Below the pieces are notes generated by a model that ran no database searches, was not told the DNA's origin, and saw only the letters and a list, made by a program, of their open reading frames with translations. From positions 11,738 to 75,737 of the forward strand of contig JAISCE010000003.1 of NCBI GenBank assembly GCA_031265765.1: a stretch of DNA of 64,000 bases. The letters run 5' to 3'. How positions within the stretch are numbered: the stretch's first letter is position 1; each line of letters opens with the position of its first letter. The DNA is from Azoarcus sp. (GTDB lineage: Bacteria; Pseudomonadota; Gammaproteobacteria; Burkholderiales; Rhodocyclaceae). This document shows positions 1-64,000 of the stretch, piece by piece. A program made the translations under genes and the position numbers.

Positions 1-3000
1 TGACTGATCCAAGACTTTATGAGTGGAAGTACACCCGCGTGTATTTAGAAAAAGTCGATGATCCCAATCGTGGTAAAAGCAATAACTTTTGCACGGATTC
101 GACCGATATTACTAATATAAAAGCTAATGGATCGGGTCTCGCAATGGCATTCTCTCTGTTCGGCGACGACGATTTTTCAAAGGCAAACCGCAAGGCGCTG
201 GAGTCGTTGCCTTCCGGCGACTACAAGCTTTCGATCCAGGCTTTCAATACAGAAGCTCTGTGCACAGGAAACAAGACCTCGATGAGCGAGCTCACCAACA
301 TCAATGGCTCCCTGAGGCTGAAAGCCGTTCAGGAAATCGTCTCCGCCACGGTCAATGGCGCTGCTTCGTCCTGGCTGCAACCGGGAGAAAAGTTTGATTT
401 GGGCGTCGTCCTGAAAAACAACCGGCCGGGTACGGATAAGAGCGCGCGCCTGAATCGGGTCGAATGGTTGATCGCCACTGCGCCGCCCGCGCCCACGGCG
501 ACCAATCATGCGCCGGGCATGAATTGCGCGGAACCCGGTACGACTTCCAGCGGTTTCAGCGGAACGTTCTCCTCGAATAGCGTCGTGACTGTGCCGGCAG
601 GCACCGCTTACGGCACCTACAACCTGTATCTGCGAGGGAACGGTAATAGTTCATGCACTGCGTCGGCGAGTAATGATTATCCGATTTCGCCGCTGTTCGT
701 GTTGAAGAACGCCATCACGGTCGAGCCGGGGATACGGCATATCAAGATGACGCCCTCGCAGCCGCCGCCGCAGCCGCCGGTCACGGTGGGCAGAAACGAC
801 GTCACCGTCATATGGGAAGTGAAGTTCTTGCAGCCGGTCGCGGGCGTGAACACGAATGCTTTCCGTCTCATCTCGTCGGGCGTCGGCGCGTCCGGCGCGA
901 GCATCGTTTCCATAATGGGGGTGGGGGACACTTATTATGTGACGACGAAGGTTCCGGCGGGTAGTGTCGCGCCGGATCAACTGGCCAGCCTGCGACTGGA
1001 TTTCCATGACGACGACAGTGTCCGGACCGTGACGGGGAATCGTCCGATGGGCGGGCCGGGCCAGGGCAACGGCAATTTCACCGGAGAGACGTATGCGCTC
1101 AGGGGCACGATCTGCGGTGAATCCAATGTCATTTGGTGCGACGACTTCGAGCGTTCGGTGCAGGGCGCAGCGAGATCGAATCTGGTCGGCAATGGTTGGG
1201 TGGCGGCGTCGCCCCATAGCGATTGCGAATCTCATGCGCCGGCCAGCAACGCCCAACCCGACGCGGGCGGCTGCGCGGGGATCGACAGCGACATCAAGCC
1301 CTATCACCTCTATGCCAACCTGCGCGCCAACAGTAGCCGGAGCATGTTCAACCGCTGGCGGGAGCATACGGTGACGAGCGAGGTTATCGACCTTTCCGGC
1401 CTGTCCGCCGATACGGTGGTGGAACTCAGTTACTGGCTCCGGCGCGGCGACGACGATTTCGCCGAAAAACCGGATCTGTCGACGGACAATTTCATTACCA
1501 AATACCTGGACAGGAACAACCAGTGGCAAATACTGGCCCGTTATCGCAGTACGAATGGGAAGGGCGTGGCGGGCGAGGTGCTGCGGCCGGTGTTCCAGTT
1601 GCCGGCGGAGGCGCTCTGGAGCGGCTTTCGCCTGCGCTTCGAGCAGGCGCACGGTTCCGGCTCCACCAGCCATTCCAATGCCGGCAAGGTCAATGGATAC
1701 GATTACTGGTTCATCGACGATGTGGTGCTGCGCCGGGTCGACATGCCGCGCTATGTAGGCGGTTTTTGCGACAATTTCGAGGCGCCGGCGGCCAGCCTGA
1801 AGCAATGGACGTTCAACCAGGAGGACATCTCGACCGGCGCGGGATCGGGTCTGCGGATCGGCGATGCGGGCGTGACCGGAGATGTCTACCCCGCCAGCGG
1901 GTCGCCGAATCATTCCCTTTTCCTGCGCTGGAGCTACATCGTGGCGTCCACCCTGCGCATCGACACGCGCGGCCTTGGCGGGAACATACGCTACGTGGCG
2001 CAGCGCGGCATGAAGGATCCGCCCGATACGATCAACGGCGCGGACGTGAATAAAACATGCATCTATACGACCGCGGACAAGGAGGACTCATTCGTTTCCG
2101 AATATTTCGGAGCCGACGGGAAATGGCATACGCTGGACAGCATTGCCGGCAAGGACTCGGACACTCGCTGCGGCGAGGATATAAGCTATACCTCGGCGCC
2201 GCTCTCCGGCCTGCCCCAGGCGCAGCACGAGAATTTCCGCCTGCGTTTCCGGCAGCTTTCCTATTCTTCCGGCCAAAATGGCAATGACCACAAGGATTAT
2301 TGGCTGGTCGACGATGTGTGCATCGGCAGGACGGACGGGGCCTTTCCCCGCGCCGATCTGGAACTGACGAAAACCAGGGAAAACTCGCTCTATCCGGGAG
2401 GTATCGGTATCTATGTGCTGAGTGTGAAAAACAATGGTCCCGACCGGATGCGAGGTACTTTGGAGGTCGTGGACACGCTGCCCACGGAAATGCGTTTTCA
2501 CGATTTCCAGGGAACGGGCTGGTTCTGCGAGGCCGCCGGGCAAACGGTGACATGCAGTTGGAACGGCGATCTGGAAAAAGGGCAGCGCGCGCCGGATCTG
2601 CGTATCTACGCCCTGGTGTCGGAGAGCGCCTCCGGCACGCTGAAGAACAAAGGGACGCTGTCGAGCGGCGCGGTCGACGATCCGGCGCCCGGCAACAATA
2701 CCGACGATGACGAAGGCGTAATAGAGGCGATATATTTCGCCTTCACCAAGGGGCAATGCAAAGACGGCCAGGCAATCGAGGACATGACATCAGAGGCCGC
2801 TTGCAGCCGCTACAGGTTCGCCGGGCTGGCGGGCGAGGCTCGGAGCGGCATCTATATCACCCATGTCAATGCGTCGGGAACCGCCGCCGCGCGTCTTTCT
2901 TCCAGCGCGAGCACAGCCATGAGGCTCGAATTCGCGCTGCGCTGCGTCGATCCATCCCGACCGCCGCCGCAAGGGGCGGTCAATGCCACGTTTGGCGCGG

Positions 3001-4673
3001 GATCGCCCCTGCTCCTGAACGTGTGTGCCGATAGCGGCGGAACGCCGCTCTGGAATACGGTGAACCCGTTGTCGGTGACGTTCGCGGCGGACGAAGCGAC
3101 CGTGAGCGGCGTCTACAGCTTTTTCTACGAAGATGTGGGCAGGCTGGAATTGCTCGTGCGCGTCGCGGGGGACAACACCAGAAAAGGCGGCAGCGGCGTT
3201 TTTGTGCGAAAGCCCGCCGCGCTGGTGTTGAAAGATGTGCGCTGCGCGGACGGCACACCCAATCCGGCTGCGACGGGGGCGGGCGGCACCCGTTTCTGCC
3301 GTGCCGGGCAGCCGTTCGGGATGACGCTGGAGGCACAATCCGTGCAGGGAAACGGCGCGCCCAATTTCGGCTATGAAAATGTGCCCAAGGGCATATTCCT
3401 GGAAAAACGCCTGTGGCTGCCGCAGGATGGGAGCGCCCACGATCCCGATCTTGCCTTGCGGGGCGTGAGCGGCTTCACGAATGGCGCGGTCACGATCACG
3501 GAGCAATCCTGGCCGGAAGTCGGCATCATCGCCATCACCCCCCGGCTGGGCGATGCCGCCGCGGACGGCGGCATGATACTGAGCGATCGATATCTGGACG
3601 CGGGCGACGTGCTATCGGAAAAAGTCATCGTCGGCCGGTTTTATCCCAGCCATTTCCAGACCGAAACCGGCGGCGCGGGCCGCATGGAATGCCCGCCCGG
3701 CATGAGTTGCCCCGAAGGCGGTTTCTTCTATGCCGGCCAGCCTTTCGACCTGACGGTGAAAGCCTGCCTCTATGGGGACGAAACCTGCGTCGGACGGTTG
3801 GAAAATTATCGCGGCGATTTTGCGGCGACGGTCAAGCTGAGCGCCTGGGGCGTGCGCGGATCGAATGCGGAGGCGGACCGGAATCCGCCCGATGCCGGCG
3901 CGAACGGCGGGTATCTGGAACCCGTGCCGGGCAAGGGCTTGAGCGCCGCGGTCATTCCGGGCGATAAATTCGCGGGCGGCGATGGGTTCGGGGGACTTTT
4001 CACCGGCTCGTTCAGATATGCCCATACTTTCAAGACCCGGCCCGTCGAGCCGACCGATGTCTACATCCGCGCCGCGGAAGACGGGCGCGACAGCGTGAGT
4101 TCCCGCCGGCCCGCCGCGGCGGATCGTTCGCCGGAAGGCGGCATCAGGCTCGCGCGCGGTCGCCTCCTGCTGTCCAACAGCTTCGGTTCGGAAAAGGACG
4201 CTCTGGAAATACCCGTGCAAGTCCAGTTCTGGGACTGCTTCGGCGTCGACCGCTGCGACTGGACGGCGAGCGCGACGGACACGACCCGGATCGAACCGGA
4301 TTCCGGCCTGGCCGACGCGGACAAGCGGGCGGCGCTCGCGGTTTCCCTGCATCCGGTACAAGGCATCGCCACGATGCCGGAAGTCGACAGGCTCGAACTC
4401 TCCGGCGGCGCGGGCAGGATCGTCCTGCTGTCGCCCGGCGGCGCGGGAAGCCTCAATGTGAGCGTCAATCTGGGCGATACCGTCGAAGACAATGCCTGCG
4501 ACCATGCAGCCGGGGCGCGGGAAGGCGCGGCGGCGAAAGTCCCCTGGCTGCGCGCCTGGAACGGCGTTTGCGCGGGAGCGCAGTCCGGCGAGGCCGACCC
4601 GTCCGCGCGCGCCACATTCGGGACTTACTCCGGCGAAAGACGACGGTCCGTACATAGCCGGGAACTATATTGA
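1..4673 (+). CDS. Large surface/pilus-associated protein, MshQ-like (LamG-like jelly-roll plus DUF11/TIGR01451-type repeat). 5' end lies beyond the window edge; the frame is open back to nt 3.
   Basis: 1544-aa ORF with no upstream in-frame stop. Contains a LamG-like segment (NGWVAASPHSDCESH...YWLRRGDDDF) and a DUF11-like repeat (GIYVLSVKNNGPDRMRGTLEVVDTLP...TVTCSWNGDL) typical of MSHA-pilus MshQ proteins. Assigned by pattern recognition only. Confidence 0.4.
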   Translation, partial: TDPRLYEWKYTRVYLEKVDDPNRGKSNNFCTDSTDITNIKANGSGLAMAFSLFGDDDFSKANRKALESLPSGDYKLSIQAFNTEALCTGNKTSMSELTNINGSLRLKAVQEIVSATVNGAASSWLQPGEKFDLGVVLKNNRPGTDKSARLNRVEWLIATAPPAPTATNHAPGMNCAEPGTTSSGFSGTFSSNSVVTVPAGTAYGTYNLYLRGNGNSSCTASASNDYPISPLFVLKNAITVEPGIRHIKMTPSQPPPQPPVTVGRNDVTVIWEVKFLQPVAGVNTNAFRLISSGVGASGASIVSIMGVGDTYYVTTKVPAGSVAPDQLASLRLDFHDDDSVRTVTGNRPMGGPGQGNGNFTGETYALRGTICGESNVIWCDDFERSVQGAARSNLVGNGWVAASPHSDCESHAPASNAQPDAGGCAGIDSDIKPYHLYANLRANSSRSMFNRWREHTVTSEVIDLSGLSADTVVELSYWLRRGDDDFAEKPDLSTDNFITKYLDRNNQWQILARYRSTNGKGVAGEVLRPVFQLPAEALWSGFRLRFEQAHGSGSTSHSNAGKVNGYDYWFIDDVVLRRVDMPRYVGGFCDNFEAPAASLKQWTFNQEDISTGAGSGLRIGDAGVTGDVYPASGSPNHSLFLRWSYIVASTLRIDTRGLGGNIRYVAQRGMKDPPDTINGADVNKTCIYTTADKEDSFVSEYFGADGKWHTLDSIAGKDSDTRCGEDISYTSAPLSGLPQAQHENFRLRFRQLSYSSGQNGNDHKDYWLVDDVCIGRTDGAFPRADLELTKTRENSLYPGGIGIYVLSVKNNGPDRMRGTLEVVDTLPTEMRFHDFQGTGWFCEAAGQTVTCSWNGDLEKGQRAPDLRIYALVSESASGTLKNKGTLSSGAVDDPAPGNNTDDDEGVIEAIYFAFTKGQCKDGQAIEDMTSEAACSRYRFAGLAGEARSGIYITHVNASGTAAARLSSSASTAMRLEFALRCVDPSRPPPQGAVNATFGAGSPLLLNVCADSGGTPLWNTVNPLSVTFAADEATVSGVYSFFYEDVGRLELLVRVAGDNTRKGGSGVFVRKPAALVLKDVRCADGTPNPAATGAGGTRFCRAGQPFGMTLEAQSVQGNGAPNFGYENVPKGIFLEKRLWLPQDGSAHDPDLALRGVSGFTNGAVTITEQSWPEVGIIAITPRLGDAAADGGMILSDRYLDAGDVLSEKVIVGRFYPSHFQTETGGAGRMECPPGMSCPEGGFFYAGQPFDLTVKACLYGDETCVGRLENYRGDFAATVKLSAWGVRGSNAEADRNPPDAGANGGYLEPVPGKGLSAAVIPGDKFAGGDGFGGLFTGSFRYAHTFKTRPVEPTDVYIRAAEDGRDSVSSRRPAAADRSPEGGIRLARGRLLLSNSFGSEKDALEIPVQVQFWDCFGVDRCDWTASATDTTRIEPDSGLADADKRAALAVSLHPVQGIATMPEVDRLELSGGAGRIVLLSPGGAGSLNVSVNLGDTVEDNACDHAAGAREGAAAKVPWLRAWNGVCAGAQSGEADPSARATFGTYSGERRRSVHSRELY

Positions 4674-4800
4674 GCAATGGATTCGCCGCCTTTGCGGAGA
4701 GGCGGGATCGTTCCATCGCGGCTGGCATTCCACGATTGCCAGCCGCGGCGGAATGGCGCACCATCGCGCATTATTTCCGTCATGATTCCATGGCTTTCCC

Positions 4801-5871
4801 ATGCGTCCCGCACGTGCGTTGATCGACCTGGATGCCCTGCGCCACAACTACCGCCTTGCCCGCGAGCGCCACGGCGGGCGGGCTTTTGCCGTAGTCAAGG
4901 CCAACGCCTACGGGCATGGCGCGCTTGCCTGCGCCCAGGCGCTGGCCGGCGAGGCCGATGGCTACGCCGTCGCCTTTCTCGATGAGGCGCTTGCCCTGCG
5001 CGCCGACGGCATCGAAGCGCCGATCCTGCTGCTGGAAGGTGTGTTCGATGTCGCCGAGTTGATGGAAGCCGCCGACCACAAGCTGTGGCTGGCGGTTCAT
5101 CACCCGGCGCAGGTGGAGATGATCGAAAAAACGCCGCTGTCCGCGCCGTTGCGCGTCTGGATCAAGGTCAACAGCGGCATGAATCGCGCCGGTTTCCTTC
5201 CCGCCGCGGTGCGCATGGTCTGGAAGCGCCTCGTCGTCGGCGGCAAGGTGAAGGATTGCGGCTTCATGACGCATTTCGCCCGCGCCGACGAGCCGGATGC
5301 CGAGGCCACCGCCGAACAGATCCGCGTGTTCGACGCCGCCACGCGCAGCTTGCCCGGCGCGCGCAGCCTCGCCAATTCCGGCGCGATCCTCGCCTGGCCG
5401 GACTCGCACCGCGACTGGGCGCGTCCCGGCATCATGCTCTACGGCGCAGACCCGCTTCCGGGAGAAGACCATGGGCTGCTTCCGGTGATGACGTTGGCAA
5501 GCAACGTCGTTGCCGTGCGCGAACTGGCGGCGGGTGATCCGCTCGGCTATGGCGCGCGTTTCATCGCCCCGCGGCAAACGCGGGTCGGACTCGTTGCCAT
5601 GGGCTATGCCGACGGCTATCCGCGCGCCGCGCCCGACCGTGTTCCCGTGGCCGTCGATGGCCGGATCGCCCCGCTGATCGGGCGGGTGTCGATGGACATG
5701 TTGACCGTCGACCTCACCGATTTGCCGGACGCGGGCATCGGCAGCGCGGTCGAGCTGTGGGGCAAGCAGATTTCCGTCAACGGCATCGCGCAATCCGCGG
5801 GCACGATTTCCTACGAACTGCTGTGCAACGTGAAGCGGGTCAGTTTCGCCTGGGAAGGCGGCAAGGGCTGA
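4801..5871 (+). CDS. alr: Alanine racemase
   Basis: PLP-binding motif VVKANAYGHG near the N-terminus. 356 aa, with full-length similarity to Alr/DadX. Confidence 0.9.
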   Translation: MRPARALIDLDALRHNYRLARERHGGRAFAVVKANAYGHGALACAQALAGEADGYAVAFLDEALALRADGIEAPILLLEGVFDVAELMEAADHKLWLAVHHPAQVEMIEKTPLSAPLRVWIKVNSGMNRAGFLPAAVRMVWKRLVVGGKVKDCGFMTHFARADEPDAEATAEQIRVFDAATRSLPGARSLANSGAILAWPDSHRDWARPGIMLYGADPLPGEDHGLLPVMTLASNVVAVRELAAGDPLGYGARFIAPRQTRVGLVAMGYADGYPRAAPDRVPVAVDGRIAPLIGRVSMDMLTVDLTDLPDAGIGSAVELWGKQISVNGIAQSAGTISYELLCNVKRVSFAWEGGKG

Positions 5872-5972
5872 AACGCATGTACAGGCTGGAAAAGACGAGA
5901 GAGGCGGTCTGCGCGCGCTACAAAAGAGTTTACAGGCATGAAAACGCACACTACAATGCGCGCTCTTTCGAC

Positions 5973-6048
<76 letters not shown>

Positions 6049-6081
6049 TCCAGACGTCTTGAACGATGTCAGGTCGTCCAG

Positions 6082-6113
6082 AAAACCCTGCTGCTGCGGG
6101 GTTTTTTATTATT
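6082..6113 (+). terminator. Rho-independent terminator after tRNA-Ala
   Basis: aaaaccc-N10-gggtttt hairpin followed by TTTTTTATTATT. Confidence 0.6.
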
Positions 6114-6265
6114 CCGTCGTCTCACTGTGTATTGGCCAGTCCCGGAATTCCCTGGCGTTGAACGGCTGGAAGCGTGAGGATCGTTCGTTGGACTTGTCTT
6201 GTTTGTCCTCGGTTCGCGGGCTATCATTCTGTATGTGGCTACGGTAGCTACACAGGAGGGCGAAC

Positions 6266-6532
6266 ATGGCGACTTCGACATTTTCAAGCCGGGAGTTCAA
6301 CAACAAGGTCGGCGAGGCAAAGCGGGCGGCGTTGGACGGGCCGGTGTTCATCACGGATCACGGCGAGCCAAAGCACGTTCTCCTGACGTTCGAGGATTTC
6401 AAGGCCATGAACGGGAAGCGGCACAGCATCGTCGACGCCATCATGGCGATGCCGCTGATCGAGGGGCTTGCCGAAGTTGAGTTCGACACGCACATTCCGA
6501 GCGATTTCCCGCGAGCGGCAGTGTTTGAGTGA
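6266..6532 (+). CDS. Type II antitoxin (Phd/YefM or VapB-like, prevent-host-death family)
   Basis: 88 aa. Strong RBS AGGAGGG 6 nt upstream. Overlaps the PIN toxin by 4 nt (GTGA). Confidence 0.7.
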   Translation: MATSTFSSREFNNKVGEAKRAALDGPVFITDHGEPKHVLLTFEDFKAMNGKRHSIVDAIMAMPLIEGLAEVEFDTHIPSDFPRAAVFE

Positions 6533-6951
6533 GTTATCTGCTCGACACCAACGTCGTCTCCGAGATGAGAAAGATGAGAGGCGGAAAGGCCGATCCGCGC
6601 GTCGTTGCGTGGCTCGGCGGCGTGGATAAAAGCGAGTTGTTCATCTCCGTCGTCACGCTGGCGGAGCTTGAGTTTGGCACTCGGCGCATGGAGCGTCAGG
6701 ACGCGGCTCAGGGAGCCTTGTTGCGGTCATGGATGGAAGGTTTCGTTTTGCGCGTGTTCGCCAGGCAAATTCTGCTCGTGACCGAGGACATCGCGTTGCG
6801 CTGCGGACAACTGCATTTTCCGAATCCTCGCCCGTGGCGCGACGCTTTTATTGCGGCCGCCGCGCTGGTTCATAAACTGCCGGTCGTGACCCGAAACGTT
6901 GAAGATTTTGAACGGATGGACGTGACGGTCATCAACCCTTGGGCGGGCTGA
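6529..6951 (+). CDS. vapC: PIN-domain toxin VapC/FitB-like
   Basis: N-terminal LLDTNVVSE motif (PIN acidic residues). 140 aa, translationally coupled to the upstream antitoxin. Confidence 0.8.
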   Translation: MSYLLDTNVVSEMRKMRGGKADPRVVAWLGGVDKSELFISVVTLAELEFGTRRMERQDAAQGALLRSWMEGFVLRVFARQILLVTEDIALRCGQLHFPNPRPWRDAFIAAAALVHKLPVVTRNVEDFERMDVTVINPWAG

Positions 6952-7097
6952 AGCGACGAAACCGGATATTTCAACGGTATTGTTTGCCTGCAAGCGTTTT
7001 GCGGCGATGATTCCGGATCGGGCGCCTTCCTCCTTTTCCGGCGGAACGTTGCCGATCGTCGCAGTCGTTGAATCTCGAAGTTGGCGGCAGAAAGGTG

Positions 7098-7125
7098 TTT
7101 ACTCAACCGGGAGTTTTGGTAGAAT
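7098..7125 (+). promoter_or_regulatory. Sigma70-like promoter for tRNA-Glu (TTTACT-16 nt-TAGAAT, GC-rich discriminator)
   Basis: Near-consensus -35/-10 about 85 nt upstream of the tRNA, followed by CGCGCCC. Confidence 0.4.
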
Positions 7126-7205
7126 CGCGCCCTTCACAGCAGACCAAGTAGCTTGGTTTTCTGGGATACGCCAGGATTCAAGGCGTTGTTGTTGGCAGCA
7201 CCGTA

Positions 7206-7281
7206 GTCCCCATCGTCTAGAGGCCTAGGACACCGCCCTTTCACGGCGATAACCGGGGTTCGAATCCCCGTGGGGACGCCA
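7206..7281 (+). tRNA. tRNA-Glu (anticodon TTC)
   Basis: Near-identical to canonical bacterial tRNA-Glu (GTCCCC...CCCTTTCACGG...GGTTCGAATCC...GGGGACGCCA). Confidence 0.9.
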
Positions 7282-7383
7282 CGCTTGCGTGGCAGTGGGC
7301 AGACAGGCTGGTATGTGGCGTTCGTCACATCCAGCTTTGTTTTTCCGGGCGGTCTGATGTGCATGTACTCGATTTGGCCGTAA

Positions 7384-9156
<1,773 letters not shown>

Positions 9157-9163
9157 CGACAAA

Positions 9164-10003
9164 ATGAAACTATGCGGCTTCGAGGCCGGTCTCGACCAGC
9201 CTCTTTTCCTGATCGCCGGTCCTTGCGTGGCCGAATCGGCGCAGCTTTGCGTGGACGTGGCCGGGCGCATGCGGGAAATCTGCGCCAGCCTGGGCATCCC
9301 CTACATTTTCAAGGCGTCCTACGATAAGGCCAACCGCAGTTCGGGCAAGAGTTTTCGCGGGCACGGCATCGAGGCGGGGCTGAAGATTCTTGCCGAGGTC
9401 AAGGCGCAGATCGGTGTGCCGGTGCTGACCGATGTGCACGCCGAGGCCGAAATCGCCGAGGCGGCGGCGGTGGCCGATGTGTTGCAAACGCCGGCCTTCC
9501 TCTGCCGCCAGACCGATTTCATTCATGCGGCGGCGGCGGCGGGCCGTCCGGTCAATATCAAGAAAGGCCAGTTCCTTGCGCCCGGCGACATGAAAAACGT
9601 GGTCGCCAAGGCGCGGGAAGCCAGTGGCGGCGGCGACGCCATCATGGTGTGCGAGCGCGGCGTCTCCTTCGGCTACAACAACCTTGTCGCCGACATGAGA
9701 TCGCTGGCGATCCTGCGCGAAACCGGTTGCCCGGTGGTGTTCGACGCCACGCATTCGGTGCAGTTGCCGGGCGGGCAAGGCACGGCCTCGGGCGGACAGC
9801 GCGAGTTCGTGCCGGTGCTGGCGCGCGCGGCGGTCGCGGTGGGGATCGCGGGGATTTTCATGGAAACCCATCCGAGTCCCGACAAGGCGCTTTCCGACGG
9901 GCCGAACAGTTGGCCGCTTGAACGCATGGCGGCGCTGCTGGCGACGCTGAAGGAACTCGACCGGCTGGCGAAATCCGCCTTGCTCCTGGAACAGCCGGAC
10001 TGA
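9164..10003 (+). CDS. kdsA: 3-deoxy-8-phosphooctulonate synthase
   Basis: [17 protein letters not shown] motif. GGAGGA RBS 10 nt upstream of the ATG at 9164. Confidence 0.85.
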
Positions 10004-11323
<1,320 letters not shown>

Positions 11324-11390
11324 CACCGGGGCGGCGCTGGCGGGGTTTGTCCGCCGGCGCCGTCTTTCTCGATAGCATGAACGGTTTCAT

Positions 11391-11735
11391 ATGCGCTGGC
11401 CCATTGCGATCCTTGTCGGACTTGTCGTCGTATTGCAGTACCCCTTGTGGCTGGGCCGTGGCGGGTGGTTGCGCGCATGGGAAATCGAAAAGGATTTGCA
11501 GGCGCAGCGCGAGCGCAACCGGAGCCTGGAAAACCGCAACGCCAGCCTCGACGCCGAAGTGGACGATCTCAAGACCGGGGCCGATGCCATCGAGGAGCGG
11601 GCGCGTTACGACCTGGGGCTGGTGCGTCCGGGAGAAATTTTCGTACAAGTGCCGCGCACGTCAGCGGCGCCCAGGATACTGCTACCCGATTCCGCCGGGC
11701 CTGCGCCGGTACCGGATGAATCCGGCCGGCGATGA
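11391..11735 (+). CDS. ftsB: Cell division protein FtsB
   Basis: 114 aa, N-terminal TM helix followed by a coiled coil. Conserved position after eno. Confidence 0.8.
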   Translation: MRWPIAILVGLVVVLQYPLWLGRGGWLRAWEIEKDLQAQRERNRSLENRNASLDAEVDDLKTGADAIEERARYDLGLVRPGEIFVQVPRTSAAPRILLPDSAGPAPVPDESGRR

Positions 11736-11851
11736 CCGGGCCGAAACGCCCATGAACGGATCGCCTCCGCTCGCCGCCTTCGTTTCGCGCTTTTCTCCGC
11801 CTGCCTTTCCGGCTAAAGTTCCGCGTCTCGCCAACCTGCCTTTTTATTGCC

Positions 11852-13381
11852 GTGCATCCTATTCGCCTTGCCAGGATCGTTTCCGTCAGCCTGCGATTCG
11901 GCCTTGACCGTGTAGTGCTCGATGCCGATTCGAGCGGTCGCCTCGTGCGCTGGTGGAGCAGGGTATTTTTCTGGCGGCGGTTCAGCGAATCGCGCGGGGT
12001 GCGCCTGCGCCGGGCGCTGGAGTCTCTCGGCCCTATTTTCATCAAGTTCGGGCAGGTGTTGTCGACGCGGCGCGATTTGCTGCCGCCCGATCTGGCGGAC
12101 GAACTCGCCTTGTTGCAGGATCGCGTGCCGCCTTTCCCGTCCGAGCAGGCCGTCGGTTTGCTGGAGGCGTTTTACGGCCGCCCGGTCGATGAGGTCTTCC
12201 GCCATTTCGAGCGCACGCCGATGGCTTCAGCCTCGGTGGCGCAAGTACATTTCGCCACGCTGCCCAATGGCGCGGATGTCGCCGTCAAGGTGCTGCGTCC
12301 CGGTGTCGGCAAGGTCATTTCCCATGATCTCGACTTGCTCGAAATTGGCGCGGCCCTGCTGGAAAAAGCCTGGCCCGAAAGCAGGCGGCTGAAGCCGCGC
12401 GAAGTGGTGGCCGAATTCGGCAAATCGCTGCGCGATGAACTCGACCTCATGCGCGAGGCGGCCAATTGTGCGCAACTGCGGCGCAATTTCAAGGATTCGT
12501 CGCTGCTCGTGGTGCCCGAGGTGTATTGGGACTGGTGCGGCCCTGGGGTCATGGTGATGGAGCGCATGCACGGCACGCCCATTTCACATATTCCCGTCCT
12601 GCTCGAACAGGGGATAGACCTCAAGGCGTTGTCGCGGGCCGGCGTCGAGATTTTCTTTACCCAGGTGTTCCGCGACGGGTTTTTCCACGCCGACATGCAT
12701 CCCGGCAATATCTTCGTGCACCGCGACGGTCGCTATGTCGCCCTCGATTTCGGCATCATGGGCACGCTCAGCGATGTCGACAAGGATTACCTTGCGCGCA
12801 ATTTTCTCTTTTTCTTCAAGCGCGATTACCGCGAGGTGGCGATAGCGCACATCGAAGCGGGCTGGGTGCCCGCGCATACCCGCGTCGATGAACTCGAAGC
12901 GGCCATCCGCACGGTGTGCGAGCCGATTTTCGACCGTCCGCTCAAGGACATCTCTTTCGGCAAGACCTTGCTGCGGCTGTTCCAGACCGCGCGGCGCTTT
13001 GAAATGGAAGTGCAGCCCCAACTCGTGCTGTTGCAGAAAACGCTGCTCAACATAGAAGGGCTTGGCCGCCAGCTCGATCCCGAACTCGATTTGTGGAAAA
13101 CCGCCAAGCCCTTCCTCGAACGCTGGATGCATGAACAGGTCGGCTGGCGCGCACTATTGCGCGAGGTGAAAAACGAAGCGCCGAACTGGGCCTCCATCCT
13201 GCCTCGCCTGCCCCGGCTCGTGCACCAGTCGTTGAGCGGCGAACGCCAGCAGTACATCGCATTCCAGCATCGACTCGACGAAATCGCCCGCCGCCAGCGG
13301 CGCGGCGCAGGCTTCGTCGCCGTTCTCGGCATGCTGATCGCCGCGCTCGCGGCATTCGAGATTTGGCGTTTCTTCGGATGA
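11852..13381 (+). CDS. ubiB: Ubiquinone biosynthesis protein kinase UbiB (ABC1 family), GTG start
   Basis: [37 protein letters not shown] motif typical of UbiB/ABC1. Confidence 0.85.
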
Positions 13382-13547
13382 GCCTTGCGACCGGCTCCGA
13401 TTTTGCGCACTCCCAGCCCGCCTTTCCCGCGGGTGAAAACGCCCCAGCGGCAAGGGGGCCAGCCTTGGCGATATTTTTGCGGTCCATCGGGGCATTCGGC
13501 GCTAAACTGCCGCCGCTTCCGGTCGATGCCTTACCGAAATAACCGTC

Positions 13548-15029
13548 ATGTTGCTCAAACTTGTCGTCGCCTATCTGGTCGTGTCCATCGGTATCGGTCT
13601 TTTTGCCGCGGCGCGGGTGCACAACGCCCGCGATTACATTACCGCCGGACGCCATTTGCCGATGTCGGTGGTACTGGCGATGGTATTCGCCACTTGGTTC
13701 GGCGCCGAAACCGTGCTTGGGAATTCAGGCACCTTTCTCAAGGATGGCGCGAGCGGTCTGATTTCCGATCCGCTCGGCGCGGGCATGTGCCTGATGCTGT
13801 TCGGCCTCGTCTTCGCCCGGCCCCTCTACCGCATGAATCTCCTGACCCTGGGCGATTTTTTCCGCCGCCGCTACAACCGCGGCATCGAACTGGCGTTGTC
13901 GACCTGTATCGTCCTTTCCTACCTCGGCTGGGTGGGGGCGCAGATCGCCGCACTGGGCCTGGTGTTCGATCTGCTCTCGGGCAGCGTGGTCGATCAGCGG
14001 ACAGGAATGGTGATCGGCGCGGCGGTGGTAGTGCTCTACACACTGTTGGGCGGAATGTGGTCGGTAGCGGTCACGACCTTTGTGCAGATGATCGTGATTG
14101 TCCTGGGGCTGCTCTACGTCACCTGGATCGCCAGCGACATGGCGGGCGGCGTCGCCGCGGTCGTGGAGCACGCCACGGCGGCGGGCAAGTTCGATTTGCT
14201 TCGCGGCACGTCGGCGCGCGATATTTTTACCTGGGCGGCGGCTTTCCTCACCATGGCGCTCGGTTCCGTTCCGCAGCAGGATGTTTTCCAGCGAGTCAAT
14301 TCCTCGGGCGACGAGCGGACGGCGGTCTGGGGGACGACGCTGGGCGGTTTTTCCTACATTATCTTTGCCATGGTGCCGATCTACCTTGCCTATACGGCGC
14401 AGATCCTCGACCCGGAGATGGTCGCGCGCGTCTCGACGGACGATACCCAGAGGATCATGCCGGTATTGGTCATGAACCACATGTCTACCGCGACCCAGGT
14501 CATTTTTTTCGGCGCGTTGCTTTCGGTCATCATGAGCACCGCTTCGGGAACGCTGCTCGCCCCGTCGGTGACGTTTTCCGAAAACGTCCTGCGCGGCTTC
14601 TTTCCGCGCATGACCGACTACCAATTCCTGTGGGCCTCGCGCGTTACCGTGATCGGATTTTCCCTGCTCGTCACCTGGTACGCGCTGAACACCGCTGCCA
14701 GCATCCACGAAATGGTCGAACGCGCTTACCGCATCACCCTGGCGGGCGCTTTCGTGCCGCTCGTCGCGGGAATATTCTGGAAGCGCGCCAACAACCTGGG
14801 CGGCGCGCTCGCCGTCGGCCTGGGGCTGGCGACCTGGCTCGCGGGCGAATACCTGATTCACATCGGCATGCTCTCCGATATCCTCCAGCCGCAGGTGTAC
14901 GGCCTCGCGGCGAGCGCGGCGGGCATGATCGTCGGCGTTATCTTCGGCGCGCGCCCGGCGGACGCGCCGCCCTCCGAAGATCCCGGCCGGAGCGCCGTCG
15001 CCGCGAGTCCATGCGGGAGCGAATCATGA
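13548..15029 (+). CDS. Sodium:solute symporter family transporter
   Basis: 493 aa, multi-TM, SSF-like N-terminal region. Its TGA overlaps the ubiU ATG (ATGA). Confidence 0.65.
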   Translation: MLLKLVVAYLVVSIGIGLFAAARVHNARDYITAGRHLPMSVVLAMVFATWFGAETVLGNSGTFLKDGASGLISDPLGAGMCLMLFGLVFARPLYRMNLLTLGDFFRRRYNRGIELALSTCIVLSYLGWVGAQIAALGLVFDLLSGSVVDQRTGMVIGAAVVVLYTLLGGMWSVAVTTFVQMIVIVLGLLYVTWIASDMAGGVAAVVEHATAAGKFDLLRGTSARDIFTWAAAFLTMALGSVPQQDVFQRVNSSGDERTAVWGTTLGGFSYIIFAMVPIYLAYTAQILDPEMVARVSTDDTQRIMPVLVMNHMSTATQVIFFGALLSVIMSTASGTLLAPSVTFSENVLRGFFPRMTDYQFLWASRVTVIGFSLLVTWYALNTAASIHEMVERAYRITLAGAFVPLVAGIFWKRANNLGGALAVGLGLATWLAGEYLIHIGMLSDILQPQVYGLAASAAGMIVGVIFGARPADAPPSEDPGRSAVAASPCGSES

Positions 15030-16039
15030 CCGGCGCGCGCGGACTCGAACTCGTCTGCCCCGCGGGCGGCCTGCCGGCGCTCAAGGCGGCGGTCGACAAC
15101 GGCGCGGACTGCGTCTACTTCGGCTTCAAGGATGCGACCAACGCCCGCAACTTTACCGGACTCAACTTCGATCTTCCCCAAATCCGCGAAGGCATCGCCT
15201 ATGCCCATCGCCATGGCCGCAAGGTGCTGCTCGCGCTCAACACCTATCCGCTCGCCTGCAACCAGGCGGACTGGAACGCCGCCGTGGATCGCGCCGCCGA
15301 TCTGGGCGTCGATGCCGTCATCATGGCCGATCCCGGCTTGATGGCCTACGCCGTCCGCGTTCACCCCGAACTGCGGCTGCACCTGTCGGTACAAGGTTCG
15401 GCGACCAGCCACGAAGCAATCAACTTCTACCGCGAACGCTTCGGCATCCGGCGCGTGGTGTTGCCGCGCGTACTGTCGCTGGCGCAGGTCACGCAACTTG
15501 CGGCCAATACTCCCGTGGAAATCGAGGTATTCGGCTTCGGCGGCCTGTGCGTGATGGTCGAAGGGCGGTGCGCGCTCTCGGCCTACGCCACCGGTAAATC
15601 GCCGAACTGCAACGGCGCTTGTTCGCCGGATGCCTTCGTGCGTTGGGAGCGGACGCCGCAAGGCATGGAAACTCGCCTGAACGGCATCCTCATCGACCGC
15701 TACGCCGACGGCGAGCGCGCGGGCTACCCGACCTTGTGCAAAGGCCGGTTCACGGTCAACGACGAGACTTACTACGCCATCGAAGAACCCGCCAGCCTCA
15801 ACACCCTGGAACTGCTCCCCGATCTCGCCCGCGCGGGGGTGACGGCCATCAAGATCGAAGGACGGCAACGCAACCCGGCCTATGTCGCCCAGGTCGCCAG
15901 GGTGTGGCGCGCCGCTTTGGACGCCTTCGCGCGCGACGGCGAACGCTTCGCCGTGCAGCAAGCATGGATGGCCGAACTCAACAAGATATCCGAAGGCCAG
16001 AGCCACACCCTGGGCGCATACTACCGTCCGTGGAAATGA
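15026..16039 (+). CDS. ubiU: U32-family protein UbiU (O2-independent ubiquinone hydroxylation)
   Basis: Peptidase-U32 fold with an Fe-S Cys cluster (LCVMVEGRC...NCNGAC). About 337 aa, the size of E. coli YhbU. It is the in-frame C-terminal part of a longer spurious ORF. Confidence 0.75.
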
Positions 16040-16128
16040 ATCAGATCCGCGCCGGCGTCCTCGGAAAAGGGGCGTCCCCCTCCCGGAGCGTCGCCGAAAT
16101 CCCTCGGCAAACCGGAGCCGGTTTGACG

Positions 16129-17595
16129 ATGAAACTCTCCCTCGGCCCGCTGCTTTACTACTGGCCGCGCCAGCGTGTGTTCGATTTCTACGGCGAAGCC
16201 GCTGCCTGCGAAGCCGTCGATATCATCTATCTCGGCGAAACCGTCTGTTCGCGCCGTCACGAATTGCGGCTCGACGACTGGCTCGCGCTTGCCGCCGAAT
16301 TGTGCGGAGCGGGCAAGGAAGTCGTGCTGTCCACCCAGGCATTGATCGAATCGGAATCCGATCTCAAGACCTTGCGCCGCGTCATCGACGAAAAGAATTT
16401 CCGTATCGAGGCCAACGACATGGGCGCGGTTCGGCTGCTGGCCGAAGCCGGCCGCCGAAACTGGATCGCCGGGCCGACGCTCAACATCTTCAACCCCGTC
16501 ACGCTTGCCCTCCTCGTCGATGAAGGCGCCAGCCGTTGGGTCGTTCCGCCCGAGATGGCCGGAGAGAACGTCGCCGGTCTGCGCGCCGGGATGCCCGCTC
16601 CCATCGAAACCGAAATCTTCGCCCATGGCCGCCTGCCGCTGGCCTACTCCGCGCGCTGCTTTACCGCCCGGCACTACAACCTGCAAAAAGACGCCTGCGA
16701 ATTCCGTTGTCTGCGCGACGGCGACGGCATCCTGCTGCGCACGCGCGAAGGCGAACCCTTCCTGACGCTCAACGGCATCCAGATCCAATCGGCGAGGGTC
16801 TACAACCTGCTCGCCGACCTGCCGGAAATCGCCGGTCACGCCGAAATCCTGCGCATCAGCCCGCAAAGCGGGCACACCCTGGAAATCGCGGCGCTTTTTC
16901 GCGCCGCGCTCGACGCGCGCCTCAGTCCGGCAGCCGCCTTTGCCGCTTGCCGGGCGCTGATGCCGGAAGCGCCCTGCAACGGCTTCTGGCATGGCCGGGC
17001 GGGACTCGAATATCTGCCGTCCGGAACTGCCGCGCCCACCGTCTCCGCGCCTGCGCCCGCCGTTTCGCCGCCCGTTTTGCCCGCCGCGCCCATGCCCGCG
17101 ATCCCGTCCCTGATCCGCTTGCTGCCTGCCGGGGTGCGCGACCGCATCGCGCAAAAGTTGCGGCGCGCGCGCCTTCCCGCGTTCACCGTGCCCGCGCCGC
17201 TTGCCCGGCTCAACGCGAGGCTGCCTCAACTTCCGGCCACGCTGGCGCTGACCACGGCGCTCAACCTTGCGCCGGAAGCCCTGTTGCCGCGCGCCGCGCT
17301 CTTGTCCCTCACTGGCCGCCGCCTGCGCGTATGCGTGCTCGATGCCGGGTTCAGCCTCGACTTCACCCTTGGCGCAAATGGGCGTTTCCGCCCCTGCCGC
17401 GCCGCGGCTGCTGCCGACCTGACGATTTCCGCCGCGCTGCGCGATTTTCTCGCGCTCGCCCTGCGTGAAGAAGACGCCGATACCCTTTTCTTTGGCCGCC
17501 GTCTGCATATGGAAGGCGATACCGGACTCGGCGTGCTGGTCAAGAACACACTCAACGCCGTCGACTGGAACAGCATTTTCGCCGCCCAGGCTTGA
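16129..17595 (+). CDS. ubiV: U32-family protein UbiV with a C-terminal Ala/Pro linker and an SCP2-like (UbiT-like) domain
   Basis: YhbV-like N-terminal ~290 aa, then linker [20 protein letters not shown], then a ~160-aa domain ending [26 protein letters not shown] (SCP2 signature). RBS GGAG 11 nt upstream. Confidence 0.6.
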
Positions 17596-17649
17596 GTTCT
17601 CCATAAATATCCGGCGGCGGCCAGCGGGTGGAAAAGCGCCAAGCGCGCT

Positions 17650-17886
17650 ACTGAACCCTATTGCCATGCGCACGCCATCAAATGACATGATGAAATCGCC
17701 AAGCGATAAAACCATAGCCATGTACGCTTCACCGGATTTACCCATGAGTTTGAGAAAAACCTGCTGCTTTTGCAGGTTTTTGTCGCTTCTGGCGAATGCA
17801 TCGGCCATCTTGAGCATGATTTGCTCAGTATCCATTTTTTTCAGATCGGCAACGGACAGACCGATGCCCTTGAATGCCTTAGTCAT
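17650..17886 (-). pseudogene. Phage tail tape-measure protein N-terminal fragment
   Basis: MTKAFKGIGLSVADLKKMDTEQ...QVFLKLMGKSGEAYMAMV resembles the conserved TMP N-terminus (..AMELFGKSG..). The frame then runs into GC-rich antisense of ubiV and is not a genuine continuation. Confidence 0.3.
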
Positions 17887-17999
17887 TTATTTGTTGCCGC
17901 TGATTGCGCCGCTTTGTGCGCGCTTCAGCTTGGAGATACCAGAAGCGTGCCGAGAAATGGATACACTAGTCTTACTATGTCACAAAAGTAGTATTTTGT

Positions 18000-18299
18000 T
18001 TATTCGTCCGCAGCAGGGACACAGCGGGATGCGAAGGAGTAGTACCACTCATTGGATTTGTCATCGATGTCACGCCCGCTTTCCGTCCGTAACTGCTCAT
18101 AGCGCCGGATCATCATCCCTACCGTGACACCGCCAGGATCGTACCCCTGTGCCCCGTCCGCAATGGCCGCCTCCGTTCGCTGTGCCCATGCAACCGCCGC
18201 CGCTTTCGTCGGGAACGTTTTGCAGATAGACTTCGTCCCGCGCCGCCGTACTTGGACACGCCACTTGTCGCCGATTTTGAGTATTGATGCTATGAACAT
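18000..18299 (-). pseudogene. Tyrosine integrase N-terminal (arm/AP2-like DNA-binding) fragment; catalytic domain absent
   Basis: KIGDKWRVQVRRRG...KTFPTKAAAVAWAQRTEAAI motif. The ORF stops after ~100 aa. Confidence 0.4.
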
Positions 18300-18447
18300 T
18301 TTCGCTGTAGCAAGAATGGTAGCAACGAAATGTGAGACAGCGTGCGGCAGAATGATGGAACGTGAAGCGAGCAATGTCGAAAACCCGCGTCAATCCAGGG
18401 AATCAGGCGGTTTCCTTACCTATTGCCAAGCACTATAAACCCCCTAT

Positions 18448-18522
18448 CTCCCCGTAGTTCAATGGATAGAACGAGCGCCTCCTAAGCGCTAGATACAGGT
18501 TCGATTCCTGTCGGGGGGACCA
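18448..18522 (+). tRNA. tRNA-Arg (anticodon CCT), unusual C1-G72 / U2-G71 acceptor
   Basis: Hand-folded: acceptor CTCCCCG/CGGGGGG, D-arm GTTC-AATGGATA-GAAC, anticodon stem-loop AGCGC-CTCCTAA-GCGCT, T-arm ACAGG-TTCGATT-CCTGT, discriminator A, CCA. Confidence 0.75.
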
Positions 18523-18634
18523 GCGCACTGTTCGATACCGTCCGATCAAGGCCGAAACATCCAAGGAAATCAAGGATTCCCGCCCGCAATTCGTCGAGCG
18601 ATCTACACGACCGATGCCATTGATGAGAGACGAC

Positions 18635-20035
18635 ATGACCTCGACTGTCCGCACCCGCTTCGCTCCGAGTCCGACCGGCTATCTGCACATCGGCGGCGCG
18701 CGTACCGCGCTGTTTTCATGGGCCTATGCCCGCCATTGCGGCGGCAAGTTCATCTTGCGCATCGAAGATACCGATCTCGCCCGCTCCACGCCGGAAGCGG
18801 TGCAGGCCATCCTCGACGGCATGGCCTGGCTCGGACTCGACCACGATGAAGGGCCGTTCTACCAGACGCGGCGCATGGATCGCTATAAAGAAGTCATCCA
18901 GCAAATGCTCGCCGACGGCACGGCCTACCGCTGCTACACCTCGAAGGAAGAACTTGATGCCCTGCGCGCGGCGCAGGAAGCGAGAAAGGAAAAGCCGCGC
19001 TATGATGGGCGCTGGCGGCCCGAACCCGATAAGACGCTGCTGCCCGCGCCCGCGGGGATCGCGCCGGTCTTGCGGTTCAAGAACCCGAAGGATGGCGCGG
19101 TTGCCTGGGACGACATCGTAAAAGGGCGCATCGAGATTGCCAACGCCGAACTCGACGACTTCATCATCGCCCGCGCCGACGGCACGCCGACCTACAATTT
19201 CTGCGTCGTTGTCGACGACTGGGACATGGGCATTACACATGTCATCCGCGGCGACGATCACGTTAACAACACTCCGCGCCAGATCAACGTTCTTGCGGCG
19301 CTGGGCGCGGCCATTCCGCGGTACGCCCATCTTTCGATGATCCTCGGCGACGATGGCGCGAAGCTCTCCAAGCGCCATGGCGCGGTGAGCGTCATGCAAT
19401 ACCGGGACGCGGGCTATCTGCCGGGAGCGGTCATCAATTATCTTGCCCGGCTCGGCTGGAGCCACGGCGATGACGAACTATTCAGCCGTGAGCGTTTCGT
19501 CGAATGGTTCGACCTCGACCGCATCACCTCCTCGGCGGCGCAATTCAACACCGGCAAACTGGACTGGCTCAACGCCCAATACATCAAGGCCGCCGGCGAC
19601 GGCGTCCTCGCGCGGGAGGCGGGCGAACGCCTTGGCGTACTGGGCATCGATACTGCGGGCGGCCCCGGACTCGACGCGGTTGCGGCGCTCTACAAAGAAC
19701 GCGTGAACAACCTCAACCAACTGGCCGAAGCCCTCGCGCCGTTTTATCGGGCGCCCGCCATTCCCCCGGCGCTCGCCGAAAAACATCTCGACGCTCCGGC
19801 ACGCGCGATGCTGGCCTCGCTCGGCGACCGGTTGGAGAAACTCCCGGACTGGGAAAAAGACGCCATCAGCCAAGCGATCAAGGAAACCCTCAAAGAACAT
19901 GACCTGAAAATGCCGCGTTTGGCGATCCCGCTACGGGTCGTCCTGTTCGGTGTGGAGCACACCCCCTCCATCGACGCCGTCCTGGCCGTGCTCGGGCGCG
20001 GCCAGACCTTGCAAAGATTGGCGGGGCTGCGCTGA
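18635..20035 (+). CDS. gltX: Glutamate--tRNA ligase
   Basis: [19 protein letters not shown] (HIGH) and KLSKRHG (KMSKS) motifs. Confidence 0.9.
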
Positions 20036-21400
20036 AGCGTCAGCTTCGTTTGTTGCTGTCTTCTGGGCAATGTTGCGCTGCCATGCAGGATCGTAAAGCA
20101 CGCTGCAATTGCGGCCCGCCGCCTTGGCCGCATAGAGTGCCTCGTCCGCGCGGCGCAGCGGCTCCTCGGCGCCCACATCTGTCGAGAGCAACTCGGTAAT
20201 TCCGATACTGACCGTGACGCGCATCAGCGTATTGCCGATCCTGGTCGGACTCGTCTCGAAAGTCCGCCGCAGCCGTTCCGCGACTTCACGCGCCCCATAG
20301 ATACCGTCGCCGGGTAAGAGAATGGCGAACTCCTCCCCGCCTATGCGGCCGATGACATCGCTTCGGCGCATGGTCTGCTGGGCGGTGTGCACAAAATGAT
20401 TGAGTACCGCGTCTCCCGCCGCGTGCCCGTGGTCATCATTGACGCACTTGAAAAAATCGAGATCCGTCATCAATAGCGAAACAAAACCGCCATGGCGGCG
20501 CTGCCGCGCCAGTTCCGTTTCCAACTGATCGAAAAAATGCCTGCGATTGCTGGCGCCGGTCAGAGAATCCGTCGTTGCCAGCCGCAATAACGCTTCTTGC
20601 CGATTGCGCTGTTCGGTCGTATCGCAAAATATCACTATCGCGCCCGTCTTTTGCCCCCGTTCGTAAATCGGCGTGACCCTCATTCGCGCCGGGAAAAAAC
20701 TGCCGTTTCGCCGAAACAGCCACACTTCACTCTGGTGTACCTCGCCATCGTCCAGCGTTTGCGTGAGCGGGCAATTCGCAGCTGGATGTACACGGCCATC
20801 CGGATAATGATGATGAAAAAGATCGTGCAGGTTTTTGCCCATCGCTTCTTCGAGTGCGCAGCCGTGCATGGTGAGTGCGGCGCGATTCATTGAAGTAATG
20901 TTTCCGTTGTTATCGACGCTGCAAATGCCATCGGTCGTCGTATTCAGGAGCAGGGTGTTATGCTGCAAAACCTTTCCGGCCTCGGCGACGCTCAATGCCA
21001 GACGGCGCTTCCACTGGCGGCGCGACAGGCGCAGTAAAAACAAAATACACAACAACGCCACGAAATAACTGGCCGTAAAAGCGTAGACGGTCGTTGCAAG
21101 AACAGCTTTGCGGTTTTCGTTGAGCATGTGCTGCATTTCGGTATTGATATAGATATTGTGCTGTAATACCCGTTCATGCCGCTCGGGCACCGCATTCCTG
21201 GCGATGCGGGCATCGTGAAGCAGGCTGGCGTTGGCGAGCGCAGTATCGAAATGCCAGTCGATCTGCCGGGATAAGCAATACCCCGTAACTGAGAAAATCA
21301 CGGCGAGCGCGATACCGGTTAGCAAGACCATAAGCCTGTTGGGCATTGTGTTATTCGTCTCCGTTATGGGGGAGGTACCCGTATTGTATGAAAAACACAT
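19931..21400 (-). CDS. Membrane-anchored PAS-GGDEF diguanylate cyclase
   Basis: N-terminal TM segments, a PAS-like region, and a GGEEF active site ([11 protein letters not shown]). Alternative start at 21346. The 3' end overlaps gltX by ~105 nt on the opposite strand. Confidence 0.75.
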
Positions 21401-21426
21401 GTTGCCCGATGTTGGCTTTCTCGGCG

Positions 21427-22923
21427 TTAATCATCTCCCTTCCCGGCATCCATTGTGATTCCTTCCCTTTTGCCGCGCGGCAAAAACGTCTGGTGTGTCA
21501 GACTTGTATCGAAGGGCAGGGCCGTGGCCTCCTCGTCGCATTCAACCCGATGCAAGCTTTGCGCCAGCGCCGGATAGACGGTTTGCAAATCCGGTTGCAG
21601 CTCGATGGCTTCTTTCAGGTAGACGGTGGCGATCTCGGGGTGTCCGGTTTTTAGCATTTCTTCTCCAAATGCGGCCTTGATGTCGGCGCGTCCAGGTGCG
21701 ACACGATCCGCCTGCGCGATGAAATCGGCTGCTTCCTGCAACAAACCCTGATGGGCGGCGATGAAGCCGAGGTAGGCAAATGGGAGCGGGTTGTTCGGTT
21801 CCCGCGTCATGGCAGCGGAAAGAAATTCGATGGCGGCGGCGTAATCGCCGGCGTTGAATGCCCTGATGCCGTCTTCGATTTCATTGCCGCTTCGGTAGGA
21901 AACGGTATTTCCCGGTCTTGGCGCGAGAAAGACGATTTCATCGGCTTGCGGGCAGGGCGGATAATCGCAGTTTGCCGCCAGCTTTTCTTCGGCTTCGTGC
22001 AAAATCAAATCCAGTACGGCTTGCGCATCGAAGGGATCGATACAGGGATGCAGCACCGATGGAAGAGATGCCCGGCTGCGCAAAAAATCTTCAGGGCGGC
22101 TTAAAACGACGCCGGGAAAAGCCGAAAAGAACTCGCATTGTATCCTTTGCTCTACGGCATTTTCCGAGGGCAAGGCGACGACAGGCGTTCCCATCGCGCT
22201 GGCCTCGATGATGATTCCGGAAAGCCCATTGGCTACAGCGACGCGGGTATCCTGTATGGTATCCCCTGTATGTTGCTGCGCGGGAATGACGTGGACGCCC
22301 CTTGCCCGGAACGCTTCTTCAAATTCCAGATAACCCGGCCAACAGGGAAACTTTATGGCAACGCCTTCATTCAGGATCGGGGAAATTTTTTCGTATGTCC
22401 GATCGATTCCATAACGTCTCACATGGCTCGTGAGATCCGAGAAGAACCAGACACAGTCATGGGATCGTTCGGCAGGCGGCTTCCATGCGTTACGATATGA
22501 AATCCATCCCGCATTGTGGAATTTTGCGGGCTTGGGCTGGTAGCCGAAAAATGGCGTTGGCCACAGCACGAGATCGAATGCCGACAACAATGCGGGTTCA
22601 TTCAAAACCAGAGGCGTGGTTAGGTCATGGGGATAAAAAACAGATAAAACCGGTTTGGCATGGAACAGGATTTCGAGAAAATCGGCCCCGATCTTGATGT
22701 CCGGATAGGCAGATGCCAAATTCTGTGCGTCGCGTGTAAAATGCGCTGAAGTCAGCAGGATGAATGGCGTCGAAAGAAGGCGGGTGAGTTCCTCCTGTCT
22801 GCTCATACCTTCATCCGGCAAGACCAGTACCTCGTGGCCCCGATTGTGCACGGCGTCGGCAAAGTCTGAAAGCAGTATGTTTTCAGAACCATAGCCCCAG
22901 ATGACGAAAATGGGGGATATCAT
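21427..22923 (-). CDS. GT-B fold glycosyltransferase (GT1/MurG-like) with a C-terminal TPR domain
   Basis: C-terminal GT-B motif RVAVANGLSGIIIEASAMGTPVVALP, TPR-like tail. ATGA overlap with the upstream gene. Confidence 0.5.
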   Translation of the reverse strand: MISPIFVIWGYGSENILLSDFADAVHNRGHEVLVLPDEGMSRQEELTRLLSTPFILLTSAHFTRDAQNLASAYPDIKIGADFLEILFHAKPVLSVFYPHDLTTPLVLNEPALLSAFDLVLWPTPFFGYQPKPAKFHNAGWISYRNAWKPPAERSHDCVWFFSDLTSHVRRYGIDRTYEKISPILNEGVAIKFPCWPGYLEFEEAFRARGVHVIPAQQHTGDTIQDTRVAVANGLSGIIIEASAMGTPVVALPSENAVEQRIQCEFFSAFPGVVLSRPEDFLRSRASLPSVLHPCIDPFDAQAVLDLILHEAEEKLAANCDYPPCPQADEIVFLAPRPGNTVSYRSGNEIEDGIRAFNAGDYAAAIEFLSAAMTREPNNPLPFAYLGFIAAHQGLLQEAADFIAQADRVAPGRADIKAAFGEEMLKTGHPEIATVYLKEAIELQPDLQTVYPALAQSLHRVECDEEATALPFDTSLTHQTFLPRGKREGITMDAGKGDD

Positions 22924-23759
22924 GGCGTGCGCTCCGTCGAATTGACGCAATGGAATGAAGCGGAGGGGATTTTCTGGGAAAACAACATCAGGATTGGCGG
23001 CAACGTCGAGACAGTGGCAGGCGATGCATAGACGTAGAAACCCAGGTTCTCATCCCGGCGTGTCACATAGTTTTCTTCCTCCGATTCGGCCAGCCTGGAT
23101 ATTTCGGTAAAACCAGCGTTATGAATCAACAGGCGGACGGTATTCTCACTCCAGTCTTCTGTCCTGATTGAGAGCAGAAGGCTCTTCGCTCGTTCGCAAA
23201 CTTGCTGTATCTGGCTACGACAACGGAGGACAAGGCTGGAAAGCCACGGATCGGGAATCCAGACTATGTCGCATTCGTTGATTACCGTGAAGACGGATTC
23301 CAGATCGCCGGGATGGAGGCTCTCTGCGTAATTCCCGGATTTGTCCCGCGTGATGACCGTAAATGGCCCATTGATGGCGTGCAAGCGTATTTCCAGACTT
23401 TCCTCGAGATCAGTGGCTTCGAGCAGATCCGTATATTCCACACGGTTTGTCGTAAGTACGCACAGATGCTTGTCTGTCAGGTCAAGACTGCGCAATTGCC
23501 AATAGTGTATATAGGCTGATTGATGCATCAGATAAGATGGCGATAAGTAGAAAGCGTTCTGGATATCACAATGTACCGAAAACAAATGTCCATGTATATC
23601 CTTCGTTTGTTGAGAGATTTGCAATCCGTAAGGAAGCGGCAAGCTTCTGAGTGTCAAGTGTTCGAGTTTTTGCGCAAGTTCGGAATTTTCATGACTCAAT
23701 TCCTGTAAACGCTTCTCCTGCGTCAGCAGCAAGTCGAGAATTTTTTGCAAGATTTCCAT
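22920..23759 (-). CDS. Hypothetical protein (N-terminal coiled coil), low GC
   Basis: 279-aa ORF in an AT-richer islet, no recognisable domain. Translationally coupled to the downstream GT gene. Confidence 0.4.
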   Translation of the reverse strand: MEILQKILDLLLTQEKRLQELSHENSELAQKLEHLTLRSLPLPYGLQISQQTKDIHGHLFSVHCDIQNAFYLSPSYLMHQSAYIHYWQLRSLDLTDKHLCVLTTNRVEYTDLLEATDLEESLEIRLHAINGPFTVITRDKSGNYAESLHPGDLESVFTVINECDIVWIPDPWLSSLVLRCRSQIQQVCERAKSLLLSIRTEDWSENTVRLLIHNAGFTEISRLAESEEENYVTRRDENLGFYVYASPATVSTLPPILMLFSQKIPSASFHCVNSTERTP

Positions 23760-23774
23760 CTGTCCGCACTCTCC

Positions 23775-24848
23775 TCACATCTGGTTTCTTCGTTCAAATT
23801 CAAACCACCACACTGCCGAGTCTGCCCTATGCTGGTAAAGTGGAAAGGCGTCGTGCAACGACCATCCCTTTGATTGAATGGCATTTATTATTTCCTCTTT
23901 TGTTCGATAATATGCGGTGTAAAGTGAATCCAGTTCCGGCGAGAAGAAATTGACCAGATCGAATCTTTTTTCCATGGCAATACTTGTTCTTAGCAATAAT
24001 TGCGATGATTGATGCGCGAATTCTCCGACATGCGCCAACAATCGCTCAAATTGCTCATCATCCAGGGATGGTGTAATTCCGGACAATAAAATCAGGTCAA
24101 AATATTTCTCTGTCTGAAATTCTGCAACATCCGCGACGTGCAGGTGGATATGCGGGAGATTCGTCTTTTTTTGACTGGCGATTGCAATGAGTTCATTTGA
24201 AAAATCAACCCCGGTCACATCGTCGAATTTCCGGGCAATCGTGGCCAGGTGGCGACCATCTCCGCATCCCAGATCAATCAGGCTTCTAGCTTTGCTCCGC
24301 TCGGCGCATTTTTCAATGAGATCGCACTCGTGCGCCGTTTCGTGGAACATTTTTCCCTGGTCTCCTCCAAAACTGCCCAAAGTGGTCACGCCAGCCGGCA
24401 AATCGGCTTGTTTTGCCGCCCGCGACGCCCAGAAAGACTGTAATTTTGCGCGTATCGACGTTGAAGAAACCTTCGATGTTCGTGGGATGTGCACTACATG
24501 CACACCATGTATGGCGCAGTATTCCAGCGTTTGCAATTGATCTGGATACTCCCGATTCTGACCGTATTCGTCTCCGCAAACAAAAACATCTATCTTCAAC
24601 GCAGCCAGCAAGGCTCCTTGAAACACACTCGAATAGCTTACGACCGCGGAAACAAAACGAAGTTGCTCGATCAGGGCAATACGCTCCGCCAACGACGTAA
24701 CGGGGCTGACGCCTTTCTGACATTTGACGGCTCTATCTTCCTGCACCGCGACAATCAGTTCGTCGCCCTCTCGACTAGCCGCCAGCAGATAATTCAAATG
24801 CCCAATGTGGAAAACATCGAATACGCCGGGTACAAGCACTTTGCTCAA
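23775..24848 (-). CDS. Bifunctional TagD-like cytidylyltransferase (HxGH) / class I SAM-dependent methyltransferase
   Basis: GVFDVFHIGHLNYL...DVFVCGDEYG matches glycerol-3-phosphate cytidylyltransferase. MTase motif I LIDLGCGDGRH. Start called at the TTG at 24848 with an AGGAGA RBS; the ORF track extends to 25049 through an Arg-rich, non-protein-like tail. Confidence 0.55.
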   Translation of the reverse strand: MSKVLVPGVFDVFHIGHLNYLLAASREGDELIVAVQEDRAVKCQKGVSPVTSLAERIALIEQLRFVSAVVSYSSVFQGALLAALKIDVFVCGDEYGQNREYPDQLQTLEYCAIHGVHVVHIPRTSKVSSTSIRAKLQSFWASRAAKQADLPAGVTTLGSFGGDQGKMFHETAHECDLIEKCAERSKARSLIDLGCGDGRHLATIARKFDDVTGVDFSNELIAIASQKKTNLPHIHLHVADVAEFQTEKYFDLILLSGITPSLDDEQFERLLAHVGEFAHQSSQLLLRTSIAMEKRFDLVNFFSPELDSLYTAYYRTKEEIINAIQSKGWSLHDAFPLYQHRADSAVWWFEFERRNQM

Positions 24849-25183
24849 TTTATTTCTCCTGGCGATGGGCGGCAACGTATTACCCGCTTCAAATCGTGAC
24901 GGTACGGTGCGTGGATGGACGCGTCGCCGGATATGCGTTCGCCAGGCGCGCGCAGCGGGTCGGGCGCAGCGTAAAATCCTTTTATCATTGTTGGAATTCC
25001 CTCGTATGGAACGGGCATGTGCGTTGTCGGCCTCTGGATTCGATGACATAACTGTGCGCCCGGCAGGACGATCACATTTGGAGTGCCTGGGCGATTTCCA
25101 GTTCCCCTGATATCATGACGATGCTGTTTGACTTGCTACCGAGTGGTTTGTCATGATTGCGCTTTCGCCGGATGGAGAACGGA

Positions 25184-26671
25184 ATGACGCTTGCGCTTGT
25201 CCGCACCCGGGCGCTCGATGGCCTCACTGCGCCCGAGGTCACGGTCGAGGTTCATCTTGCCAATGGTTTGCCGTCTTTTACGCTCGTCGGCCTGCCCGAC
25301 ACCGAGGTGCGCGAGGCGCGCGACCGGGTGAGGGCGGCCCTGGTGACATCGCGGTTCGAGTTTCCACAGCGCCGCATCACAGTCAACCTTGCGCCCGCCG
25401 ATCTGCCCAAGGAAGGCGGGCGCTTCGATTTGCCGATTGCCCTGGGCATCCTTGCCGCCTCGGGACAAATCGCGGCGCGTTCGCTCGAAGGCCATGAGTT
25501 TTGCGGCGAATTATCGCTCGACGGCAGTTTGCGCGGCATCCGGGGACCGCTTGCCGCCGCGCTTGCTTCTGGAAAAGCGCAGCGCGCGCTGGCCTTGCCG
25601 CGCGTCAATGCCGACGAGGCGGCGCTTGCGCGAGGTGTGACGGTGTTGCCGGCAAATTCATTGCTGGCGCTTTGTGCGCATCTTGCCGGACGCGATCCGA
25701 TTTTGCCGCACGTCGCTCCCGTGCGGGCGATTGCCGCCAATGCGTCGGATCTTGCCGACGTGCGCGGCCAGTTGCAGGCGCGGCGCGTGCTCGAAGTGGC
25801 TGCGGCGGGCGGGCATTCGCTGCTTTTTTTCGGCCCGCCGGGCACGGGAAAGTCGATGTTGGCGCAACGCCTGCCGGGCTTGCTGCCGCCGCTCGACGAA
25901 AACGAGGCGCTGGAAAGCGCGGCGGTGCTCTCGCTCGGCGGCCTGTTCGACGCCGCGCATTGGGGGCTGCGGCCATTTCGCGCGCCCCACCATTCCGCCT
26001 CGGCGGCGGCCTTGATCGGCGGCGGTTCCATGCCGAAGCCGGGGGAAGTGTCGCTTGCCCACCATGGCGTGCTTTTTCTCGACGAACTGCCCGAATTCGA
26101 CCGCCGGGTGCTCGAATCGCTGCGCGAACCGTTGGAAACCGGAACGGTCAGCGTGGCGCGCGCGCAGCGGCGGGCCGAATTCCCGGCGCGTTTTCAACTC
26201 GTGGCGGCGATGAATCCTTGTTCCTGCGGTTATGCCGGCCATCCGGCAAGGGCATGCACCTGCTCGCCAGCCCAGATTGCGCGCTATCGCGCCAGATTAT
26301 CGGGGCCGCTGCTCGACCGGATCGACCTTATGGCCGAGGTGCCCGTCGTGCCTTTCACCGATTTGGCGACGACTGCCGCGGGCGAATCGAGCGCCGAAGT
26401 TCGCGCAAGGGTGGTATGCGCCCATGCGCGGCAGATGTCCCGGCAGGGCGTCCCCAATGCCCGGCTGGAAGCGGGCCGGGTCGAGCCGCTGTGTGCGCCG
26501 GACGCGGCTGGCGCGGCGCTGCTCGCCGCCGCGATGCAGCGTCTCAACCTGTCGGCGCGCGCCTACCATCGCGTGCTCCGTGTGGCGCGCACGCTGGCCG
26601 ATTTGAGCGGCGCCGAACGCCCCGGCACGGCGCACGTAGCCGAAGCGATCCAGTACCGGCGCGGATTTTGA
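25184..26671 (+). CDS. yifB: Mg-chelatase-like AAA+ ATPase YifB/ComM
   Basis: Walker A GPPGTGKSM, characteristic ComM N-terminal domain, RBS GGAG. Confidence 0.85.
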   Translation: MTLALVRTRALDGLTAPEVTVEVHLANGLPSFTLVGLPDTEVREARDRVRAALVTSRFEFPQRRITVNLAPADLPKEGGRFDLPIALGILAASGQIAARSLEGHEFCGELSLDGSLRGIRGPLAAALASGKAQRALALPRVNADEAALARGVTVLPANSLLALCAHLAGRDPILPHVAPVRAIAANASDLADVRGQLQARRVLEVAAAGGHSLLFFGPPGTGKSMLAQRLPGLLPPLDENEALESAAVLSLGGLFDAAHWGLRPFRAPHHSASAAALIGGGSMPKPGEVSLAHHGVLFLDELPEFDRRVLESLREPLETGTVSVARAQRRAEFPARFQLVAAMNPCSCGYAGHPARACTCSPAQIARYRARLSGPLLDRIDLMAEVPVVPFTDLATTAAGESSAEVRARVVCAHARQMSRQGVPNARLEAGRVEPLCAPDAAGAALLAAAMQRLNLSARAYHRVLRVARTLADLSGAERPGTAHVAEAIQYRRGF

Positions 26672-26726
26672 GGAGAGGAGTCCTTTGGGGGCGGGCTTAG
26701 AAAGACCGTATGTTTTCGTCATTGCG

Positions 26727-26755
26727 TTGACCTGGATAGTAAGTATATATATAAT
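26727..26755 (+). promoter_or_regulatory. Near-consensus sigma70 promoter (TTGACC-17 nt-TATAAT)
   Basis: Read directly from the sequence upstream of the MarR-like fragment. Confidence 0.45.
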
Positions 26756-26795
26756 AAATGCCATCATCGCAAGGAGCGTAATGCCGTAGCAATTC

Positions 26796-27209
26796 ATGAA
26801 GCCGTATGGATTGCCACGGTGCTATGCGCCTCGCAATGACGGATGTCATGCATTATGCGCGTTCATTTGGAAAACCTTCGTCTCCCAAGCGCAGGTAGCC
26901 ACGATGGCCGACATGGATGTCATGCTGGTTTCACAGATTGTCAGGAATCTGGAAAAAAGCGGTTTTTTGACGCGCTCGGAAAATCCCCAGGACTCGCGTT
27001 CCTACGCGCTCCATCTGAGTAACAAGGGCAAGACGGCTGTCAAGACGGCTTTGCCGGTTGTCGAGGCATCGACGATGAGTTTTTCAGCGGGCTTGGCGAA
27101 AACAGAAAAACCTTCCTCGCCCTTTTGCGGCAGCTTGTCGCCACTTGCGATGAGTGGTCTGCGTAGGCCCCTCAAATATCGTGCACGTGAACACGTTCCG
27201 GCGGTATGA
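26796..27209 (+). pseudogene. MarR-family regulator fragment (wing/recognition-helix region only)
   Basis: VSQIVRNLEKSGFLTRSENPQDSRSYALHLSNKGK matches the MarR wHTH C-terminal half. The N-terminal ~60 aa of a normal MarR is missing. Lower-GC DNA. Confidence 0.4.
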
Positions 27210-28242
27210 GGCGCGCGAAGCCCATGGGAATGTCGGCATCGCCCTGGACGGTCAGTTCTTCGCCGGGAGGCAGCGATTGCCGCAGGAAAGCGGCCAGCGC
27301 CAGAACTTCCGGCGCATCCGGCGCGGCGACGAGCAGGCGCCAGGGCCGTCGCGGCGCATCTTGCGCGATCTCGTCGGCCATGATGCCTGCCCGCGCGCTT
27401 TTGTCCGTGGCCGGCGCTTCCGCGTGATGTGCAGAGGTGTCCCCAAGCGTCGCGGCCAGTCGCTTCCATTGTTCTCCGTTGATCGGCCAAATGTCGGTGG
27501 GGACGGCTGGCATCGTCGTGGTTGCGGCCTTGGCGACGGACTCGGTAAGCGGCGAGGCTGCCGACGGTTGCATTGTTCCAGGTCTGGCGGTCTGGCTGTT
27601 TCCGTGTCGCGCTTTTGACTGGGCAAGAAACTCGCTCCTGCCCGTAAGCAGCGCGCTGTCTGGCGCTTCATCGCCCGCTGCCTCGGTCTCGAATTGCGCC
27701 GGGGATGGCGGAGGCGGTGACGCGGCAAGCATTGGCGCGGGAGGCGTTCCCGGCGCGGATAGCCAATGAAATTGCACAGCCAGCCCGGCCAGCAGCGCGA
27801 TGCTGAAGCTCGCGCCGAAGACCAGCCCCGGCTTCCACCATGTGCGCCGCCGTGTCGGGGCCGGACGCGGCGCGGCGCGGGGCGCTTCTTCCTGTCGCGC
27901 CCAGCCGTGCAGCCATGCTGCCGCTTTCGGCGAGACCGGTGCCCCCAGGGCCGCTTCGATGCTGGTACCGCGCGCGAGTTCGGCGCGCAGCGCCTGCCGG
28001 CGCGGCGCCTGCGCGCGTTCCAGCGCCCAGGCTTCCCGCAATACGGCATCGCACAGGTGCGCGGGCGGCTCGAACATACCGGCGGCGACGGCGTCCCGCT
28101 TGGCGGCGCGTTCATTTTCGACGGCGCGCGCGGTCTGGTTCATCCAGGACGCCAGCGTCTCGGGCGCGTCGAAAAACGGCGCGGCCCCGAGCACGGCGCT
28201 CAATCTGTCTTCGCCAGCAATGAAGCGTTCGACCGCGTTCAT
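27172..28242 (-). CDS. Single-pass membrane anti-sigma factor
   Basis: ATGA-coupled to the ECF sigma gene. Central TM helix (WWKPGLVFGASFSIALLAGLAVQF) and an Ala/Pro-rich periplasmic domain. Confidence 0.6.
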   Translation of the reverse strand: MNAVERFIAGEDRLSAVLGAAPFFDAPETLASWMNQTARAVENERAAKRDAVAAGMFEPPAHLCDAVLREAWALERAQAPRRQALRAELARGTSIEAALGAPVSPKAAAWLHGWARQEEAPRAAPRPAPTRRRTWWKPGLVFGASFSIALLAGLAVQFHWLSAPGTPPAPMLAASPPPPSPAQFETEAAGDEAPDSALLTGRSEFLAQSKARHGNSQTARPGTMQPSAASPLTESVAKAATTTMPAVPTDIWPINGEQWKRLAATLGDTSAHHAEAPATDKSARAGIMADEIAQDAPRRPWRLLVAAPDAPEVLALAAFLRQSLPPGEELTVQGDADIPMGFARLIPPERVHVHDI

Positions 28243-28811
28243 TCAGTCTGTCCCAGTTCGCGGCGCAGATGCGCGAAGGCATAGCGCAGCCGGCTTTTTA
28301 CCGTCTCGAACCCCGCGCCGACCGAGGCGGCGATCTCCTCCAGCGACAGTTCGCTGAAAAAGCGCAGCACCACGACTTCGCGCTGCAACACCGGCAAGGC
28401 CATGAGCGCCCGATGCACGCGGTGCAGGTCTTGCCGAAGGCTCAGTTCCGCGTCCGGTGTCAGGTCGTCGTCGGGGATGCGCTCCTCGTTGCCATCGAGC
28501 GCCTCGTGCTGGGCGTAGGCGCTTTTGCGGGCGTCGAGCAGCGTGTTGCGCGCGATCTGATAAAGAAAGGTGCGGAACGCGGCGGTTGGCTGATAGTTTG
28601 CACAACGCATCAGTTTCAGCCAGGTCTTCTGGCAGATGTCTTCCGCCTCGTCGCGGTCGCCCTGGCAGCTCCAGGCGATGAAATTGAACAAGGCGCGATT
28701 GTGGCGGCGGAAAAGCTCGGCAACCGGTTCTGCGACGATGCCCTGTGCGATCAGCGTCATCAGGTCTTCGTCGGGAAGCTCCCCGAGCGACGGCGGGTTT
28801 TGTGCGTTCAT
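28239..28811 (-). CDS. ECF (sigma-24 family) RNA polymerase sigma factor
   Basis: Sigma-70 region 2 (LFRRHNRALFNFIAW) and region 4 (LSLEEIAASVGAGFETVKSRL). The upstream extension in the ORF track is translation of a palindrome. Confidence 0.85.
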   Translation of the reverse strand: MNAQNPPSLGELPDEDLMTLIAQGIVAEPVAELFRRHNRALFNFIAWSCQGDRDEAEDICQKTWLKLMRCANYQPTAAFRTFLYQIARNTLLDARKSAYAQHEALDGNEERIPDDDLTPDAELSLRQDLHRVHRALMALPVLQREVVVLRFFSELSLEEIAASVGAGFETVKSRLRYAFAHLRRELGQTE

Positions 28812-28851
28812 CGCGCCAGTATAGCCGCGCCGCCCCGGCCCGGTTTGAATC

Positions 28852-28881
28852 GCGTCATTCCCGCTTTCGCGGGAATGACGC
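28852..28881. repeat. Perfect 13-bp inverted repeat (GCGTCATTCCCGC-TTTC-GCGGGAATGACGC)
   Basis: Seen directly, 9 nt downstream of the vWA gene stop and upstream of the sigma gene. No U-tract follows. Confidence 0.6.
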
Positions 28882-28889
28882 ACTGCGTA

Positions 28890-30605
28890 TTACTTGCCGT
28901 TGCTCGAGAGCGTGTCCGCCAGTTCGATCAGATTCACCAGTTCGGCGCGATAGCCGTATTCGTCCTTGCTCGTCACGCTTGCCGCCAAAGCCCGCGCATT
29001 CTCATAACGCCACGAACCCAGATTCGCCCTGTCGCGCAGCAATTGCCCGAAGCCCGCCACCGCCGCCGCGAGACGGAAATCGTCGTCGGCTTCCTTGATC
29101 GGCTTCAATTCGGCGGGCAACACCGGGTATTCGGCCAGCGTGCTGGTGTCGCCGTCCGGCTTTTTGTAGCGCAATTTGACGAAGGCGATTTCGTCGCCGT
29201 GCGCGTCGGCGGATGCGGCTTTTCGCGTTTGATAGCGCAGCGGTTCCAATGCGCCCTTGCGCCCGGCCAGGGTCAATTCATAGAGCGCCGTGACCGTGTG
29301 GCCCGCGCCGATGTCGCCCGCGTCTACTTTGTCGTTGTTGAAGTCTTCGCGCTTGAGCATCCGGTTTTCGTAGCCGATCAGCCGGTATTCCGTCACCTGC
29401 GCCGGATTGAATTCGACCTGGATTTTCACGTCCTTGGCGATGGTCGCCAGCGTCGAAGTCATTTCATTGACCAGCACCTTTTTACCTTCCATCAGCGAAT
29501 CGATGTACGAATACGCGCCATTGCCCGCATCGGCCAGTTGTTCCATCAGATGCTCGTTGTAATTGCCGGTGCCGAAGCCGAGGGTGGTGAAGGAGACGCC
29601 GGATTTGCGCTTATCTTCGATCATCTGCTTCAACTGGCCGAAATCGGTGACGCCGATGTTGAAGTCGCCGTCGGTCGCCAGCAGGATGCGGTTGATGCCG
29701 CCCTTGATGAAGTTTTCCTGCGCCTGCTGGTATGCCAGTTCGATTCCCGCCGCGCCCGCCGTGCTGCCGCCGGCTCTCAGGCGGCTGATGGCATTGATGA
29801 TCTTCTTTTGCTCGCTGCCCGGCGCGCCCGACAGCGCGACCGCGGTGCCGCCCGCGTAAGTGACCAGCGAAATCCTGTCCTGGGCGCGCAGTTGCTTGAC
29901 CAGCAGCTTCAGCGATGCTTGCAGGAGCGGTAATTTATCCCGCGAATACATCGAGCCGGAAACATCGACCAGGAAGATGAGATTGGCCGGAGGCAGGGTC
30001 TGCTTGGCGAGATCTTCGCCCTTGAGCGCCACCCGCAGCAGGACCCGATCGGCATTCCACGGCGCGGGGGCGAGCGCCGTATGCACCGCGAACGGTTTGC
30101 CGTCCCGAGGCTGGGCGTAGCGGTAGGGGAAATAGTTGATCATTTCCTCGACCCGCACCGCGTCGCGCGGCGGTAGTTGTCCGTGCGTCAACATCCGACG
30201 CACATTGGCGTAGCTGCCGGTATCGACATCGATCGAGAAGGTCGACACCGGCTCCTCCGCCACGAGCTTCACCGGGTTGTCGTCGATCTTGCCGTAGCGT
30301 TCGTCGCCGGGTTCGGGCTGCTGCTGGATTACGGTGTAGTCGGAAGACAATGTCGTGTCGGATAGTGCGTTCTTATTCATCGCACGCGATGGCGCTTCTG
30401 CTTCCTGCGCCGCCATCGGTGCGGCTGGCGCGGATTCCGACTCGGACGGCGCTGCGTCGGACGGCCCTGCGAGCGGCTCGGGCGATGCCGCGACCGGTCT
30501 GGAAACCCTGTCGCTCATGTTGTCTTTAGCGGACTCCGCGCACGCGGCCAGCAGTAGCACGGTCAGCAGCGCGGCGGCGGTTCGTGGGAAAGTCGTTTGT
30601 TTCAT
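28890..30605 (-). CDS. vWA-domain lipoprotein (YfbK-like)
   Basis: Lipobox LLLAAC. vWA MIDAS motif (DVSGSM) and a DUF3520-like N-terminal region. First gene of the vWA/sigma/anti-sigma operon. Confidence 0.75.
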   Translation of the reverse strand: MKQTTFPRTAAALLTVLLLAACAESAKDNMSDRVSRPVAASPEPLAGPSDAAPSESESAPAAPMAAQEAEAPSRAMNKNALSDTTLSSDYTVIQQQPEPGDERYGKIDDNPVKLVAEEPVSTFSIDVDTGSYANVRRMLTHGQLPPRDAVRVEEMINYFPYRYAQPRDGKPFAVHTALAPAPWNADRVLLRVALKGEDLAKQTLPPANLIFLVDVSGSMYSRDKLPLLQASLKLLVKQLRAQDRISLVTYAGGTAVALSGAPGSEQKKIINAISRLRAGGSTAGAAGIELAYQQAQENFIKGGINRILLATDGDFNIGVTDFGQLKQMIEDKRKSGVSFTTLGFGTGNYNEHLMEQLADAGNGAYSYIDSLMEGKKVLVNEMTSTLATIAKDVKIQVEFNPAQVTEYRLIGYENRMLKREDFNNDKVDAGDIGAGHTVTALYELTLAGRKGALEPLRYQTRKAASADAHGDEIAFVKLRYKKPDGDTSTLAEYPVLPAELKPIKEADDDFRLAAAVAGFGQLLRDRANLGSWRYENARALAASVTSKDEYGYRAELVNLIELADTLSSNGK

Positions 30606-30720
30606 CGAAAATTGACTCCGGTTGAAGCCTCCCCCTTCGGGGGGATAATTACATACGGGAGGGGCGCAACCCCTTCCGCGCTTTGTCGTCCGGCTCTGTC
30701 TGACGTGGATGGAAACGTAA
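30606..30720 (-). promoter_or_regulatory. Conserved structured 5' leader, copy 1 (paralogous to 56090-56200)
   Basis: Aligns over ~115 nt, including the RBS and first codons, with the leader of the cytochrome c gene at 56089. Confidence 0.45.
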
Positions 30721-30943
30721 AAGCCAGATGGTACACATGAAACGAACCGGAACCGCGAACGGGGTTGGGCTGTTTCAGCGAAAAGCGATCCGCACGGATC
30801 AAGGGCCGGAATTCACCGGCCGGGCCTGCCAGATGGGGGCGGGTCAGTTTGCGCGGCAATGACATGTAAATGTCGATTTCCGCACTACGCCGCGCTTCTG
30901 GCAATGCGGACAACGAACGTCGATGCCCGCGCCCTTCCGGGGA

Positions 30944-33058
30944 TCATTTGCCGAACCCGTCCAGCAAGGTTTTCAACGCGGCTTTTTGCGTATCCGACCC
31001 CTCGGCGTTGATTCTGTGCAGGAGCGCCGCGACCGACAGGTTTTGTACGCTGCCCGAAGCGTCGCCCAATGCGCCCAGGACGCCCTTCACATCCTCTACC
31101 AAGTCGCGCTCGCCGATCAGGTGATCGCGCAGGCCGACTTTCAATGTATTGCTCTTGCTGATGGCGCCGTCGATGCCCTTGCCGACCGCGAGCGCATTCA
31201 CGAAGCGCTCGAAGTAATCGCCTTCGCCGCCGACGATGTCGATGTTGGCTTTTTCCAGCGCCGTGCCCAGCACTTCCGCCTGTTCGCGGGCGATGCCGGT
31301 TTGCGCCTCGATGGCTTTCAGGGTTTCGGTATGGGCGCGCTCCAGCTTCATGCGGAATTCTTCGTGGGCGCGGGTGTTTTCGCTCATGGACTTCATGGCG
31401 TCGAATTTTTCGCGCAGACCCTTGGCCTCGGCGGCGAAGCGGGTTTCGATCACTTTGGCTTCGGCCTCGCCCACGTTGAGGATGGCTTGCGCATCCGCCG
31501 CGCGCACCTTGACGTCCGCCAGACCTTGCTTTTCTTTGCCTTCCGCTTCGGCGAAGAGTTTGGCTTGCAGCGCCTCGGCTTCGGCATGACCGTATTTTTC
31601 GAGCGCATCGGCGGCGGCGATTTTCACGCGGGCGTCAACCATGCCTTGCTTTTCCTTGGCGTCCGCCGAAACCAGCAGTACCTTGGCTTGGGCAAGACCC
31701 GGCGCGGCCTCGATGGCTTCGATGCCTTCGGCTTCGCGCTTCTTGGCTTCCGCGGCTTTTTCCGCCACCTTGAGGTGCGCTTCGGCAAGCGTCAGTTCTT
31801 CGGTGGCCTTGAAGTGGGCGCGGCGTTCCTGCGCTTCGCCGTCCTTGACGTCTTGAATGAGTTTTTCCTCCGCTTTGCCTTGGGCGGTGAGAATGACTGC
31901 CTGCTTCGTGCGGTCGGCTTCGGCGACGACGCGCACTTCCTTGATGGCTTCTTCCTGCTCGGCTACGGTGCGTTCGACGATGACGCGCTCGCGGATGACG
32001 TCGGCGATGGCTTTCTTCTGGATTTCTACTGCGCGATCCTTGTCGATCTGTTGCAGGGTGACTTCTTTTTCACGGTCGACGATTTCCAGTTGGCGGGCGC
32101 GGGTGACTTTTTCTTCTTCGATCGCCACGGCGCGCTTCCTGTTGTTTTCCGCGACTTCTTTTTCGCGGGTGACGTTTTCCTGCTGCACGGCGATGGCTTG
32201 TGCGGCTTGCAAACGGGCGAGTTCGGCTTTGGTGTGTTCTTCGGCTTCGACGCGCTGGGCTTCGGCTTCCTCGCGCGCCTTGACCGTGGCGATTTCGCGC
32301 CCTTGCTTGAATTCGGCGTCGGCCTGTTGCCGTTCGAGTTCGAGGATGGCTTCGCGGGTTTCGACGTCCTTTTTCTTGATCTGCATTTCCTCGTTGCGCC
32401 GGAATTCGTTGGTGCGCACATGTTCTTGCGCGGTGAGGTCGGTGATTTTCTTGATGCCCTGCGCATCGAGGATATTACTTGAGTCGAGCTTGGAGAGCGG
32501 AGTCTGCTCCAGGTAATCGATGGCGGCGTCCGCGAGGATATAGCCGGAGAGGTCGTCGCCGATCTGACGGATGATCTCGTCGCGGAAATGATCGCGCGCC
32601 TGGTAGAGTTCGACGAAATCCATCGACTTGCCCACGGTCTTCAGCGCCTCGGAGAATTTGGCGGAGAAAAGCCCTTCCAGCGTTTCTTGATTGGAGGCGC
32701 GGGCGCAGCCGATGCCCTGCGCGACACGGAGTACGTCTTCGGTTGTCTTGTTGACCCGCACGAAGAACGTCACCTTGATGTCGGCGCGAATGTTGTCCTG
32801 GCAAATCAGCCCTTCGTTGCCTGTGCGCGCGATTTCAATGGTTTTCAGCGCAATGTCCATCATCTCGGCCTTATGGACGATGGGGTAGACCATGCGTCCG
32901 GTGAAGGTCACTTCCGGTTCGCTGCGCATGGTGTTGACGATCATGGCGTAGCCTTGTTCCACTTTGCGGTAAAAGCGTGCAAAAAGGGAAAAGAGGCCGA
33001 GAATGAACAGGGCGATGATGCCGATGGCGATCAAGATGATGGTGAGTGATGGCTGCAT
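30944..33058 (-). CDS. yqiK: SPFH/band-7 flotillin-like membrane protein YqiK
   Basis: N-terminal TM helix, SPFH domain, long Glu/Ala/Lys-rich coiled coil. Confidence 0.75.
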   Translation of the reverse strand: MQPSLTIILIAIGIIALFILGLFSLFARFYRKVEQGYAMIVNTMRSEPEVTFTGRMVYPIVHKAEMMDIALKTIEIARTGNEGLICQDNIRADIKVTFFVRVNKTTEDVLRVAQGIGCARASNQETLEGLFSAKFSEALKTVGKSMDFVELYQARDHFRDEIIRQIGDDLSGYILADAAIDYLEQTPLSKLDSSNILDAQGIKKITDLTAQEHVRTNEFRRNEEMQIKKKDVETREAILELERQQADAEFKQGREIATVKAREEAEAQRVEAEEHTKAELARLQAAQAIAVQQENVTREKEVAENNRKRAVAIEEEKVTRARQLEIVDREKEVTLQQIDKDRAVEIQKKAIADVIRERVIVERTVAEQEEAIKEVRVVAEADRTKQAVILTAQGKAEEKLIQDVKDGEAQERRAHFKATEELTLAEAHLKVAEKAAEAKKREAEGIEAIEAAPGLAQAKVLLVSADAKEKQGMVDARVKIAAADALEKYGHAEAEALQAKLFAEAEGKEKQGLADVKVRAADAQAILNVGEAEAKVIETRFAAEAKGLREKFDAMKSMSENTRAHEEFRMKLERAHTETLKAIEAQTGIAREQAEVLGTALEKANIDIVGGEGDYFERFVNALAVGKGIDGAISKSNTLKVGLRDHLIGERDLVEDVKGVLGALGDASGSVQNLSVAALLHRINAEGSDTQKAALKTLLDGFGK

Positions 33059-33128
33059 GTTGCTTCCTTCTCTGGATAGGCGCCTAGGGAACCGGTGGAT
33101 GGTCGATGTCTGGTGTTTCTTCGAGGCG

Positions 33129-33812
33129 CTAAGGTTTCTCTTTCTCCGCGATGCGGTAAAGCCGCAGGGATTCGTCGTATTCAAGAATAACGGCGGTATT
33201 GCCTCGCTTCAAATTGTTGGGTGTGTCCGCCACGACGCGAATATGGTAACCCGCTCCACGGGCGGGCACTTCGGCGCGACCGAATTTTTCGTCCACCGCG
33301 CCGGTGAGCACTACGCATTCATGGCCGACGAGGGCTGTGTTGGAGATGGCGTTATGGGTGATGAAAAGCTTGCGCAGCGGTCGCACGCAGGCCGCCGCCA
33401 AAGGAATCGAGAGCGCGAAGGCGGCGGCGAGGATTGCCGAGCCCACGACGAAACGCAGTATGTTCGTGGGTACGATGGGAAATAGCCAGAGCGTCGTCAT
33501 GCCGCAAACGACCCAGCCGAGCAGCGTAAGCAGGCTGACGACCACTGAGAAGGGGACGCCGCTCAATCCGAGCGCGACGAGGTAACTTGCCAGCGTACCG
33601 ATGCCATTGCTGCCGGATTCGCCGTCCAGAAGATGTGCGTTGTGCGCGATGTCGCCGCCCGCGTCGACATCCACATCCACATCCAGGTCTGGGCCACCGC
33701 TTTCGTAATCTACGAGACCGATCAGCGCCAGCGCCCAGTATAGAAGAACGACACCGAGAAATGTCGTATAGATGACTGTCGGGTATGCCAGGATGGCTTC
33801 GGAAAAAGTCAT
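33129..33812 (-). CDS. yqiJ: NfeD-like inner membrane protein YqiJ
   Basis: Multi-TM N-terminus, C-terminal OB-like domain. Conserved yqiJ-yqiK pairing. Confidence 0.6.
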   Translation of the reverse strand: MTFSEAILAYPTVIYTTFLGVVLLYWALALIGLVDYESGGPDLDVDVDVDAGGDIAHNAHLLDGESGSNGIGTLASYLVALGLSGVPFSVVVSLLTLLGWVVCGMTTLWLFPIVPTNILRFVVGSAILAAAFALSIPLAAACVRPLRKLFITHNAISNTALVGHECVVLTGAVDEKFGRAEVPARGAGYHIRVVADTPNNLKRGNTAVILEYDESLRLYRIAEKEKP

Positions 33813-33839
33813 GACGGAATCTGTGCGCTATCTGTGTTT

Positions 33840-34223
33840 TCAGGAACGGCGATTATCGGATATGGGGGATTTGCGGCGATCTCGTGTCATTTTCCGATCG
33901 GCGAAATCTATCAGTTCCTGCGTTACACGTTCCTTGATGGCGAGGCGTTTTTCCACGGGCAGGCCGTAACGCGCCCCGAGCACCTCGTAGTCGTCCAGCG
34001 TCAGGGTGACGGTGAGCCGGGGGCGCTTGGGGCGGCGGCTCGCCGATAGGCCAAGGATGTGGCGGATTTGGTCGGGACTTGAAAGATTGTTCTCGAAAGC
34101 GGCATGCCGCACCGCTTCGAGAACGGCGGCTTCCACATCGAAAGCCACTTGCACTGCATGCAGCGCCGCATCCGAACCGCTCCAGCGCGGGGGCTTGCGT
34201 GGAGGATTCGCGGAACCGCTCAT
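33840..34223 (-). CDS. Hypothetical protein
   Basis: 127 aa. 4-nt overlap with the pspA-like gene suggests co-translation. No recognisable domain. Confidence 0.35.
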   Translation of the reverse strand: MSGSANPPRKPPRWSGSDAALHAVQVAFDVEAAVLEAVRHAAFENNLSSPDQIRHILGLSASRRPKRPRLTVTLTLDDYEVLGARYGLPVEKRLAIKERVTQELIDFADRKMTRDRRKSPISDNRRS

Positions 34224-34930
34224 GCTTTGCCTTCCGTCGCTGCTTCACGACGTGCCCGGATGCGCTCCATCACTTTTTCCTTGCGTTGGGCATCTTCGCC
34301 AATGCCCGCTTCCGCGAGCTTGATTTCCAGCGCCTTCGCGCCCAGTTCGCGATCGAGAGTATCGGCGGCGGCCATGCGGTCGGCAAGGTCTTCATGGCGC
34401 TTCTTGATGCGCTCCAGCGATTCCTTGGCGCCAATGAGTTTCGAGCCGGAAGAAGTGATGTTTTCCGAAATGCTTTGCGTGGCTTTATAGACGCTTTCCG
34501 TCGCTCTTGCCATCTGCACTTCGCGTTCGTGTTCGCGGACTTTCGCCTCTGAAGCCTTGATGAGATCTTTTAACCGGGTGGATTGCAGTGCGTAATCCGC
34601 GTGCAATTGGGTTTGCCTGTCCAACTCGGCTTCCTGTTCCGCGATCTGGGCGGCGACTTCCTCGGCCAAAGTGGGCTTTTCCTTGTCCAGTGCTTCGATC
34701 GCCAGGTTTTCCAGGCGTTCGATTTCAGTGCGCACGCGTTCGATTTTGCGGGCGCTCTGCATTTCCTTGGCCATCACGCCGGTCAGGTCGTTTTTTGCCT
34801 GTGCGATGGCGTTGCGGGCATCGTGGATTTCTTGTTCATAGATTCGCACGCCGTTGGCATCGACGATGCTTTCGCCCAGTTCCCGGGCGCTGCCGCGCAG
34901 CAAGGTAACGATTTTTCCAATGACACTCAT
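34220..34930 (-). CDS. PspA/IM30-family protein (YjfJ-like)
   Basis: 236-aa all-coiled-coil protein with the PspA/IM30 pattern (VRTEIERLENLAIEALD...). Confidence 0.8.
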   Translation of the reverse strand: MSVIGKIVTLLRGSARELGESIVDANGVRIYEQEIHDARNAIAQAKNDLTGVMAKEMQSARKIERVRTEIERLENLAIEALDKEKPTLAEEVAAQIAEQEAELDRQTQLHADYALQSTRLKDLIKASEAKVREHEREVQMARATESVYKATQSISENITSSGSKLIGAKESLERIKKRHEDLADRMAAADTLDRELGAKALEIKLAEAGIGEDAQRKEKVMERIRARREAATEGKA

Positions 34931-34942
34931 GATGATTACTCC

Positions 34943-35359
34943 TTATGACAAATAGTCGGAAAGCGCATCCAGGGCATCGATGGCGTTGTCGCTCAGGGCC
35001 GCGATGTCGTTGGCGATATCGTCGATGCGGGCGTCGCGGGCCAGCGCGCCGTACAGTATGTAGCGTCCTTCCGCCCGGCCAAACGAAGAGAGGGGAATTG
35101 CGGGATTTAGATCCAGCAACAGTTCCAGCAATTCCGGACGCTTTTCGGGAATGATTTCCCCGTCTGTCCAAAGATGGCAAATACATAAAATCTGGTCATC
35201 GGAAACAGTGATGAATATCGGCAGTTCCTCACGCCCGCCGATCACTGTCTGGATGACCGGAATTTCACCGGGGATGGGTTGAAGACTGATCGGGGTTCCT
35301 CCCAGACGCGCACTGAGTACCGCGTCCAGGCCGCCGAGCCGTTCCTGCAAGGATTTCAT
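34943..35359 (-). CDS. YjfI-like protein (DUF2170)
   Basis: 138-aa protein immediately upstream of the PspA-family gene, as in the yjfI-yjfJ arrangement. Assigned partly by synteny. Confidence 0.45.
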   Translation of the reverse strand: MKSLQERLGGLDAVLSARLGGTPISLQPIPGEIPVIQTVIGGREELPIFITVSDDQILCICHLWTDGEIIPEKRPELLELLLDLNPAIPLSSFGRAEGRYILYGALARDARIDDIANDIAALSDNAIDALDALSDYLS

Positions 35360-35474
35360 TTCGCCTCCTTGTGTGAAAATGGGTTCTTCAATACATGGCT
35401 ATATGTCGCTACTGTAGACGGGGCGACATTGTATGTCAAGCCATATTATGTCACGGTGTCTTCTTTTTACGTGC

Positions 35475-36485
35475 TTACAGTTTGCGCCCGCATAGGCGCA
35501 AGGCCAAGTGCTGGAATTCATCCCAGAGTTCGCCGCGCACGAGTCCCTTAATCATGCGGTCGATGCGGGCGGCATGGAGCAGGGCGGCTTGCAGGGTCGG
35601 GCGGGCGAGACGGGCGAGCGCGGCGCGAAGGGTTCGCTGGCGGGCGGGGTCGAAGATGCGCTCGGCCTTGAAAAGCGCCGGTAACGCTTGCCCCTTGTCG
35701 CTGCCGCCGCGCAGCGTGGCCAGAGCGCGGATTTCGCTGGCGAAAGCCCACAGCACCAGCGGCGGCGGCGCATCTTCGCCGCGCAAGCCGTCGAGCAGGC
35801 GTACGCAGCGGGCGGGATCGCCTTCGAGGAGAGCTTGCCGAAGCATGTTGATGTCGTAGCGGGCGACGTTGAGCACCGCGGCTTCGACTTCGGCCTGCGC
35901 CAGTTCGCCTTCACCATGGAGGAGTCCGAGTTTCCGGATTTCCTGCTGGGCGGCAAGGAGGTTGCCCTCGACGTGGTCTGCGATGAATTCCAGCGTTTCG
36001 GCAGAGGCCGACTGGCCTTGCGCGCCGAGTCTGTGGGCGATCCAGGCGGGCAGGCGTTCGCGCGGCGGGGTTTCGTATTCGATGGTGACGCCGGTCTCGG
36101 AGAGGGCTTTGTACCAGGCGGTCTTGCGCGTCTGCCAGTCGAGGACGGGCAGGGTAATCAGGGTCAGGACATCGGCGGGCGGCGCGGCGGCATAGCGTTG
36201 CAGGATGTCGCCGCCGTCCCTGCCGGGCTTGCCTGTGGGAATGCGCAGGTCGATGAGCCGGGAACCGCCGAACAGCGACAGATTGCCCGCGGCCAACATC
36301 AGCGCGTCCCAGCGGAAGCTTGCATCCACGACCAGCGTCTCGCGTTCGTCGAAGCCCTGGCGGCGGGCGGCGGCGCGGATGGCGTCCGCCGCTTCCAGTA
36401 CCAGCAGTTCATTGCCGTGGACGACCCAGAGCGGCGCGAGCGGCTGTTCGAGTCGGTTGGCGAGGTCATCCTGACGTAGATTCAT
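35475..36485 (-). CDS. holA: DNA polymerase III subunit delta
   Basis: 336 aa, HolA-like N-terminal domain (LAPLWVVHGNELLVLEAADAIR). Confidence 0.8.
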   Translation of the reverse strand: MNLRQDDLANRLEQPLAPLWVVHGNELLVLEAADAIRAAARRQGFDERETLVVDASFRWDALMLAAGNLSLFGGSRLIDLRIPTGKPGRDGGDILQRYAAAPPADVLTLITLPVLDWQTRKTAWYKALSETGVTIEYETPPRERLPAWIAHRLGAQGQSASAETLEFIADHVEGNLLAAQQEIRKLGLLHGEGELAQAEVEAAVLNVARYDINMLRQALLEGDPARCVRLLDGLRGEDAPPPLVLWAFASEIRALATLRGGSDKGQALPALFKAERIFDPARQRTLRAALARLARPTLQAALLHAARIDRMIKGLVRGELWDEFQHLALRLCGRKL

Positions 36486-36607
36486 GCGTACTCCCTCCCG
36501 GGAACGCAGCCACTGAAACCGGACGCGAAAGCGCCATGCGGCGCAGCTTCCTGCCGGGACGCAGGCGAATGGAAGCGCGCGATTTTGCCGCTGATGCAGC
36601 CGATGTC

Positions 36608-37003
36608 TCAGCCTTGCTGTTGCTTTTTGGCCGCGGCAGCCTTGTAATTGAGCTTTTCCTTGATCCGCGCGGCCTTGCCGGAGCGGCTGCGCAGGTAGTA
36701 AAGCTTGGCGCGGCGTACATCGCCACGGCGTTTGACGTCGATGGAAGCCAGCAGCGGGGAGTAGGTCTGGAAGGTCCGTTCCACGCCTTCGCCGGAAGAA
36801 ATCTTGCGCACGATGAATGAGGAGTTGAGGCCGCGGTTGCGCTTGGCGATCACTACGCCTTCGTAGGCTTGCAGGCGTTCGCGCGTACCTTCCTTGACCT
36901 TGACTTGTACCACTACGGTATCGCCGGGGGCGAAAGCAGGGTAGGTCTTGCCCGCGGACAGCCGGGCGATTTCTTCTTGTTCAAGTTGCTGGATCAGATT
37001 CAT
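36608..37003 (-). CDS. rplS: 50S ribosomal protein L19
   Basis: High identity to bacterial L19. Confidence 0.95.
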
Positions 37004-37084
37004 TTCATGACTCCATGTCGTTCAATGGCCGTTGGCCTGGCGCGCAGAGCAGGTACAAGCCTGGTGCGCGCGGTTTATGGAAAG

Positions 37085-37876
37085 TCACCCCGGCCCGGAA
37101 GCCGGGGTTTCTTCGTGATGCTCCCGCTGGAATTCTTCCAGAAGGCGCGATTCTTCCTTATTCAGCCCCCGTCCGGCAAGCAGGTCGGGGCGGCGCTGCC
37201 ATGTGCGGCCCAATGCCTGCTTGAGCCGCCAGCGGCGGATCAATGCATGGTTGCCAGAGAGCAGCACCTCTGGCACCCGCTCGTTTCCGTATATTTCTGG
37301 CCGCGTATAGTGCGGACAGTCCAGCAAGCCGGCGGCGAAAGAATCCTCTTCCGCCGATCCGGCATCGTTCAATGCACCCGGCAACTGGCGCACCATGGCA
37401 TCGATGAGCGCCATTGCCGCCAACTCGCCGCCCGAGAGCACGAAGTCGCCGAGCGAGATTTCCTCGTCGATATCGTGGTCGAGCAAACGCTGGTCGATAC
37501 CTTCGTAACGTCCGCAAAGCAGGATCAGGCCCGGTTCGCGCGCCAGTTTCATCACCTTGTCATGCGCAAGCGGCGTGCCTTGCGGCGACAGATAAATGAG
37601 CGGCCCGGCCATGCCGAGCGTTTCTTCCTGCCGTGCGCGGGCGCGGGCAATGCTTTGCGCCAGCGGCTCGGCCAGCATCACCATACCGGGGCCGCCTCCA
37701 TAGGGGCGGTCGTCGACGGTGCGGTGCGCGTCGTTCGCAAAATCACGGGGATCGTGGAAGTCGATCCGGTACAACTCGCGCTCCAATGCCCGTCGCGTGA
37801 TGCCGCTGCCGGTGAGCGCGGCGAACATCCCGGGGAAAAGGGTGATGACATCGTAATGCCGCCCGCCGGCGGGCAT
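37085..37876 (-). CDS. trmD: tRNA (guanine37-N1)-methyltransferase
   Basis: SPOUT/TrmD motifs ([23 protein letters not shown]). Start at the ATG preceded by AAGGAAAGGGGA. Confidence 0.9.
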
Positions 37877-37907
37877 CGGTATCGTCCCCTTTCCTTGCAT
37901 GGCGCTT

Positions 37908-38414
37908 TCACCAGTCCTTTTGCCACGCTACACGTATCGTCCGTCCGGTGAGGTCGACGCCGCTCACATAAGCGGCCACGAACGGGATCAGACGTTCCAT
38001 GTCGCCGTCGCGCACCTGAAGCACATCGTGCGCGCCAGTGGAAATGAGTCCGGCGACTTCGCCGAGCGTCTCATCCACTTCGTTCCGCACTGTCATGCCC
38101 ACGAGGTCGCTCCAGTAATACTCGCCGTCTTTCGTGGCGGGCAAGGCTTCGCGCGGCGCGGCGACATACCAGCCGACGATTGCCTGTGCCGCATCGCGGT
38201 CAGCGATGCTTTCAAGGCTGGCGATCAAACCTTTACCGTGCGCTTGGCAGCCGCGCAGGGCATGTTGCGTCCACTCGCCGCTGGGAGCATCGTCCGCGGG
38301 GGCGATCCACCAGTACGGCATCTCCCGCCACGATAGCGGATCGTCGCCGAATGGCCGGATACTGAACCAACCCTTGACGCCGAAAGGGGCGACAATACGC
38401 CCCAGTACGATCAT
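37908..38414 (-). CDS. rimM: Ribosome maturation factor RimM
   Basis: [17 protein letters not shown]-terminus, PRC barrel. Confidence 0.9.
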
Positions 38415-38421
38415 GCCCGGT

Positions 38422-38685
38422 TCAGGCAGCCGCCTGCTGTCCGGCCTTGGCGTTTTGCTTTACCAGCCGGGCGACAGTCGGCGACAGGCGCGCGCCGTTC
38501 CGTTCCCAATAGGCAAGACGCTCATTGTCGATGGAAAGCGATTGCGCAGCGCCCGAGGCAAGCGGGCTATAGAAACCGACGCGCTCAATGAAGCGCCCGT
38601 CGCGCCGGTTGCGCGAATCGGCGGCAACGATGTTGTAAAACGGGCGCTTCTTGGCGCCGCCACGAGCAAGACGAATAACGACCAT
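38422..38685 (-). CDS. rpsP: 30S ribosomal protein S16
   Basis: [18 protein letters not shown]-terminus. Confidence 0.9.
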
Positions 38686-38854
38686 CGGGGATACCCTGAA
38701 AAGGTTCACGGAAAACGGATAATTATATGAAGCTCGTTCGATACTGGCAAGAAGTCTGCCCGGGATGGCGACAAATAACCGGATTCCCCCGGACGATGGT
38801 CAACGGGCAGCCATCGTCCGGATGGGCCGCCCGTTTCGTCGCGGTTCGTGGTTT

Positions 38855-39547
38855 TCAGAGCATCGCCGCGATGTCGTCCGGCGACCATACCGTGCCGTCG
38901 TCGAAGTGAACTTCTTCAATGGCATCGGTATTGAAGGTGATTCTGCCTTTGCCCGAGTCGTAGTTCAGGACGGTGATGCCGAAGAACTGCTCGACCTCTA
39001 TGTCTTCGGGCGCGATTCCCTCGTCGAACTGGATGATGTCGAGATCGCCGCCGGTGTCGATGATCTGATCCCGACCGCTGCCGAGGTCGAAGAAATAGGT
39101 ATCGCTGCCCGTACCGCCATACAGGAAATCGCTTCCCGTACCGCCATACAGGGTGTCGTTGCCCGCGCCGCCATCCAGGATGTCGCTGCCCGCGCCGCCA
39201 ACCAGGGTGTCATTGCCTGTACCGCCATACAGGTCGTCGTTGCCCGCGTCGCCGTTCAATGTATCGTTGCCTGCGTCGCCGTATAGAACGTCGCTCCCCC
39301 CGTTGCCGTTCAGGGTATCGTCGCCGCCCTTGCCGTGTATGATATCGGGCTTGTCGCTGCCGTCCAGGGCATCCGTGTCATTGGTGCCGGTAGTCACAAC
39401 CAGTTTATATGGCTTGACGACGACGGGGCCGTATGAGAACCCCCAGGCTCCGTAAATGGGAGCATAGATTGCGGGAGCATAAACTGGCGCTAGGTATGGC
39501 AGCGGCCCGACAAAGGGACCGACAGGCAGTAAGTACGATAATGCCAT
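38855..39547 (-). CDS. Hemolysin-type calcium-binding (RTX GGxGxDxL) repeat protein
   Basis: Tandem nonapeptide repeats ([36 protein letters not shown]...). No N-terminal signal peptide. Confidence 0.65.
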
Positions 39548-39734
39548 GGTGATCTCCAATCAGTTGTTCTGAAAGCGGAACACGCATTGTATATGCAAAC
39601 GCGACGAGTCGGGTAATTTTTTTGAGTTGTATCGGATAATGGACAAGCGTCGGCTTGTGCCGCTTCGGCATCACCGGCCCAAGTCGATTCTTCGGGCGCG
39701 GAATCCCAGGGCCGGGCGGGCGAAGGATGTTATT

Positions 39735-42700
39735 ATGCGCCGCCCTGTTTTGTTCTGTCTCTGCTCGATCTTGCGTCTTTCCAAGCTCAAACTCGCCGGT
39801 TTCAAGACCTTTGTCGACCCGATCACGGTGCGCACGTCGGGGAATCTCGTCGGCATCGTCGGGCCAAATGGTTGCGGCAAGTCGAACGTCATTGATGCGG
39901 TGCGATGGGTGCTTGGGGAAACTCGCGCTTCGGCGTTGCGCGGCGAGTCGATGCAGGATGTCATTTTCAATGGTTCCACGACCCGCAAGCCGGTCTCGCG
40001 CGCCAGCGTCGAACTGGTGTTCGACAACAATGCCGGACGCGCAGCCGGGCAATGGGCGCCTTACGCCGAGATCGCCGTGCGCCGCGCGCTCGAACGCTCG
40101 GGGGAGTCGACTTATTACATCAATGGCATCCATGTGCGCCGCCGCGATGTGATCGATCTTTTTCTCGGCACCGGACTGGGGCCGCGCGCTTACGCAATCA
40201 TCGAGCAGGGGATGATTTCGCGCATCATCGAGGCCCGTCCGGAGGAAATCCGGGGCTTTCTTGAAGAAGCGGCGGGCGTCACCCGTTACCGCGAACGGCG
40301 GCGCGAGACCGAGGGGCGACTGTCCGATGCGCGCGACAATCTCGCCCGCCTGGACGATATCCGCCTGGAACTGGGCGAGCGCATCGGACATCTCGAAGCG
40401 CAGGCCGCGACCGCCGAACGGTATCGGGCGCTCAACGCCGCCCTTGTCGAGCGCCAGCAACTGCTGTGGCTCATCAAGCGTAACGAGGCGCGCGCCGGGC
40501 ATGCCCGCGCCGCGGAGGAACTCGGGGCGGCCACGATCCGCATCGATACCGACAATGCCCGCCTGCAAACACTGGAGCGCACGCTCGAGGAGGCGCGCGC
40601 CGGACATCTGGCCGCTTCCGAGGCCGTGCATCTCGCGCAAAGCGATCTTTTCGCGGCGGGGGCGGAGGTTTCGAGGCTCGAAGCCGAATTGCAGCACTTG
40701 GGCGATACACGGCAGCGGCTCAATGCCCGTCTCGGCCAACTCGATGCCGATTTCGATCAATGGCGCATCCGCCGCGAGACGCTCGACGAGGAGCGTATTC
40801 GTTGGGAGGCGCTGGCCGGGAACGCCGCCTTGCGCGTCGAACAGGCCGAGGCGCGCCATCAGGAAATCTCCGGGCGCTCGCCGGAATGCGAATCCGATCG
40901 GCGGGCCGCCGAGGCGACGGTGGCGTCGGTGCGGCGCGAACTGGCGGCGACCGAGCAGCAGTTGCGGGTGGAGGATGCTCATCGCGTCCACGCCGGGCGC
41001 GCTCTCGATGCCCTGGTTCAGCGCCGCGCGAAGCTCGATGGGGAACATGACGGGATCGAGGGGCCGGATGCGGCGCTGCTGGCCGGGCGGCAAGCGCGGC
41101 TCGATGCCTTGCGCGAGCGTTGCGAGGCGCTGCAACAGGCGCTTGCCGGGGAGCAGGCGCGGCAGCCCGCATTGCAGACGGCGCTCAAGGAGGCGCTCGA
41201 TGCCGAGCGCGCGGTGCAGCGCGGCCTGACCGAATTGCGCGCGCAGCACAATGCCCTGGCGCGGGTCCAGTCCGGGGCCGCGGCCCAGGGCGAACCCGAT
41301 GGCTGGCTTGCCCGGCACGGTCACGATGGACTGCCGCCGCTGTGGCGGTCGCTGGAAGTCGATGCCGGGTGGGAAACGGCGCTGGAAACCGTACTCCGCG
41401 AACGGCTGGCGGCGCTGGTGACGGAGGAGGGCGGCGCGCTTGCCGCCGATCTTCTCGCCGAGCCGCCCGCGGCGGTGCTGGCTCTCGGTTTTGCCGGCGG
41501 CGCGGCATTGTCCATGCCCGATGCGTTGCCGCCGCCGGTCGGGACGACGCCTTTGAGCGCGTATGTCCGCGCCGGTGACGATGTGAGGCAGGCTTTGCTC
41601 GTCGACTGGCTGCATGGCTGGTTCGCGGTCGACCGGATCGACGACTGGCTTGCGCGCCGGGGCGGACTCGCGCCCGGTGTGTGCCTGGTCAGCCGGAGCG
41701 GCCAGGTGCTGAGCCGCAGTATGCTGGCGCATGTGGTTCCCGATAGCCGCACGCATGGCGTCATCGAGCGCCAGCGCGAGATCGACGCGCTGGCCGCGCG
41801 CCTGCGGACGCTCGAAGACGAGGCGCTTGCCGTGCATGATGCCTTGCTCGCCGCCGAGTCCGCCGCCGCTGGGGCGCAGGCCCGCATCGACGATTTGCGC
41901 CGCGATGCGCAGGCGGCGCAGGGCGCGCGCCATGCCGGGGAAGTCGAGGCGCTCAAGCTTGCCCAGGCGGCGAGCCGCGCCGAGGAGCAACGGGCGCGCA
42001 TCTCGAACGATCTGGCCGAATTGGCGCGCCAGGAGGAAGGGGAGCGCGAAAGTCATGCGCGGGCCGAACGTGAATATGCCCGCGCCGTCGAATTGGCCGA
42101 GTTGCAGCGCGGACAACTCGATGCCGCCCTGGACGTGCTGCGGGAGCGTGATGAAGCGTTGCGCGCTTTGCGCGCACTGGAGCAATCGTTGGCGCGCGAG
42201 TTCCAGGAAGCGCAATTTTCGGCGCGCGAATGCGCGGGCAAGCTGGAAGACAACGCCCGAAACGCGCAGTTGGCGGATGGGCAACTCGCCCGGATCGCCA
42301 ATGAACGCGCCGCCCGCGAAGCGGAACGCGAGGCGACCGACGATAGCCGTTGCCGCGAGTCCTTGCAAACGGCGCTCGACGCGCACGGCAGCCGGGAGGC
42401 GGCGCTGGCCGGACGGCGCGATGCGCTGGAGCAGGCGGCGGCGCTATTGCGCGAAACCGAGGAACTGCGTCTGCGCACCGAGCACGATGCCGCGCCGTTG
42501 CGCGCACGGGTGGCCGATTTGCGGCTGGAGGCGCAGGCGGCGGAATTGGCGATCGCGCAGTTCGACGAGAGATTGGCGGAAGCCGGGGCCGACGAGGCGG
42601 CGCTTGCACCGCTCCTGGAAAGCGCGCCGGGCGAGAATGCGCTCCAGCGCGAAGTGGCGCGGCTTGGGCGCGACATGGCCGCGCTGGGCGCGGTCAACCT

Positions 42701-43307
42701 TGCCGCCGTCGAGGAACTGCGCGCCGCCGCCGAGCGCAAGGGATATCTGGATGCGCAGAACGACGACTTGCTGCAAGCCATCGAAACGCTGGAAGATGCC
42801 ATCCGTCGTATCGACCGCGAGACGCGCGAGCAGTTGCAGGCAACCTACAATACGGTCAATGAGCATTTCGGCAGGCTGTTCCCGCAGCTTTTCGGGGGAG
42901 GCCGGGCGGCGCTGGTACTGACCGGGGAGGAAATCCTCGATGCGGGCGTCCAGATCGTGGCGCAGCCGCCGGGCAAAAAGAATGCGTCGATCCAGTTGTT
43001 GTCCGGGGGCGAAAAGGCGCTTACCGCGATTGCGCTGGTCTTTGCGATGTTCCAGCTCAATCCCGCGCCGTTTTGCATGCTCGACGAGGTCGATGCGCCG
43101 TTGGACGATGCCAACACTGGGCGCTACGCCGAGATGGTGAAACAGATGTCGGCGCAGACGCAGTTCATTTTCATCAGCCATAATAGGATCACGATGGAAG
43201 TTGCACAGCAGTTGGTGGGCGTGACGATGCAGGAACAGGGGGTATCGAGGGTGGTGGAAGTGGACGTGGAAGCAGCGTTGCGCCTGGCTGAGCCGGCGGC
43301 GGCGTAA
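39735..43307 (+). CDS. smc: Chromosome partition protein SMC
   Basis: Walker A GPNGCGKSN, long coiled coils, C-terminal LSGGEK signature. RBS AAGGA. Confidence 0.9.
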   Translation: MRRPVLFCLCSILRLSKLKLAGFKTFVDPITVRTSGNLVGIVGPNGCGKSNVIDAVRWVLGETRASALRGESMQDVIFNGSTTRKPVSRASVELVFDNNAGRAAGQWAPYAEIAVRRALERSGESTYYINGIHVRRRDVIDLFLGTGLGPRAYAIIEQGMISRIIEARPEEIRGFLEEAAGVTRYRERRRETEGRLSDARDNLARLDDIRLELGERIGHLEAQAATAERYRALNAALVERQQLLWLIKRNEARAGHARAAEELGAATIRIDTDNARLQTLERTLEEARAGHLAASEAVHLAQSDLFAAGAEVSRLEAELQHLGDTRQRLNARLGQLDADFDQWRIRRETLDEERIRWEALAGNAALRVEQAEARHQEISGRSPECESDRRAAEATVASVRRELAATEQQLRVEDAHRVHAGRALDALVQRRAKLDGEHDGIEGPDAALLAGRQARLDALRERCEALQQALAGEQARQPALQTALKEALDAERAVQRGLTELRAQHNALARVQSGAAAQGEPDGWLARHGHDGLPPLWRSLEVDAGWETALETVLRERLAALVTEEGGALAADLLAEPPAAVLALGFAGGAALSMPDALPPPVGTTPLSAYVRAGDDVRQALLVDWLHGWFAVDRIDDWLARRGGLAPGVCLVSRSGQVLSRSMLAHVVPDSRTHGVIERQREIDALAARLRTLEDEALAVHDALLAAESAAAGAQARIDDLRRDAQAAQGARHAGEVEALKLAQAASRAEEQRARISNDLAELARQEEGERESHARAEREYARAVELAELQRGQLDAALDVLRERDEALRALRALEQSLAREFQEAQFSARECAGKLEDNARNAQLADGQLARIANERAAREAEREATDDSRCRESLQTALDAHGSREAALAGRRDALEQAAALLRETEELRLRTEHDAAPLRARVADLRLEAQAAELAIAQFDERLAEAGADEAALAPLLESAPGENALQREVARLGRDMAALGAVNLAAVEELRAAAERKGYLDAQNDDLLQAIETLEDAIRRIDRETREQLQATYNTVNEHFGRLFPQLFGGGRAALVLTGEEILDAGVQIVAQPPGKKNASIQLLSGGEKALTAIALVFAMFQLNPAPFCMLDEVDAPLDDANTGRYAEMVKQMSAQTQFIFISHNRITMEVAQQLVGVTMQEQGVSRVVEVDVEAALRLAEPAAA

Positions 43308-43341
43308 TAGGAACCAGCAATGGAAACGGTGCGCTAAGGGT

Positions 43342-46595
<3,254 letters not shown>

Positions 46596-46598
46596 TTG

Positions 46599-47510
46599 AT
46601 GAACAAGTCGAACAAAATAACGAAAGCCGTTTTCCCCGTAGCCGGTCTGGGCACCCGTTTTTTGCCCGCCACCAAGGCCAGTCCCAAGGAAATGCTGCCC
46701 ATCGTCGATAAACCGCTGATCCAGTACGCGGTGGAAGAAGCCGTGGCTGCGGGCATGACCGACATGATCTTCATCACGGGCCGCACCAAACGCTCGATCG
46801 AAGACCATTTCGACAAAGCCTACGAACTCGAAACCGAACTGGAAGCGCGCGGCAAAGAGGAATTGCTCGAAATCGTGCGCCACACCGTGCCGAAGAACGT
46901 GAAATGCATCTACATCCGTCAATCCGAAGCGTTGGGCCTCGGGCATGCCGTATTGTGCGCAAGCCGCGTCATCAGCGCCGACGAAGCCTTTGCCGTGCTG
47001 CTCGCGGACGACCTGATCGACAACCCCGGCGGCCCGCCCGTCATGCAGCAGATGGCCGAAGTCTACGGCTACCACCGCTGTTCCGTACTGGGCACGATGA
47101 ATGTGCCGCGCATGGATACCCGCCAATACGGCGTCGTCAGCACCGAACGGCAGGAAGGCAAGATTCAGCGGATGACCGGCATCGTCGAAAAACCCGAACC
47201 CGACAGAGCGCCGACGACACAAGCCGTAGTGGGGCGCTACATCCTCACCGCGCGCATCTTCGAGCACCTTGAAGCACTCAAGCCCGGCGCGGGCGGCGAA
47301 TTGCAACTCACCGACGCCATTGCCGCGCTGCTCAAGAAAGAGTCCGTACTCTCCTACCTGTTCGACGGTACGCGCTACGATTGCGGCTCCCGGCTCGGCT
47401 ACCTCAAGGCTTCGGTCGAACTGGGATTGCAGCACCCGGAAGTGGGCAAGGAATTCGGCATCTATCTCGACAGCCGTTTCGGCGGCGGAAAAAAGAAACA
47501 GAACGGTTAG
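46599..47510 (+). CDS. galU: UTP--glucose-1-phosphate uridylyltransferase
   Basis: [27 protein letters not shown] motif. AGGAG RBS 8 nt upstream. Confidence 0.9.
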
Positions 47511-47600
47511 CCGGAATAGCCGGCGGCGCGCCCCGGCGGTAACGAAATGGAATGGACGGCTCTGGCGGACATCGGGCCGCTGTTCGTCCTTGCGTGAATC

Positions 47601-48515
47601 ATGGCCATCGAAGCCTTCATCCTGATCCTCTCCATGTTTGCCGTGGGCTATGCGTTCGCCCGGCGCAAAGTGCTGCCGGACAACGCCGCCGACGTGCTGA
47701 ACCGGGTCGTGCTTTATCTCTGCTTTCCCGCCGCGATCCTGCTTTATCTGCCGCGGCTGCATTTCGACTGGGGCGTCGTGGGGCTGGCGGCGACGCCGTG
47801 GCTACTGGGACTTGCGGCCTGGGGCGCGTTGTGGCTTGCCGCCAGGCGTTTCCATTTTCGCAACGAGGTTTACGCGGCCCTGCTGCTCTGCACCCTGCTC
47901 GGCAACACGGGCTTCGTCGGCTATCCGATGATCCGGGCATTGCGGGGCGAAGAAACGCTCGCCTACGCGGTGGTTTACGACCAATTCGGCAACGGCCTCA
48001 TCCTGAGCACATTCGGCATGTACATCTGCGCCCGCTACAGTGGCGGCGCTTCGCCATCGTTGTCCGCCATCGCGCGCCGCGTCCTGCTCTTTCCGCCGAC
48101 GGTAGCATTGATACTGGCCTTGACGATCATGCCGGAAAATCCGCCCGGCTGGCTCGGACACGGCCTGAAAAGCCTTGCGGACGCGCTTTTGCCGCTGGTC
48201 ATGCTCGCGGTGGGGCTGTCGCTGCGCTTTCGCATGCCTTCCGAGGAAATCCGCCCGCTTGCCGTGGGGCTTGCTCTCAAGCTCGTAATATTGCCCGCGC
48301 TGGTTTTGGGCGGTTCGCTGCTCGCGGGTCTGCGGGGCGACATGCTTGCCGCCAACGTGCTGGAAACCGCCATGCCCCCGATGATTACCGCCGGGGTACT
48401 TGCCATCGCGCACAATTTCGCTCCCCGGCTGGCTGCGGCGCTGGTGGGCTACGGCCTTCTCGTTTCAATGCTCACCGTTCCGGCATGGGCATGGATATTG
48501 CGAATCGCAGGGTGA
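47601..48515 (+). CDS. AEC-family (auxin efflux carrier / MdcF-like) transporter
   Basis: 304 aa, ~10 TM helices, AEC-family pattern. Confidence 0.75.
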   Translation: MAIEAFILILSMFAVGYAFARRKVLPDNAADVLNRVVLYLCFPAAILLYLPRLHFDWGVVGLAATPWLLGLAAWGALWLAARRFHFRNEVYAALLLCTLLGNTGFVGYPMIRALRGEETLAYAVVYDQFGNGLILSTFGMYICARYSGGASPSLSAIARRVLLFPPTVALILALTIMPENPPGWLGHGLKSLADALLPLVMLAVGLSLRFRMPSEEIRPLAVGLALKLVILPALVLGGSLLAGLRGDMLAANVLETAMPPMITAGVLAIAHNFAPRLAAALVGYGLLVSMLTVPAWAWILRIAG

Positions 48516-48762
48516 AGCGAGGCGGCCGCGCGGCGATTGTGATGAGAAACCGAAGTTACACAGTTGGATTGACAGACTCGGCGACCCCGGAATCGACGAC
48601 ATCGTCGACCGTGCCGACCTTGCCAATATCGCTGAAAATGGTATCGGTAGTATTGACGATGCTGCCGATGAGATTCCCGACGTTGAAGCTGTTTGAAACA
48701 GCATCAACAGAAACGGGTTGCCGAAGTTTCAACGTCTTGCCCAAGAGGTGTTTGCATCGGTT

Positions 48763-49590
48763 TCATAGCAGATTCCCTCGCCGGAAGATGAGATAACCCC
48801 CGGATGCCGCGGCAAGCCCGAGCGCGGCGGGATAGGCCAGCGCAAAGAGCCGGAAGCCGTCCGCGCCGAAAGTATCGAAGATCACGTAGGCGGCCGGGCC
48901 GAGTACGACGAGCTGCGGGTCGAACACCGACAGCGCCGCGGTGCGGAAGACTTGCAAGGGGTTTGCCAGCGCGATGGTCACCGCGAGTTCGGGGTCGATG
49001 CGGCCCTGGATCATGACGCCGAGCAGAATCAGGTCGAGAAAGAGCAAAAGCGCGAGCCACAGCAGGAAGGCCGCCCCCTGGGCTACGTCGGTGCTGTGCG
49101 CGATGGCCGAGATGAGCATGCCCAGGCCGAGAAAGCACAGTGCTATCGCGGCAAGCAGCGCCGTATAGTAGCCGAACGTCGGCCAGGGCACTTCGATGCC
49201 ATCGAAATGCCCCCAGGCCGCCGCGCCCAACATGGCGAGGAAGACCGGCGCGAACGTCACCGCGTAGCGGCCGAGAAACTTGCCCCAGAACCAGGCGCCG
49301 AGCGATACCGGCAGGGCGAGCAGGTATTCCAGTACGCCCGTTTCGCGGTCGCCGGCGACCGAGCGTACCGTGGTGATGAGCACGAAGACCGGCAGGATCG
49401 CCATGGTGATCTGGATGTAGGACACCAGCAGGCGCGACAGCCCGATGAAACCCAGTACGCGCGATTCGGTCAGGCCGAAGGCGAAGAGCAGCGCGACGAT
49501 GCCGCCGAATACCAGGGTGTAGATCTGGAACCAGCGCGCGCGCAGCGATTCGGCAATGTCGAGCCGGGCGGTGAGGAGCAATTGCTTCAT
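48763..49590 (-). CDS. nosY: Nitrous oxide reductase maturation ABC permease NosY
   Basis: 275 aa, 6-TM ABC-2 permease downstream of nosF/nosL. ATGA overlap with nosL. Confidence 0.8.
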   Translation of the reverse strand: MKQLLLTARLDIAESLRARWFQIYTLVFGGIVALLFAFGLTESRVLGFIGLSRLLVSYIQITMAILPVFVLITTVRSVAGDRETGVLEYLLALPVSLGAWFWGKFLGRYAVTFAPVFLAMLGAAAWGHFDGIEVPWPTFGYYTALLAAIALCFLGLGMLISAIAHSTDVAQGAAFLLWLALLLFLDLILLGVMIQGRIDPELAVTIALANPLQVFRTAALSVFDPQLVVLGPAAYVIFDTFGADGFRLFALAYPAALGLAAASGGYLIFRRGNLL

Positions 49591-50024
49591 TCCATGCCTT
49601 TCGCCAATATGTGCTGGCGCATCTCCTCGAAACCGAGGGCTTTTTCATTGGTTGAATCCACCGCCGCGAAGTTGTAGCCCATGGGCGAGGAGCGACCGAT
49701 GTAATACGCTTGGCGAGGATCGAGCCAGCGGACTGTGTTGCGGTTCGGGCTGGTGAAGTTGGCAACCCATATACGGACATCGGCGTCATCGATCCAGGGC
49801 TGTTTCGCCACGTTTCGTTGTGTCCATTTGACGAGACAGCCGATGTCATCGAACTTGAACACGGTATCGGCGGGCCCGCCGCGCAGTTCGACGGCAAAAC
49901 GGTGATTGGAGATCGCCATTTTGCAATGAGAGCAGGTATCTCGATCCCAGTGAATCACGCTCATGCCTTTGGGCCGTCCGCCATCGTCGCAGGCGGCGAG
50001 CAGTTCGGGCAGCAGCGGAAGCAT
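49587..50024 (-). CDS. nosL: Copper chaperone lipoprotein NosL
   Basis: Lipobox LLAAC and CxxCxMxI motif (DTCSHCKMAISNHRFAVEL...FDDIGCL). Confidence 0.65.
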   Translation of the reverse strand: MLPLLPELLAACDDGGRPKGMSVIHWDRDTCSHCKMAISNHRFAVELRGGPADTVFKFDDIGCLVKWTQRNVAKQPWIDDADVRIWVANFTSPNRNTVRWLDPRQAYYIGRSSPMGYNFAAVDSTNEKALGFEEMRQHILAKGME

Positions 50025-50114
50025 GCTGGTGCGAACGAGGAAGGTACGGCGCGACCGGCTGCAATCTCTGTTGGGGGGGGGAATGTGTGATGGCATAAGT
50101 ACTCCAGTCCTTTT

Positions 50115-50777
50115 CTAATATGCATCGGGTGAAACTTTTTCGGCTGGCTTGCCGTCGAGCGCCACGCGGCCCATGTCCATTTCGATGACGCGACCGACCA
50201 GTGCGGAGACTTCGGCGAGGCGGTGGCAGGAAATGAGCATAGTGGTTTCGTTCGATCGTTGTGCGAGCAGGTCGAAAAAGATCTTGCGCGCCTCGGGGTC
50301 GAGGTTGGCAGCCGGTTCGTCCATTATCAGGACGCGGGTATCGCGTCCGAGCGCGATGGCGATGAGGAGTTTTTGTTTCATGCCGCCGGACAGGCGCATG
50401 AACTGGCGTTCGCGCACCGCTTCCATGTCCAGGCCGAGCCGGTTGGCGACGGAAGCGATGCGTTGCGGGGCGGTACCGCACAATGCCGCCGAAAAAGCGA
50501 CGAGTTGCCCCACCGGCATTTTGAGCGGCGGCGGCAACTGCGGCACGAAGCCGATTTTGCCAAGCGCCGCGGCGCGCTGCCGGCGCGGGTCGAAACCATC
50601 GATGCGTACTACTCCGTCATAAGCGTATTCGCCGAGCAGGCAGCGGATCAGCGTGGTCTTGCCTGCGCCGTTGGAACCGATCAGGGCGACGCGCTCGCCC
50701 GGTTCGATGGAAAGCGCGATTCCGTCCAGCGCCCGGACGCGGCGGAAGGTCTTGACCAGGTTTTCGAGCAGAATCAT
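50115..50777 (-). CDS. nosF: ABC ATPase NosF
   Basis: Walker [10 protein letters not shown], signature LSGGMKQK, Walker B LIMDEP. Confidence 0.85.
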
Positions 50778-50832
50778 GGCGATTGCCGGCAATAGGGTTC
50801 GGATTCATGGGCGGCGCGGCGCTCGATCGGCG

Positions 50833-51795
50833 TCACGATATTCCCTTGATTTCGTAGCGCAGCGCGCCGTTTTTGCAAACATCCACGCACAGGCCGCAGC
50901 GTGTACAGTCCGGGCCGAGCGCCGTATTCGCCTCGGCGGCGCGTCCCTTGATCGTCACATCGAGCACGTGCGGCACCAGGCATACCTTGCGGCAGTCGCC
51001 TTCGTGCAGGCACGGTTCGAGACGGAAGCTCACCCGCAGCGGCGAGACCGATCCCACTACGCCGTAGGTAAGGCCGATCGGGCAGATGTAGCGGCACCAG
51101 GCGCGGCGCGACCAGAACACCTCGAAAACCAGAAGCAGGAACACCCAGCCCAGGGCCAGTCCCGGCCCGTAGATCAGGGCGCGCGACAGGATGCCGGTGG
51201 GCGAAAGCGTCTCGAATACGGTGTAGCCGGTGGCGAGGGCCAACAGCGCGAAAAGCGCCCAGAACACCGTGCGTGCGCCGCGGTGGAATGCGTGATCGGT
51301 CACGAGTCCACGGCGCGCGAGCGCGAGATGGGCTTTTTCAGCCAGTTCGGAGAACAGATGATAGGGACACACCCAAGAACAGAAGGTGCGCCCGCCGAGC
51401 ATGACCCACAGCAGGAAGACGGTGAGCGTGCCGATGAGGAGGTTGATGACGATGTGCTTGTGGGCGAGCATCACCTGTAGCGCGGCGTTGAGGTCGATGA
51501 GATGGAATCCCGCGAAGCGCGATGCGGTGAGCGCGCCTTCGAGAAGTTGGATGTCGAGCCGGTAGGAGAGTACGAAGAACAGGTTTACCGCCACGAGCGT
51601 CGCCCAGCGCCAGTTGCGCCATTTGTGGCTGGGCGCAGACGCCGCCTCTGCCTGCGCCTGCAACTGTTCCTGGATGAAGCGCGCATTGTCATGGTATTTG
51701 AAAGCCGTGATTTGCCGCGCTTCGTCGGAAATCTCCATCGGTTTCTTCGGGGCGGCGCCGAGCATCTCCAGGAATTGATCGGTGTGGCGGCTCAT
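50833..51795 (-). CDS. nosH: NapH-like membrane-bound iron-sulfur protein NosH
   Basis: TM helices plus CxxCxxC ferredoxin motifs (CSWVCPY, CRYICPIG, CTRCGLCVDVC). Confidence 0.75.
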   Translation of the reverse strand: MSRHTDQFLEMLGAAPKKPMEISDEARQITAFKYHDNARFIQEQLQAQAEAASAPSHKWRNWRWATLVAVNLFFVLSYRLDIQLLEGALTASRFAGFHLIDLNAALQVMLAHKHIVINLLIGTLTVFLLWVMLGGRTFCSWVCPYHLFSELAEKAHLALARRGLVTDHAFHRGARTVFWALFALLALATGYTVFETLSPTGILSRALIYGPGLALGWVFLLLVFEVFWSRRAWCRYICPIGLTYGVVGSVSPLRVSFRLEPCLHEGDCRKVCLVPHVLDVTIKGRAAEANTALGPDCTRCGLCVDVCKNGALRYEIKGIS

Positions 51796-52652
51796 TGCTC
51801 AACCCTCCGCCACATTGCGCGCGCCTCGATCGTCATGGCGGCGGGTTCGACCGGGCACACCATCTCGCACACCCCGCAGCCCACGCATTGTTCGCGCACC
51901 ACCGGCCTGAAATGGCGCTCGCCGCCCTCGCCGGCGAAGGATTCCATGGCGATGGCGTCGGCGATCGGGCATTCGGTGACGCACAGGTCGCAAAGCGCGC
52001 GCTCATAAGGGTGGTCGCGCAATGGGATGGGTTTCCAGCGGTCGACGTCGAGGTAGCGCATTTTTCCCTTGAAGGCGTTGCCGCGCGCCGGTCCCGTAAA
52101 CCCTTTGCCCTGAACGGCAAGACAGCGTCCAGGATGCGCGAGCCGCGCCAGACCGACACGTTCCTTTAAGTTGAGGATCGCTCCAGGAACCTGCGCCCCG
52201 GCCTTGAGCGTCGGCGGCGACGAGAGCGCCATGCCCGCGCGCACCGGCAGGAAGGGCGGTTTATGGTAAGTGAGCGCGCCGGTCGGACAGGCGAGGATGC
52301 ATTGCGCCACGTCGCAGGAGAAATCGCAGGCTTGCGCGCGTGCGTCGATGTACGGCGTGCCGATGCCGAAGCCGTCGTCGATGTCTCCGAGCCGGATCGC
52401 GCCGACCGGACAGACTTGTACGCACTGGCCGCACTTGATGCAGGAAGCGAGAAAATCGGCCTCGTCGAGCGCGCCCGGCGGACGCAGGCGCAAGGCGCGT
52501 CCGCCGACGATGGGGAGATAGCCCGAAAGCGAGATGCCGAGCACGGCGGCGGCGAGGCCGGTCGAACGCATGAAGACGCGCCGCGCGCGGCGCGCTTTTT
52601 CGGAGGATGCCGGCGATCGGGGTTTACCGGGTTTGCCGTCGGGCGCGTTCAT
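51792..52652 (-). CDS. nosG: NapG-like periplasmic 4Fe-4S ferredoxin NosG (Tat signal)
   Basis: Twin-arginine leader RRARRVFMRSTGLAAAV and four CxxCxxCxxxCP clusters. Confidence 0.75.
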   Translation of the reverse strand: MNAPDGKPGKPRSPASSEKARRARRVFMRSTGLAAAVLGISLSGYLPIVGGRALRLRPPGALDEADFLASCIKCGQCVQVCPVGAIRLGDIDDGFGIGTPYIDARAQACDFSCDVAQCILACPTGALTYHKPPFLPVRAGMALSSPPTLKAGAQVPGAILNLKERVGLARLAHPGRCLAVQGKGFTGPARGNAFKGKMRYLDVDRWKPIPLRDHPYERALCDLCVTECPIADAIAMESFAGEGGERHFRPVVREQCVGCGVCEMVCPVEPAAMTIEARAMWRRVEQ

Positions 52653-53998
52653 GGCGACGCCCGCCGAGGTTTGACGAAACGCGGCTTGCCGTCGCGCAAA
52701 ACGAGATCGGGCGCGGAAAAGGGCGCAAGCCGTTCAAGGAAATCGAGCAGTTCCATGACCGGCGAAGCACGAAAGAAAGTGGCCATCGGGAATTCCATCC
52801 AGATCAGGTCGGCGTTGGCGTGAAGTTCGTATGCATAATCGCCCCAGCCATCGCCGTCGCGGTCGAACCCTTGGTAGTCGTCCCAGTAATTGCCTTCCCA
52901 GGAATTTTTCTCCGGGTTTTCAGTGCGTCCGCCGTAGCTCACATGGGTCAGGTTGCCCTCGAAAATGTTGTCGCGCATATGATTGCCGCCCGTCTCCGAA
53001 TTGAACTGGATGGCGATGCCGTTGTAGGCGAAACGGTTGCCGCGCAATTCGATGCTCGTGTCCGGTTCAAAGGGCGACAGATCGGAACCGATGCCGATGC
53101 CGCAATAGACGATCTCGTTGTTTTCGATCACCGTGCCGGAAGATTCCTTGAAGCCGATGCCCATGCCGGTTGCGCCGGTGGCGTGCGAGATGACATTGCC
53201 GCGCGCCGCGCCGCCGTGGGTGTACATGAAATAGATGCCCACCGCGTTGTCGAAGAAGCGGTTGCCTTCGACCAGATTGTCGTCGGCGAACATGAAGTGG
53301 ATGGAATAGCGGCTGCGCCGCCCAGTGTTGCCGCGGAACACGTTGCGATGCGAGTACCAGGCCACCATGTCGCGCGAATCGGTTATTTCGTTCGCTTCGA
53401 TCAGGTTGTCGTTGCTGTACCAGAGGCGGAGCGCGTCGCCGCGCAGGCCGAGCGCCATATCCTTGGAACGGATGCGGTTGCCGCGCACGATGTTGCGATC
53501 CGCCTGTTTGAGATCGATGCCGAACAGGCAGCCGTCCATCTCCAGGTTTTCGATCACATTGCGGTTGCTGTGCACATTGAGGCAGGCGTCGTCGGTATCG
53601 TGCGAGTCGCCGGAGCCGGTGAGGCGCAGGCCGCGCACGACCGTGTCGCTGGCGTCGAGCGACATCACCGTGCCTTTGTCGCCGGCGTCGATGACGACCG
53701 CGCCGCCGCCCTCGATGGTGAGCGGTTTGTCGATCGTGACAGGCCCGGCATAGACGCCGGGCGGCGGACGCAACGCCGATCCCGGCGCGGCGGCATCGAC
53801 CAGCGTCTGGAAGGGGGGGAGGCCGCGGATGCGCGGCGCGCGTTCGGCCAACGGGAAAACCGGCTTCGGCCGGTCGATGGTGACGCGCGGCGCGGCGTCG
53901 GCGGCGGGGTCTTCTTTCCATGCGCCGCTCCCCGGACACGCGAATGCAAGGAGCGCGGCGGCGGGCCAGAGACGAAGACGCCAGCTTGGCAGGAACAT
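52649..53998 (-). CDS. nosD: Periplasmic copper-binding beta-helix protein NosD
   Basis: Signal peptide, repeated right-handed beta-helix motifs (NRIRSKDMALGLRGD, NEIVYCGIGIG). Confidence 0.85.
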   Translation of the reverse strand: MFLPSWRLRLWPAAALLAFACPGSGAWKEDPAADAAPRVTIDRPKPVFPLAERAPRIRGLPPFQTLVDAAAPGSALRPPPGVYAGPVTIDKPLTIEGGGAVVIDAGDKGTVMSLDASDTVVRGLRLTGSGDSHDTDDACLNVHSNRNVIENLEMDGCLFGIDLKQADRNIVRGNRIRSKDMALGLRGDALRLWYSNDNLIEANEITDSRDMVAWYSHRNVFRGNTGRRSRYSIHFMFADDNLVEGNRFFDNAVGIYFMYTHGGAARGNVISHATGATGMGIGFKESSGTVIENNEIVYCGIGIGSDLSPFEPDTSIELRGNRFAYNGIAIQFNSETGGNHMRDNIFEGNLTHVSYGGRTENPEKNSWEGNYWDDYQGFDRDGDGWGDYAYELHANADLIWMEFPMATFFRASPVMELLDFLERLAPFSAPDLVLRDGKPRFVKPRRASP

Positions 53999-54001
53999 CG
54001 A

Positions 54002-54979
54002 TTACTCCATCCCGGGATGCTCGCGCAACTGTTTGCGGCGGATCAGCAGCGCCAGGGCGAGGCAAAAGAAAACCAGCATGAGCAATCCGTAACCCCAATA
54101 GGGATAGGAAAAAGTCGAGAATTGCGCCACCTTGCCCTCGCCGAATACCGTCGGCATGAACGGTTTCAGCGTGAATGCCCCCCACGGGTGCAGGTTGTGG
54201 CCGAAGAACCACAGCCAGGCGGCGTACACGACAAGGAAATAGAGCGGCAGCAGCGCGGGCACGAGCGCGAGAAGCAACTGGAAGCGTCGCCGCAGGGCCG
54301 TGCCCGCCGTGATCGCGCCCATCGCCGCGATCAGGGAGAAGATAGCGATTTGCGAGATGAGGCGCACCCTGTCGCCCCAGACCGCGATGCGCTCCGGCTC
54401 CCGGAAAAAGACGCCGGCTTCCCGCATGTAGTCCTGCACATGGGCATCGAGCCGGCCCATGGCGAACTGTTCGACGAGCATCCATGCCGCGACTGCGGTA
54501 AAGCCCGCGGCGAGCGCTGCGAGGCGCGCGCGCCGGCGCGGCAGCGCGAAGGCGGCGATCATGACCGCGAAGAAGCCGAGAAAGTATTTCGCCAGCGGTC
54601 TTTCCACAGGCGCTCCGGTGTCGATCGGAGACATGCCGACGTAGTGATTGATGGTATTCATTTCGTGCACGCAGTCCAATCCCGTCGCGCCCTGGTCGAC
54701 GTTTTTCTGGGCATCGAGAATGGGATTCCAGCGTTCGTCGCCGTGCGCGAGATCGCCCTGGAGGGTCTCGCCCGCCAGGCGCGAGTCTTTGCCCGCCGTC
54801 CGGCAGCCGTTGTAGACACCGTCGAAATGGAAATGAATGCGGATGCCGTCGGGGAAAGCATCCGGCGGATAATTGGGCGCGGTGAGCGACACCCACCAGA
54901 CCGGCGTGAAATAGGCGGCCACGAGCGCCGCAATGGCAATCAGGGCGAGCGCGCCCACGCGTCTGTTCTGTTTCTCCAT
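54002..54979 (-). CDS. Polytopic membrane protein, NosB-like (clade II nos clusters)
   Basis: ~6 TM helices, located between the cytochrome genes and nosD. Assigned by context. Confidence 0.5.
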   Translation of the reverse strand: MEKQNRRVGALALIAIAALVAAYFTPVWWVSLTAPNYPPDAFPDGIRIHFHFDGVYNGCRTAGKDSRLAGETLQGDLAHGDERWNPILDAQKNVDQGATGLDCVHEMNTINHYVGMSPIDTGAPVERPLAKYFLGFFAVMIAAFALPRRRARLAALAAGFTAVAAWMLVEQFAMGRLDAHVQDYMREAGVFFREPERIAVWGDRVRLISQIAIFSLIAAMGAITAGTALRRRFQLLLALVPALLPLYFLVVYAAWLWFFGHNLHPWGAFTLKPFMPTVFGEGKVAQFSTFSYPYWGYGLLMLVFFCLALALLIRRKQLREHPGME

Positions 54980-55022
54980 TTGCGGCACCTGTTTCCGGGT
55001 CGAAGCGACAATTGCGGCGCGG

Positions 55023-55736
55023 TTACTTCTTTTTGGCGCACATCGCGCCGGGCATCTTCAGGCTCGCCTGGTAAGCCGAAATGGCCACCAGCATGTCGTC
55101 GGTGTAAGTCTTGATGACCCTTACCATATCCAGATTGGCGTTGCGGCGATGGCCGTCGCGGATCTCGGTCATTTGGCGCAACAAGTATTTGTAATGCTGG
55201 CCGGCGATGACCGGGTAGAATTTTTTCCGGTCGCCCTCGCCGTTTTTGCCGTGGCATTCCAGGCATTGTTTTTCGTAGAGTGTCTTGCCCTGGGCGACCC
55301 GCGCGGCGGAATCGCTTCCCTCGTACTTGCCGTGATCCGCCGGAATGCACAGGCTGGCGATGTAAGCGGATACGTCGGCGAGTTCCTGGGGATCGACAAG
55401 CGTGATCGCGAACGGGTACATGGTCGGGTTGTCGCGCAGACCGGCGCGGATATCGGCCATTTGCTTGATGAGCACGGTCGTGTGCTGGCCCGCCAGTTGC
55501 GGAAAAGTGCCGTCGGGCCGTCCCGCCCCGGAGGGCAGGTGACAGGCGCCGCAGACTTCGTAGGCTTCCTCGCCGTTGGCCGTGTCGCCCTTGAGCTTGA
55601 GCGCCTCGGTTTTTTCGCCTTCCTGCGCGTTCCAGGTATAGCCCTGGCTTTCGATGCCTTCCTTCTTGGGCGCGGGCGGGCCGGCGAGCACGACGCCGGC
55701 GCTCATCAGGGCAACCAGGAAAAGAGATGTTTTCAT
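55023..55736 (-). CDS. Periplasmic diheme c-type cytochrome
   Basis: Signal peptide and two CxxCH motifs (CGACH, CLECH). Confidence 0.75.
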   Translation of the reverse strand: MKTSLFLVALMSAGVVLAGPPAPKKEGIESQGYTWNAQEGEKTEALKLKGDTANGEEAYEVCGACHLPSGAGRPDGTFPQLAGQHTTVLIKQMADIRAGLRDNPTMYPFAITLVDPQELADVSAYIASLCIPADHGKYEGSDSAARVAQGKTLYEKQCLECHGKNGEGDRKKFYPVIAGQHYKYLLRQMTEIRDGHRRNANLDMVRVIKTYTDDMLVAISAYQASLKMPGAMCAKKK

Positions 55737-55780
55737 GTTGGGGTTCCTCCACGTGTTCGATACATCGAAACCGTGCCGGC

Positions 55781-56089
55781 TCACTTCAGGCTTTCCAGGT
55801 ACACGGCAAGCGTCTTGATTTCCATGTCATCGACGAGGTGCATGATGCCTTTCATCGCCGCGGTCTGGCCGTTGGCGCGCGCGCCGCTCTTGATGTCCCG
55901 CATCTGCTGCTCGGCATAGGCCGCGTTTTGTCCGCCGATTCGGGGATAACTGGGCAGCAAGGGCTTGTTCCCGTTCGGGCCGTGACAGGCGACGCACGTC
56001 TTTTCGATGTAGAGCGCGGCGCCGTCCGCCGCAATGGCGGCAAGCGGCGGAACAGGCATGAGCAGCGCGAACACGACGGCTTGCTTCAT
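55781..56089 (-). CDS. Periplasmic monoheme c-type cytochrome
   Basis: Signal peptide MKQAVVFALL..., CVACH haem motif, ~100 aa. Confidence 0.75.
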   Translation of the reverse strand: MKQAVVFALLMPVPPLAAIAADGAALYIEKTCVACHGPNGNKPLLPSYPRIGGQNAAYAEQQMRDIKSGARANGQTAAMKGIMHLVDDMEIKTLAVYLESLK

Positions 56090-56200
56090 CGTAAACTGAC
56101 TCCGGTTGGAAACCTTCCCCTTCAGGGGAGCAAAGAAGGGCGCAGGTAGTTCCTTCCGCACCTTGCCGTCCGGCTCTGCCGGACGCGGATTGAAACCATT
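56090..56200 (-). promoter_or_regulatory. Conserved structured 5' leader, copy 2 (paralogous to 30606-30720)
   Basis: Fills the nosZ-cytochrome c intergenic region. Shares CAGAGCCGGACG...GCGGAAGG...GCGCCC...hairpin...AACCGGAGTCA-N5-ATG AAR CAA with copy 1. Confidence 0.45.
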
Positions 56201-56254
56201 GCTCCGGTGGAAACCGGCGAAGGCCATGAAACCTTCGCCGGTCGCCCTGGCTGT

Positions 56255-58540
56255 TTACTTGAGCTTCTTGGCGCCGTTTTGTTCGAGATAGGTCTTGGCG
56301 CGCAGGCCGATGTCGGCGGCCTTTACTTGATACTGATAGACTTGCTCGGCCCAGAGATTGGCATGTTCCCAATCCTTCTTGGCGGCGGCGGCTTCGTGCC
56401 GGGATTTGGCATCGGGAATCTTGCCCAGTTGGTCGGTTGCATCTTCGACCATGCCGACCACGTCCGGGAAGTCCTTGTAATTGGTGCTGGTAATGAAAGC
56501 CACCACCGAGTCGATCACCGCCTGCGTGTCGACAATCTTCTTCAAGGTCGCCCGATAATCCGTCTCGGTGTAGGCCGCCTTGGCGATTTCCTTCTTCGTC
56601 GGCGTCCAGCCCTTCGGCTTCACCAGCAGATAGCCTTGCATTTCGAGGTGCAGCGCCGAGCAGAATTCGGTGCAGTAATACGGATAGACGCCTTCCTTGT
56701 CGGCCTTGAATTTCACCGATACCGTTTTGCCGGGTTCGATCGAGGCATGGACGTTATAGGTGGAGATGGCAAAACCGTGCGTTTCATCTTCGGCGCGTTC
56801 GAGGTTGGTAAGGTTGACCGTCACTTCGTCGCCGATCTCGACCTCGATGATCTCGGGCGTGATGTGCGAACGGATCAAGGTGCCGTATACCGTCACCTTG
56901 TTGCCCTTGCGCTCGATGCGTTCTTCGCCGGCTCGCACCTTGCCAGGGTGATCCTTGTCGGTGCGGCTGTTGGTGCCGACTTTGTAGCGCACGCCCGGCT
57001 TGAGCTTGGCAGCCTCGATCGCTACGGCGTAGTGCGGCTCGCCCAGCGGCAGCGGCATGTCGTAGAGAAGCTGCATCTTGTCGTTGCCGATGTCGATGAG
57101 CTGATGGTTCTGCGGGTGCAGCGGCCCAACCGGGTTGAAGCGGTCGACGGACAGCTTGTTCAGCGCGACCAGATAACGGCCTTTCGGCTTGGTCGAATCG
57201 CCTTCCATCGTCATGAGGTGGCCGATGTTGTAATGCACCGGGATTTTATCGAGCACCTTGCCTTCGCAGTAATTCCACTTGGCGACCTGGGAGTCGACGT
57301 AGAGCGAGGTGTAGGCCACGCATTGCTTCGCGTCGTATTGCGTGTGCAGGGGGCCCAAGCCGAGTTGAACCTGGGTTTGCAGCGCATCCCGCATGCCGAT
57401 TACCGGAATGCCGTACGGGTCTTTCGATTCAAACTTGCCGGCCTTGATCGCCGCCTGGATCTTGTCGAAAGAATAGACGGAGACGTGAGTGTCGAGCTTG
57501 CCCGAGACGATGATGTATTTGCCATCGGGCGTGACATCGACGCCGTGCGGCGACTTGGGTTCGGGAACCAGGAAAAGAATACCTTCCTTGACGGCGGTAT
57601 CCATCGTCAACACATTGTGGCCGTTGATTTTCTGCGCCTTGCCCTGCGCGACGAGTTCGGCGGCTTTCTTCCAGTTGATGACGTGGAGGTAGTCGGTATC
57701 CTTGGCCGAGCAACCGGCCTCGAACGGCGGACGGCCCTTCTCGATGCCGCCGACGTAACGCTCGGAACAAAAGGAGTTGGTAAACGACCACCCATTGGAC
57801 GGCCCTTTGCCGGCATCCGACAAATCCTGCGAGTACGGCGGCAATTCGATCGAGAACGATTGCGCCGGCACGAGGCGTCCGGCCTCGCGGTCGAACTTCC
57901 AGTAAGTCATGCCGCCGCGGTATTTTTCGTTGAACTCCTCGAGCGGATAGAACTTCCCGCGTTCCAGCGGCGCAGCGTACTGCGCGGCCTCGAAAACATA
58001 CTCGGTATCCGGCGTGACGAAAGCGCCGCCATGCTCCGACTTGTAGATGGGGTTGACCACGATCTGCTTGGTCTCGAAATCGCGCAGATCGATGACCGCC
58101 AGACGGGGGTTGGCCTTGTCGTTGATAAAGAGAAACTGGCCGTCGTATTGACCCAGGGTTTCCGAAATGGCCGGGTGATGCGAGTCGCCCCAGGTGATTT
58201 CCTTGCCTTCGATCCAGCCGTCCTTGAGAATTGCCTTGGATTCCTCGTCGTAGCCATATCCCTGCCAGGGTTCGGGAGTAAAGACCGCGATGTATTTGAG
58301 AATACGCATCGAAGGGATGCCGTATACCAAGACTTGTCCCGACTGGCCGCCGGAACTGAAAGCGAGAAATTCATCACGCTTGCCGGATGGGGTATAGGTT
58401 TTGACCGCCGCCATGAGATCTTGTTGGCCGAGTCCGCGGCGTTTCATGACATCCTGCAAGGTTTCGGCGGCCCAAGCCGGCCCTGCGCCGAATCCGGTTG
58501 CCAGCAGCACCGCTACTGTTTTGATAGCAAGGCGTTTCAT
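56255..58540 (-). CDS. nosZ: Nitrous oxide reductase NosZ, clade II (Sec-type signal peptide, no RR motif), with a ~120-aa C-terminal extension after the CuA domain
   Basis: Beta-propeller region, CuA motif CTEFCSALHLEM, N-terminal MKRLAIKTVAVLLATGFGAGPAWA without a twin-arginine. 761 aa. Confidence 0.9.
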   Translation of the reverse strand: MKRLAIKTVAVLLATGFGAGPAWAAETLQDVMKRRGLGQQDLMAAVKTYTPSGKRDEFLAFSSGGQSGQVLVYGIPSMRILKYIAVFTPEPWQGYGYDEESKAILKDGWIEGKEITWGDSHHPAISETLGQYDGQFLFINDKANPRLAVIDLRDFETKQIVVNPIYKSEHGGAFVTPDTEYVFEAAQYAAPLERGKFYPLEEFNEKYRGGMTYWKFDREAGRLVPAQSFSIELPPYSQDLSDAGKGPSNGWSFTNSFCSERYVGGIEKGRPPFEAGCSAKDTDYLHVINWKKAAELVAQGKAQKINGHNVLTMDTAVKEGILFLVPEPKSPHGVDVTPDGKYIIVSGKLDTHVSVYSFDKIQAAIKAGKFESKDPYGIPVIGMRDALQTQVQLGLGPLHTQYDAKQCVAYTSLYVDSQVAKWNYCEGKVLDKIPVHYNIGHLMTMEGDSTKPKGRYLVALNKLSVDRFNPVGPLHPQNHQLIDIGNDKMQLLYDMPLPLGEPHYAVAIEAAKLKPGVRYKVGTNSRTDKDHPGKVRAGEERIERKGNKVTVYGTLIRSHITPEIIEVEIGDEVTVNLTNLERAEDETHGFAISTYNVHASIEPGKTVSVKFKADKEGVYPYYCTEFCSALHLEMQGYLLVKPKGWTPTKKEIAKAAYTETDYRATLKKIVDTQAVIDSVVAFITSTNYKDFPDVVGMVEDATDQLGKIPDAKSRHEAAAAKKDWEHANLWAEQVYQYQVKAADIGLRAKTYLEQNGAKKLK

Positions 58541-58733
58541 CTTTCATCCTCCGTGTTAGTCCAGCAGTCGAATATACCACCAGCAACCGACGACCCGGTG
58601 CAACCTTATACCTGCAAACGAAATGCCAACAGGTAATAGTTTCTTATTGTGCCATGGGAATCCGCGAGAGGAGTGTTAGGAATTTTCTTAACGAGGCGGC
58701 GACCGCCGGCAAGCACATTGATGAAGACCCCGG

Positions 58734-59516
58734 CTACTGCCCCCTGAATCGCGGCTTGCGTTTCTCGAAGAATGCCGTCATGCCTTCCTCGTAGTCCTCG
58801 GTGCCGAGAAACGCGAAGGCGCTGCGCTTTTCTTCTTCGCTCAAGGGGCGGTCGTGCATCAGGCGGGCGATCCACTGTTTGTGCCAGCTTGCCACCAGCG
58901 GCGCGCCGGCGGCGATGCGGCGGGCGCTGGCGCGGGCTTCGTCGAATACCGCGTCGTCGGGGACGATGCGGCTCAGGAGGCCGCGGGCAAAGGCTTCGCG
59001 GGCATCGAGAATGCGGCCTTCGAGAAGGATTTCCAGTACGGTGGCGGGGCCGGCGAGGGCGACCAGTCCGGCCATTTCGCCGGGGTACATCGAGAAGCCG
59101 AGTTTGTTGATGGGCGCGCCGAATCTGGCGGACTCTCCGGCGATGCGGATGTCGCAGCAGCCGGCGATTTCCAGTCCGCCGCCGATGCAGGCGCCCTGGA
59201 TGGCGGCGACGGTGGGTTTGGGGCAGGCGCGGATGGCCTCCAGCGCGCGGGCGACCAGTTCTTCGTGGTAGTGCATGGCGTCGTCCACGGTGGCGCGCAC
59301 GCTGAGGAATTCCTTGAGGTCGCCGCCGGCGGCGAAAGCCTTGTCGCCTTCGCCGCGCAGGACGATGCAGCGCACTTTCGGGTCGGCGGCGAGACGTTCG
59401 ATGGCTTCGCGCAGGGCGCGCCACATGGCGGCGTCGATGGCGTTGAGTTTGCCGGGGTTGGAGAGGGTCAGGGTCGCGGCCTGGTCGGCGATGTCGGTAA
59501 GAATCTGGCTGCTCAT
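58734..59516 (-). CDS. Enoyl-CoA hydratase/isomerase family protein
   Basis: Crotonase fold motifs (AAIQGACIGGGLEIAGCCDIRIA). Confidence 0.8.
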   Translation of the reverse strand: MSSQILTDIADQAATLTLSNPGKLNAIDAAMWRALREAIERLAADPKVRCIVLRGEGDKAFAAGGDLKEFLSVRATVDDAMHYHEELVARALEAIRACPKPTVAAIQGACIGGGLEIAGCCDIRIAGESARFGAPINKLGFSMYPGEMAGLVALAGPATVLEILLEGRILDAREAFARGLLSRIVPDDAVFDEARASARRIAAGAPLVASWHKQWIARLMHDRPLSEEEKRSAFAFLGTEDYEEGMTAFFEKRKPRFRGQ

Positions 59517-59695
59517 GGGGGATGGGGAGGGGCGTTCGGGAGGACGCGATGCTACTGCGGCGGGGAGCGAAAATGCCGAAGATACAGGTAAACCCAGAGG
59601 GCCGCATGGATTGCTACAACGCGCAGCCCGAGCAATGACGAAGCGGGAACGGTTCGTTTTTTGAACCGGCGGTTGTCGCCGCGGACTTTCCGTCT

Positions 59696-60109
59696 TCAGC
59701 CCCCGTACCGCGTCCAGAATGTCGCGGGGGTGACGATGGGGTAGTGTTCTGCCAGCGCCAGCAAATCCTTGTCGCCGGTAATCAAGTAACGTGCGCTTCC
59801 GGCCAGCAAGGTGCGCAGTACGGGCTGGTCGGCGGGGTCGCGCAGGCGTTCGTCTCCTGCGCCTTCTGGCGTCACAATGTCGGCCAGGAACATGAGGCTA
59901 TCCACCAGATCACGGATTTCGGCGGTGCTCAAGCGCACTCTGGGCAAGCGTGGCAATACCCGCGCCAGTTCGTCCAGGATGTGGCGCGACAGCACCACGT
60001 CCAAGCTGCCCTGACGCCAGGCCGCGACGATGCGCCCTGGCACGCTGCCGGGATAGGCCAGCCCCGATACCAATACGTTGGTATCGAGCACTACGCGCAG
60101 CTTCGGCAT
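59696..60109 (-). CDS. PIN-domain toxin (TIGR00305-like)
   Basis: VVLDTNVLVSG N-terminus. ATGA overlap with the upstream antitoxin. Confidence 0.7.
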   Translation of the reverse strand: MPKLRVVLDTNVLVSGLAYPGSVPGRIVAAWRQGSLDVVLSRHILDELARVLPRLPRVRLSTAEIRDLVDSLMFLADIVTPEGAGDERLRDPADQPVLRTLLAGSARYLITGDKDLLALAEHYPIVTPATFWTRYGG

Positions 60110-60381
60110 CAGCAGCGTTTGCGTTCCGCCGCCACGGTAGCGTCGATTTCGACCAGCCCCGTGTCGAGCGGAACTTCCGCATATGCGCCGGCTATCCGCT
60201 CGCTCAAGGCATCGAAACACGTCTTCATGCGCCGGATGCGGGCGAACAGTTCCACATCGACCAATGCTGCGACGGGTTTGCCGTCCTTGTTGATGACGAT
60301 GCTGTCGTTGCCGTATTGCACTTGGCTCAACATCTCGCCCAAGTTCTGCCGGAAGTTTACGGCATTGACTTCAGTAATCAT
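60109..60381 (-). CDS. Antitoxin (Phd/YefM-like)
   Basis: ~90-aa protein (MITEVNAVNFRQNLGEML...) translationally coupled to the PIN toxin. Confidence 0.6.
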   Translation of the reverse strand: MITEVNAVNFRQNLGEMLSQVQYGNDSIVINKDGKPVAALVDVELFARIRRMKTCFDALSERIAGAYAEVPLDTGLVEIDATVAAERKRC

Positions 60382-60580
60382 TACGCGCCCCAAGCATATC
60401 GACCAATATGCTCATTATTATGCAGTCCCGGCAGGGTGTCCATGATTCAGGAGACAGAAAAGCTTGATGCACGAGGATTTCCGCTGCTTCTGCCTCGCCG
60501 CGCCGCTCAATTCGTTCCAGACGAGGAGGTTATCCGAGACGTTCCCGTTGAAAATGTGAACGACCTTGTCGCCATCATCC

Positions 60581-60610
60581 GGAAAAACCGCCGGCGCGTT
60601 TTTGCGGCGG
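60581..60610 (-). terminator. Putative rho-independent terminator after the autotransporter gene
   Basis: ccgccg-N11-cggcgg hairpin followed by TTTTTCC on the minus strand. Confidence 0.4.
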
Positions 60611-60636
60611 CCACATCCCAATGTTTCCGTTTTTAC

Positions 60637-62793
60637 TTAAAATTCATACCGCACGCGCACGTTCCCCGTCACGCCTTCGCGCTGTCCGACGTAGCCTTGC
60701 AGGCCGATGTCCAGGGAGATGGGGCGGGTTGGAGCGGGTTTGAGGGTCATTCCGAGTTCGGCGATGCCGGTGTCGCCTTCAAGCGCCGGAGCATCGAGGC
60801 GGTAGCCGTTTGTTTTGGCTTTGGCTTTGCCGTCGAATTCGTGTTCGTAGGCGAGGCCGGCGTAGGCGTCGAGGGTCTTGTCGAGGGCGCGGATGTAGCG
60901 GGCGCCGAGGCGGGCGCGGTGGGAGTCGATGGCGCTGAATTTGACTGGATCGCCGGTCGTGAGGCGGACCGAGTCGCCTTGCTGGTGCGTCCAGAAGTAT
61001 TTGCCGTAGAGATCGACGGCGGCGGTTTCATTGATTTGCCAGATGTGACCCATGCCGACATGCAGGCTGGCGTAGGCGGATCGGGCGTCGTATTTCGCCT
61101 TGCGGCCCTGGGTGTCCCGGAGGTCGGCGCTGCCGTAGTCGTTTTCGATGCGTCCGGCGCGGGCGCTGCCTTCGGCGTAGTTGCCGTTCTTCAAGTCCAG
61201 GCGTCCGAGGACGCCGATGCCGTAATGGTTCAGGTCGCCGTCGCCTTTTACCGAGGCCGCGCCGGCGAAGCTGTTGTGGGTGTCGTAGCTGCCGTTGCCG
61301 TATTCGAGGAATGCGCCGAGGGTCAGGCGGCCTGCGTCGAGTTCCCGCGCGGCGGAGAATCCGGCCAGCAGCGAGACGCTGTGGATGTCGACGCGCGAGC
61401 CGGTGTCGTAGCGCGAGGAACCGCCGGAGAGCGCGCCGAAGACGTTTCGCCCGAGGCGGGCGGACTGGACGGCGGCCGCCATGCCCTGTCCGGCGACGGC
61501 ATCGCCGCCCTGGGTGAGCAACGCCGCGCCCGAGAGGATGCCTTCGGAGAGGGATTTGGCGCGGACGTTGGCATTGGTTCCGGTCACTGTGGCGATGAGT
61601 CGATTGCCCGTCGCGCCAATGTCGAACTCGTAAGCGAGGGTCACGCCCTGCATTCCCTGGCCGTTGGCGGTGGTGTTGAGGCCGCCGTTCGTGGTCAGTG
61701 TTCCGGCGTCGATGAGAATGATCCGGTCGCCCGTTTGCAGCGGCGAAGAACCGCCTTCAATACCCACGTTGACCGTGGAAGATCGGCCCGCGCCGTTCGT
61801 CAAGTCCGCCGAGCCGGTCACGGTGAGCATGGTCGCGCCCGCGCCCAAAGTCGAGGGCAGGTAGAAATTGAGCTTCTCGAAATTCTCCATGACCACTACA
61901 GTGAGGCCGGGACTGTGCAGGTTCAGGGTGTTGCCGCTGAAGGCATCGCCTGTGGTGAACAGGCCTAAATCGCCGCCTTTGAGTGTGCCGGCTGCGCCGG
62001 TACTGCTCTTGACGGTCACGGTATTGTCGATGGCGCTCCCGTTCGCGCCGGATGCATACCCTCCGATGACGTCCGCGTTCACCGTGCCGCCGTTGATGAT
62101 GACGCGGTTGTTTGAAGCGATGGCGGAGCCGTAGGAGGAGTTGGCGGAGGCGTTCCCGCCTGTGACCAGGCTATTCACACTGGCTCCGTCGTTGATGGTG
62201 ACGACATTGCCCGAGGCGGTGGCGGTGCCGGTTCCAAAACCGCTATGGGCGCTTCCTCCGTATATGCCGCCACTCGGTCCCACAATGCCGTCGATGGTCA
62301 CGGTATTGCCGCTGGCGAGGGCGGCTCCGGAACCACTGGAAGTGTTGGCTTGGGCGCTCCCGCCGGTGACGCCGACGTACACTTCGCCGCCCGCCGCCAC
62401 ATGGGCGGAGTTGCCCGAGGCCGTGGCGGCGTCATAAGATGAAACGGCCTCCGCGCCTATGGCTATTACCTGGACCGTTCCGCCGTTGTTGACGTTGACG
62501 GTGTTGCCGGTCGCGCTTTGGGCATCGTTGCTCCTGATGTCCGCGCCAGTGGCGAAAGAATTCACCGTGCCGCCGGCGTTGATGTTCAGCGTGTTGCCGT
62601 CGGGCTGGGTGTAGTCGGGAGTTACGCCGCCGTCACTGCTGTTGCCGTAGACGACGCCGGTCGAATAATACGTATTGGGGATGTCTACGGTATATCCGGC
62701 GGCGAAGGCCGGCAGCGGCTGGGCGAGAAGGCCGGTGCCGAGGAAGCAGGGTGCGAAAAGACGCAGGGCAAAGCGAGGCATGACGCGGTTCAT
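60637..62793 (-). CDS. Type Va autotransporter (Gly/Ser/Thr-rich beta-helical passenger plus C-terminal beta-barrel)
   Basis: Signal peptide, repetitive GGTVN/SGNTVT passenger, C-terminal barrel ending RVRYEF (terminal aromatic). Confidence 0.8.
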   Translation of the reverse strand: MNRVMPRFALRLFAPCFLGTGLLAQPLPAFAAGYTVDIPNTYYSTGVVYGNSSDGGVTPDYTQPDGNTLNINAGGTVNSFATGADIRSNDAQSATGNTVNVNNGGTVQVIAIGAEAVSSYDAATASGNSAHVAAGGEVYVGVTGGSAQANTSSGSGAALASGNTVTIDGIVGPSGGIYGGSAHSGFGTGTATASGNVVTINDGASVNSLVTGGNASANSSYGSAIASNNRVIINGGTVNADVIGGYASGANGSAIDNTVTVKSSTGAAGTLKGGDLGLFTTGDAFSGNTLNLHSPGLTVVVMENFEKLNFYLPSTLGAGATMLTVTGSADLTNGAGRSSTVNVGIEGGSSPLQTGDRIILIDAGTLTTNGGLNTTANGQGMQGVTLAYEFDIGATGNRLIATVTGTNANVRAKSLSEGILSGAALLTQGGDAVAGQGMAAAVQSARLGRNVFGALSGGSSRYDTGSRVDIHSVSLLAGFSAARELDAGRLTLGAFLEYGNGSYDTHNSFAGAASVKGDGDLNHYGIGVLGRLDLKNGNYAEGSARAGRIENDYGSADLRDTQGRKAKYDARSAYASLHVGMGHIWQINETAAVDLYGKYFWTHQQGDSVRLTTGDPVKFSAIDSHRARLGARYIRALDKTLDAYAGLAYEHEFDGKAKAKTNGYRLDAPALEGDTGIAELGMTLKPAPTRPISLDIGLQGYVGQREGVTGNVRVRYEF

Positions 62794-63076
62794 GGTTTTC
62801 CTTTCCGAATGTCGTTGCGGTGAGATGTTTCAAATACCCAGTGACCCGCTCCATCTTTGCAAGTACGGAGTGGTGAAGACGGAATGTGCCTCGGCGTTTT
62901 TGGCCTGTCTATTACCCGACCGGGTAATGTGTCGCTTGCAACAATATGTTTTTATTTGTTTTTTTGGGATATTTACTTTTTTGACGACGAACGCCGATCA
63001 CCGAATCTGGCAGGACGTTTTCCCATCCGGACAAACCGCGCGATAAATGGCTTTGTTCAGGTCTGACCAATTCAAA

Positions 63077-64000
63077 TTACGGCGGCTTCATGCGGTCGTC
63101 CTCGGCAAGGAGCCTGCACAAGTCGAGGCGGCTTTGCGCCCGGCTTTTCCTGTAGGCGGACTTGAGGTGGGCCTTGACGGTGTTGACGGTCACGGACAGG
63201 CGCTTGGCGATGACCGGGTTGGAGAAGCCCTGGGCGGCGAGGCGCGCGGTGGCGTGTTCGCGGCTGGACAGGCCGAAGGGGTGATTTTCTCCATATAGTT
63301 TGCGCGTGACGGCGAGGCGTCCCGCCGCGAGTCGTTCCGCGAGGAGGCGGATGTTTGAGAGGCCCGCGGGGCGCAGTTCTTCGAGCAGCGGGGCGAGCGG
63401 GGCATACCCTTCCGCGAAGGGCAGCAGGAGGCGGTCGGGCAGGGCCAGTTCGAGCGCCGCGCGCAGGGCGGCGAGGGCTGCTTCGCGTTTTCCGAGCATG
63501 GACTGGGCGGCGGCGATCTGGAGGTGTCCGTGGAGCAGGGCGAGGACGGTGTGCAGCGCCCCGGCGAGGCCGAGGGCGGCGGGGGCTTCGCCGAGGAGGT
63601 TTTCCGGCTTGCCGTCGAGCAGCAGGCAGGCGGCGCGGCAGAGGTGGGCGCAGGGGAGCGCCTGGAGGAAGACGCGGTGGGGGAATGCGGCGGCGGGGCC
63701 TTCGCGCAGCCAGGCGGCGGCGTCTTGCGGGCGTTCGATGAGCGCCATGAGCCGGGCGCGGGCCATGTCGGCTTCCATGCGGTTGGATTTTTGCGGGTTT
63801 TCTCCGGCCAGGGCGTCGATGGCTTCCAGCGCGGCGGCGAAAACCGAACCTGCCGCCCCATCGCCGCGCTGGAGCGCCAGTTCGCCGGCAAGTCGTTCCG
63901 CGCCGATGAGGATGCTGGTCTGCGCGGCCAAGCCCGCTTCGTGCCGGGCTTGGTGGAGGAGGATTTCCGCCGCTTCCGCCTCGCCGCGGCAGAGGCAGGC
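63077..64000 (-). CDS. LuxR-family (MalT-like) transcriptional regulator, C-terminal part; the gene continues beyond the 3' window edge
   Basis: C-terminal HTH LSSREHATARLAAQGFSNPVIAKRLSVTVNTVKAHLKSAYRKS. The reading frame is still open at nt 64000. Confidence 0.65.
   Translation of the reverse strand, partial: ACLCRGEAEAAEILLHQARHEAGLAAQTSILIGAERLAGELALQRGDGAAGSVFAAALEAIDALAGENPQKSNRMEADMARARLMALIERPQDAAAWLREGPAAAFPHRVFLQALPCAHLCRAACLLLDGKPENLLGEAPAALGLAGALHTVLALLHGHLQIAAAQSMLGKREAALAALRAALELALPDRLLLPFAEGYAPLAPLLEELRPAGLSNIRLLAERLAAGRLAVTRKLYGENHPFGLSSREHATARLAAQGFSNPVIAKRLSVTVNTVKAHLKSAYRKSRAQSRLDLCRLLAEDDRMKPP

Follow-up and report, generated by a model that had tools for sequence, protein, structure and literature searches.

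A candidate UbiV–UbiT fusion protein for oxygen-independent ubiquinone synthesis in Azoarcus-like Rhodocyclales

In a stretch of 64,000 nucleotides from an Azoarcus sp. (assembly GCA_031265765.1, contig JAISCE010000003.1, positions 11,738 to 75,737; referred to here as the window), one gene of the ubiquinone locus very probably encodes, judging from its sequence, a single polypeptide that consists of a complete UbiV, a disordered Ala/Pro-rich linker and a complete UbiT. In proteobacteria, the UbiUVT pathway makes ubiquinone without oxygen, and denitrification in P. aeruginosa depends on it. The coordinates of the fused gene, its parts and the relevant neighbours are collected in Table 1.

Table 1. 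Features of the ubi locus and the nos region, in positions of the window
Feature	Coordinates	Strand	Remarks
ubiB (ABC1 atypical kinase-like ubiquinone accessory protein)	11852..13381	+	NF003404; heads the co-directional ubi block
Sodium:solute symporter family (SSF) transporter, substrate not assigned	13548..15029	+	Pfam SSF, 126.8 bits
ubiU, U32-family [4Fe-4S] subunit of O2-independent hydroxylase	15026..16039	+	NF047963
ubiV::ubiT fused ORF	16129..17595	+	Single ORF; both equivalog models above cut-off
UbiV domain, residues 1–294	16129..17010	+	NF047965; Fe-S ligands C40, C177, C190, C194
Linker, residues 295–322	17011..17094	+	Translated former ubiV stop and ubiV–ubiT spacer
UbiT N-terminal helical segment, residues 323–362	17095..17214	+	Conserved with stand-alone UbiT
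UbiT SCP2 lipid-binding domain, residues 363–481	17215..17571	+	NF047962; Pfam SCP2
nosZ	56255–58540	-	Sec-dependent, clade II type; TIGR04246, 927 bits

The ORF starts with the ATG at 16129, ends with the stop codon at 17593–17595, has no internal stop and encodes 488 aa, a predicted product of about 52 kDa. The initial annotation had read it as a UbiV-like U32 domain followed by a C-terminal SCP2 domain of the UbiT type, and a domain scan of the product returned both families that it led one to expect, Peptidase_U32 and SCP2. The UbiV equivalog model NF047965 scored 374.6 bits (cut-off 275 bits) at residues 2–294, covering profile positions 1–292 of 292, and Pfam Peptidase_U32 matched at 46.5 bits. 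In an alignment of the window protein with E. coli UbiV, one unfused Thauera UbiV and three fused relatives, the four cysteine ligands were invariant and corresponded to C39, C180, C193 and C197 of E. coli UbiV. The UbiT equivalog NF047962 scored 115.4 bits (cut-off 46.9 bits) over profile positions 2–119 of 120, and Pfam SCP2 (PF02036) scored 46.8 bits on the C-terminal part (cut-off 21.3). The UbiT-derived part exceeds this SCP2 core, as it starts at about residue 322–323 and includes the N-terminal segment, which aligns to the N-termini of the stand-alone UbiT proteins of two unfused relatives (L013 and L014) and of E. coli. Therefore, the true linker is only about 28 aa long. It is in frame and rich in Ala and Pro, as had been described (A, P, S and T make up 71%). 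From the old start Met onwards, the fused UbiT part is 55–58% identical to the UbiT of L013 and L014.

No second SCP2 gene was found within the window. A weak match of E. coli UbiT at 38834–39133 (+, E = 5e-4) was judged spurious because a genuine RTX-type Ca-binding repeat gene (38855–39559, -) occupies the opposite strand there. The strand opposite to the fused gene carries a 621-aa ORF (16021–17886) that was taken as an artefact antisense to ubiV::ubiT in high-GC DNA, with the possible exception of its first ~94 codons (17605–17886), which lie beyond the ubi gene.

The predicted structures are consistent with this domain assignment. AlphaFold2 modelled the UbiV part as a confident alpha/beta barrel, which Foldseek matched to the U32 structure 5d88; pLDDT was below 50 in the linker region (residues 303–326), and the N-terminal UbiT segment was helical with a pLDDT of 76–89. 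A PDB sequence search with the fused protein gave no match at E ≤ 0.01, and a fold comparison was therefore needed. The model of residues 323–488 adopts an SCP2 fold (pLDDT 87.4, pTM 0.76), in agreement with the fold that had been anticipated for residues ~320–488. Its best Foldseek matches were the UbiJ-SCP2 structures 6h6p and 6h6o (target TM 0.64–0.69); the top matches as a group, UbiJ-SCP2 and human SCP-2L, had a probability of 1.00 and a target TM of 0.59–0.69. With a pTM of only 0.60, the full-length model says nothing on the placement of the SCP2 domain against UbiV. The closest solved structure is thus that of UbiJ (PDB 6h6n, 6h6o and 6h6p; target TM 0.62–0.69, rmsd 3.3–4.1 Å). Like UbiT, UbiJ is proposed to hold polyprenyl intermediates, but it shares only 19–24% sequence identity with the domain, serves O2-dependent hydroxylases and is not fused to any enzyme.

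The surroundings of the fused gene were also as the initial annotation had described them. ubiB (804.9 bits with the NCBIfam NF003404 equivalog, whose cut-off is 667, and 259 bits with Pfam ABC1) precedes the SSF transporter gene, whose TGA overlaps the ATG of ubiU as ATGA (15026–15029). UbiU is a separate protein of 337 aa in the window (NF047963 at 548.6 bits, cut-off 440), and its Fe-S motif is present, as Cys175, Cys182, Cys199 and Cys238 align with E. coli C169, C176, C193 and C232. The ubiV part follows immediately 3' of ubiU after a gap of 89 nt. The clade II nos cluster was likewise recovered, with nosD and napG/napH-like genes adjoining nosZ. We considered the SSF transporter as a component of a fusion-specific module. 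Most fused Rhodocyclales have the gene in this syntenic position, but so do many unfused ones, among them Thauera, Pseudothauera and Denitromonas, and one fused genome (L030) lacks the gene, as does the unfused L013; the idea was therefore rejected. The ubiB/SSF neighbourhood is lineage synteny and not part of the fusion. No FNR box (TTGATN4ATCAA, up to 2 mismatches) was found upstream of the SSF gene or ubiU; the 21 matches across the window were not above chance (mean 14.2), and a promoter and terminator scan of 11300–18700 gave counts at chance level.

A survey of orthologs for the C-terminal extension, as had been suggested, revealed the same single ORF in 13 of 80 species-representative genomes. 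The fusion is also seen in 26 protein clusters from independent assemblies (JGI, ENA, Logan and NCBI), with lengths of 478–511 aa and identities of 65–100%; the contig index contained no exact counterpart of the 488-aa protein of the window. In a distance tree, the window and the 13 fused genomes (14 sequences) were monophyletic in 100 of 100 bootstraps, with the unfused L013 as sister of the fused clade. At least four fused MAGs come from the termite gut, an origin that the literature confirms only for the four MAGs carrying Nt197, Th196 or Lab288 codes; for the sample codes of the JAIR, JAIS and JAIT MAGs, the literature yielded nothing relevant. In all 66 unfused loci, ubiV and ubiT are adjacent yet separate, and each of the 15 same-frame unfused relatives inspected has exactly one in-frame stop between them. 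Together with the tree, this comparison of sequences shows that the fusion arose once, by loss of that stop codon, in the ancestor of the Azoarcus-like clade that includes the termite-gut MAGs. With the stop codon of ubiV lost in a co-directional ubiU-ubiV-ubiT operon, the old ubiV–ubiT spacer turned into the linker, and the ribosome-binding site of ubiT disappeared. The two domains have low dN/dS ratios (UbiV 0.14–0.22, SCP2 0.16–0.22), and those of the N-terminal UbiT segment (0.40–0.43) and the linker (0.56–0.68) are higher. By this measure, purifying selection is strong on both domains.

As the window is part of a metagenome-assembled contig, and as close relatives carry separate same-frame ubiV and ubiT genes with one stop between them, a single base error that removed the stop or shifted the frame could mimic a fusion of what are two genes in reality. 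Such a sequencing or assembly artefact, which had been named as a way in which the fusion could prove false, is barely conceivable because 13 other species-level genomes and 26 clusters have the single ORF. These genomes form one clade, and their linkers differ in sequence and length (28–52 aa), yet all length changes are in frame and stop-free. The Shine-Dalgarno sequence before ubiT is gone too, which a single base error would not bring about. It is more conceivable, although still unlikely, that the ORF is continuous but that UbiT is also or mainly released as a free protein, by internal initiation or by proteolysis of the linker, so that there are functionally three proteins. Proteases might reach the disordered linker, the window and the fused L001 still have the ancestral ATG where UbiT used to start (17092–17094, at the 3' end of the linker), and NCBI annotates a separate SCP2 protein of 141–154 aa on the same contigs. 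However, these NCBI proteins start at non-ATG codons whose positions are inconsistent among MAGs, and each start truncates the conserved UbiT N-terminal segment, as does the TTG at 17158 in the window. Most fused species have lost the relic Met, which only the window and L001 keep at that position. Of eight unfused relatives checked, five have a GGAG Shine-Dalgarno motif 9–11 nt 5' of the ubiT start codon, whereas the 60 nt upstream of the old UbiT start contained no such motif in the 10 fused sequences for which this position could be anchored. A free-standing UbiT of ~170 aa would thus have no preceding stop, Shine-Dalgarno sequence or conserved start codon in the fused clade. The fast-drifting linker has been kept strictly in frame across 14 species, which argues that selection sees read-through translation.

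It seems very improbable that the C-terminal domain is a generic tail for lipid binding or membrane targeting that has nothing to do with ubiquinone intermediates. Many unrelated enzymes carry a fused SCP2 domain (alkylsulfatases and MFE-2 are among the fold matches), and P. aeruginosa UbiT also binds phosphatidic acid. However, the domain scored far above the cut-off of a UbiT-specific equivalog model, is 55–71% identical to the stand-alone UbiT encoded directly 3' of ubiV in sister lineages, and is a direct ortholog of UbiT by synteny and by the junction alignment, where it occupies the same position downstream of ubiV as stand-alone UbiT. Even as a true UbiV–UbiT polypeptide, the fusion could be neutral, that is, a tolerated loss of the stop codon between two already cooperating proteins.

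The three families are the same as those of the E. coli and P. aeruginosa UbiU-UbiV-UbiT system (PMC6747719; Vo et al. 2020; Arias-Cartin et al. 2023, PMC10470549). The Cys ligands of UbiU and UbiV are shared, ubiV follows ubiU in the window as in all known loci, and the window genome is of the denitrifier type (clade II nosZ). Unlike in E. coli and P. aeruginosa, where UbiV and UbiT are two proteins, both are part of one polypeptide in the window. E. coli ubiT is divergently transcribed, whereas ubiT in the window lacks its own start signals, which makes a separate regulation as in E. coli impossible. The initial annotation had chosen this divergent E. coli gene for comparison; ubiT is indeed separate there, but it does not represent the relevant ancestral state. 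The ancestral order is the co-directional ubiU-ubiV-ubiT of Rhodocyclales, so the loss of one stop codon sufficed. This co-directional order is one of the standard ubiTUV architectures (PMC11707229). The stand-alone operons of Thauera, Aromatoleum, Zoogloea, Denitromonas and Chromatiaceae have the same gene order and orientation as the window and often the same frame, and many also share the ubiB/SSF neighbourhood. They are 57–77% identical to the window in UbiV and 41–69% in UbiT, but they have kept the ubiV stop, and a spacer of 45–585 nt separates it from the position where the UbiT alignment begins.

The suggestion that the fusion had not been described holds for UbiV–UbiT in papers, as we found no mention of it in the searchable literature. 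However, a ubiT-ubiU fusion in Zymomonas mobilis, the only fusion reported there, was published in 2019 (Pelosi et al., PMC6747719), and the JGI annotation already gives the fused protein a dual name. As in the window, the SCP2 factor of Zymomonas is fused to one of the U32 subunits of the pathway's hydroxylase, and both fusions involve the subunit gene that happens to adjoin ubiT. According to the description in PMC6747719, the Zymomonas partner is UbiU and ubiV is separate downstream, whereas the window has UbiV as partner and SCP2 at the C-terminus; Zymomonas belongs to the Alphaproteobacteria and the window to the Rhodocyclales. A second UbiV::UbiT lineage comprises ~57 Cardiobacteriaceae-like clusters, in which the fusion lies in a ubiD/ubiU locus. 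This lineage is independent of the one in Rhodocyclales, and UbiV::UbiT thus has at least two origins. A U32::SCP2 protein of Planctomycetota has the same layout as UbiV::UbiT. Three long 'UbiV' representatives were rejected as fusions: P0187 (367 aa) and P0240 (341 aa) because their C-terminal parts are Arg/Ala-rich out-of-frame junk without an SCP2 match, and P0173 (379 aa), which is an E. coli-like UbiV with a miscalled N-terminus.

Known properties of the separate proteins suggest what the fusion may do. UbiUV activity needs UbiT, for which UbiJ is no substitute (PMC10470549). Binding of the polyprenyl tail of ubiquinone intermediates has been demonstrated only for P. aeruginosa UbiT, and an 'anaerobic Ubi complex' that includes UbiT has been proposed, although by its authors' own account it is still undemonstrated physically. 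By analogy, UbiV would act together with UbiU, as a [4Fe-4S] U32 subunit of the pair, in the O2-independent ring hydroxylations of ubiquinone synthesis, and the SCP2 module would grip the polyprenyl tail of the intermediates and offer the ring to the UbiU-UbiV heterodimer. The fusion would set UbiT and UbiV at 1:1, would ensure their joint synthesis and closeness, and may hold the otherwise poorly soluble UbiT in solution. We infer the presentation role, the 1:1 coupling and the effect on solubility from the separate E. coli and P. aeruginosa proteins. E. coli UbiT also works with the aerobic hydroxylases, in a second role when cells pass from anaerobic to aerobic conditions (PMC10470549). A tethered UbiT might be less suited to this role, and the fusion may thus have come at a cost to its clade.

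Since fusions have arisen repeatedly and independently (in Rhodocyclales, the Cardiobacteriaceae-like lineage, Zymomonas UbiT-UbiU and the Planctomycetota U32::SCP2 protein), it is possible, if on balance doubtful, that the O2-independent hydroxylase has UbiT as an obligate third subunit in fixed stoichiometry, docked on UbiV and feeding polyprenyl-phenols directly into the UbiU-UbiV active site. If this is true, the fused lineages are those committed to a tethered arrangement, and the Planctomycetota case extends O2-independent lipid hydroxylation by U32 and SCP2 proteins past ubiquinone producers.

The UbiV–UbiT fusion is a modest variant of a known pathway. It has a consequence for genome surveys: the GenBank records of the fused MAGs appear to list only the truncated SCP2 protein and no UbiV, so surveys based on NCBI proteins may score these genomes as negative for UbiV and the O2-independent pathway. 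As isolated UbiT is poorly soluble, the natural UbiV::UbiT, co-expressed with UbiU, could ease reconstitution and structure determination and may be tractable for biochemistry. Maintained by selection and of at least two independent origins, the natural UbiV–UbiT fusion is classic 'Rosetta-stone' evidence for direct 1:1 contact between UbiT and the hydroxylase, and its main value is the support it lends to UbiT working physically attached to UbiUV.

A single forward-strand reading frame opens with the ATG at 16129, closes with the stop at 17593–17595 and encodes 488 aa without interruption. The initial annotation had read it as UbiV with a C-terminal, UbiT-like SCP2 domain, and profile scans bear this out. 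Residues 2–294 match the NCBIfam UbiV equivalog (374.6 bits versus a cut-off of 275) and residues 363–481 the UbiT SCP2 equivalog (115.4 bits versus 46.9), while Pfam finds the two expected domains, Peptidase_U32 and SCP2 (the latter with 46.8 bits versus a cut-off of 21.3). C39/C180/C193/C197 hold the [4Fe-4S] cluster in E. coli UbiV (PMC6747719), and alignment identified C40/C177/C190/C194 as their invariant counterparts. An AlphaFold2 model of the full-length product, built from an 88-sequence alignment (mean pLDDT 78.3), contains a confident N-terminal alpha/beta barrel, with low confidence in the Cys-rich cofactor loop (169–217), and a confident domain at residues 330–488. Foldseek matched the former to the U32 protein Mk0906 (5d88), and the latter to E. 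coli UbiJ-SCP2 (6h6n/6h6o/6h6p, target TM 0.65–0.72) and human SCP-2L; by sequence alone, no solved structure was detectable in the PDB. Modelled alone, the UbiT part reached a pLDDT of 87.4 and a pTM of 0.76, with the same SCP2 matches. As pLDDT falls below 50 at residues 303–326, the linker (295–322) is predicted to be disordered, and the full-length pTM of 0.60 means that the model does not establish how the two domains are placed relative to each other.

A sequencing or assembly artefact can be dismissed, as the fusion recurs in independent data. Among 5.8 billion proteins, 26 clusters (478–511 aa, 65–100% identity) bear both Pfam domains, with source assemblies from JGI, ENA, Logan and NCBI; the next best matches are the ordinary 298-aa UbiV of Azoarcus and Thauera. 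The proposed survey of ubiV orthologs for the C-terminal extension gave a consistent picture. We recovered 80 related loci, one genome per GTDB species, and sorted each by its reading frames. ubiV and ubiT occupy a single ORF in 13 of them (L001–L012 and L030). A ubiV stop is present in 66, including Thauera, Aromatoleum, Zoogloea, Denitromonas, Chromatiaceae and Thiothrix, and the UbiT match begins 45–585 nt downstream on the same strand. Locus L033 is probably a fourteenth fused locus, as its contig ends without a stop beyond the usual UbiV end. In a neighbour-joining tree of UbiU+UbiV (100 bootstraps), the 13 loci and the window form one clade (100/100), whose sister is the unfused locus L013 (100/100). 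Higher-termite guts are the source of four fused MAGs, those with name codes Nt197, Th196 and Lab288 (PMC7024585); a literature search for the comparable sample-style names of the remaining nine gave no origin.

NCBI annotates 'SCP2 sterol-binding domain-containing' proteins of 141–154 aa on the same fused contigs (17158–17595 in the window, and the matching regions in L002, L004, L005, L009, L010 and L011). We read these separate genes as gene-caller artefacts on the fused ORF, as they start at internal TTG/GTG-type codons whose position differs per MAG (TTG at 17158 in the window), and every start cuts off part of the conserved UbiT N-terminus. For the UbiV part of these contigs, the 5.8-billion-protein search returned no corresponding NCBI protein, so its status in GenBank may be that of a pseudogene, or it may lack annotation altogether. 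Surveys based on NCBI proteins would then miss the fusion as well as the O2-independent pathway. The automatic annotation at JGI names the fused protein 'collagenase-like PrtC family protease/predicted lipid carrier protein YhbT'.

We translated the junction in the ubiV frame, including 15 unfused relatives whose two genes share one frame. In all 15, a single stop closes the ubiV frame ('...GVEQYVAA*' in the Thauera type), followed by a short spacer and the beginning of UbiT (such as 'MPALPSLP...LLPGNLRQRI'). The fused clade lacks this stop, its former spacer is translated as an Ala/Pro/Ser/Thr-rich linker, and the whole of UbiT is retained behind it, including the conserved N-terminal segment. 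The relic ubiT ATG is still present in the window (17092–17094) and is gone from most fused species. A GGAG Shine-Dalgarno motif lies 9–11 nt ahead of the ubiT ATG in five of eight unfused relatives checked, and no SD-like motif of any kind occurs in the corresponding 60 nt of the fused sequences that could be anchored (0/10). Linkers vary from 28 to 52 aa, with almost no sequence shared between the two subclades, and none of the 14 fused genes has a stop or frameshift there. Across these genes, dN/dS was 0.14–0.22 for the UbiV domain, 0.16–0.22 for the UbiT SCP2 domain, 0.40–0.43 for the UbiT N-terminal segment and 0.56–0.68 for the linker. The gene fusion is real, maintained by selection and of single origin, and lies inside a well-characterised pathway; it may be adaptive or simply tolerated.

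When 1.84 billion representatives were scanned exhaustively with HMMER, UbiV relatives were almost all ~300 aa long, with two exceptions, P0121 and P0268. P0121 (541 aa, linker ~100 aa) passed both the UbiV (372.6 bits) and UbiT (126.1 bits) models. Its lineage comprises about 57 clusters of 500–628 aa, whose linkers measure at least about 100 aa, and its nearest unfused relatives are the UbiV of Cardiobacteriaceae (77%), Neisseria and Pelistega. The fused gene (6001–7626 of L082) is followed by an MFS gene, and the order ubiD <- -> ubiU - ubiV::ubiT occurs in three separate assemblies (ENA metagenome contigs L082, L083 and L084). As each fused lineage is closer to unfused relatives than to the other, the two fusions are, on sequence comparison, independent. 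P0268 (466 aa) has a UbiV-like U32 domain and, at its C-terminus, an SCP2 domain; it stays below cut-off in both NCBIfam models and above it in Pfam SCP2, and its cluster includes a Planctomycetota MAG protein. On contig L085 (JAZHBU015538060.1; P0268 and P0283, MFH1885004.1), a U32 gene (3–518) is followed after 5 nt by the U32::SCP2 gene (523–1923) and then by a ferredoxin-like fragment (1948–2166). Ubiquinone synthesis is not expected in Planctomycetota, which lie outside Pseudomonadota, and this U32 pair may hydroxylate some other prenylated lipid independently of O2.

The claim that the fusion is undescribed stands only in part. In Zymomonas mobilis, a ubiT-ubiU fusion with ubiV downstream was published in 2019 (Pelosi et al. 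2019, PMC6747719), and the dual name at JGI exists. The partner of UbiT is UbiU in Zymomonas and UbiV in the window clade. A 2024 survey of 1,566 ubiTUV loci distinguished four gene architectures and left fusions unmentioned (PMC11707229), and no paper in the literature searched refers to a UbiV-UbiT or U32+SCP2 protein. Within that literature, UbiT fused to the hydroxylase is thus known for UbiU and not for UbiV.

Work on the separate proteins has established that UbiU pairs with UbiV in a heterodimer, with one [4Fe-4S] cluster each, that carries out the O2-independent hydroxylations (PMC6747719). Its function strictly needs UbiT, for which UbiJ is no substitute (PMC10470549), and an anaerobic complex containing UbiT has been proposed in the literature and is undemonstrated. 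A tethered SCP2 module would present polyprenyl intermediates to UbiU-UbiV, and the fusion would set a 1:1 UbiV:UbiT ratio and ensure co-expression. It may also aid UbiT solubility, as isolated UbiT required a TrxA tag. As E. coli UbiT also assists at the shift to aerobic synthesis (PMC10470549), tethering may by analogy carry a cost, namely a UbiT that is less good at this role.

The surroundings agree with the initial annotation: ubiB is located upstream, ubiU has the four Fe-S cysteines (UbiU model, 548.6 bits) and its ATG overlaps the TGA of the SSF gene, and the nos cluster is of clade II. This cluster fits a denitrifying or N2O-respiring lifestyle. Many unfused genomes of Thauera, Pseudothauera and Denitromonas also have an SSF homologue between ubiB and ubiU; L013 and L030 lack it. 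The interval that separates the fusion gene from tRNA-Arg(CCT) (17596–18522) has scant coding signal and may be what is left of an element that had inserted at the tRNA. After gltX, GC content drops to 0.50–0.57 at 20001–24000 (0.62 in the whole window), and this stretch may be horizontally acquired. A weak E. coli UbiT match proved spurious, lying antisense to the RTX-type repeat gene.

Features of the window around and beyond the fused gene
Feature	Position	Strand	Remark
SSF-family transporter	13548–15029	+	between ubiB and ubiU; ATGA translational coupling to ubiU
ubiU	15026–16039		
ubiV::ubiT	16129–17595	+	
94-codon fragment	17605–17886	-	sub-threshold phage minor-tail match
124-aa ORF	18000–18374	-	
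tRNA-Arg(CCT)	18448–18522		
PAS-GGDEF diguanylate cyclase	19931–21400	-	opens low-GC stretch
Small RTX-type Ca-binding repeat protein	38855–39559	-	GGxGxD repeats
Clade II (Sec-dependent) nosZ cluster	50115–58540	-	
ABC ATPase	50115–50792	-	nos cluster
napG/napH-like ferredoxins	50833–52652	-	nos cluster
nosD	52649–53998	-	nos cluster
Cytochrome c	55023–55784	-	nos cluster
nosZ	56255–58540	-	

The fusion leaves the understanding of the pathway unchanged. It draws attention to public MAG records that are likely mis-annotated, makes ubiV::ubiT available as a convenient natural construct, and provides independent, recurrent evidence for UbiT acting physically on the UbiUV enzyme.

What the first reader, a model, noticed from the sequence alone, without database searches (positions are those of the whole stretch)
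19931..25049. Lower-GC four-gene islet between gltX and yifB: PAS-GGDEF, GT-B/TPR glycosyltransferase, unknown protein, cytidylyltransferase-methyltransferase fusion
From ~20.0 to 25.1 kb the GC content drops visibly (AT-rich codon usage, e.g. 22920-24850). All four genes are on the minus strand, opposite to the flanking housekeeping genes.

The last three are tightly linked. The unknown gene and the GT overlap as ATGA. The TagD-like cytidylyltransferase/SAM-MTase has an AGGAGA-TTG start.

The cytidylyltransferase half closely follows the glycerol-3-phosphate cytidylyltransferase pattern (FDxxHxGH ... DVFVCGDE). In a Gram-negative that suggests CDP-glycerol (or a related CDP-alcohol) synthesis for decorating a glycan. 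The fused MTase and the GT/TPR protein could complete a small modification pathway, and the c-di-GMP cyclase is a plausible controller.

The 279-aa protein has no recognisable domain.
Basis: partly seen in the sequence, partly recalled or inferred. Interest (0 to 1): 0.55.

Follow-up and report, generated by a model that had tools for sequence, protein, structure and literature searches.

The report
Portable flagellin-glycan decoration cassette, relocated
The low-GC islet is real, and its three linked genes are an uncharacterised cassette that in related bacteria sits beside flagellin genes, where it most likely adds a methylated, phosphate-linked small molecule to protein-bound sugars; here it has moved away from any flagellar gene and sits next to a c-di-GMP cyclase.

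Summary
**Observation: confirmed.** GC is 0.53 over 19931-25049, against 0.625 ± 0.017 for other windows of that size (z = -5.6). Four intact minus-strand genes lie between gltX and comM/yifB, and the stated gene junctions are correct.

**Interpretation: partly right.**
- The domain calls hold: PAS-GGDEF; a GT-B fold plus TPR; an orphan 279-aa protein; and a TagD-superfamily nucleotidyltransferase fused to a SAM methyltransferase.
- Comparative context changes the meaning. The trio (fusion, 279-like, GT-B domain) recurs in the same order in eight other distinct loci. Four are next to intact flagellin genes, one is next to a flagellin remnant, and two others lie in glycan-type clusters.
- Elsewhere the fusion pairs with a LicD-type phosphotransferase, and never with the 279-like/GT-B pair.
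- In one relative the fusion also carries a ThrH (phosphoserine:homoserine phosphotransferase) domain. In another locus the 279-like/GT-B pair follows a separate HAD, nucleotidyltransferase and methyltransferase set like FtaA/B/C.

**Best reading.** This is a non-orthologous variant of the C. difficile Fta / P. aeruginosa PA1088-1091 pathway. It would make a CDP-linked, N-methylated phospho-head-group and transfer it onto a protein-linked glycan. CDP-glycerol is less likely.

**Open points.** The head group, the target protein and the role of the 279-aa protein are all inferred. In this genome the cassette is displaced, low in GC and under purifying selection.

The parts
23775..24848 (-). 357-aa bifunctional enzyme. 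The N-terminal half is an HxGH nucleotidyl(cytidylyl)transferase of the TagD/ECT/CCT superfamily. The C-terminal half is a class I SAM methyltransferase. It uses a TTG start with an AGGAGA ribosome-binding site.
   Evidence: - Pfam CTP_transf_like 6e-18 and Methyltransf_25 1e-13.
- The FHIGH, RT..VSSTSIR and DLGCGDG motifs are invariant across 34 family members.
- PDB sequence hits: ECT 3elb 5e-14, TagD 1coz 5e-10; TylM1, DesVI and CalS10 N-methyltransferases 1e-9 to 1e-7.
- About 75 clusters of full-length fusion relatives among 5.8e9 proteins.
- Start site read.
22920..23759 (-). 279-aa orphan protein that is always the partner of the GT-B domain. It has an N-terminal long helix followed by an alpha/beta core. 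Its role is unknown. It may be an accessory or second catalytic subunit of the transfer step, with a weak hint of a Rossmann / methyltransferase-like fold.
   Evidence: - No Pfam, NCBIfam or PDB sequence hit.
- Only 5 homologues among 5.8e9 proteins, and 14 representatives among 1.84e9.
- It lies immediately upstream of the GT-B domain in all nine distinct loci that carry the pair.
- dN/dS is 0.15 against L008.
21427..22923 (-). 498-aa protein. Residues ~1-320 are a conserved GT-B-fold domain from a family not yet described. Residues ~345-465 are TPR repeats. It is proposed to be the transferase, either a phosphotransferase like TagF/FtaD or a glycosyltransferase. The TPR would act as a protein-substrate docking module.
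   Evidence: - AlphaFold pLDDT 76.
- The TPR region resembles the OGT TPR. Pfam sees only the TPR.
- There are 69 invariant columns in the alignment of 17 homologues, almost all in the N-domain.
- The N-domain occurs alone in L097 and fused to GT2 domains in L096 and L179.
19931..21346 (-). Membrane-anchored PAS-GGDEF diguanylate cyclase (471 aa) with an intact GGEEF active site and an RxxD I-site. It lies 80 nt downstream of the cassette on the same strand. Its 3' end overlaps the 3' end of gltX by 105 nt.
   Evidence: - Pfam GGDEF 5e-41 and PAS 6e-18. NCBIfam GGDEF domain 3e-45.
- The sequence '[14 protein letters not shown]' and two hydrophobic N-terminal segments can be read.
- It is conserved with the cassette in L008 (91% aa, dN/dS 0.30).
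- It shares only the GGDEF domain with the cassette-adjacent GGDEF genes of L010 and L096.
24849..25156 (.). Divergent intergenic region between the fusion gene and comM. It is the presumed promoter region of the cassette.
   Evidence: Sequence read. The simple sigma-70 scan found only a comM-directed match, at 25128-25157 (+), and the number of matches was no higher than in shuffled sequence. The cassette promoter is therefore not identified.

Best explanation
Genes 21427-24848 form a three-gene 'post-glycosylation modification' cassette.

**Proposed steps**
1. The fusion enzyme activates a small phosphorylated head group with a nucleotide, probably CTP. It then N-methylates the head group with SAM while it is still nucleotide-bound. 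The most likely substrate is O-phospho-homoserine, -threonine or -serine, giving a CDP-N-methyl-amino acid. This matches FtaB + FtaC of C. difficile and PA1090 + PA1088 of P. aeruginosa.
2. The 279-aa protein and the GT-B/TPR protein occupy the functional slot that LicD fills in other lineages and FtaD fills in C. difficile. They would transfer the phospho-head-group onto a sugar of a protein-linked glycan. The TPR repeats would dock the protein substrate.
3. Homologous loci suggest that the usual substrate is flagellin.

**Situation in this genome**
- The cassette is compositionally foreign and lies between gltX and comM, away from any flagellar gene in the 64-kb window.
- It is followed by a membrane PAS-GGDEF cyclase, which may or may not be functionally coupled.

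**Shown:** domain content, intact catalytic motifs, fold, gene linkage, comparative context, purifying selection.

**Inferred:** nucleotide specificity, identity of the head group, the division of labour between the 279-aa and GT-B proteins, and the target.
For: 1. **Flagellin and glycan context.** The same ordered trio occurs in eight other distinct loci.
   - Next to intact flagellin genes: T. butanivorans L002 (fliC directly upstream), Azoarcus MAG L010 (two fliC and flaG downstream), Thauera MAG L012 (fliC-flaG-fliD), L096 (flagellin-flaG-fliD-fliS).
   - Next to a flagellin remnant: L098.
   - Among TPR-GT41 genes: L179.
   - In a kps/rhamnose capsule-type locus: L097.
2. **Complementary distribution.** Where the 279-like/GT-B pair is absent (L005, L094, L095, L015), the fusion overlaps a ~205-245-aa LicD-family gene. 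LicD and the pair never co-occur within +/-10 kb.
3. **ThrH fusion.** In L015 the fusion carries an extra N-terminal ThrH domain (NCBIfam PRK13582, 3.6e-70, 235.8 bits against a cut-off of 133). Its sequence includes the motif FDLESILVPEIW.
4. **FtaA/B/C-like set.** In L097 the pair follows separate HAD-IB phosphoserine-phosphatase-like, NTP_transf_3 and small SAM-methyltransferase genes. That is the FtaA/FtaB/FtaC set, with the pair in FtaD's place. The fusion's methyltransferase half shows weak similarity to that small methyltransferase (24% over 186 aa, 3e-10).
5. **Methyltransferase relatives.** The closest solved relatives N-methylate nucleotide-linked amines. FtaC has been shown to methylate CDP-threonine, and FtaD is a TagF-like phosphotransferase (bioRxiv 10.64898/2026.02.12.704994). 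P. aeruginosa b-type flagellin carries Rha-P-N,N-dimethylthreonine (PMC11833859).
7. **Selection.** dN/dS is 0.15-0.21 for the trio against L008.
Against: - No flagellin or pilin homologue lies in the 64-kb window, so the target here is unknown.
- The window has no ThrH/HAD gene. The substrate would have to be a pre-existing metabolite.
- The cytidylyltransferase is of the TagD/HxGH type, not the FtaB (NTP_transferase) type. Its best NCBIfam hit is the RfaE adenylyltransferase domain, below cut-off, so even the nucleotide is not established.
- The 279-aa protein has no assignable fold.
- LicD's classical substrate is CDP-choline, which fits an ethanolamine/choline head group equally well.
- The LicD Pfam scores straddle the gathering threshold (20.1-24.5 bits against 22.6).
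Confidence: 0.6

Rival explanations
1. The fusion makes CDP-glycerol, or a methylated derivative of it. The GT-B/TPR protein uses this to decorate LPS, EPS or capsule with glycerol-phosphate.
For: - The cytidylyltransferase half hits TagD (1coz 5e-10; TIGR01518 1.9e-15).
- Glycerol-3-phosphate is a universal metabolite, so no kinase is needed.
- The L097 relative sits in a kps-type capsule locus.
Against: - The TagD equivalog score is 57 bits against a cut-off of 165.
- ECT is a better PDB hit than TagD.
- The methyltransferase half resembles N-methyltransferases rather than O-methyltransferases.
- The ThrH fusion in L015 and the FtaA-like HAD in L097 have no role in a glycerol pathway.
- Seven of the nine distinct pair-bearing loci carry TPR docking modules (on the GT-B protein or on neighbouring GT41 genes) or lie beside flagellin genes, which points to a protein substrate.
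Confidence: 0.1
2. The head group is an amino-alcohol. The fusion would be a bacterial ECT/CCT-like enzyme plus a PEAMT-like enzyme. It would convert phosphoethanolamine to CDP-N-methylethanolamine or CDP-choline. The product would then be transferred, by LicD or by the 279-like/GT-B pair, as a phosphocholine-type decoration.
For: - The best PDB hit of the cytidylyltransferase half is human ethanolamine-phosphate cytidylyltransferase (5e-14); CCT also matches (3e-5).
- The methyltransferase half matches plant phosphoethanolamine N-methyltransferase (1.7e-5).
- The partner in four lineages is a LicD-family protein, whose founding member transfers phosphocholine.
Against: - The ThrH domain fused in L015 is a phosphoserine:homoserine phosphotransferase by a curated equivalog model.
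- No ethanolamine kinase or serine decarboxylase is seen in any locus.
- The PEAMT match is much weaker than the matches to NDP-sugar N-methyltransferases.
Confidence: 0.15
3. The pathway is the same but the roles are swapped. The GT-B/TPR protein is a true glycosyltransferase that puts the first sugar on the target protein, like CD0240 or the GT half of PA1091. The orphan 279-aa protein is the new phosphotransferase, the functional equivalent of LicD or FtaD.
For: - The GT-B model matches GT1/GT28 glycosyltransferases as well as it matches TagF.
- TPR-glycosyltransferase fusions are a known design for protein glycosylation; the TPR resembles that of OGT.
- The N-domain is fused to further GT2 domains in L096 and L179.
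- The 279-like protein is the only other component that is always present when LicD is absent.
Against: - The stand-alone N-domain in L097 has no TPR and sits exactly where FtaD would follow FtaA, FtaB and FtaC.
- The flagellin-linked loci already encode several large glycosyltransferases (WbsX, GT2, GT41).
- The 279-aa protein shows no nucleotide-binding or DxD-type signature that I could recognise, and its fold hint is methyltransferase-like.
Confidence: 0.2
4. The islet is inert horizontally acquired cargo, or is decaying. It has no current function in this organism because it has been separated from its flagellin context.
For: The islet has a strong compositional anomaly. No flagellin lies within 64 kb. 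The TPR region differs from that of the flagellin-linked relatives.
Against: - All four reading frames are intact, with conserved catalytic motifs.
- dN/dS is 0.15-0.30 against a relative with dS of about 0.14-0.25.
- The block is colinear and equally conserved in that relative.
Confidence: 0.05

Closest known systems
C. difficile type A flagellin post-glycosylation pathway FtaABCD (CD0241-CD0244) with the GT CD0240
   Same: - The logic is the same: phospho-head-group, then the CDP-activated form, then SAM N-methylation on the CDP-linked intermediate, then transfer to a sugar on flagellin by a GT-B-fold enzyme (bioRxiv 10.64898/2026.02.12.704994; PMC10714395).
- Relatives of the window's cassette reproduce the missing parts. 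L015 fuses a ThrH (FtaA-like) domain to the enzyme. L097 has a HAD, nucleotidyltransferase and methyltransferase set followed by the 279-like/GT-B pair.
   Different: - The cytidylyltransferase is the TagD/HxGH fold, not the NTP_transferase fold of FtaB, and it is fused to the methyltransferase.
- The islet has no FtaA.
- FtaD's slot is filled by two proteins, one of them an orphan.
- A TPR module is attached.
- The host is a Gram-negative member of the Rhodocyclales.
- In this window the cassette is not next to fliC.
- No sequence-level homology to FtaD or FtaB was tested, because I had no access to their sequences.
P. aeruginosa PAO1 b-type flagellin glycosylation island PA1088-PA1091
   Same: - It is proteobacterial and linked to flagellin.
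- It uses a methyltransferase, a ThrH-like HAD and a cytidylyltransferase, plus a large transferase that fuses glycosyltransferase and phosphotransferase activities.
- The product is Rha-P-N,N-dimethylthreonine (PMC11833859; bioRxiv 10.64898/2026.02.12.704994).
- L096 and L179 likewise fuse the GT-B domain to GT2 domains.
   Different: The cytidylyltransferase fold and the gene fusions differ. The 279-aa family is additional. The published survey of Fta and b-type clusters lists Bacillota and Pseudomonas species and mentions no Rhodocyclales, although I did not read its supplementary table.
Lic-type phosphocholine decoration (LicC cytidylyltransferase + LicD transferase)
   Same: In four lineages the fusion enzyme is translationally coupled to a short LicD-family protein. 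That is the classic pairing of a CDP-donor synthase with a LicD transferase.
   Different: The window has no LicD. The cytidylyltransferase is not of the LicC type. A methyltransferase is fused to it. No choline kinase or transporter is present.
TagD/TagF wall teichoic acid enzymes
   Different: The fusion scores below the TagD equivalog cut-off. There is no polymerase context, and the fused N-methyltransferase-like domain has no counterpart.

Membership tests
Fta / PA1088-1091 type A-like flagellin post-glycosylation system | A ThrH-like HAD phosphotransferase (FtaA/PA1089) encoded in the cluster | tested here: not met
   tblastn found no ThrH or HAD homologue anywhere in the window. The domain is present in relatives: fused in L015 (PRK13582 3.6e-70) and as a separate gene in L097.
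Fta / PA1088-1091 type A-like flagellin post-glycosylation system | An NTP_transferase-fold CTP:phospho-amino-acid cytidylyltransferase (FtaB/PA1090) | tested here: not met
   The window's enzyme is PF01467 CTP_transf_like (HxGH fold), not NTP_transf_3. The L097 relative does have an NTP_transf_3 gene. The step is analogous, not orthologous.
Fta / PA1088-1091 type A-like flagellin post-glycosylation system | A class I SAM methyltransferase acting on the CDP-linked head group (FtaC/PA1088) | tested here: inconclusive
   - The methyltransferase domain is present with an intact DLGCGDG motif.
- It is 24% identical (3e-10) to the methyltransferase at the FtaC position in L097.
- Its closest PDB relatives are NDP-sugar N-methyltransferases.
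- The substrate was not tested.
Fta / PA1088-1091 type A-like flagellin post-glycosylation system | A TagF-like GT-B phosphotransferase (FtaD, or the phosphotransferase part of PA1091) | tested here: inconclusive
Fta / PA1088-1091 type A-like flagellin post-glycosylation system | Location next to the flagellin gene | tested here: not met
   No flagellin homologue lies in the 64-kb window. The feature is met for the homologous trio in L002, L010, L012 and L096, and by a flagellin remnant in L098.
Glycerol-3-phosphate cytidylyltransferase (TagD, TIGR01518 equivalog) | Score above the curated equivalog cut-off | tested here: not met
   The score is 57.0 bits against a cut-off of 165.4. The RfaE domain II model scores higher (76.5 bits) but is also below its own cut-off.
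Cytidylyltransferase-like superfamily (PF01467) | HxGH and RTxxxSxT nucleotide-binding motifs, and a Pfam score above the gathering threshold | tested here: met
   The score is 65.8 bits against 21. FHIGH and RT..VSST are invariant in 34 sequences.
GT-B fold glycosyl-/phospho-transferases | Two Rossmann-like lobes matching solved GT-B enzymes | tested here: met
LicD phosphotransferase family | A LicD-domain protein encoded with the donor synthase | tested here: not met
   None is present in the window or in any locus with the 279-like/GT-B pair. It is present only in L005, L094, L095 and L015.
GGDEF diguanylate cyclase | A GGDEF domain with a GG[D/E]EF active site | tested here: met
   Pfam 140.5 bits against 23.8. 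GGEEF and an RxxD I-site are present in the translation.
Horizontally acquired genomic islet | Atypical composition together with mobility signatures, or absence from close relatives | tested here: inconclusive
   - The composition is atypical (z = -5.6).
- There are no flanking direct repeats beyond chance and no mobility gene inside.
- The islet is present at the same site in the only close relative found.
- No empty site was found among 34 more distant comM loci, none of which has gltX next to comM.

The most novel reading that the evidence does not exclude
The trio is a self-contained, horizontally mobile module for installing a CDP-derived, N-methylated phospho-amino-acid on protein-linked glycans. 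It is built from two enzyme families not yet described: the 279-aa orphan and a new GT-B phosphotransferase clade that replaces LicD/FtaD. In this lineage it has been uncoupled from flagellin and recruited next to a c-di-GMP cyclase, so it would modify a non-flagellin surface target or be under c-di-GMP-linked control.
Probability: 0.25. Interest if true: 0.7.

Novelty: new variant of a known kind. Interest (0 to 1): 0.5.

Why it matters
- **Timeliness.** CDP-activated amino acids, and the enzymes that hang them on flagellin sugars, were shown biochemically only in 2023-2026, and only in C. difficile and P. aeruginosa. This cassette suggests that the same chemistry has been assembled independently from different parts: a TagD-type cytidylyltransferase fused to the methyltransferase, and a new GT-B family plus an orphan partner in place of FtaD or LicD.
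- **Spread.** The chemistry appears across Rhodocyclales flagellin islands, a Pseudomonas-group pilin island, a capsule locus and some Planctomycetes.
- **Practical yield.** It gives concrete candidates for two unassigned protein families. It also gives cultured strains in which to test them, Thauera butanivorans for the trio and Ectopseudomonas khazarica for the LicD form.
- **Limits.** For this particular window the interest is moderate. The finding is a displaced copy, and its target cannot be seen from 64 kb.

Tried and rejected
- **Genome-collection scan.** It gave just two full-length loci, L014 (the same as L012) and L015.
- **Search for an empty site.** A metagenome scan with ComM returned 80 loci at 50-67% identity. 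None has gltX, the trio or an empty gltX-comM junction, so insertion could not be shown.
- **PDB profile search with the GT-B/TPR alignment.** It found only TPR proteins.
- **Plasmid search.** There is no full-length fusion on plasmids, so a plasmid origin is not supported.
- **Flanking repeats.** All are short and at chance level, so there are no att-like sites.
- **Promoter scan.** The number of matches is no higher than in shuffled sequence.
- **Verma 2006 paper.** It is not held in the library.
- **Defence-system or phage reading.** Rejected. Nothing in the four genes or their relatives points that way.

Full report
**1.

GC falls from about 0.62-0.65 in the flanks to 0.455-0.55 across 20-25 kb. 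For 487 other windows of the same length it is 0.625 +/- 0.017, with a minimum of 0.586 (z = -5.6). The three-gene core is 0.512.

Third-position GC is 0.50-0.66 in the four genes, against 0.75-0.78 in gltX and comM.

All four genes are on the minus strand, between gltX (18614-20035, +) and comM/yifB (25157-26671, +).
- an ATGA stop/start overlap between the 279-aa gene and the next gene;
- GGAGAG, 8 nt, then ATG for the 279-aa gene;
- AGGAGA, 6 nt, then TTG for the fusion gene.

Independent gene calls on an identical public contig give 357, 279, 498 and 471 aa.

**2. What the proteins are**

*Family scans.* Pfam and NCBIfam confirm PAS + GGDEF, with an intact GGEEF site and an RxxD I-site. 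They find TPR repeats at residues ~360-480 of the 498-aa protein. They find CTP_transf_like plus a class I SAM methyltransferase in the 357-aa protein. They find nothing for the 279-aa protein.

*The fusion enzyme.* Its nucleotidyltransferase half is below the TagD equivalog cut-off (57 bits against 165.4). It scores slightly better on the RfaE adenylyltransferase domain. Among solved structures it is closest to human ethanolamine-phosphate cytidylyltransferase (5e-14), then TagD (5e-10), and it also matches the Fom1 cytidylyltransferase domain (1e-7). Its methyltransferase half is closest to enzymes that N-methylate nucleotide-linked amino sugars (CalS10, TylM1, DesVI; 1e-9 to 1e-7). A weaker match is to plant phosphoethanolamine N-methyltransferase. 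The HxGH, RT..VSST and DLGCGDG motifs are invariant in 34 family members.

*The 279-aa protein.* It remains an orphan:
- 5 homologues among 5.8e9 proteins;
- 14 representatives among 1.84e9 with a profile;
- no Pfam hit even at E = 10;
- no PDB sequence hit.

**3. Related loci change the picture**

The nearest relatives are annotated as Azoarcus or Thauera, in the Rhodocyclales.

*The trio recurs, mostly beside flagellin.* The same ordered trio (fusion, 279-like, GT-B domain) appears in eight other distinct loci, listed below (homology checked).

| Locus | Source | Arrangement |
|---|---|---|
| L002 | Thauera butanivorans | fliC, trio, TPR-methyltransferase, WbsX-type giant GT, TPR-GT41 |
| L010 | Azoarcus MAG | GGDEF, DegT, trio, methyltransferase, WbsX/GT2, fliC, fliC, flaG |
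| L012 | Thauera MAG | trio, WbsX, TPR-GT41, fliC, flaG, fliD |
| L096 | unnamed metagenome contig | GGDEF, fusion, 283 aa, a 1499-aa protein whose first ~310 residues are the GT-B domain followed by GT2 domains, flagellin, flaG, fliD, fliS |
| L098 | unnamed assembly | flagellin C-terminal remnant, trio, methyltransferase, WbsX/GT2, ..., TPR-GT41 |
| L179 | Betaproteobacteria bacterium | trio with the GT-B domain fused to GT2 domains, near TPR-GT41 genes. This is the closest relative outside the window's own clade: 70% (fusion), 45% (279-like) and 59% (GT-B) identity |
| L097 | unnamed assembly | capsule-type locus, described below |
| L008 | Azoarcus MAG | the window's own arrangement in its closest relative, described in section 6 |

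*The fusion pairs with LicD elsewhere.* The fusion family is wider than the other two families, at about 75 clusters. Outside the group above it is translationally coupled to a ~205-245-aa LicD-family protein. This is seen in:
- Ectopseudomonas khazarica, in a pilin-adjacent glycan cluster with two pilins, two GT2 genes and a Wzx flippase;
- a Planctomycetaceae MAG;
- L095;
- an Arenicellales MAG, L015.

Pfam LicD scores are 20.1-24.5 bits against a threshold of 22.6. The four proteins are 36-51% identical to one another.

LicD and the 279-like/GT-B pair are strictly complementary across the 13 loci compared. That is the pattern expected if they fill the same step.

**4. Two loci tie the module to a known pathway**

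*L015.* The fusion is a 580-aa tri-domain protein. Its extra N-terminal domain is a ThrH phosphoserine:homoserine phosphotransferase. It hits PRK13582 at 3.6e-70 with 235.8 bits, against a cut-off of 133. Its sequence includes the motif FDLESILVPEIW.

*L097.* The gene order is:
- a 279-family protein (254 aa; hhalign probability 99.2%, E = 1e-19) and a stand-alone GT-B domain (309 aa);
- preceded by separate genes for a HAD-IB phosphoserine-phosphatase-like protein, an NTP_transf_3 nucleotidyltransferase and a small SAM methyltransferase;
- followed by kpsE/M/T-type export genes and rhamnose genes.

HAD, nucleotidyltransferase and methyltransferase is exactly the FtaA/FtaB/FtaC set of C. difficile, equivalent to PA1089/PA1090/PA1088 of P. 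aeruginosa.

*What is known about that pathway.*
- FtaA is proposed to make phosphothreonine, and FtaB to make CDP-threonine.
- FtaC is shown to N-methylate CDP-threonine.
- FtaD, which is TagF-like, is shown to transfer phospho-N-methylthreonine from the CDP donor to GlcNAc on flagellin (PMC10714395; bioRxiv 10.64898/2026.02.12.704994).
- P. aeruginosa b-type flagellin carries rhamnose-P-N,N-dimethylthreonine, and PA1091 fuses the glycosyltransferase and phosphotransferase activities (PMC11833859).

In L097 the 279-like/GT-B pair stands where FtaD would. The fusion's methyltransferase half also shows weak similarity to the small methyltransferase of L097 (24% over 186 aa, 3e-10).

**5. Most likely mechanism**

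*Shown:*
- The fusion has both sets of catalytic motifs.
- It is always linked either to a LicD-type transferase or to the 279-like/GT-B pair.
- In the Rhodocyclales the module lives in flagellin glycosylation islands.

*Inferred:*
- The fusion converts a phosphorylated head group into a nucleotide-activated (probably CDP) form and N-methylates it.
- The pair then transfers the phospho-head-group to a sugar on a glycoprotein, with the TPR docking the protein.

*The head group.* I favour a phospho-hydroxy-amino acid (homoserine, threonine or serine) because of the ThrH and FtaA-like partners. Where no ThrH is encoded, as in this window, O-phosphohomoserine from threonine biosynthesis or O-phosphoserine from serine biosynthesis would be available without a dedicated kinase. 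That point rests on established pathway knowledge and was not tested here.

Which of the two proteins is the actual phosphotransferase is also open.

**6. The situation in this window**

- tblastn with two flagellins found no flagellin homologue anywhere in the 64 kb. Pfam scans of 20 other window ORFs found no pilin or flagellar domain. The surrounding genes are housekeeping: ubiB, a U32/SCP2 protein, SMC, ligA, holA, pspA, and an ECF sigma factor with a YfbK-like protein.
- The closest relative is an Azoarcus MAG (L008). It carries the identical four-gene block at the same place. A single colinear 8.2-kb blastn segment of 93.7% identity runs from tRNA-Arg through gltX and the islet into comM.
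- dN/dS is 0.15-0.30 for the four islet genes. dS is 0.14-0.25, against 0.10-0.11 for gltX and comM. The block therefore predates the split of these two lineages and is under purifying selection.
- In the Thauera and Azoarcus flagellar loci the trio is not low in GC (0.61-0.67). In L179 and L096 it is (0.42-0.58). This fits acquisition from a donor of lower GC, but I could not find an empty site. None of 34 more distant comM loci has gltX adjacent, and no flanking repeats exist.
- GGDEF genes adjoin the cassette in L010 and L096, where they form an orthologous 590-aa pair, and in the window/L008 clade. The window's protein shares only the GGDEF domain with the other two. A regulatory link to c-di-GMP is possible but unsupported beyond this adjacency.

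**7. Verdict**

The finding is real. It is a displaced copy of an uncharacterised cassette that normally belongs to flagellin (and sometimes pilin or capsule) glycan clusters. It most likely performs Fta-like post-glycosylation chemistry with non-orthologous parts.

- It is not a member of the Fta/PA1088-1091 system in the strict sense. The HAD is absent, the cytidylyltransferase has a different fold, and the cassette is not beside fliC.
- It probably works like that system.
- Novelty: a new variant of a known kind.
- Interest: moderate (0.5). It would be higher for anyone working on CDP-amino-acid metabolism or flagellin modification, because it nominates two new protein families and testable cultured hosts.

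Noticed in passing
window 17500-18522: A second low-GC patch (0.525) lies just left of tRNA-Arg(CCT) (18448-18522). It contains a 124-aa ORF (18000-18374, -) that weakly matches the N-terminal part of phage integrases (phrog_1, E = 5e-4). Synteny with the 94%-identical relative L008 stops exactly at the tRNA. This looks like the remnant of an element integrated at tRNA-Arg, separate from the islet.
   Followed up: partly
window 19931-20035: The PAS-GGDEF reading frame runs 105 nt into the 3' end of the convergent gltX gene, past a terminator-like hairpin at 20031-20048. The ~55-residue low-complexity tail is therefore encoded antisense to gltX. The same overlap is called in L001 and L008.
   Followed up: no
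window 26678-27194: A MarR-family gene or fragment (26796-27209, +) is present here and on the identical contig L001. In the close relative L008 it is replaced by about 40 nt. This is a small indel between otherwise colinear genomes.
   Followed up: no
window 39-4673: A 1544-aa protein with DUF11 and DUF6701 domains sits at the left edge of the window. From memory, this architecture resembles MshQ-type pilus-associated proteins. A pilus cluster may lie just outside the window.
   Followed up: no
L015 8631-11779: An Arenicellales MAG has a LicD-like gene overlapping a 580-aa tri-domain ThrH-cytidylyltransferase-methyltransferase gene, followed by a Methyltransf_3 O-methyltransferase. The neighbour is a DruA/Tn5-transposase-like 803-aa ORF. 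I found no description of this tri-domain enzyme in the held papers.
   Followed up: partly
L097 7114-10930: A set of HAD, NTP_transf_3 and small methyltransferase genes (like FtaA/B/C), plus a 61-aa ORF, a 279-family protein and a stand-alone GT-B domain, lies inside a kpsE/M/T and rhamnose (capsule-type) locus rather than a flagellar one. This suggests that the chemistry is also used on polysaccharides.
   Followed up: partly
L005 4678-12315 (Ectopseudomonas khazarica): The LicD + fusion pair sits in a cluster directly downstream of two type IV pilin genes, together with a 627-aa protein without domains, two GT2 genes and a Wzx flippase. This is a candidate pilin glycosylation island with a phospho-head-group decoration.
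   Followed up: no
L098 7093-7317: A 75-residue match to the C-terminus of flagellin lies immediately upstream of the fusion gene, where the gene caller placed an 84-aa ORF on the opposite strand. It is probably a flagellin remnant.
   Followed up: no
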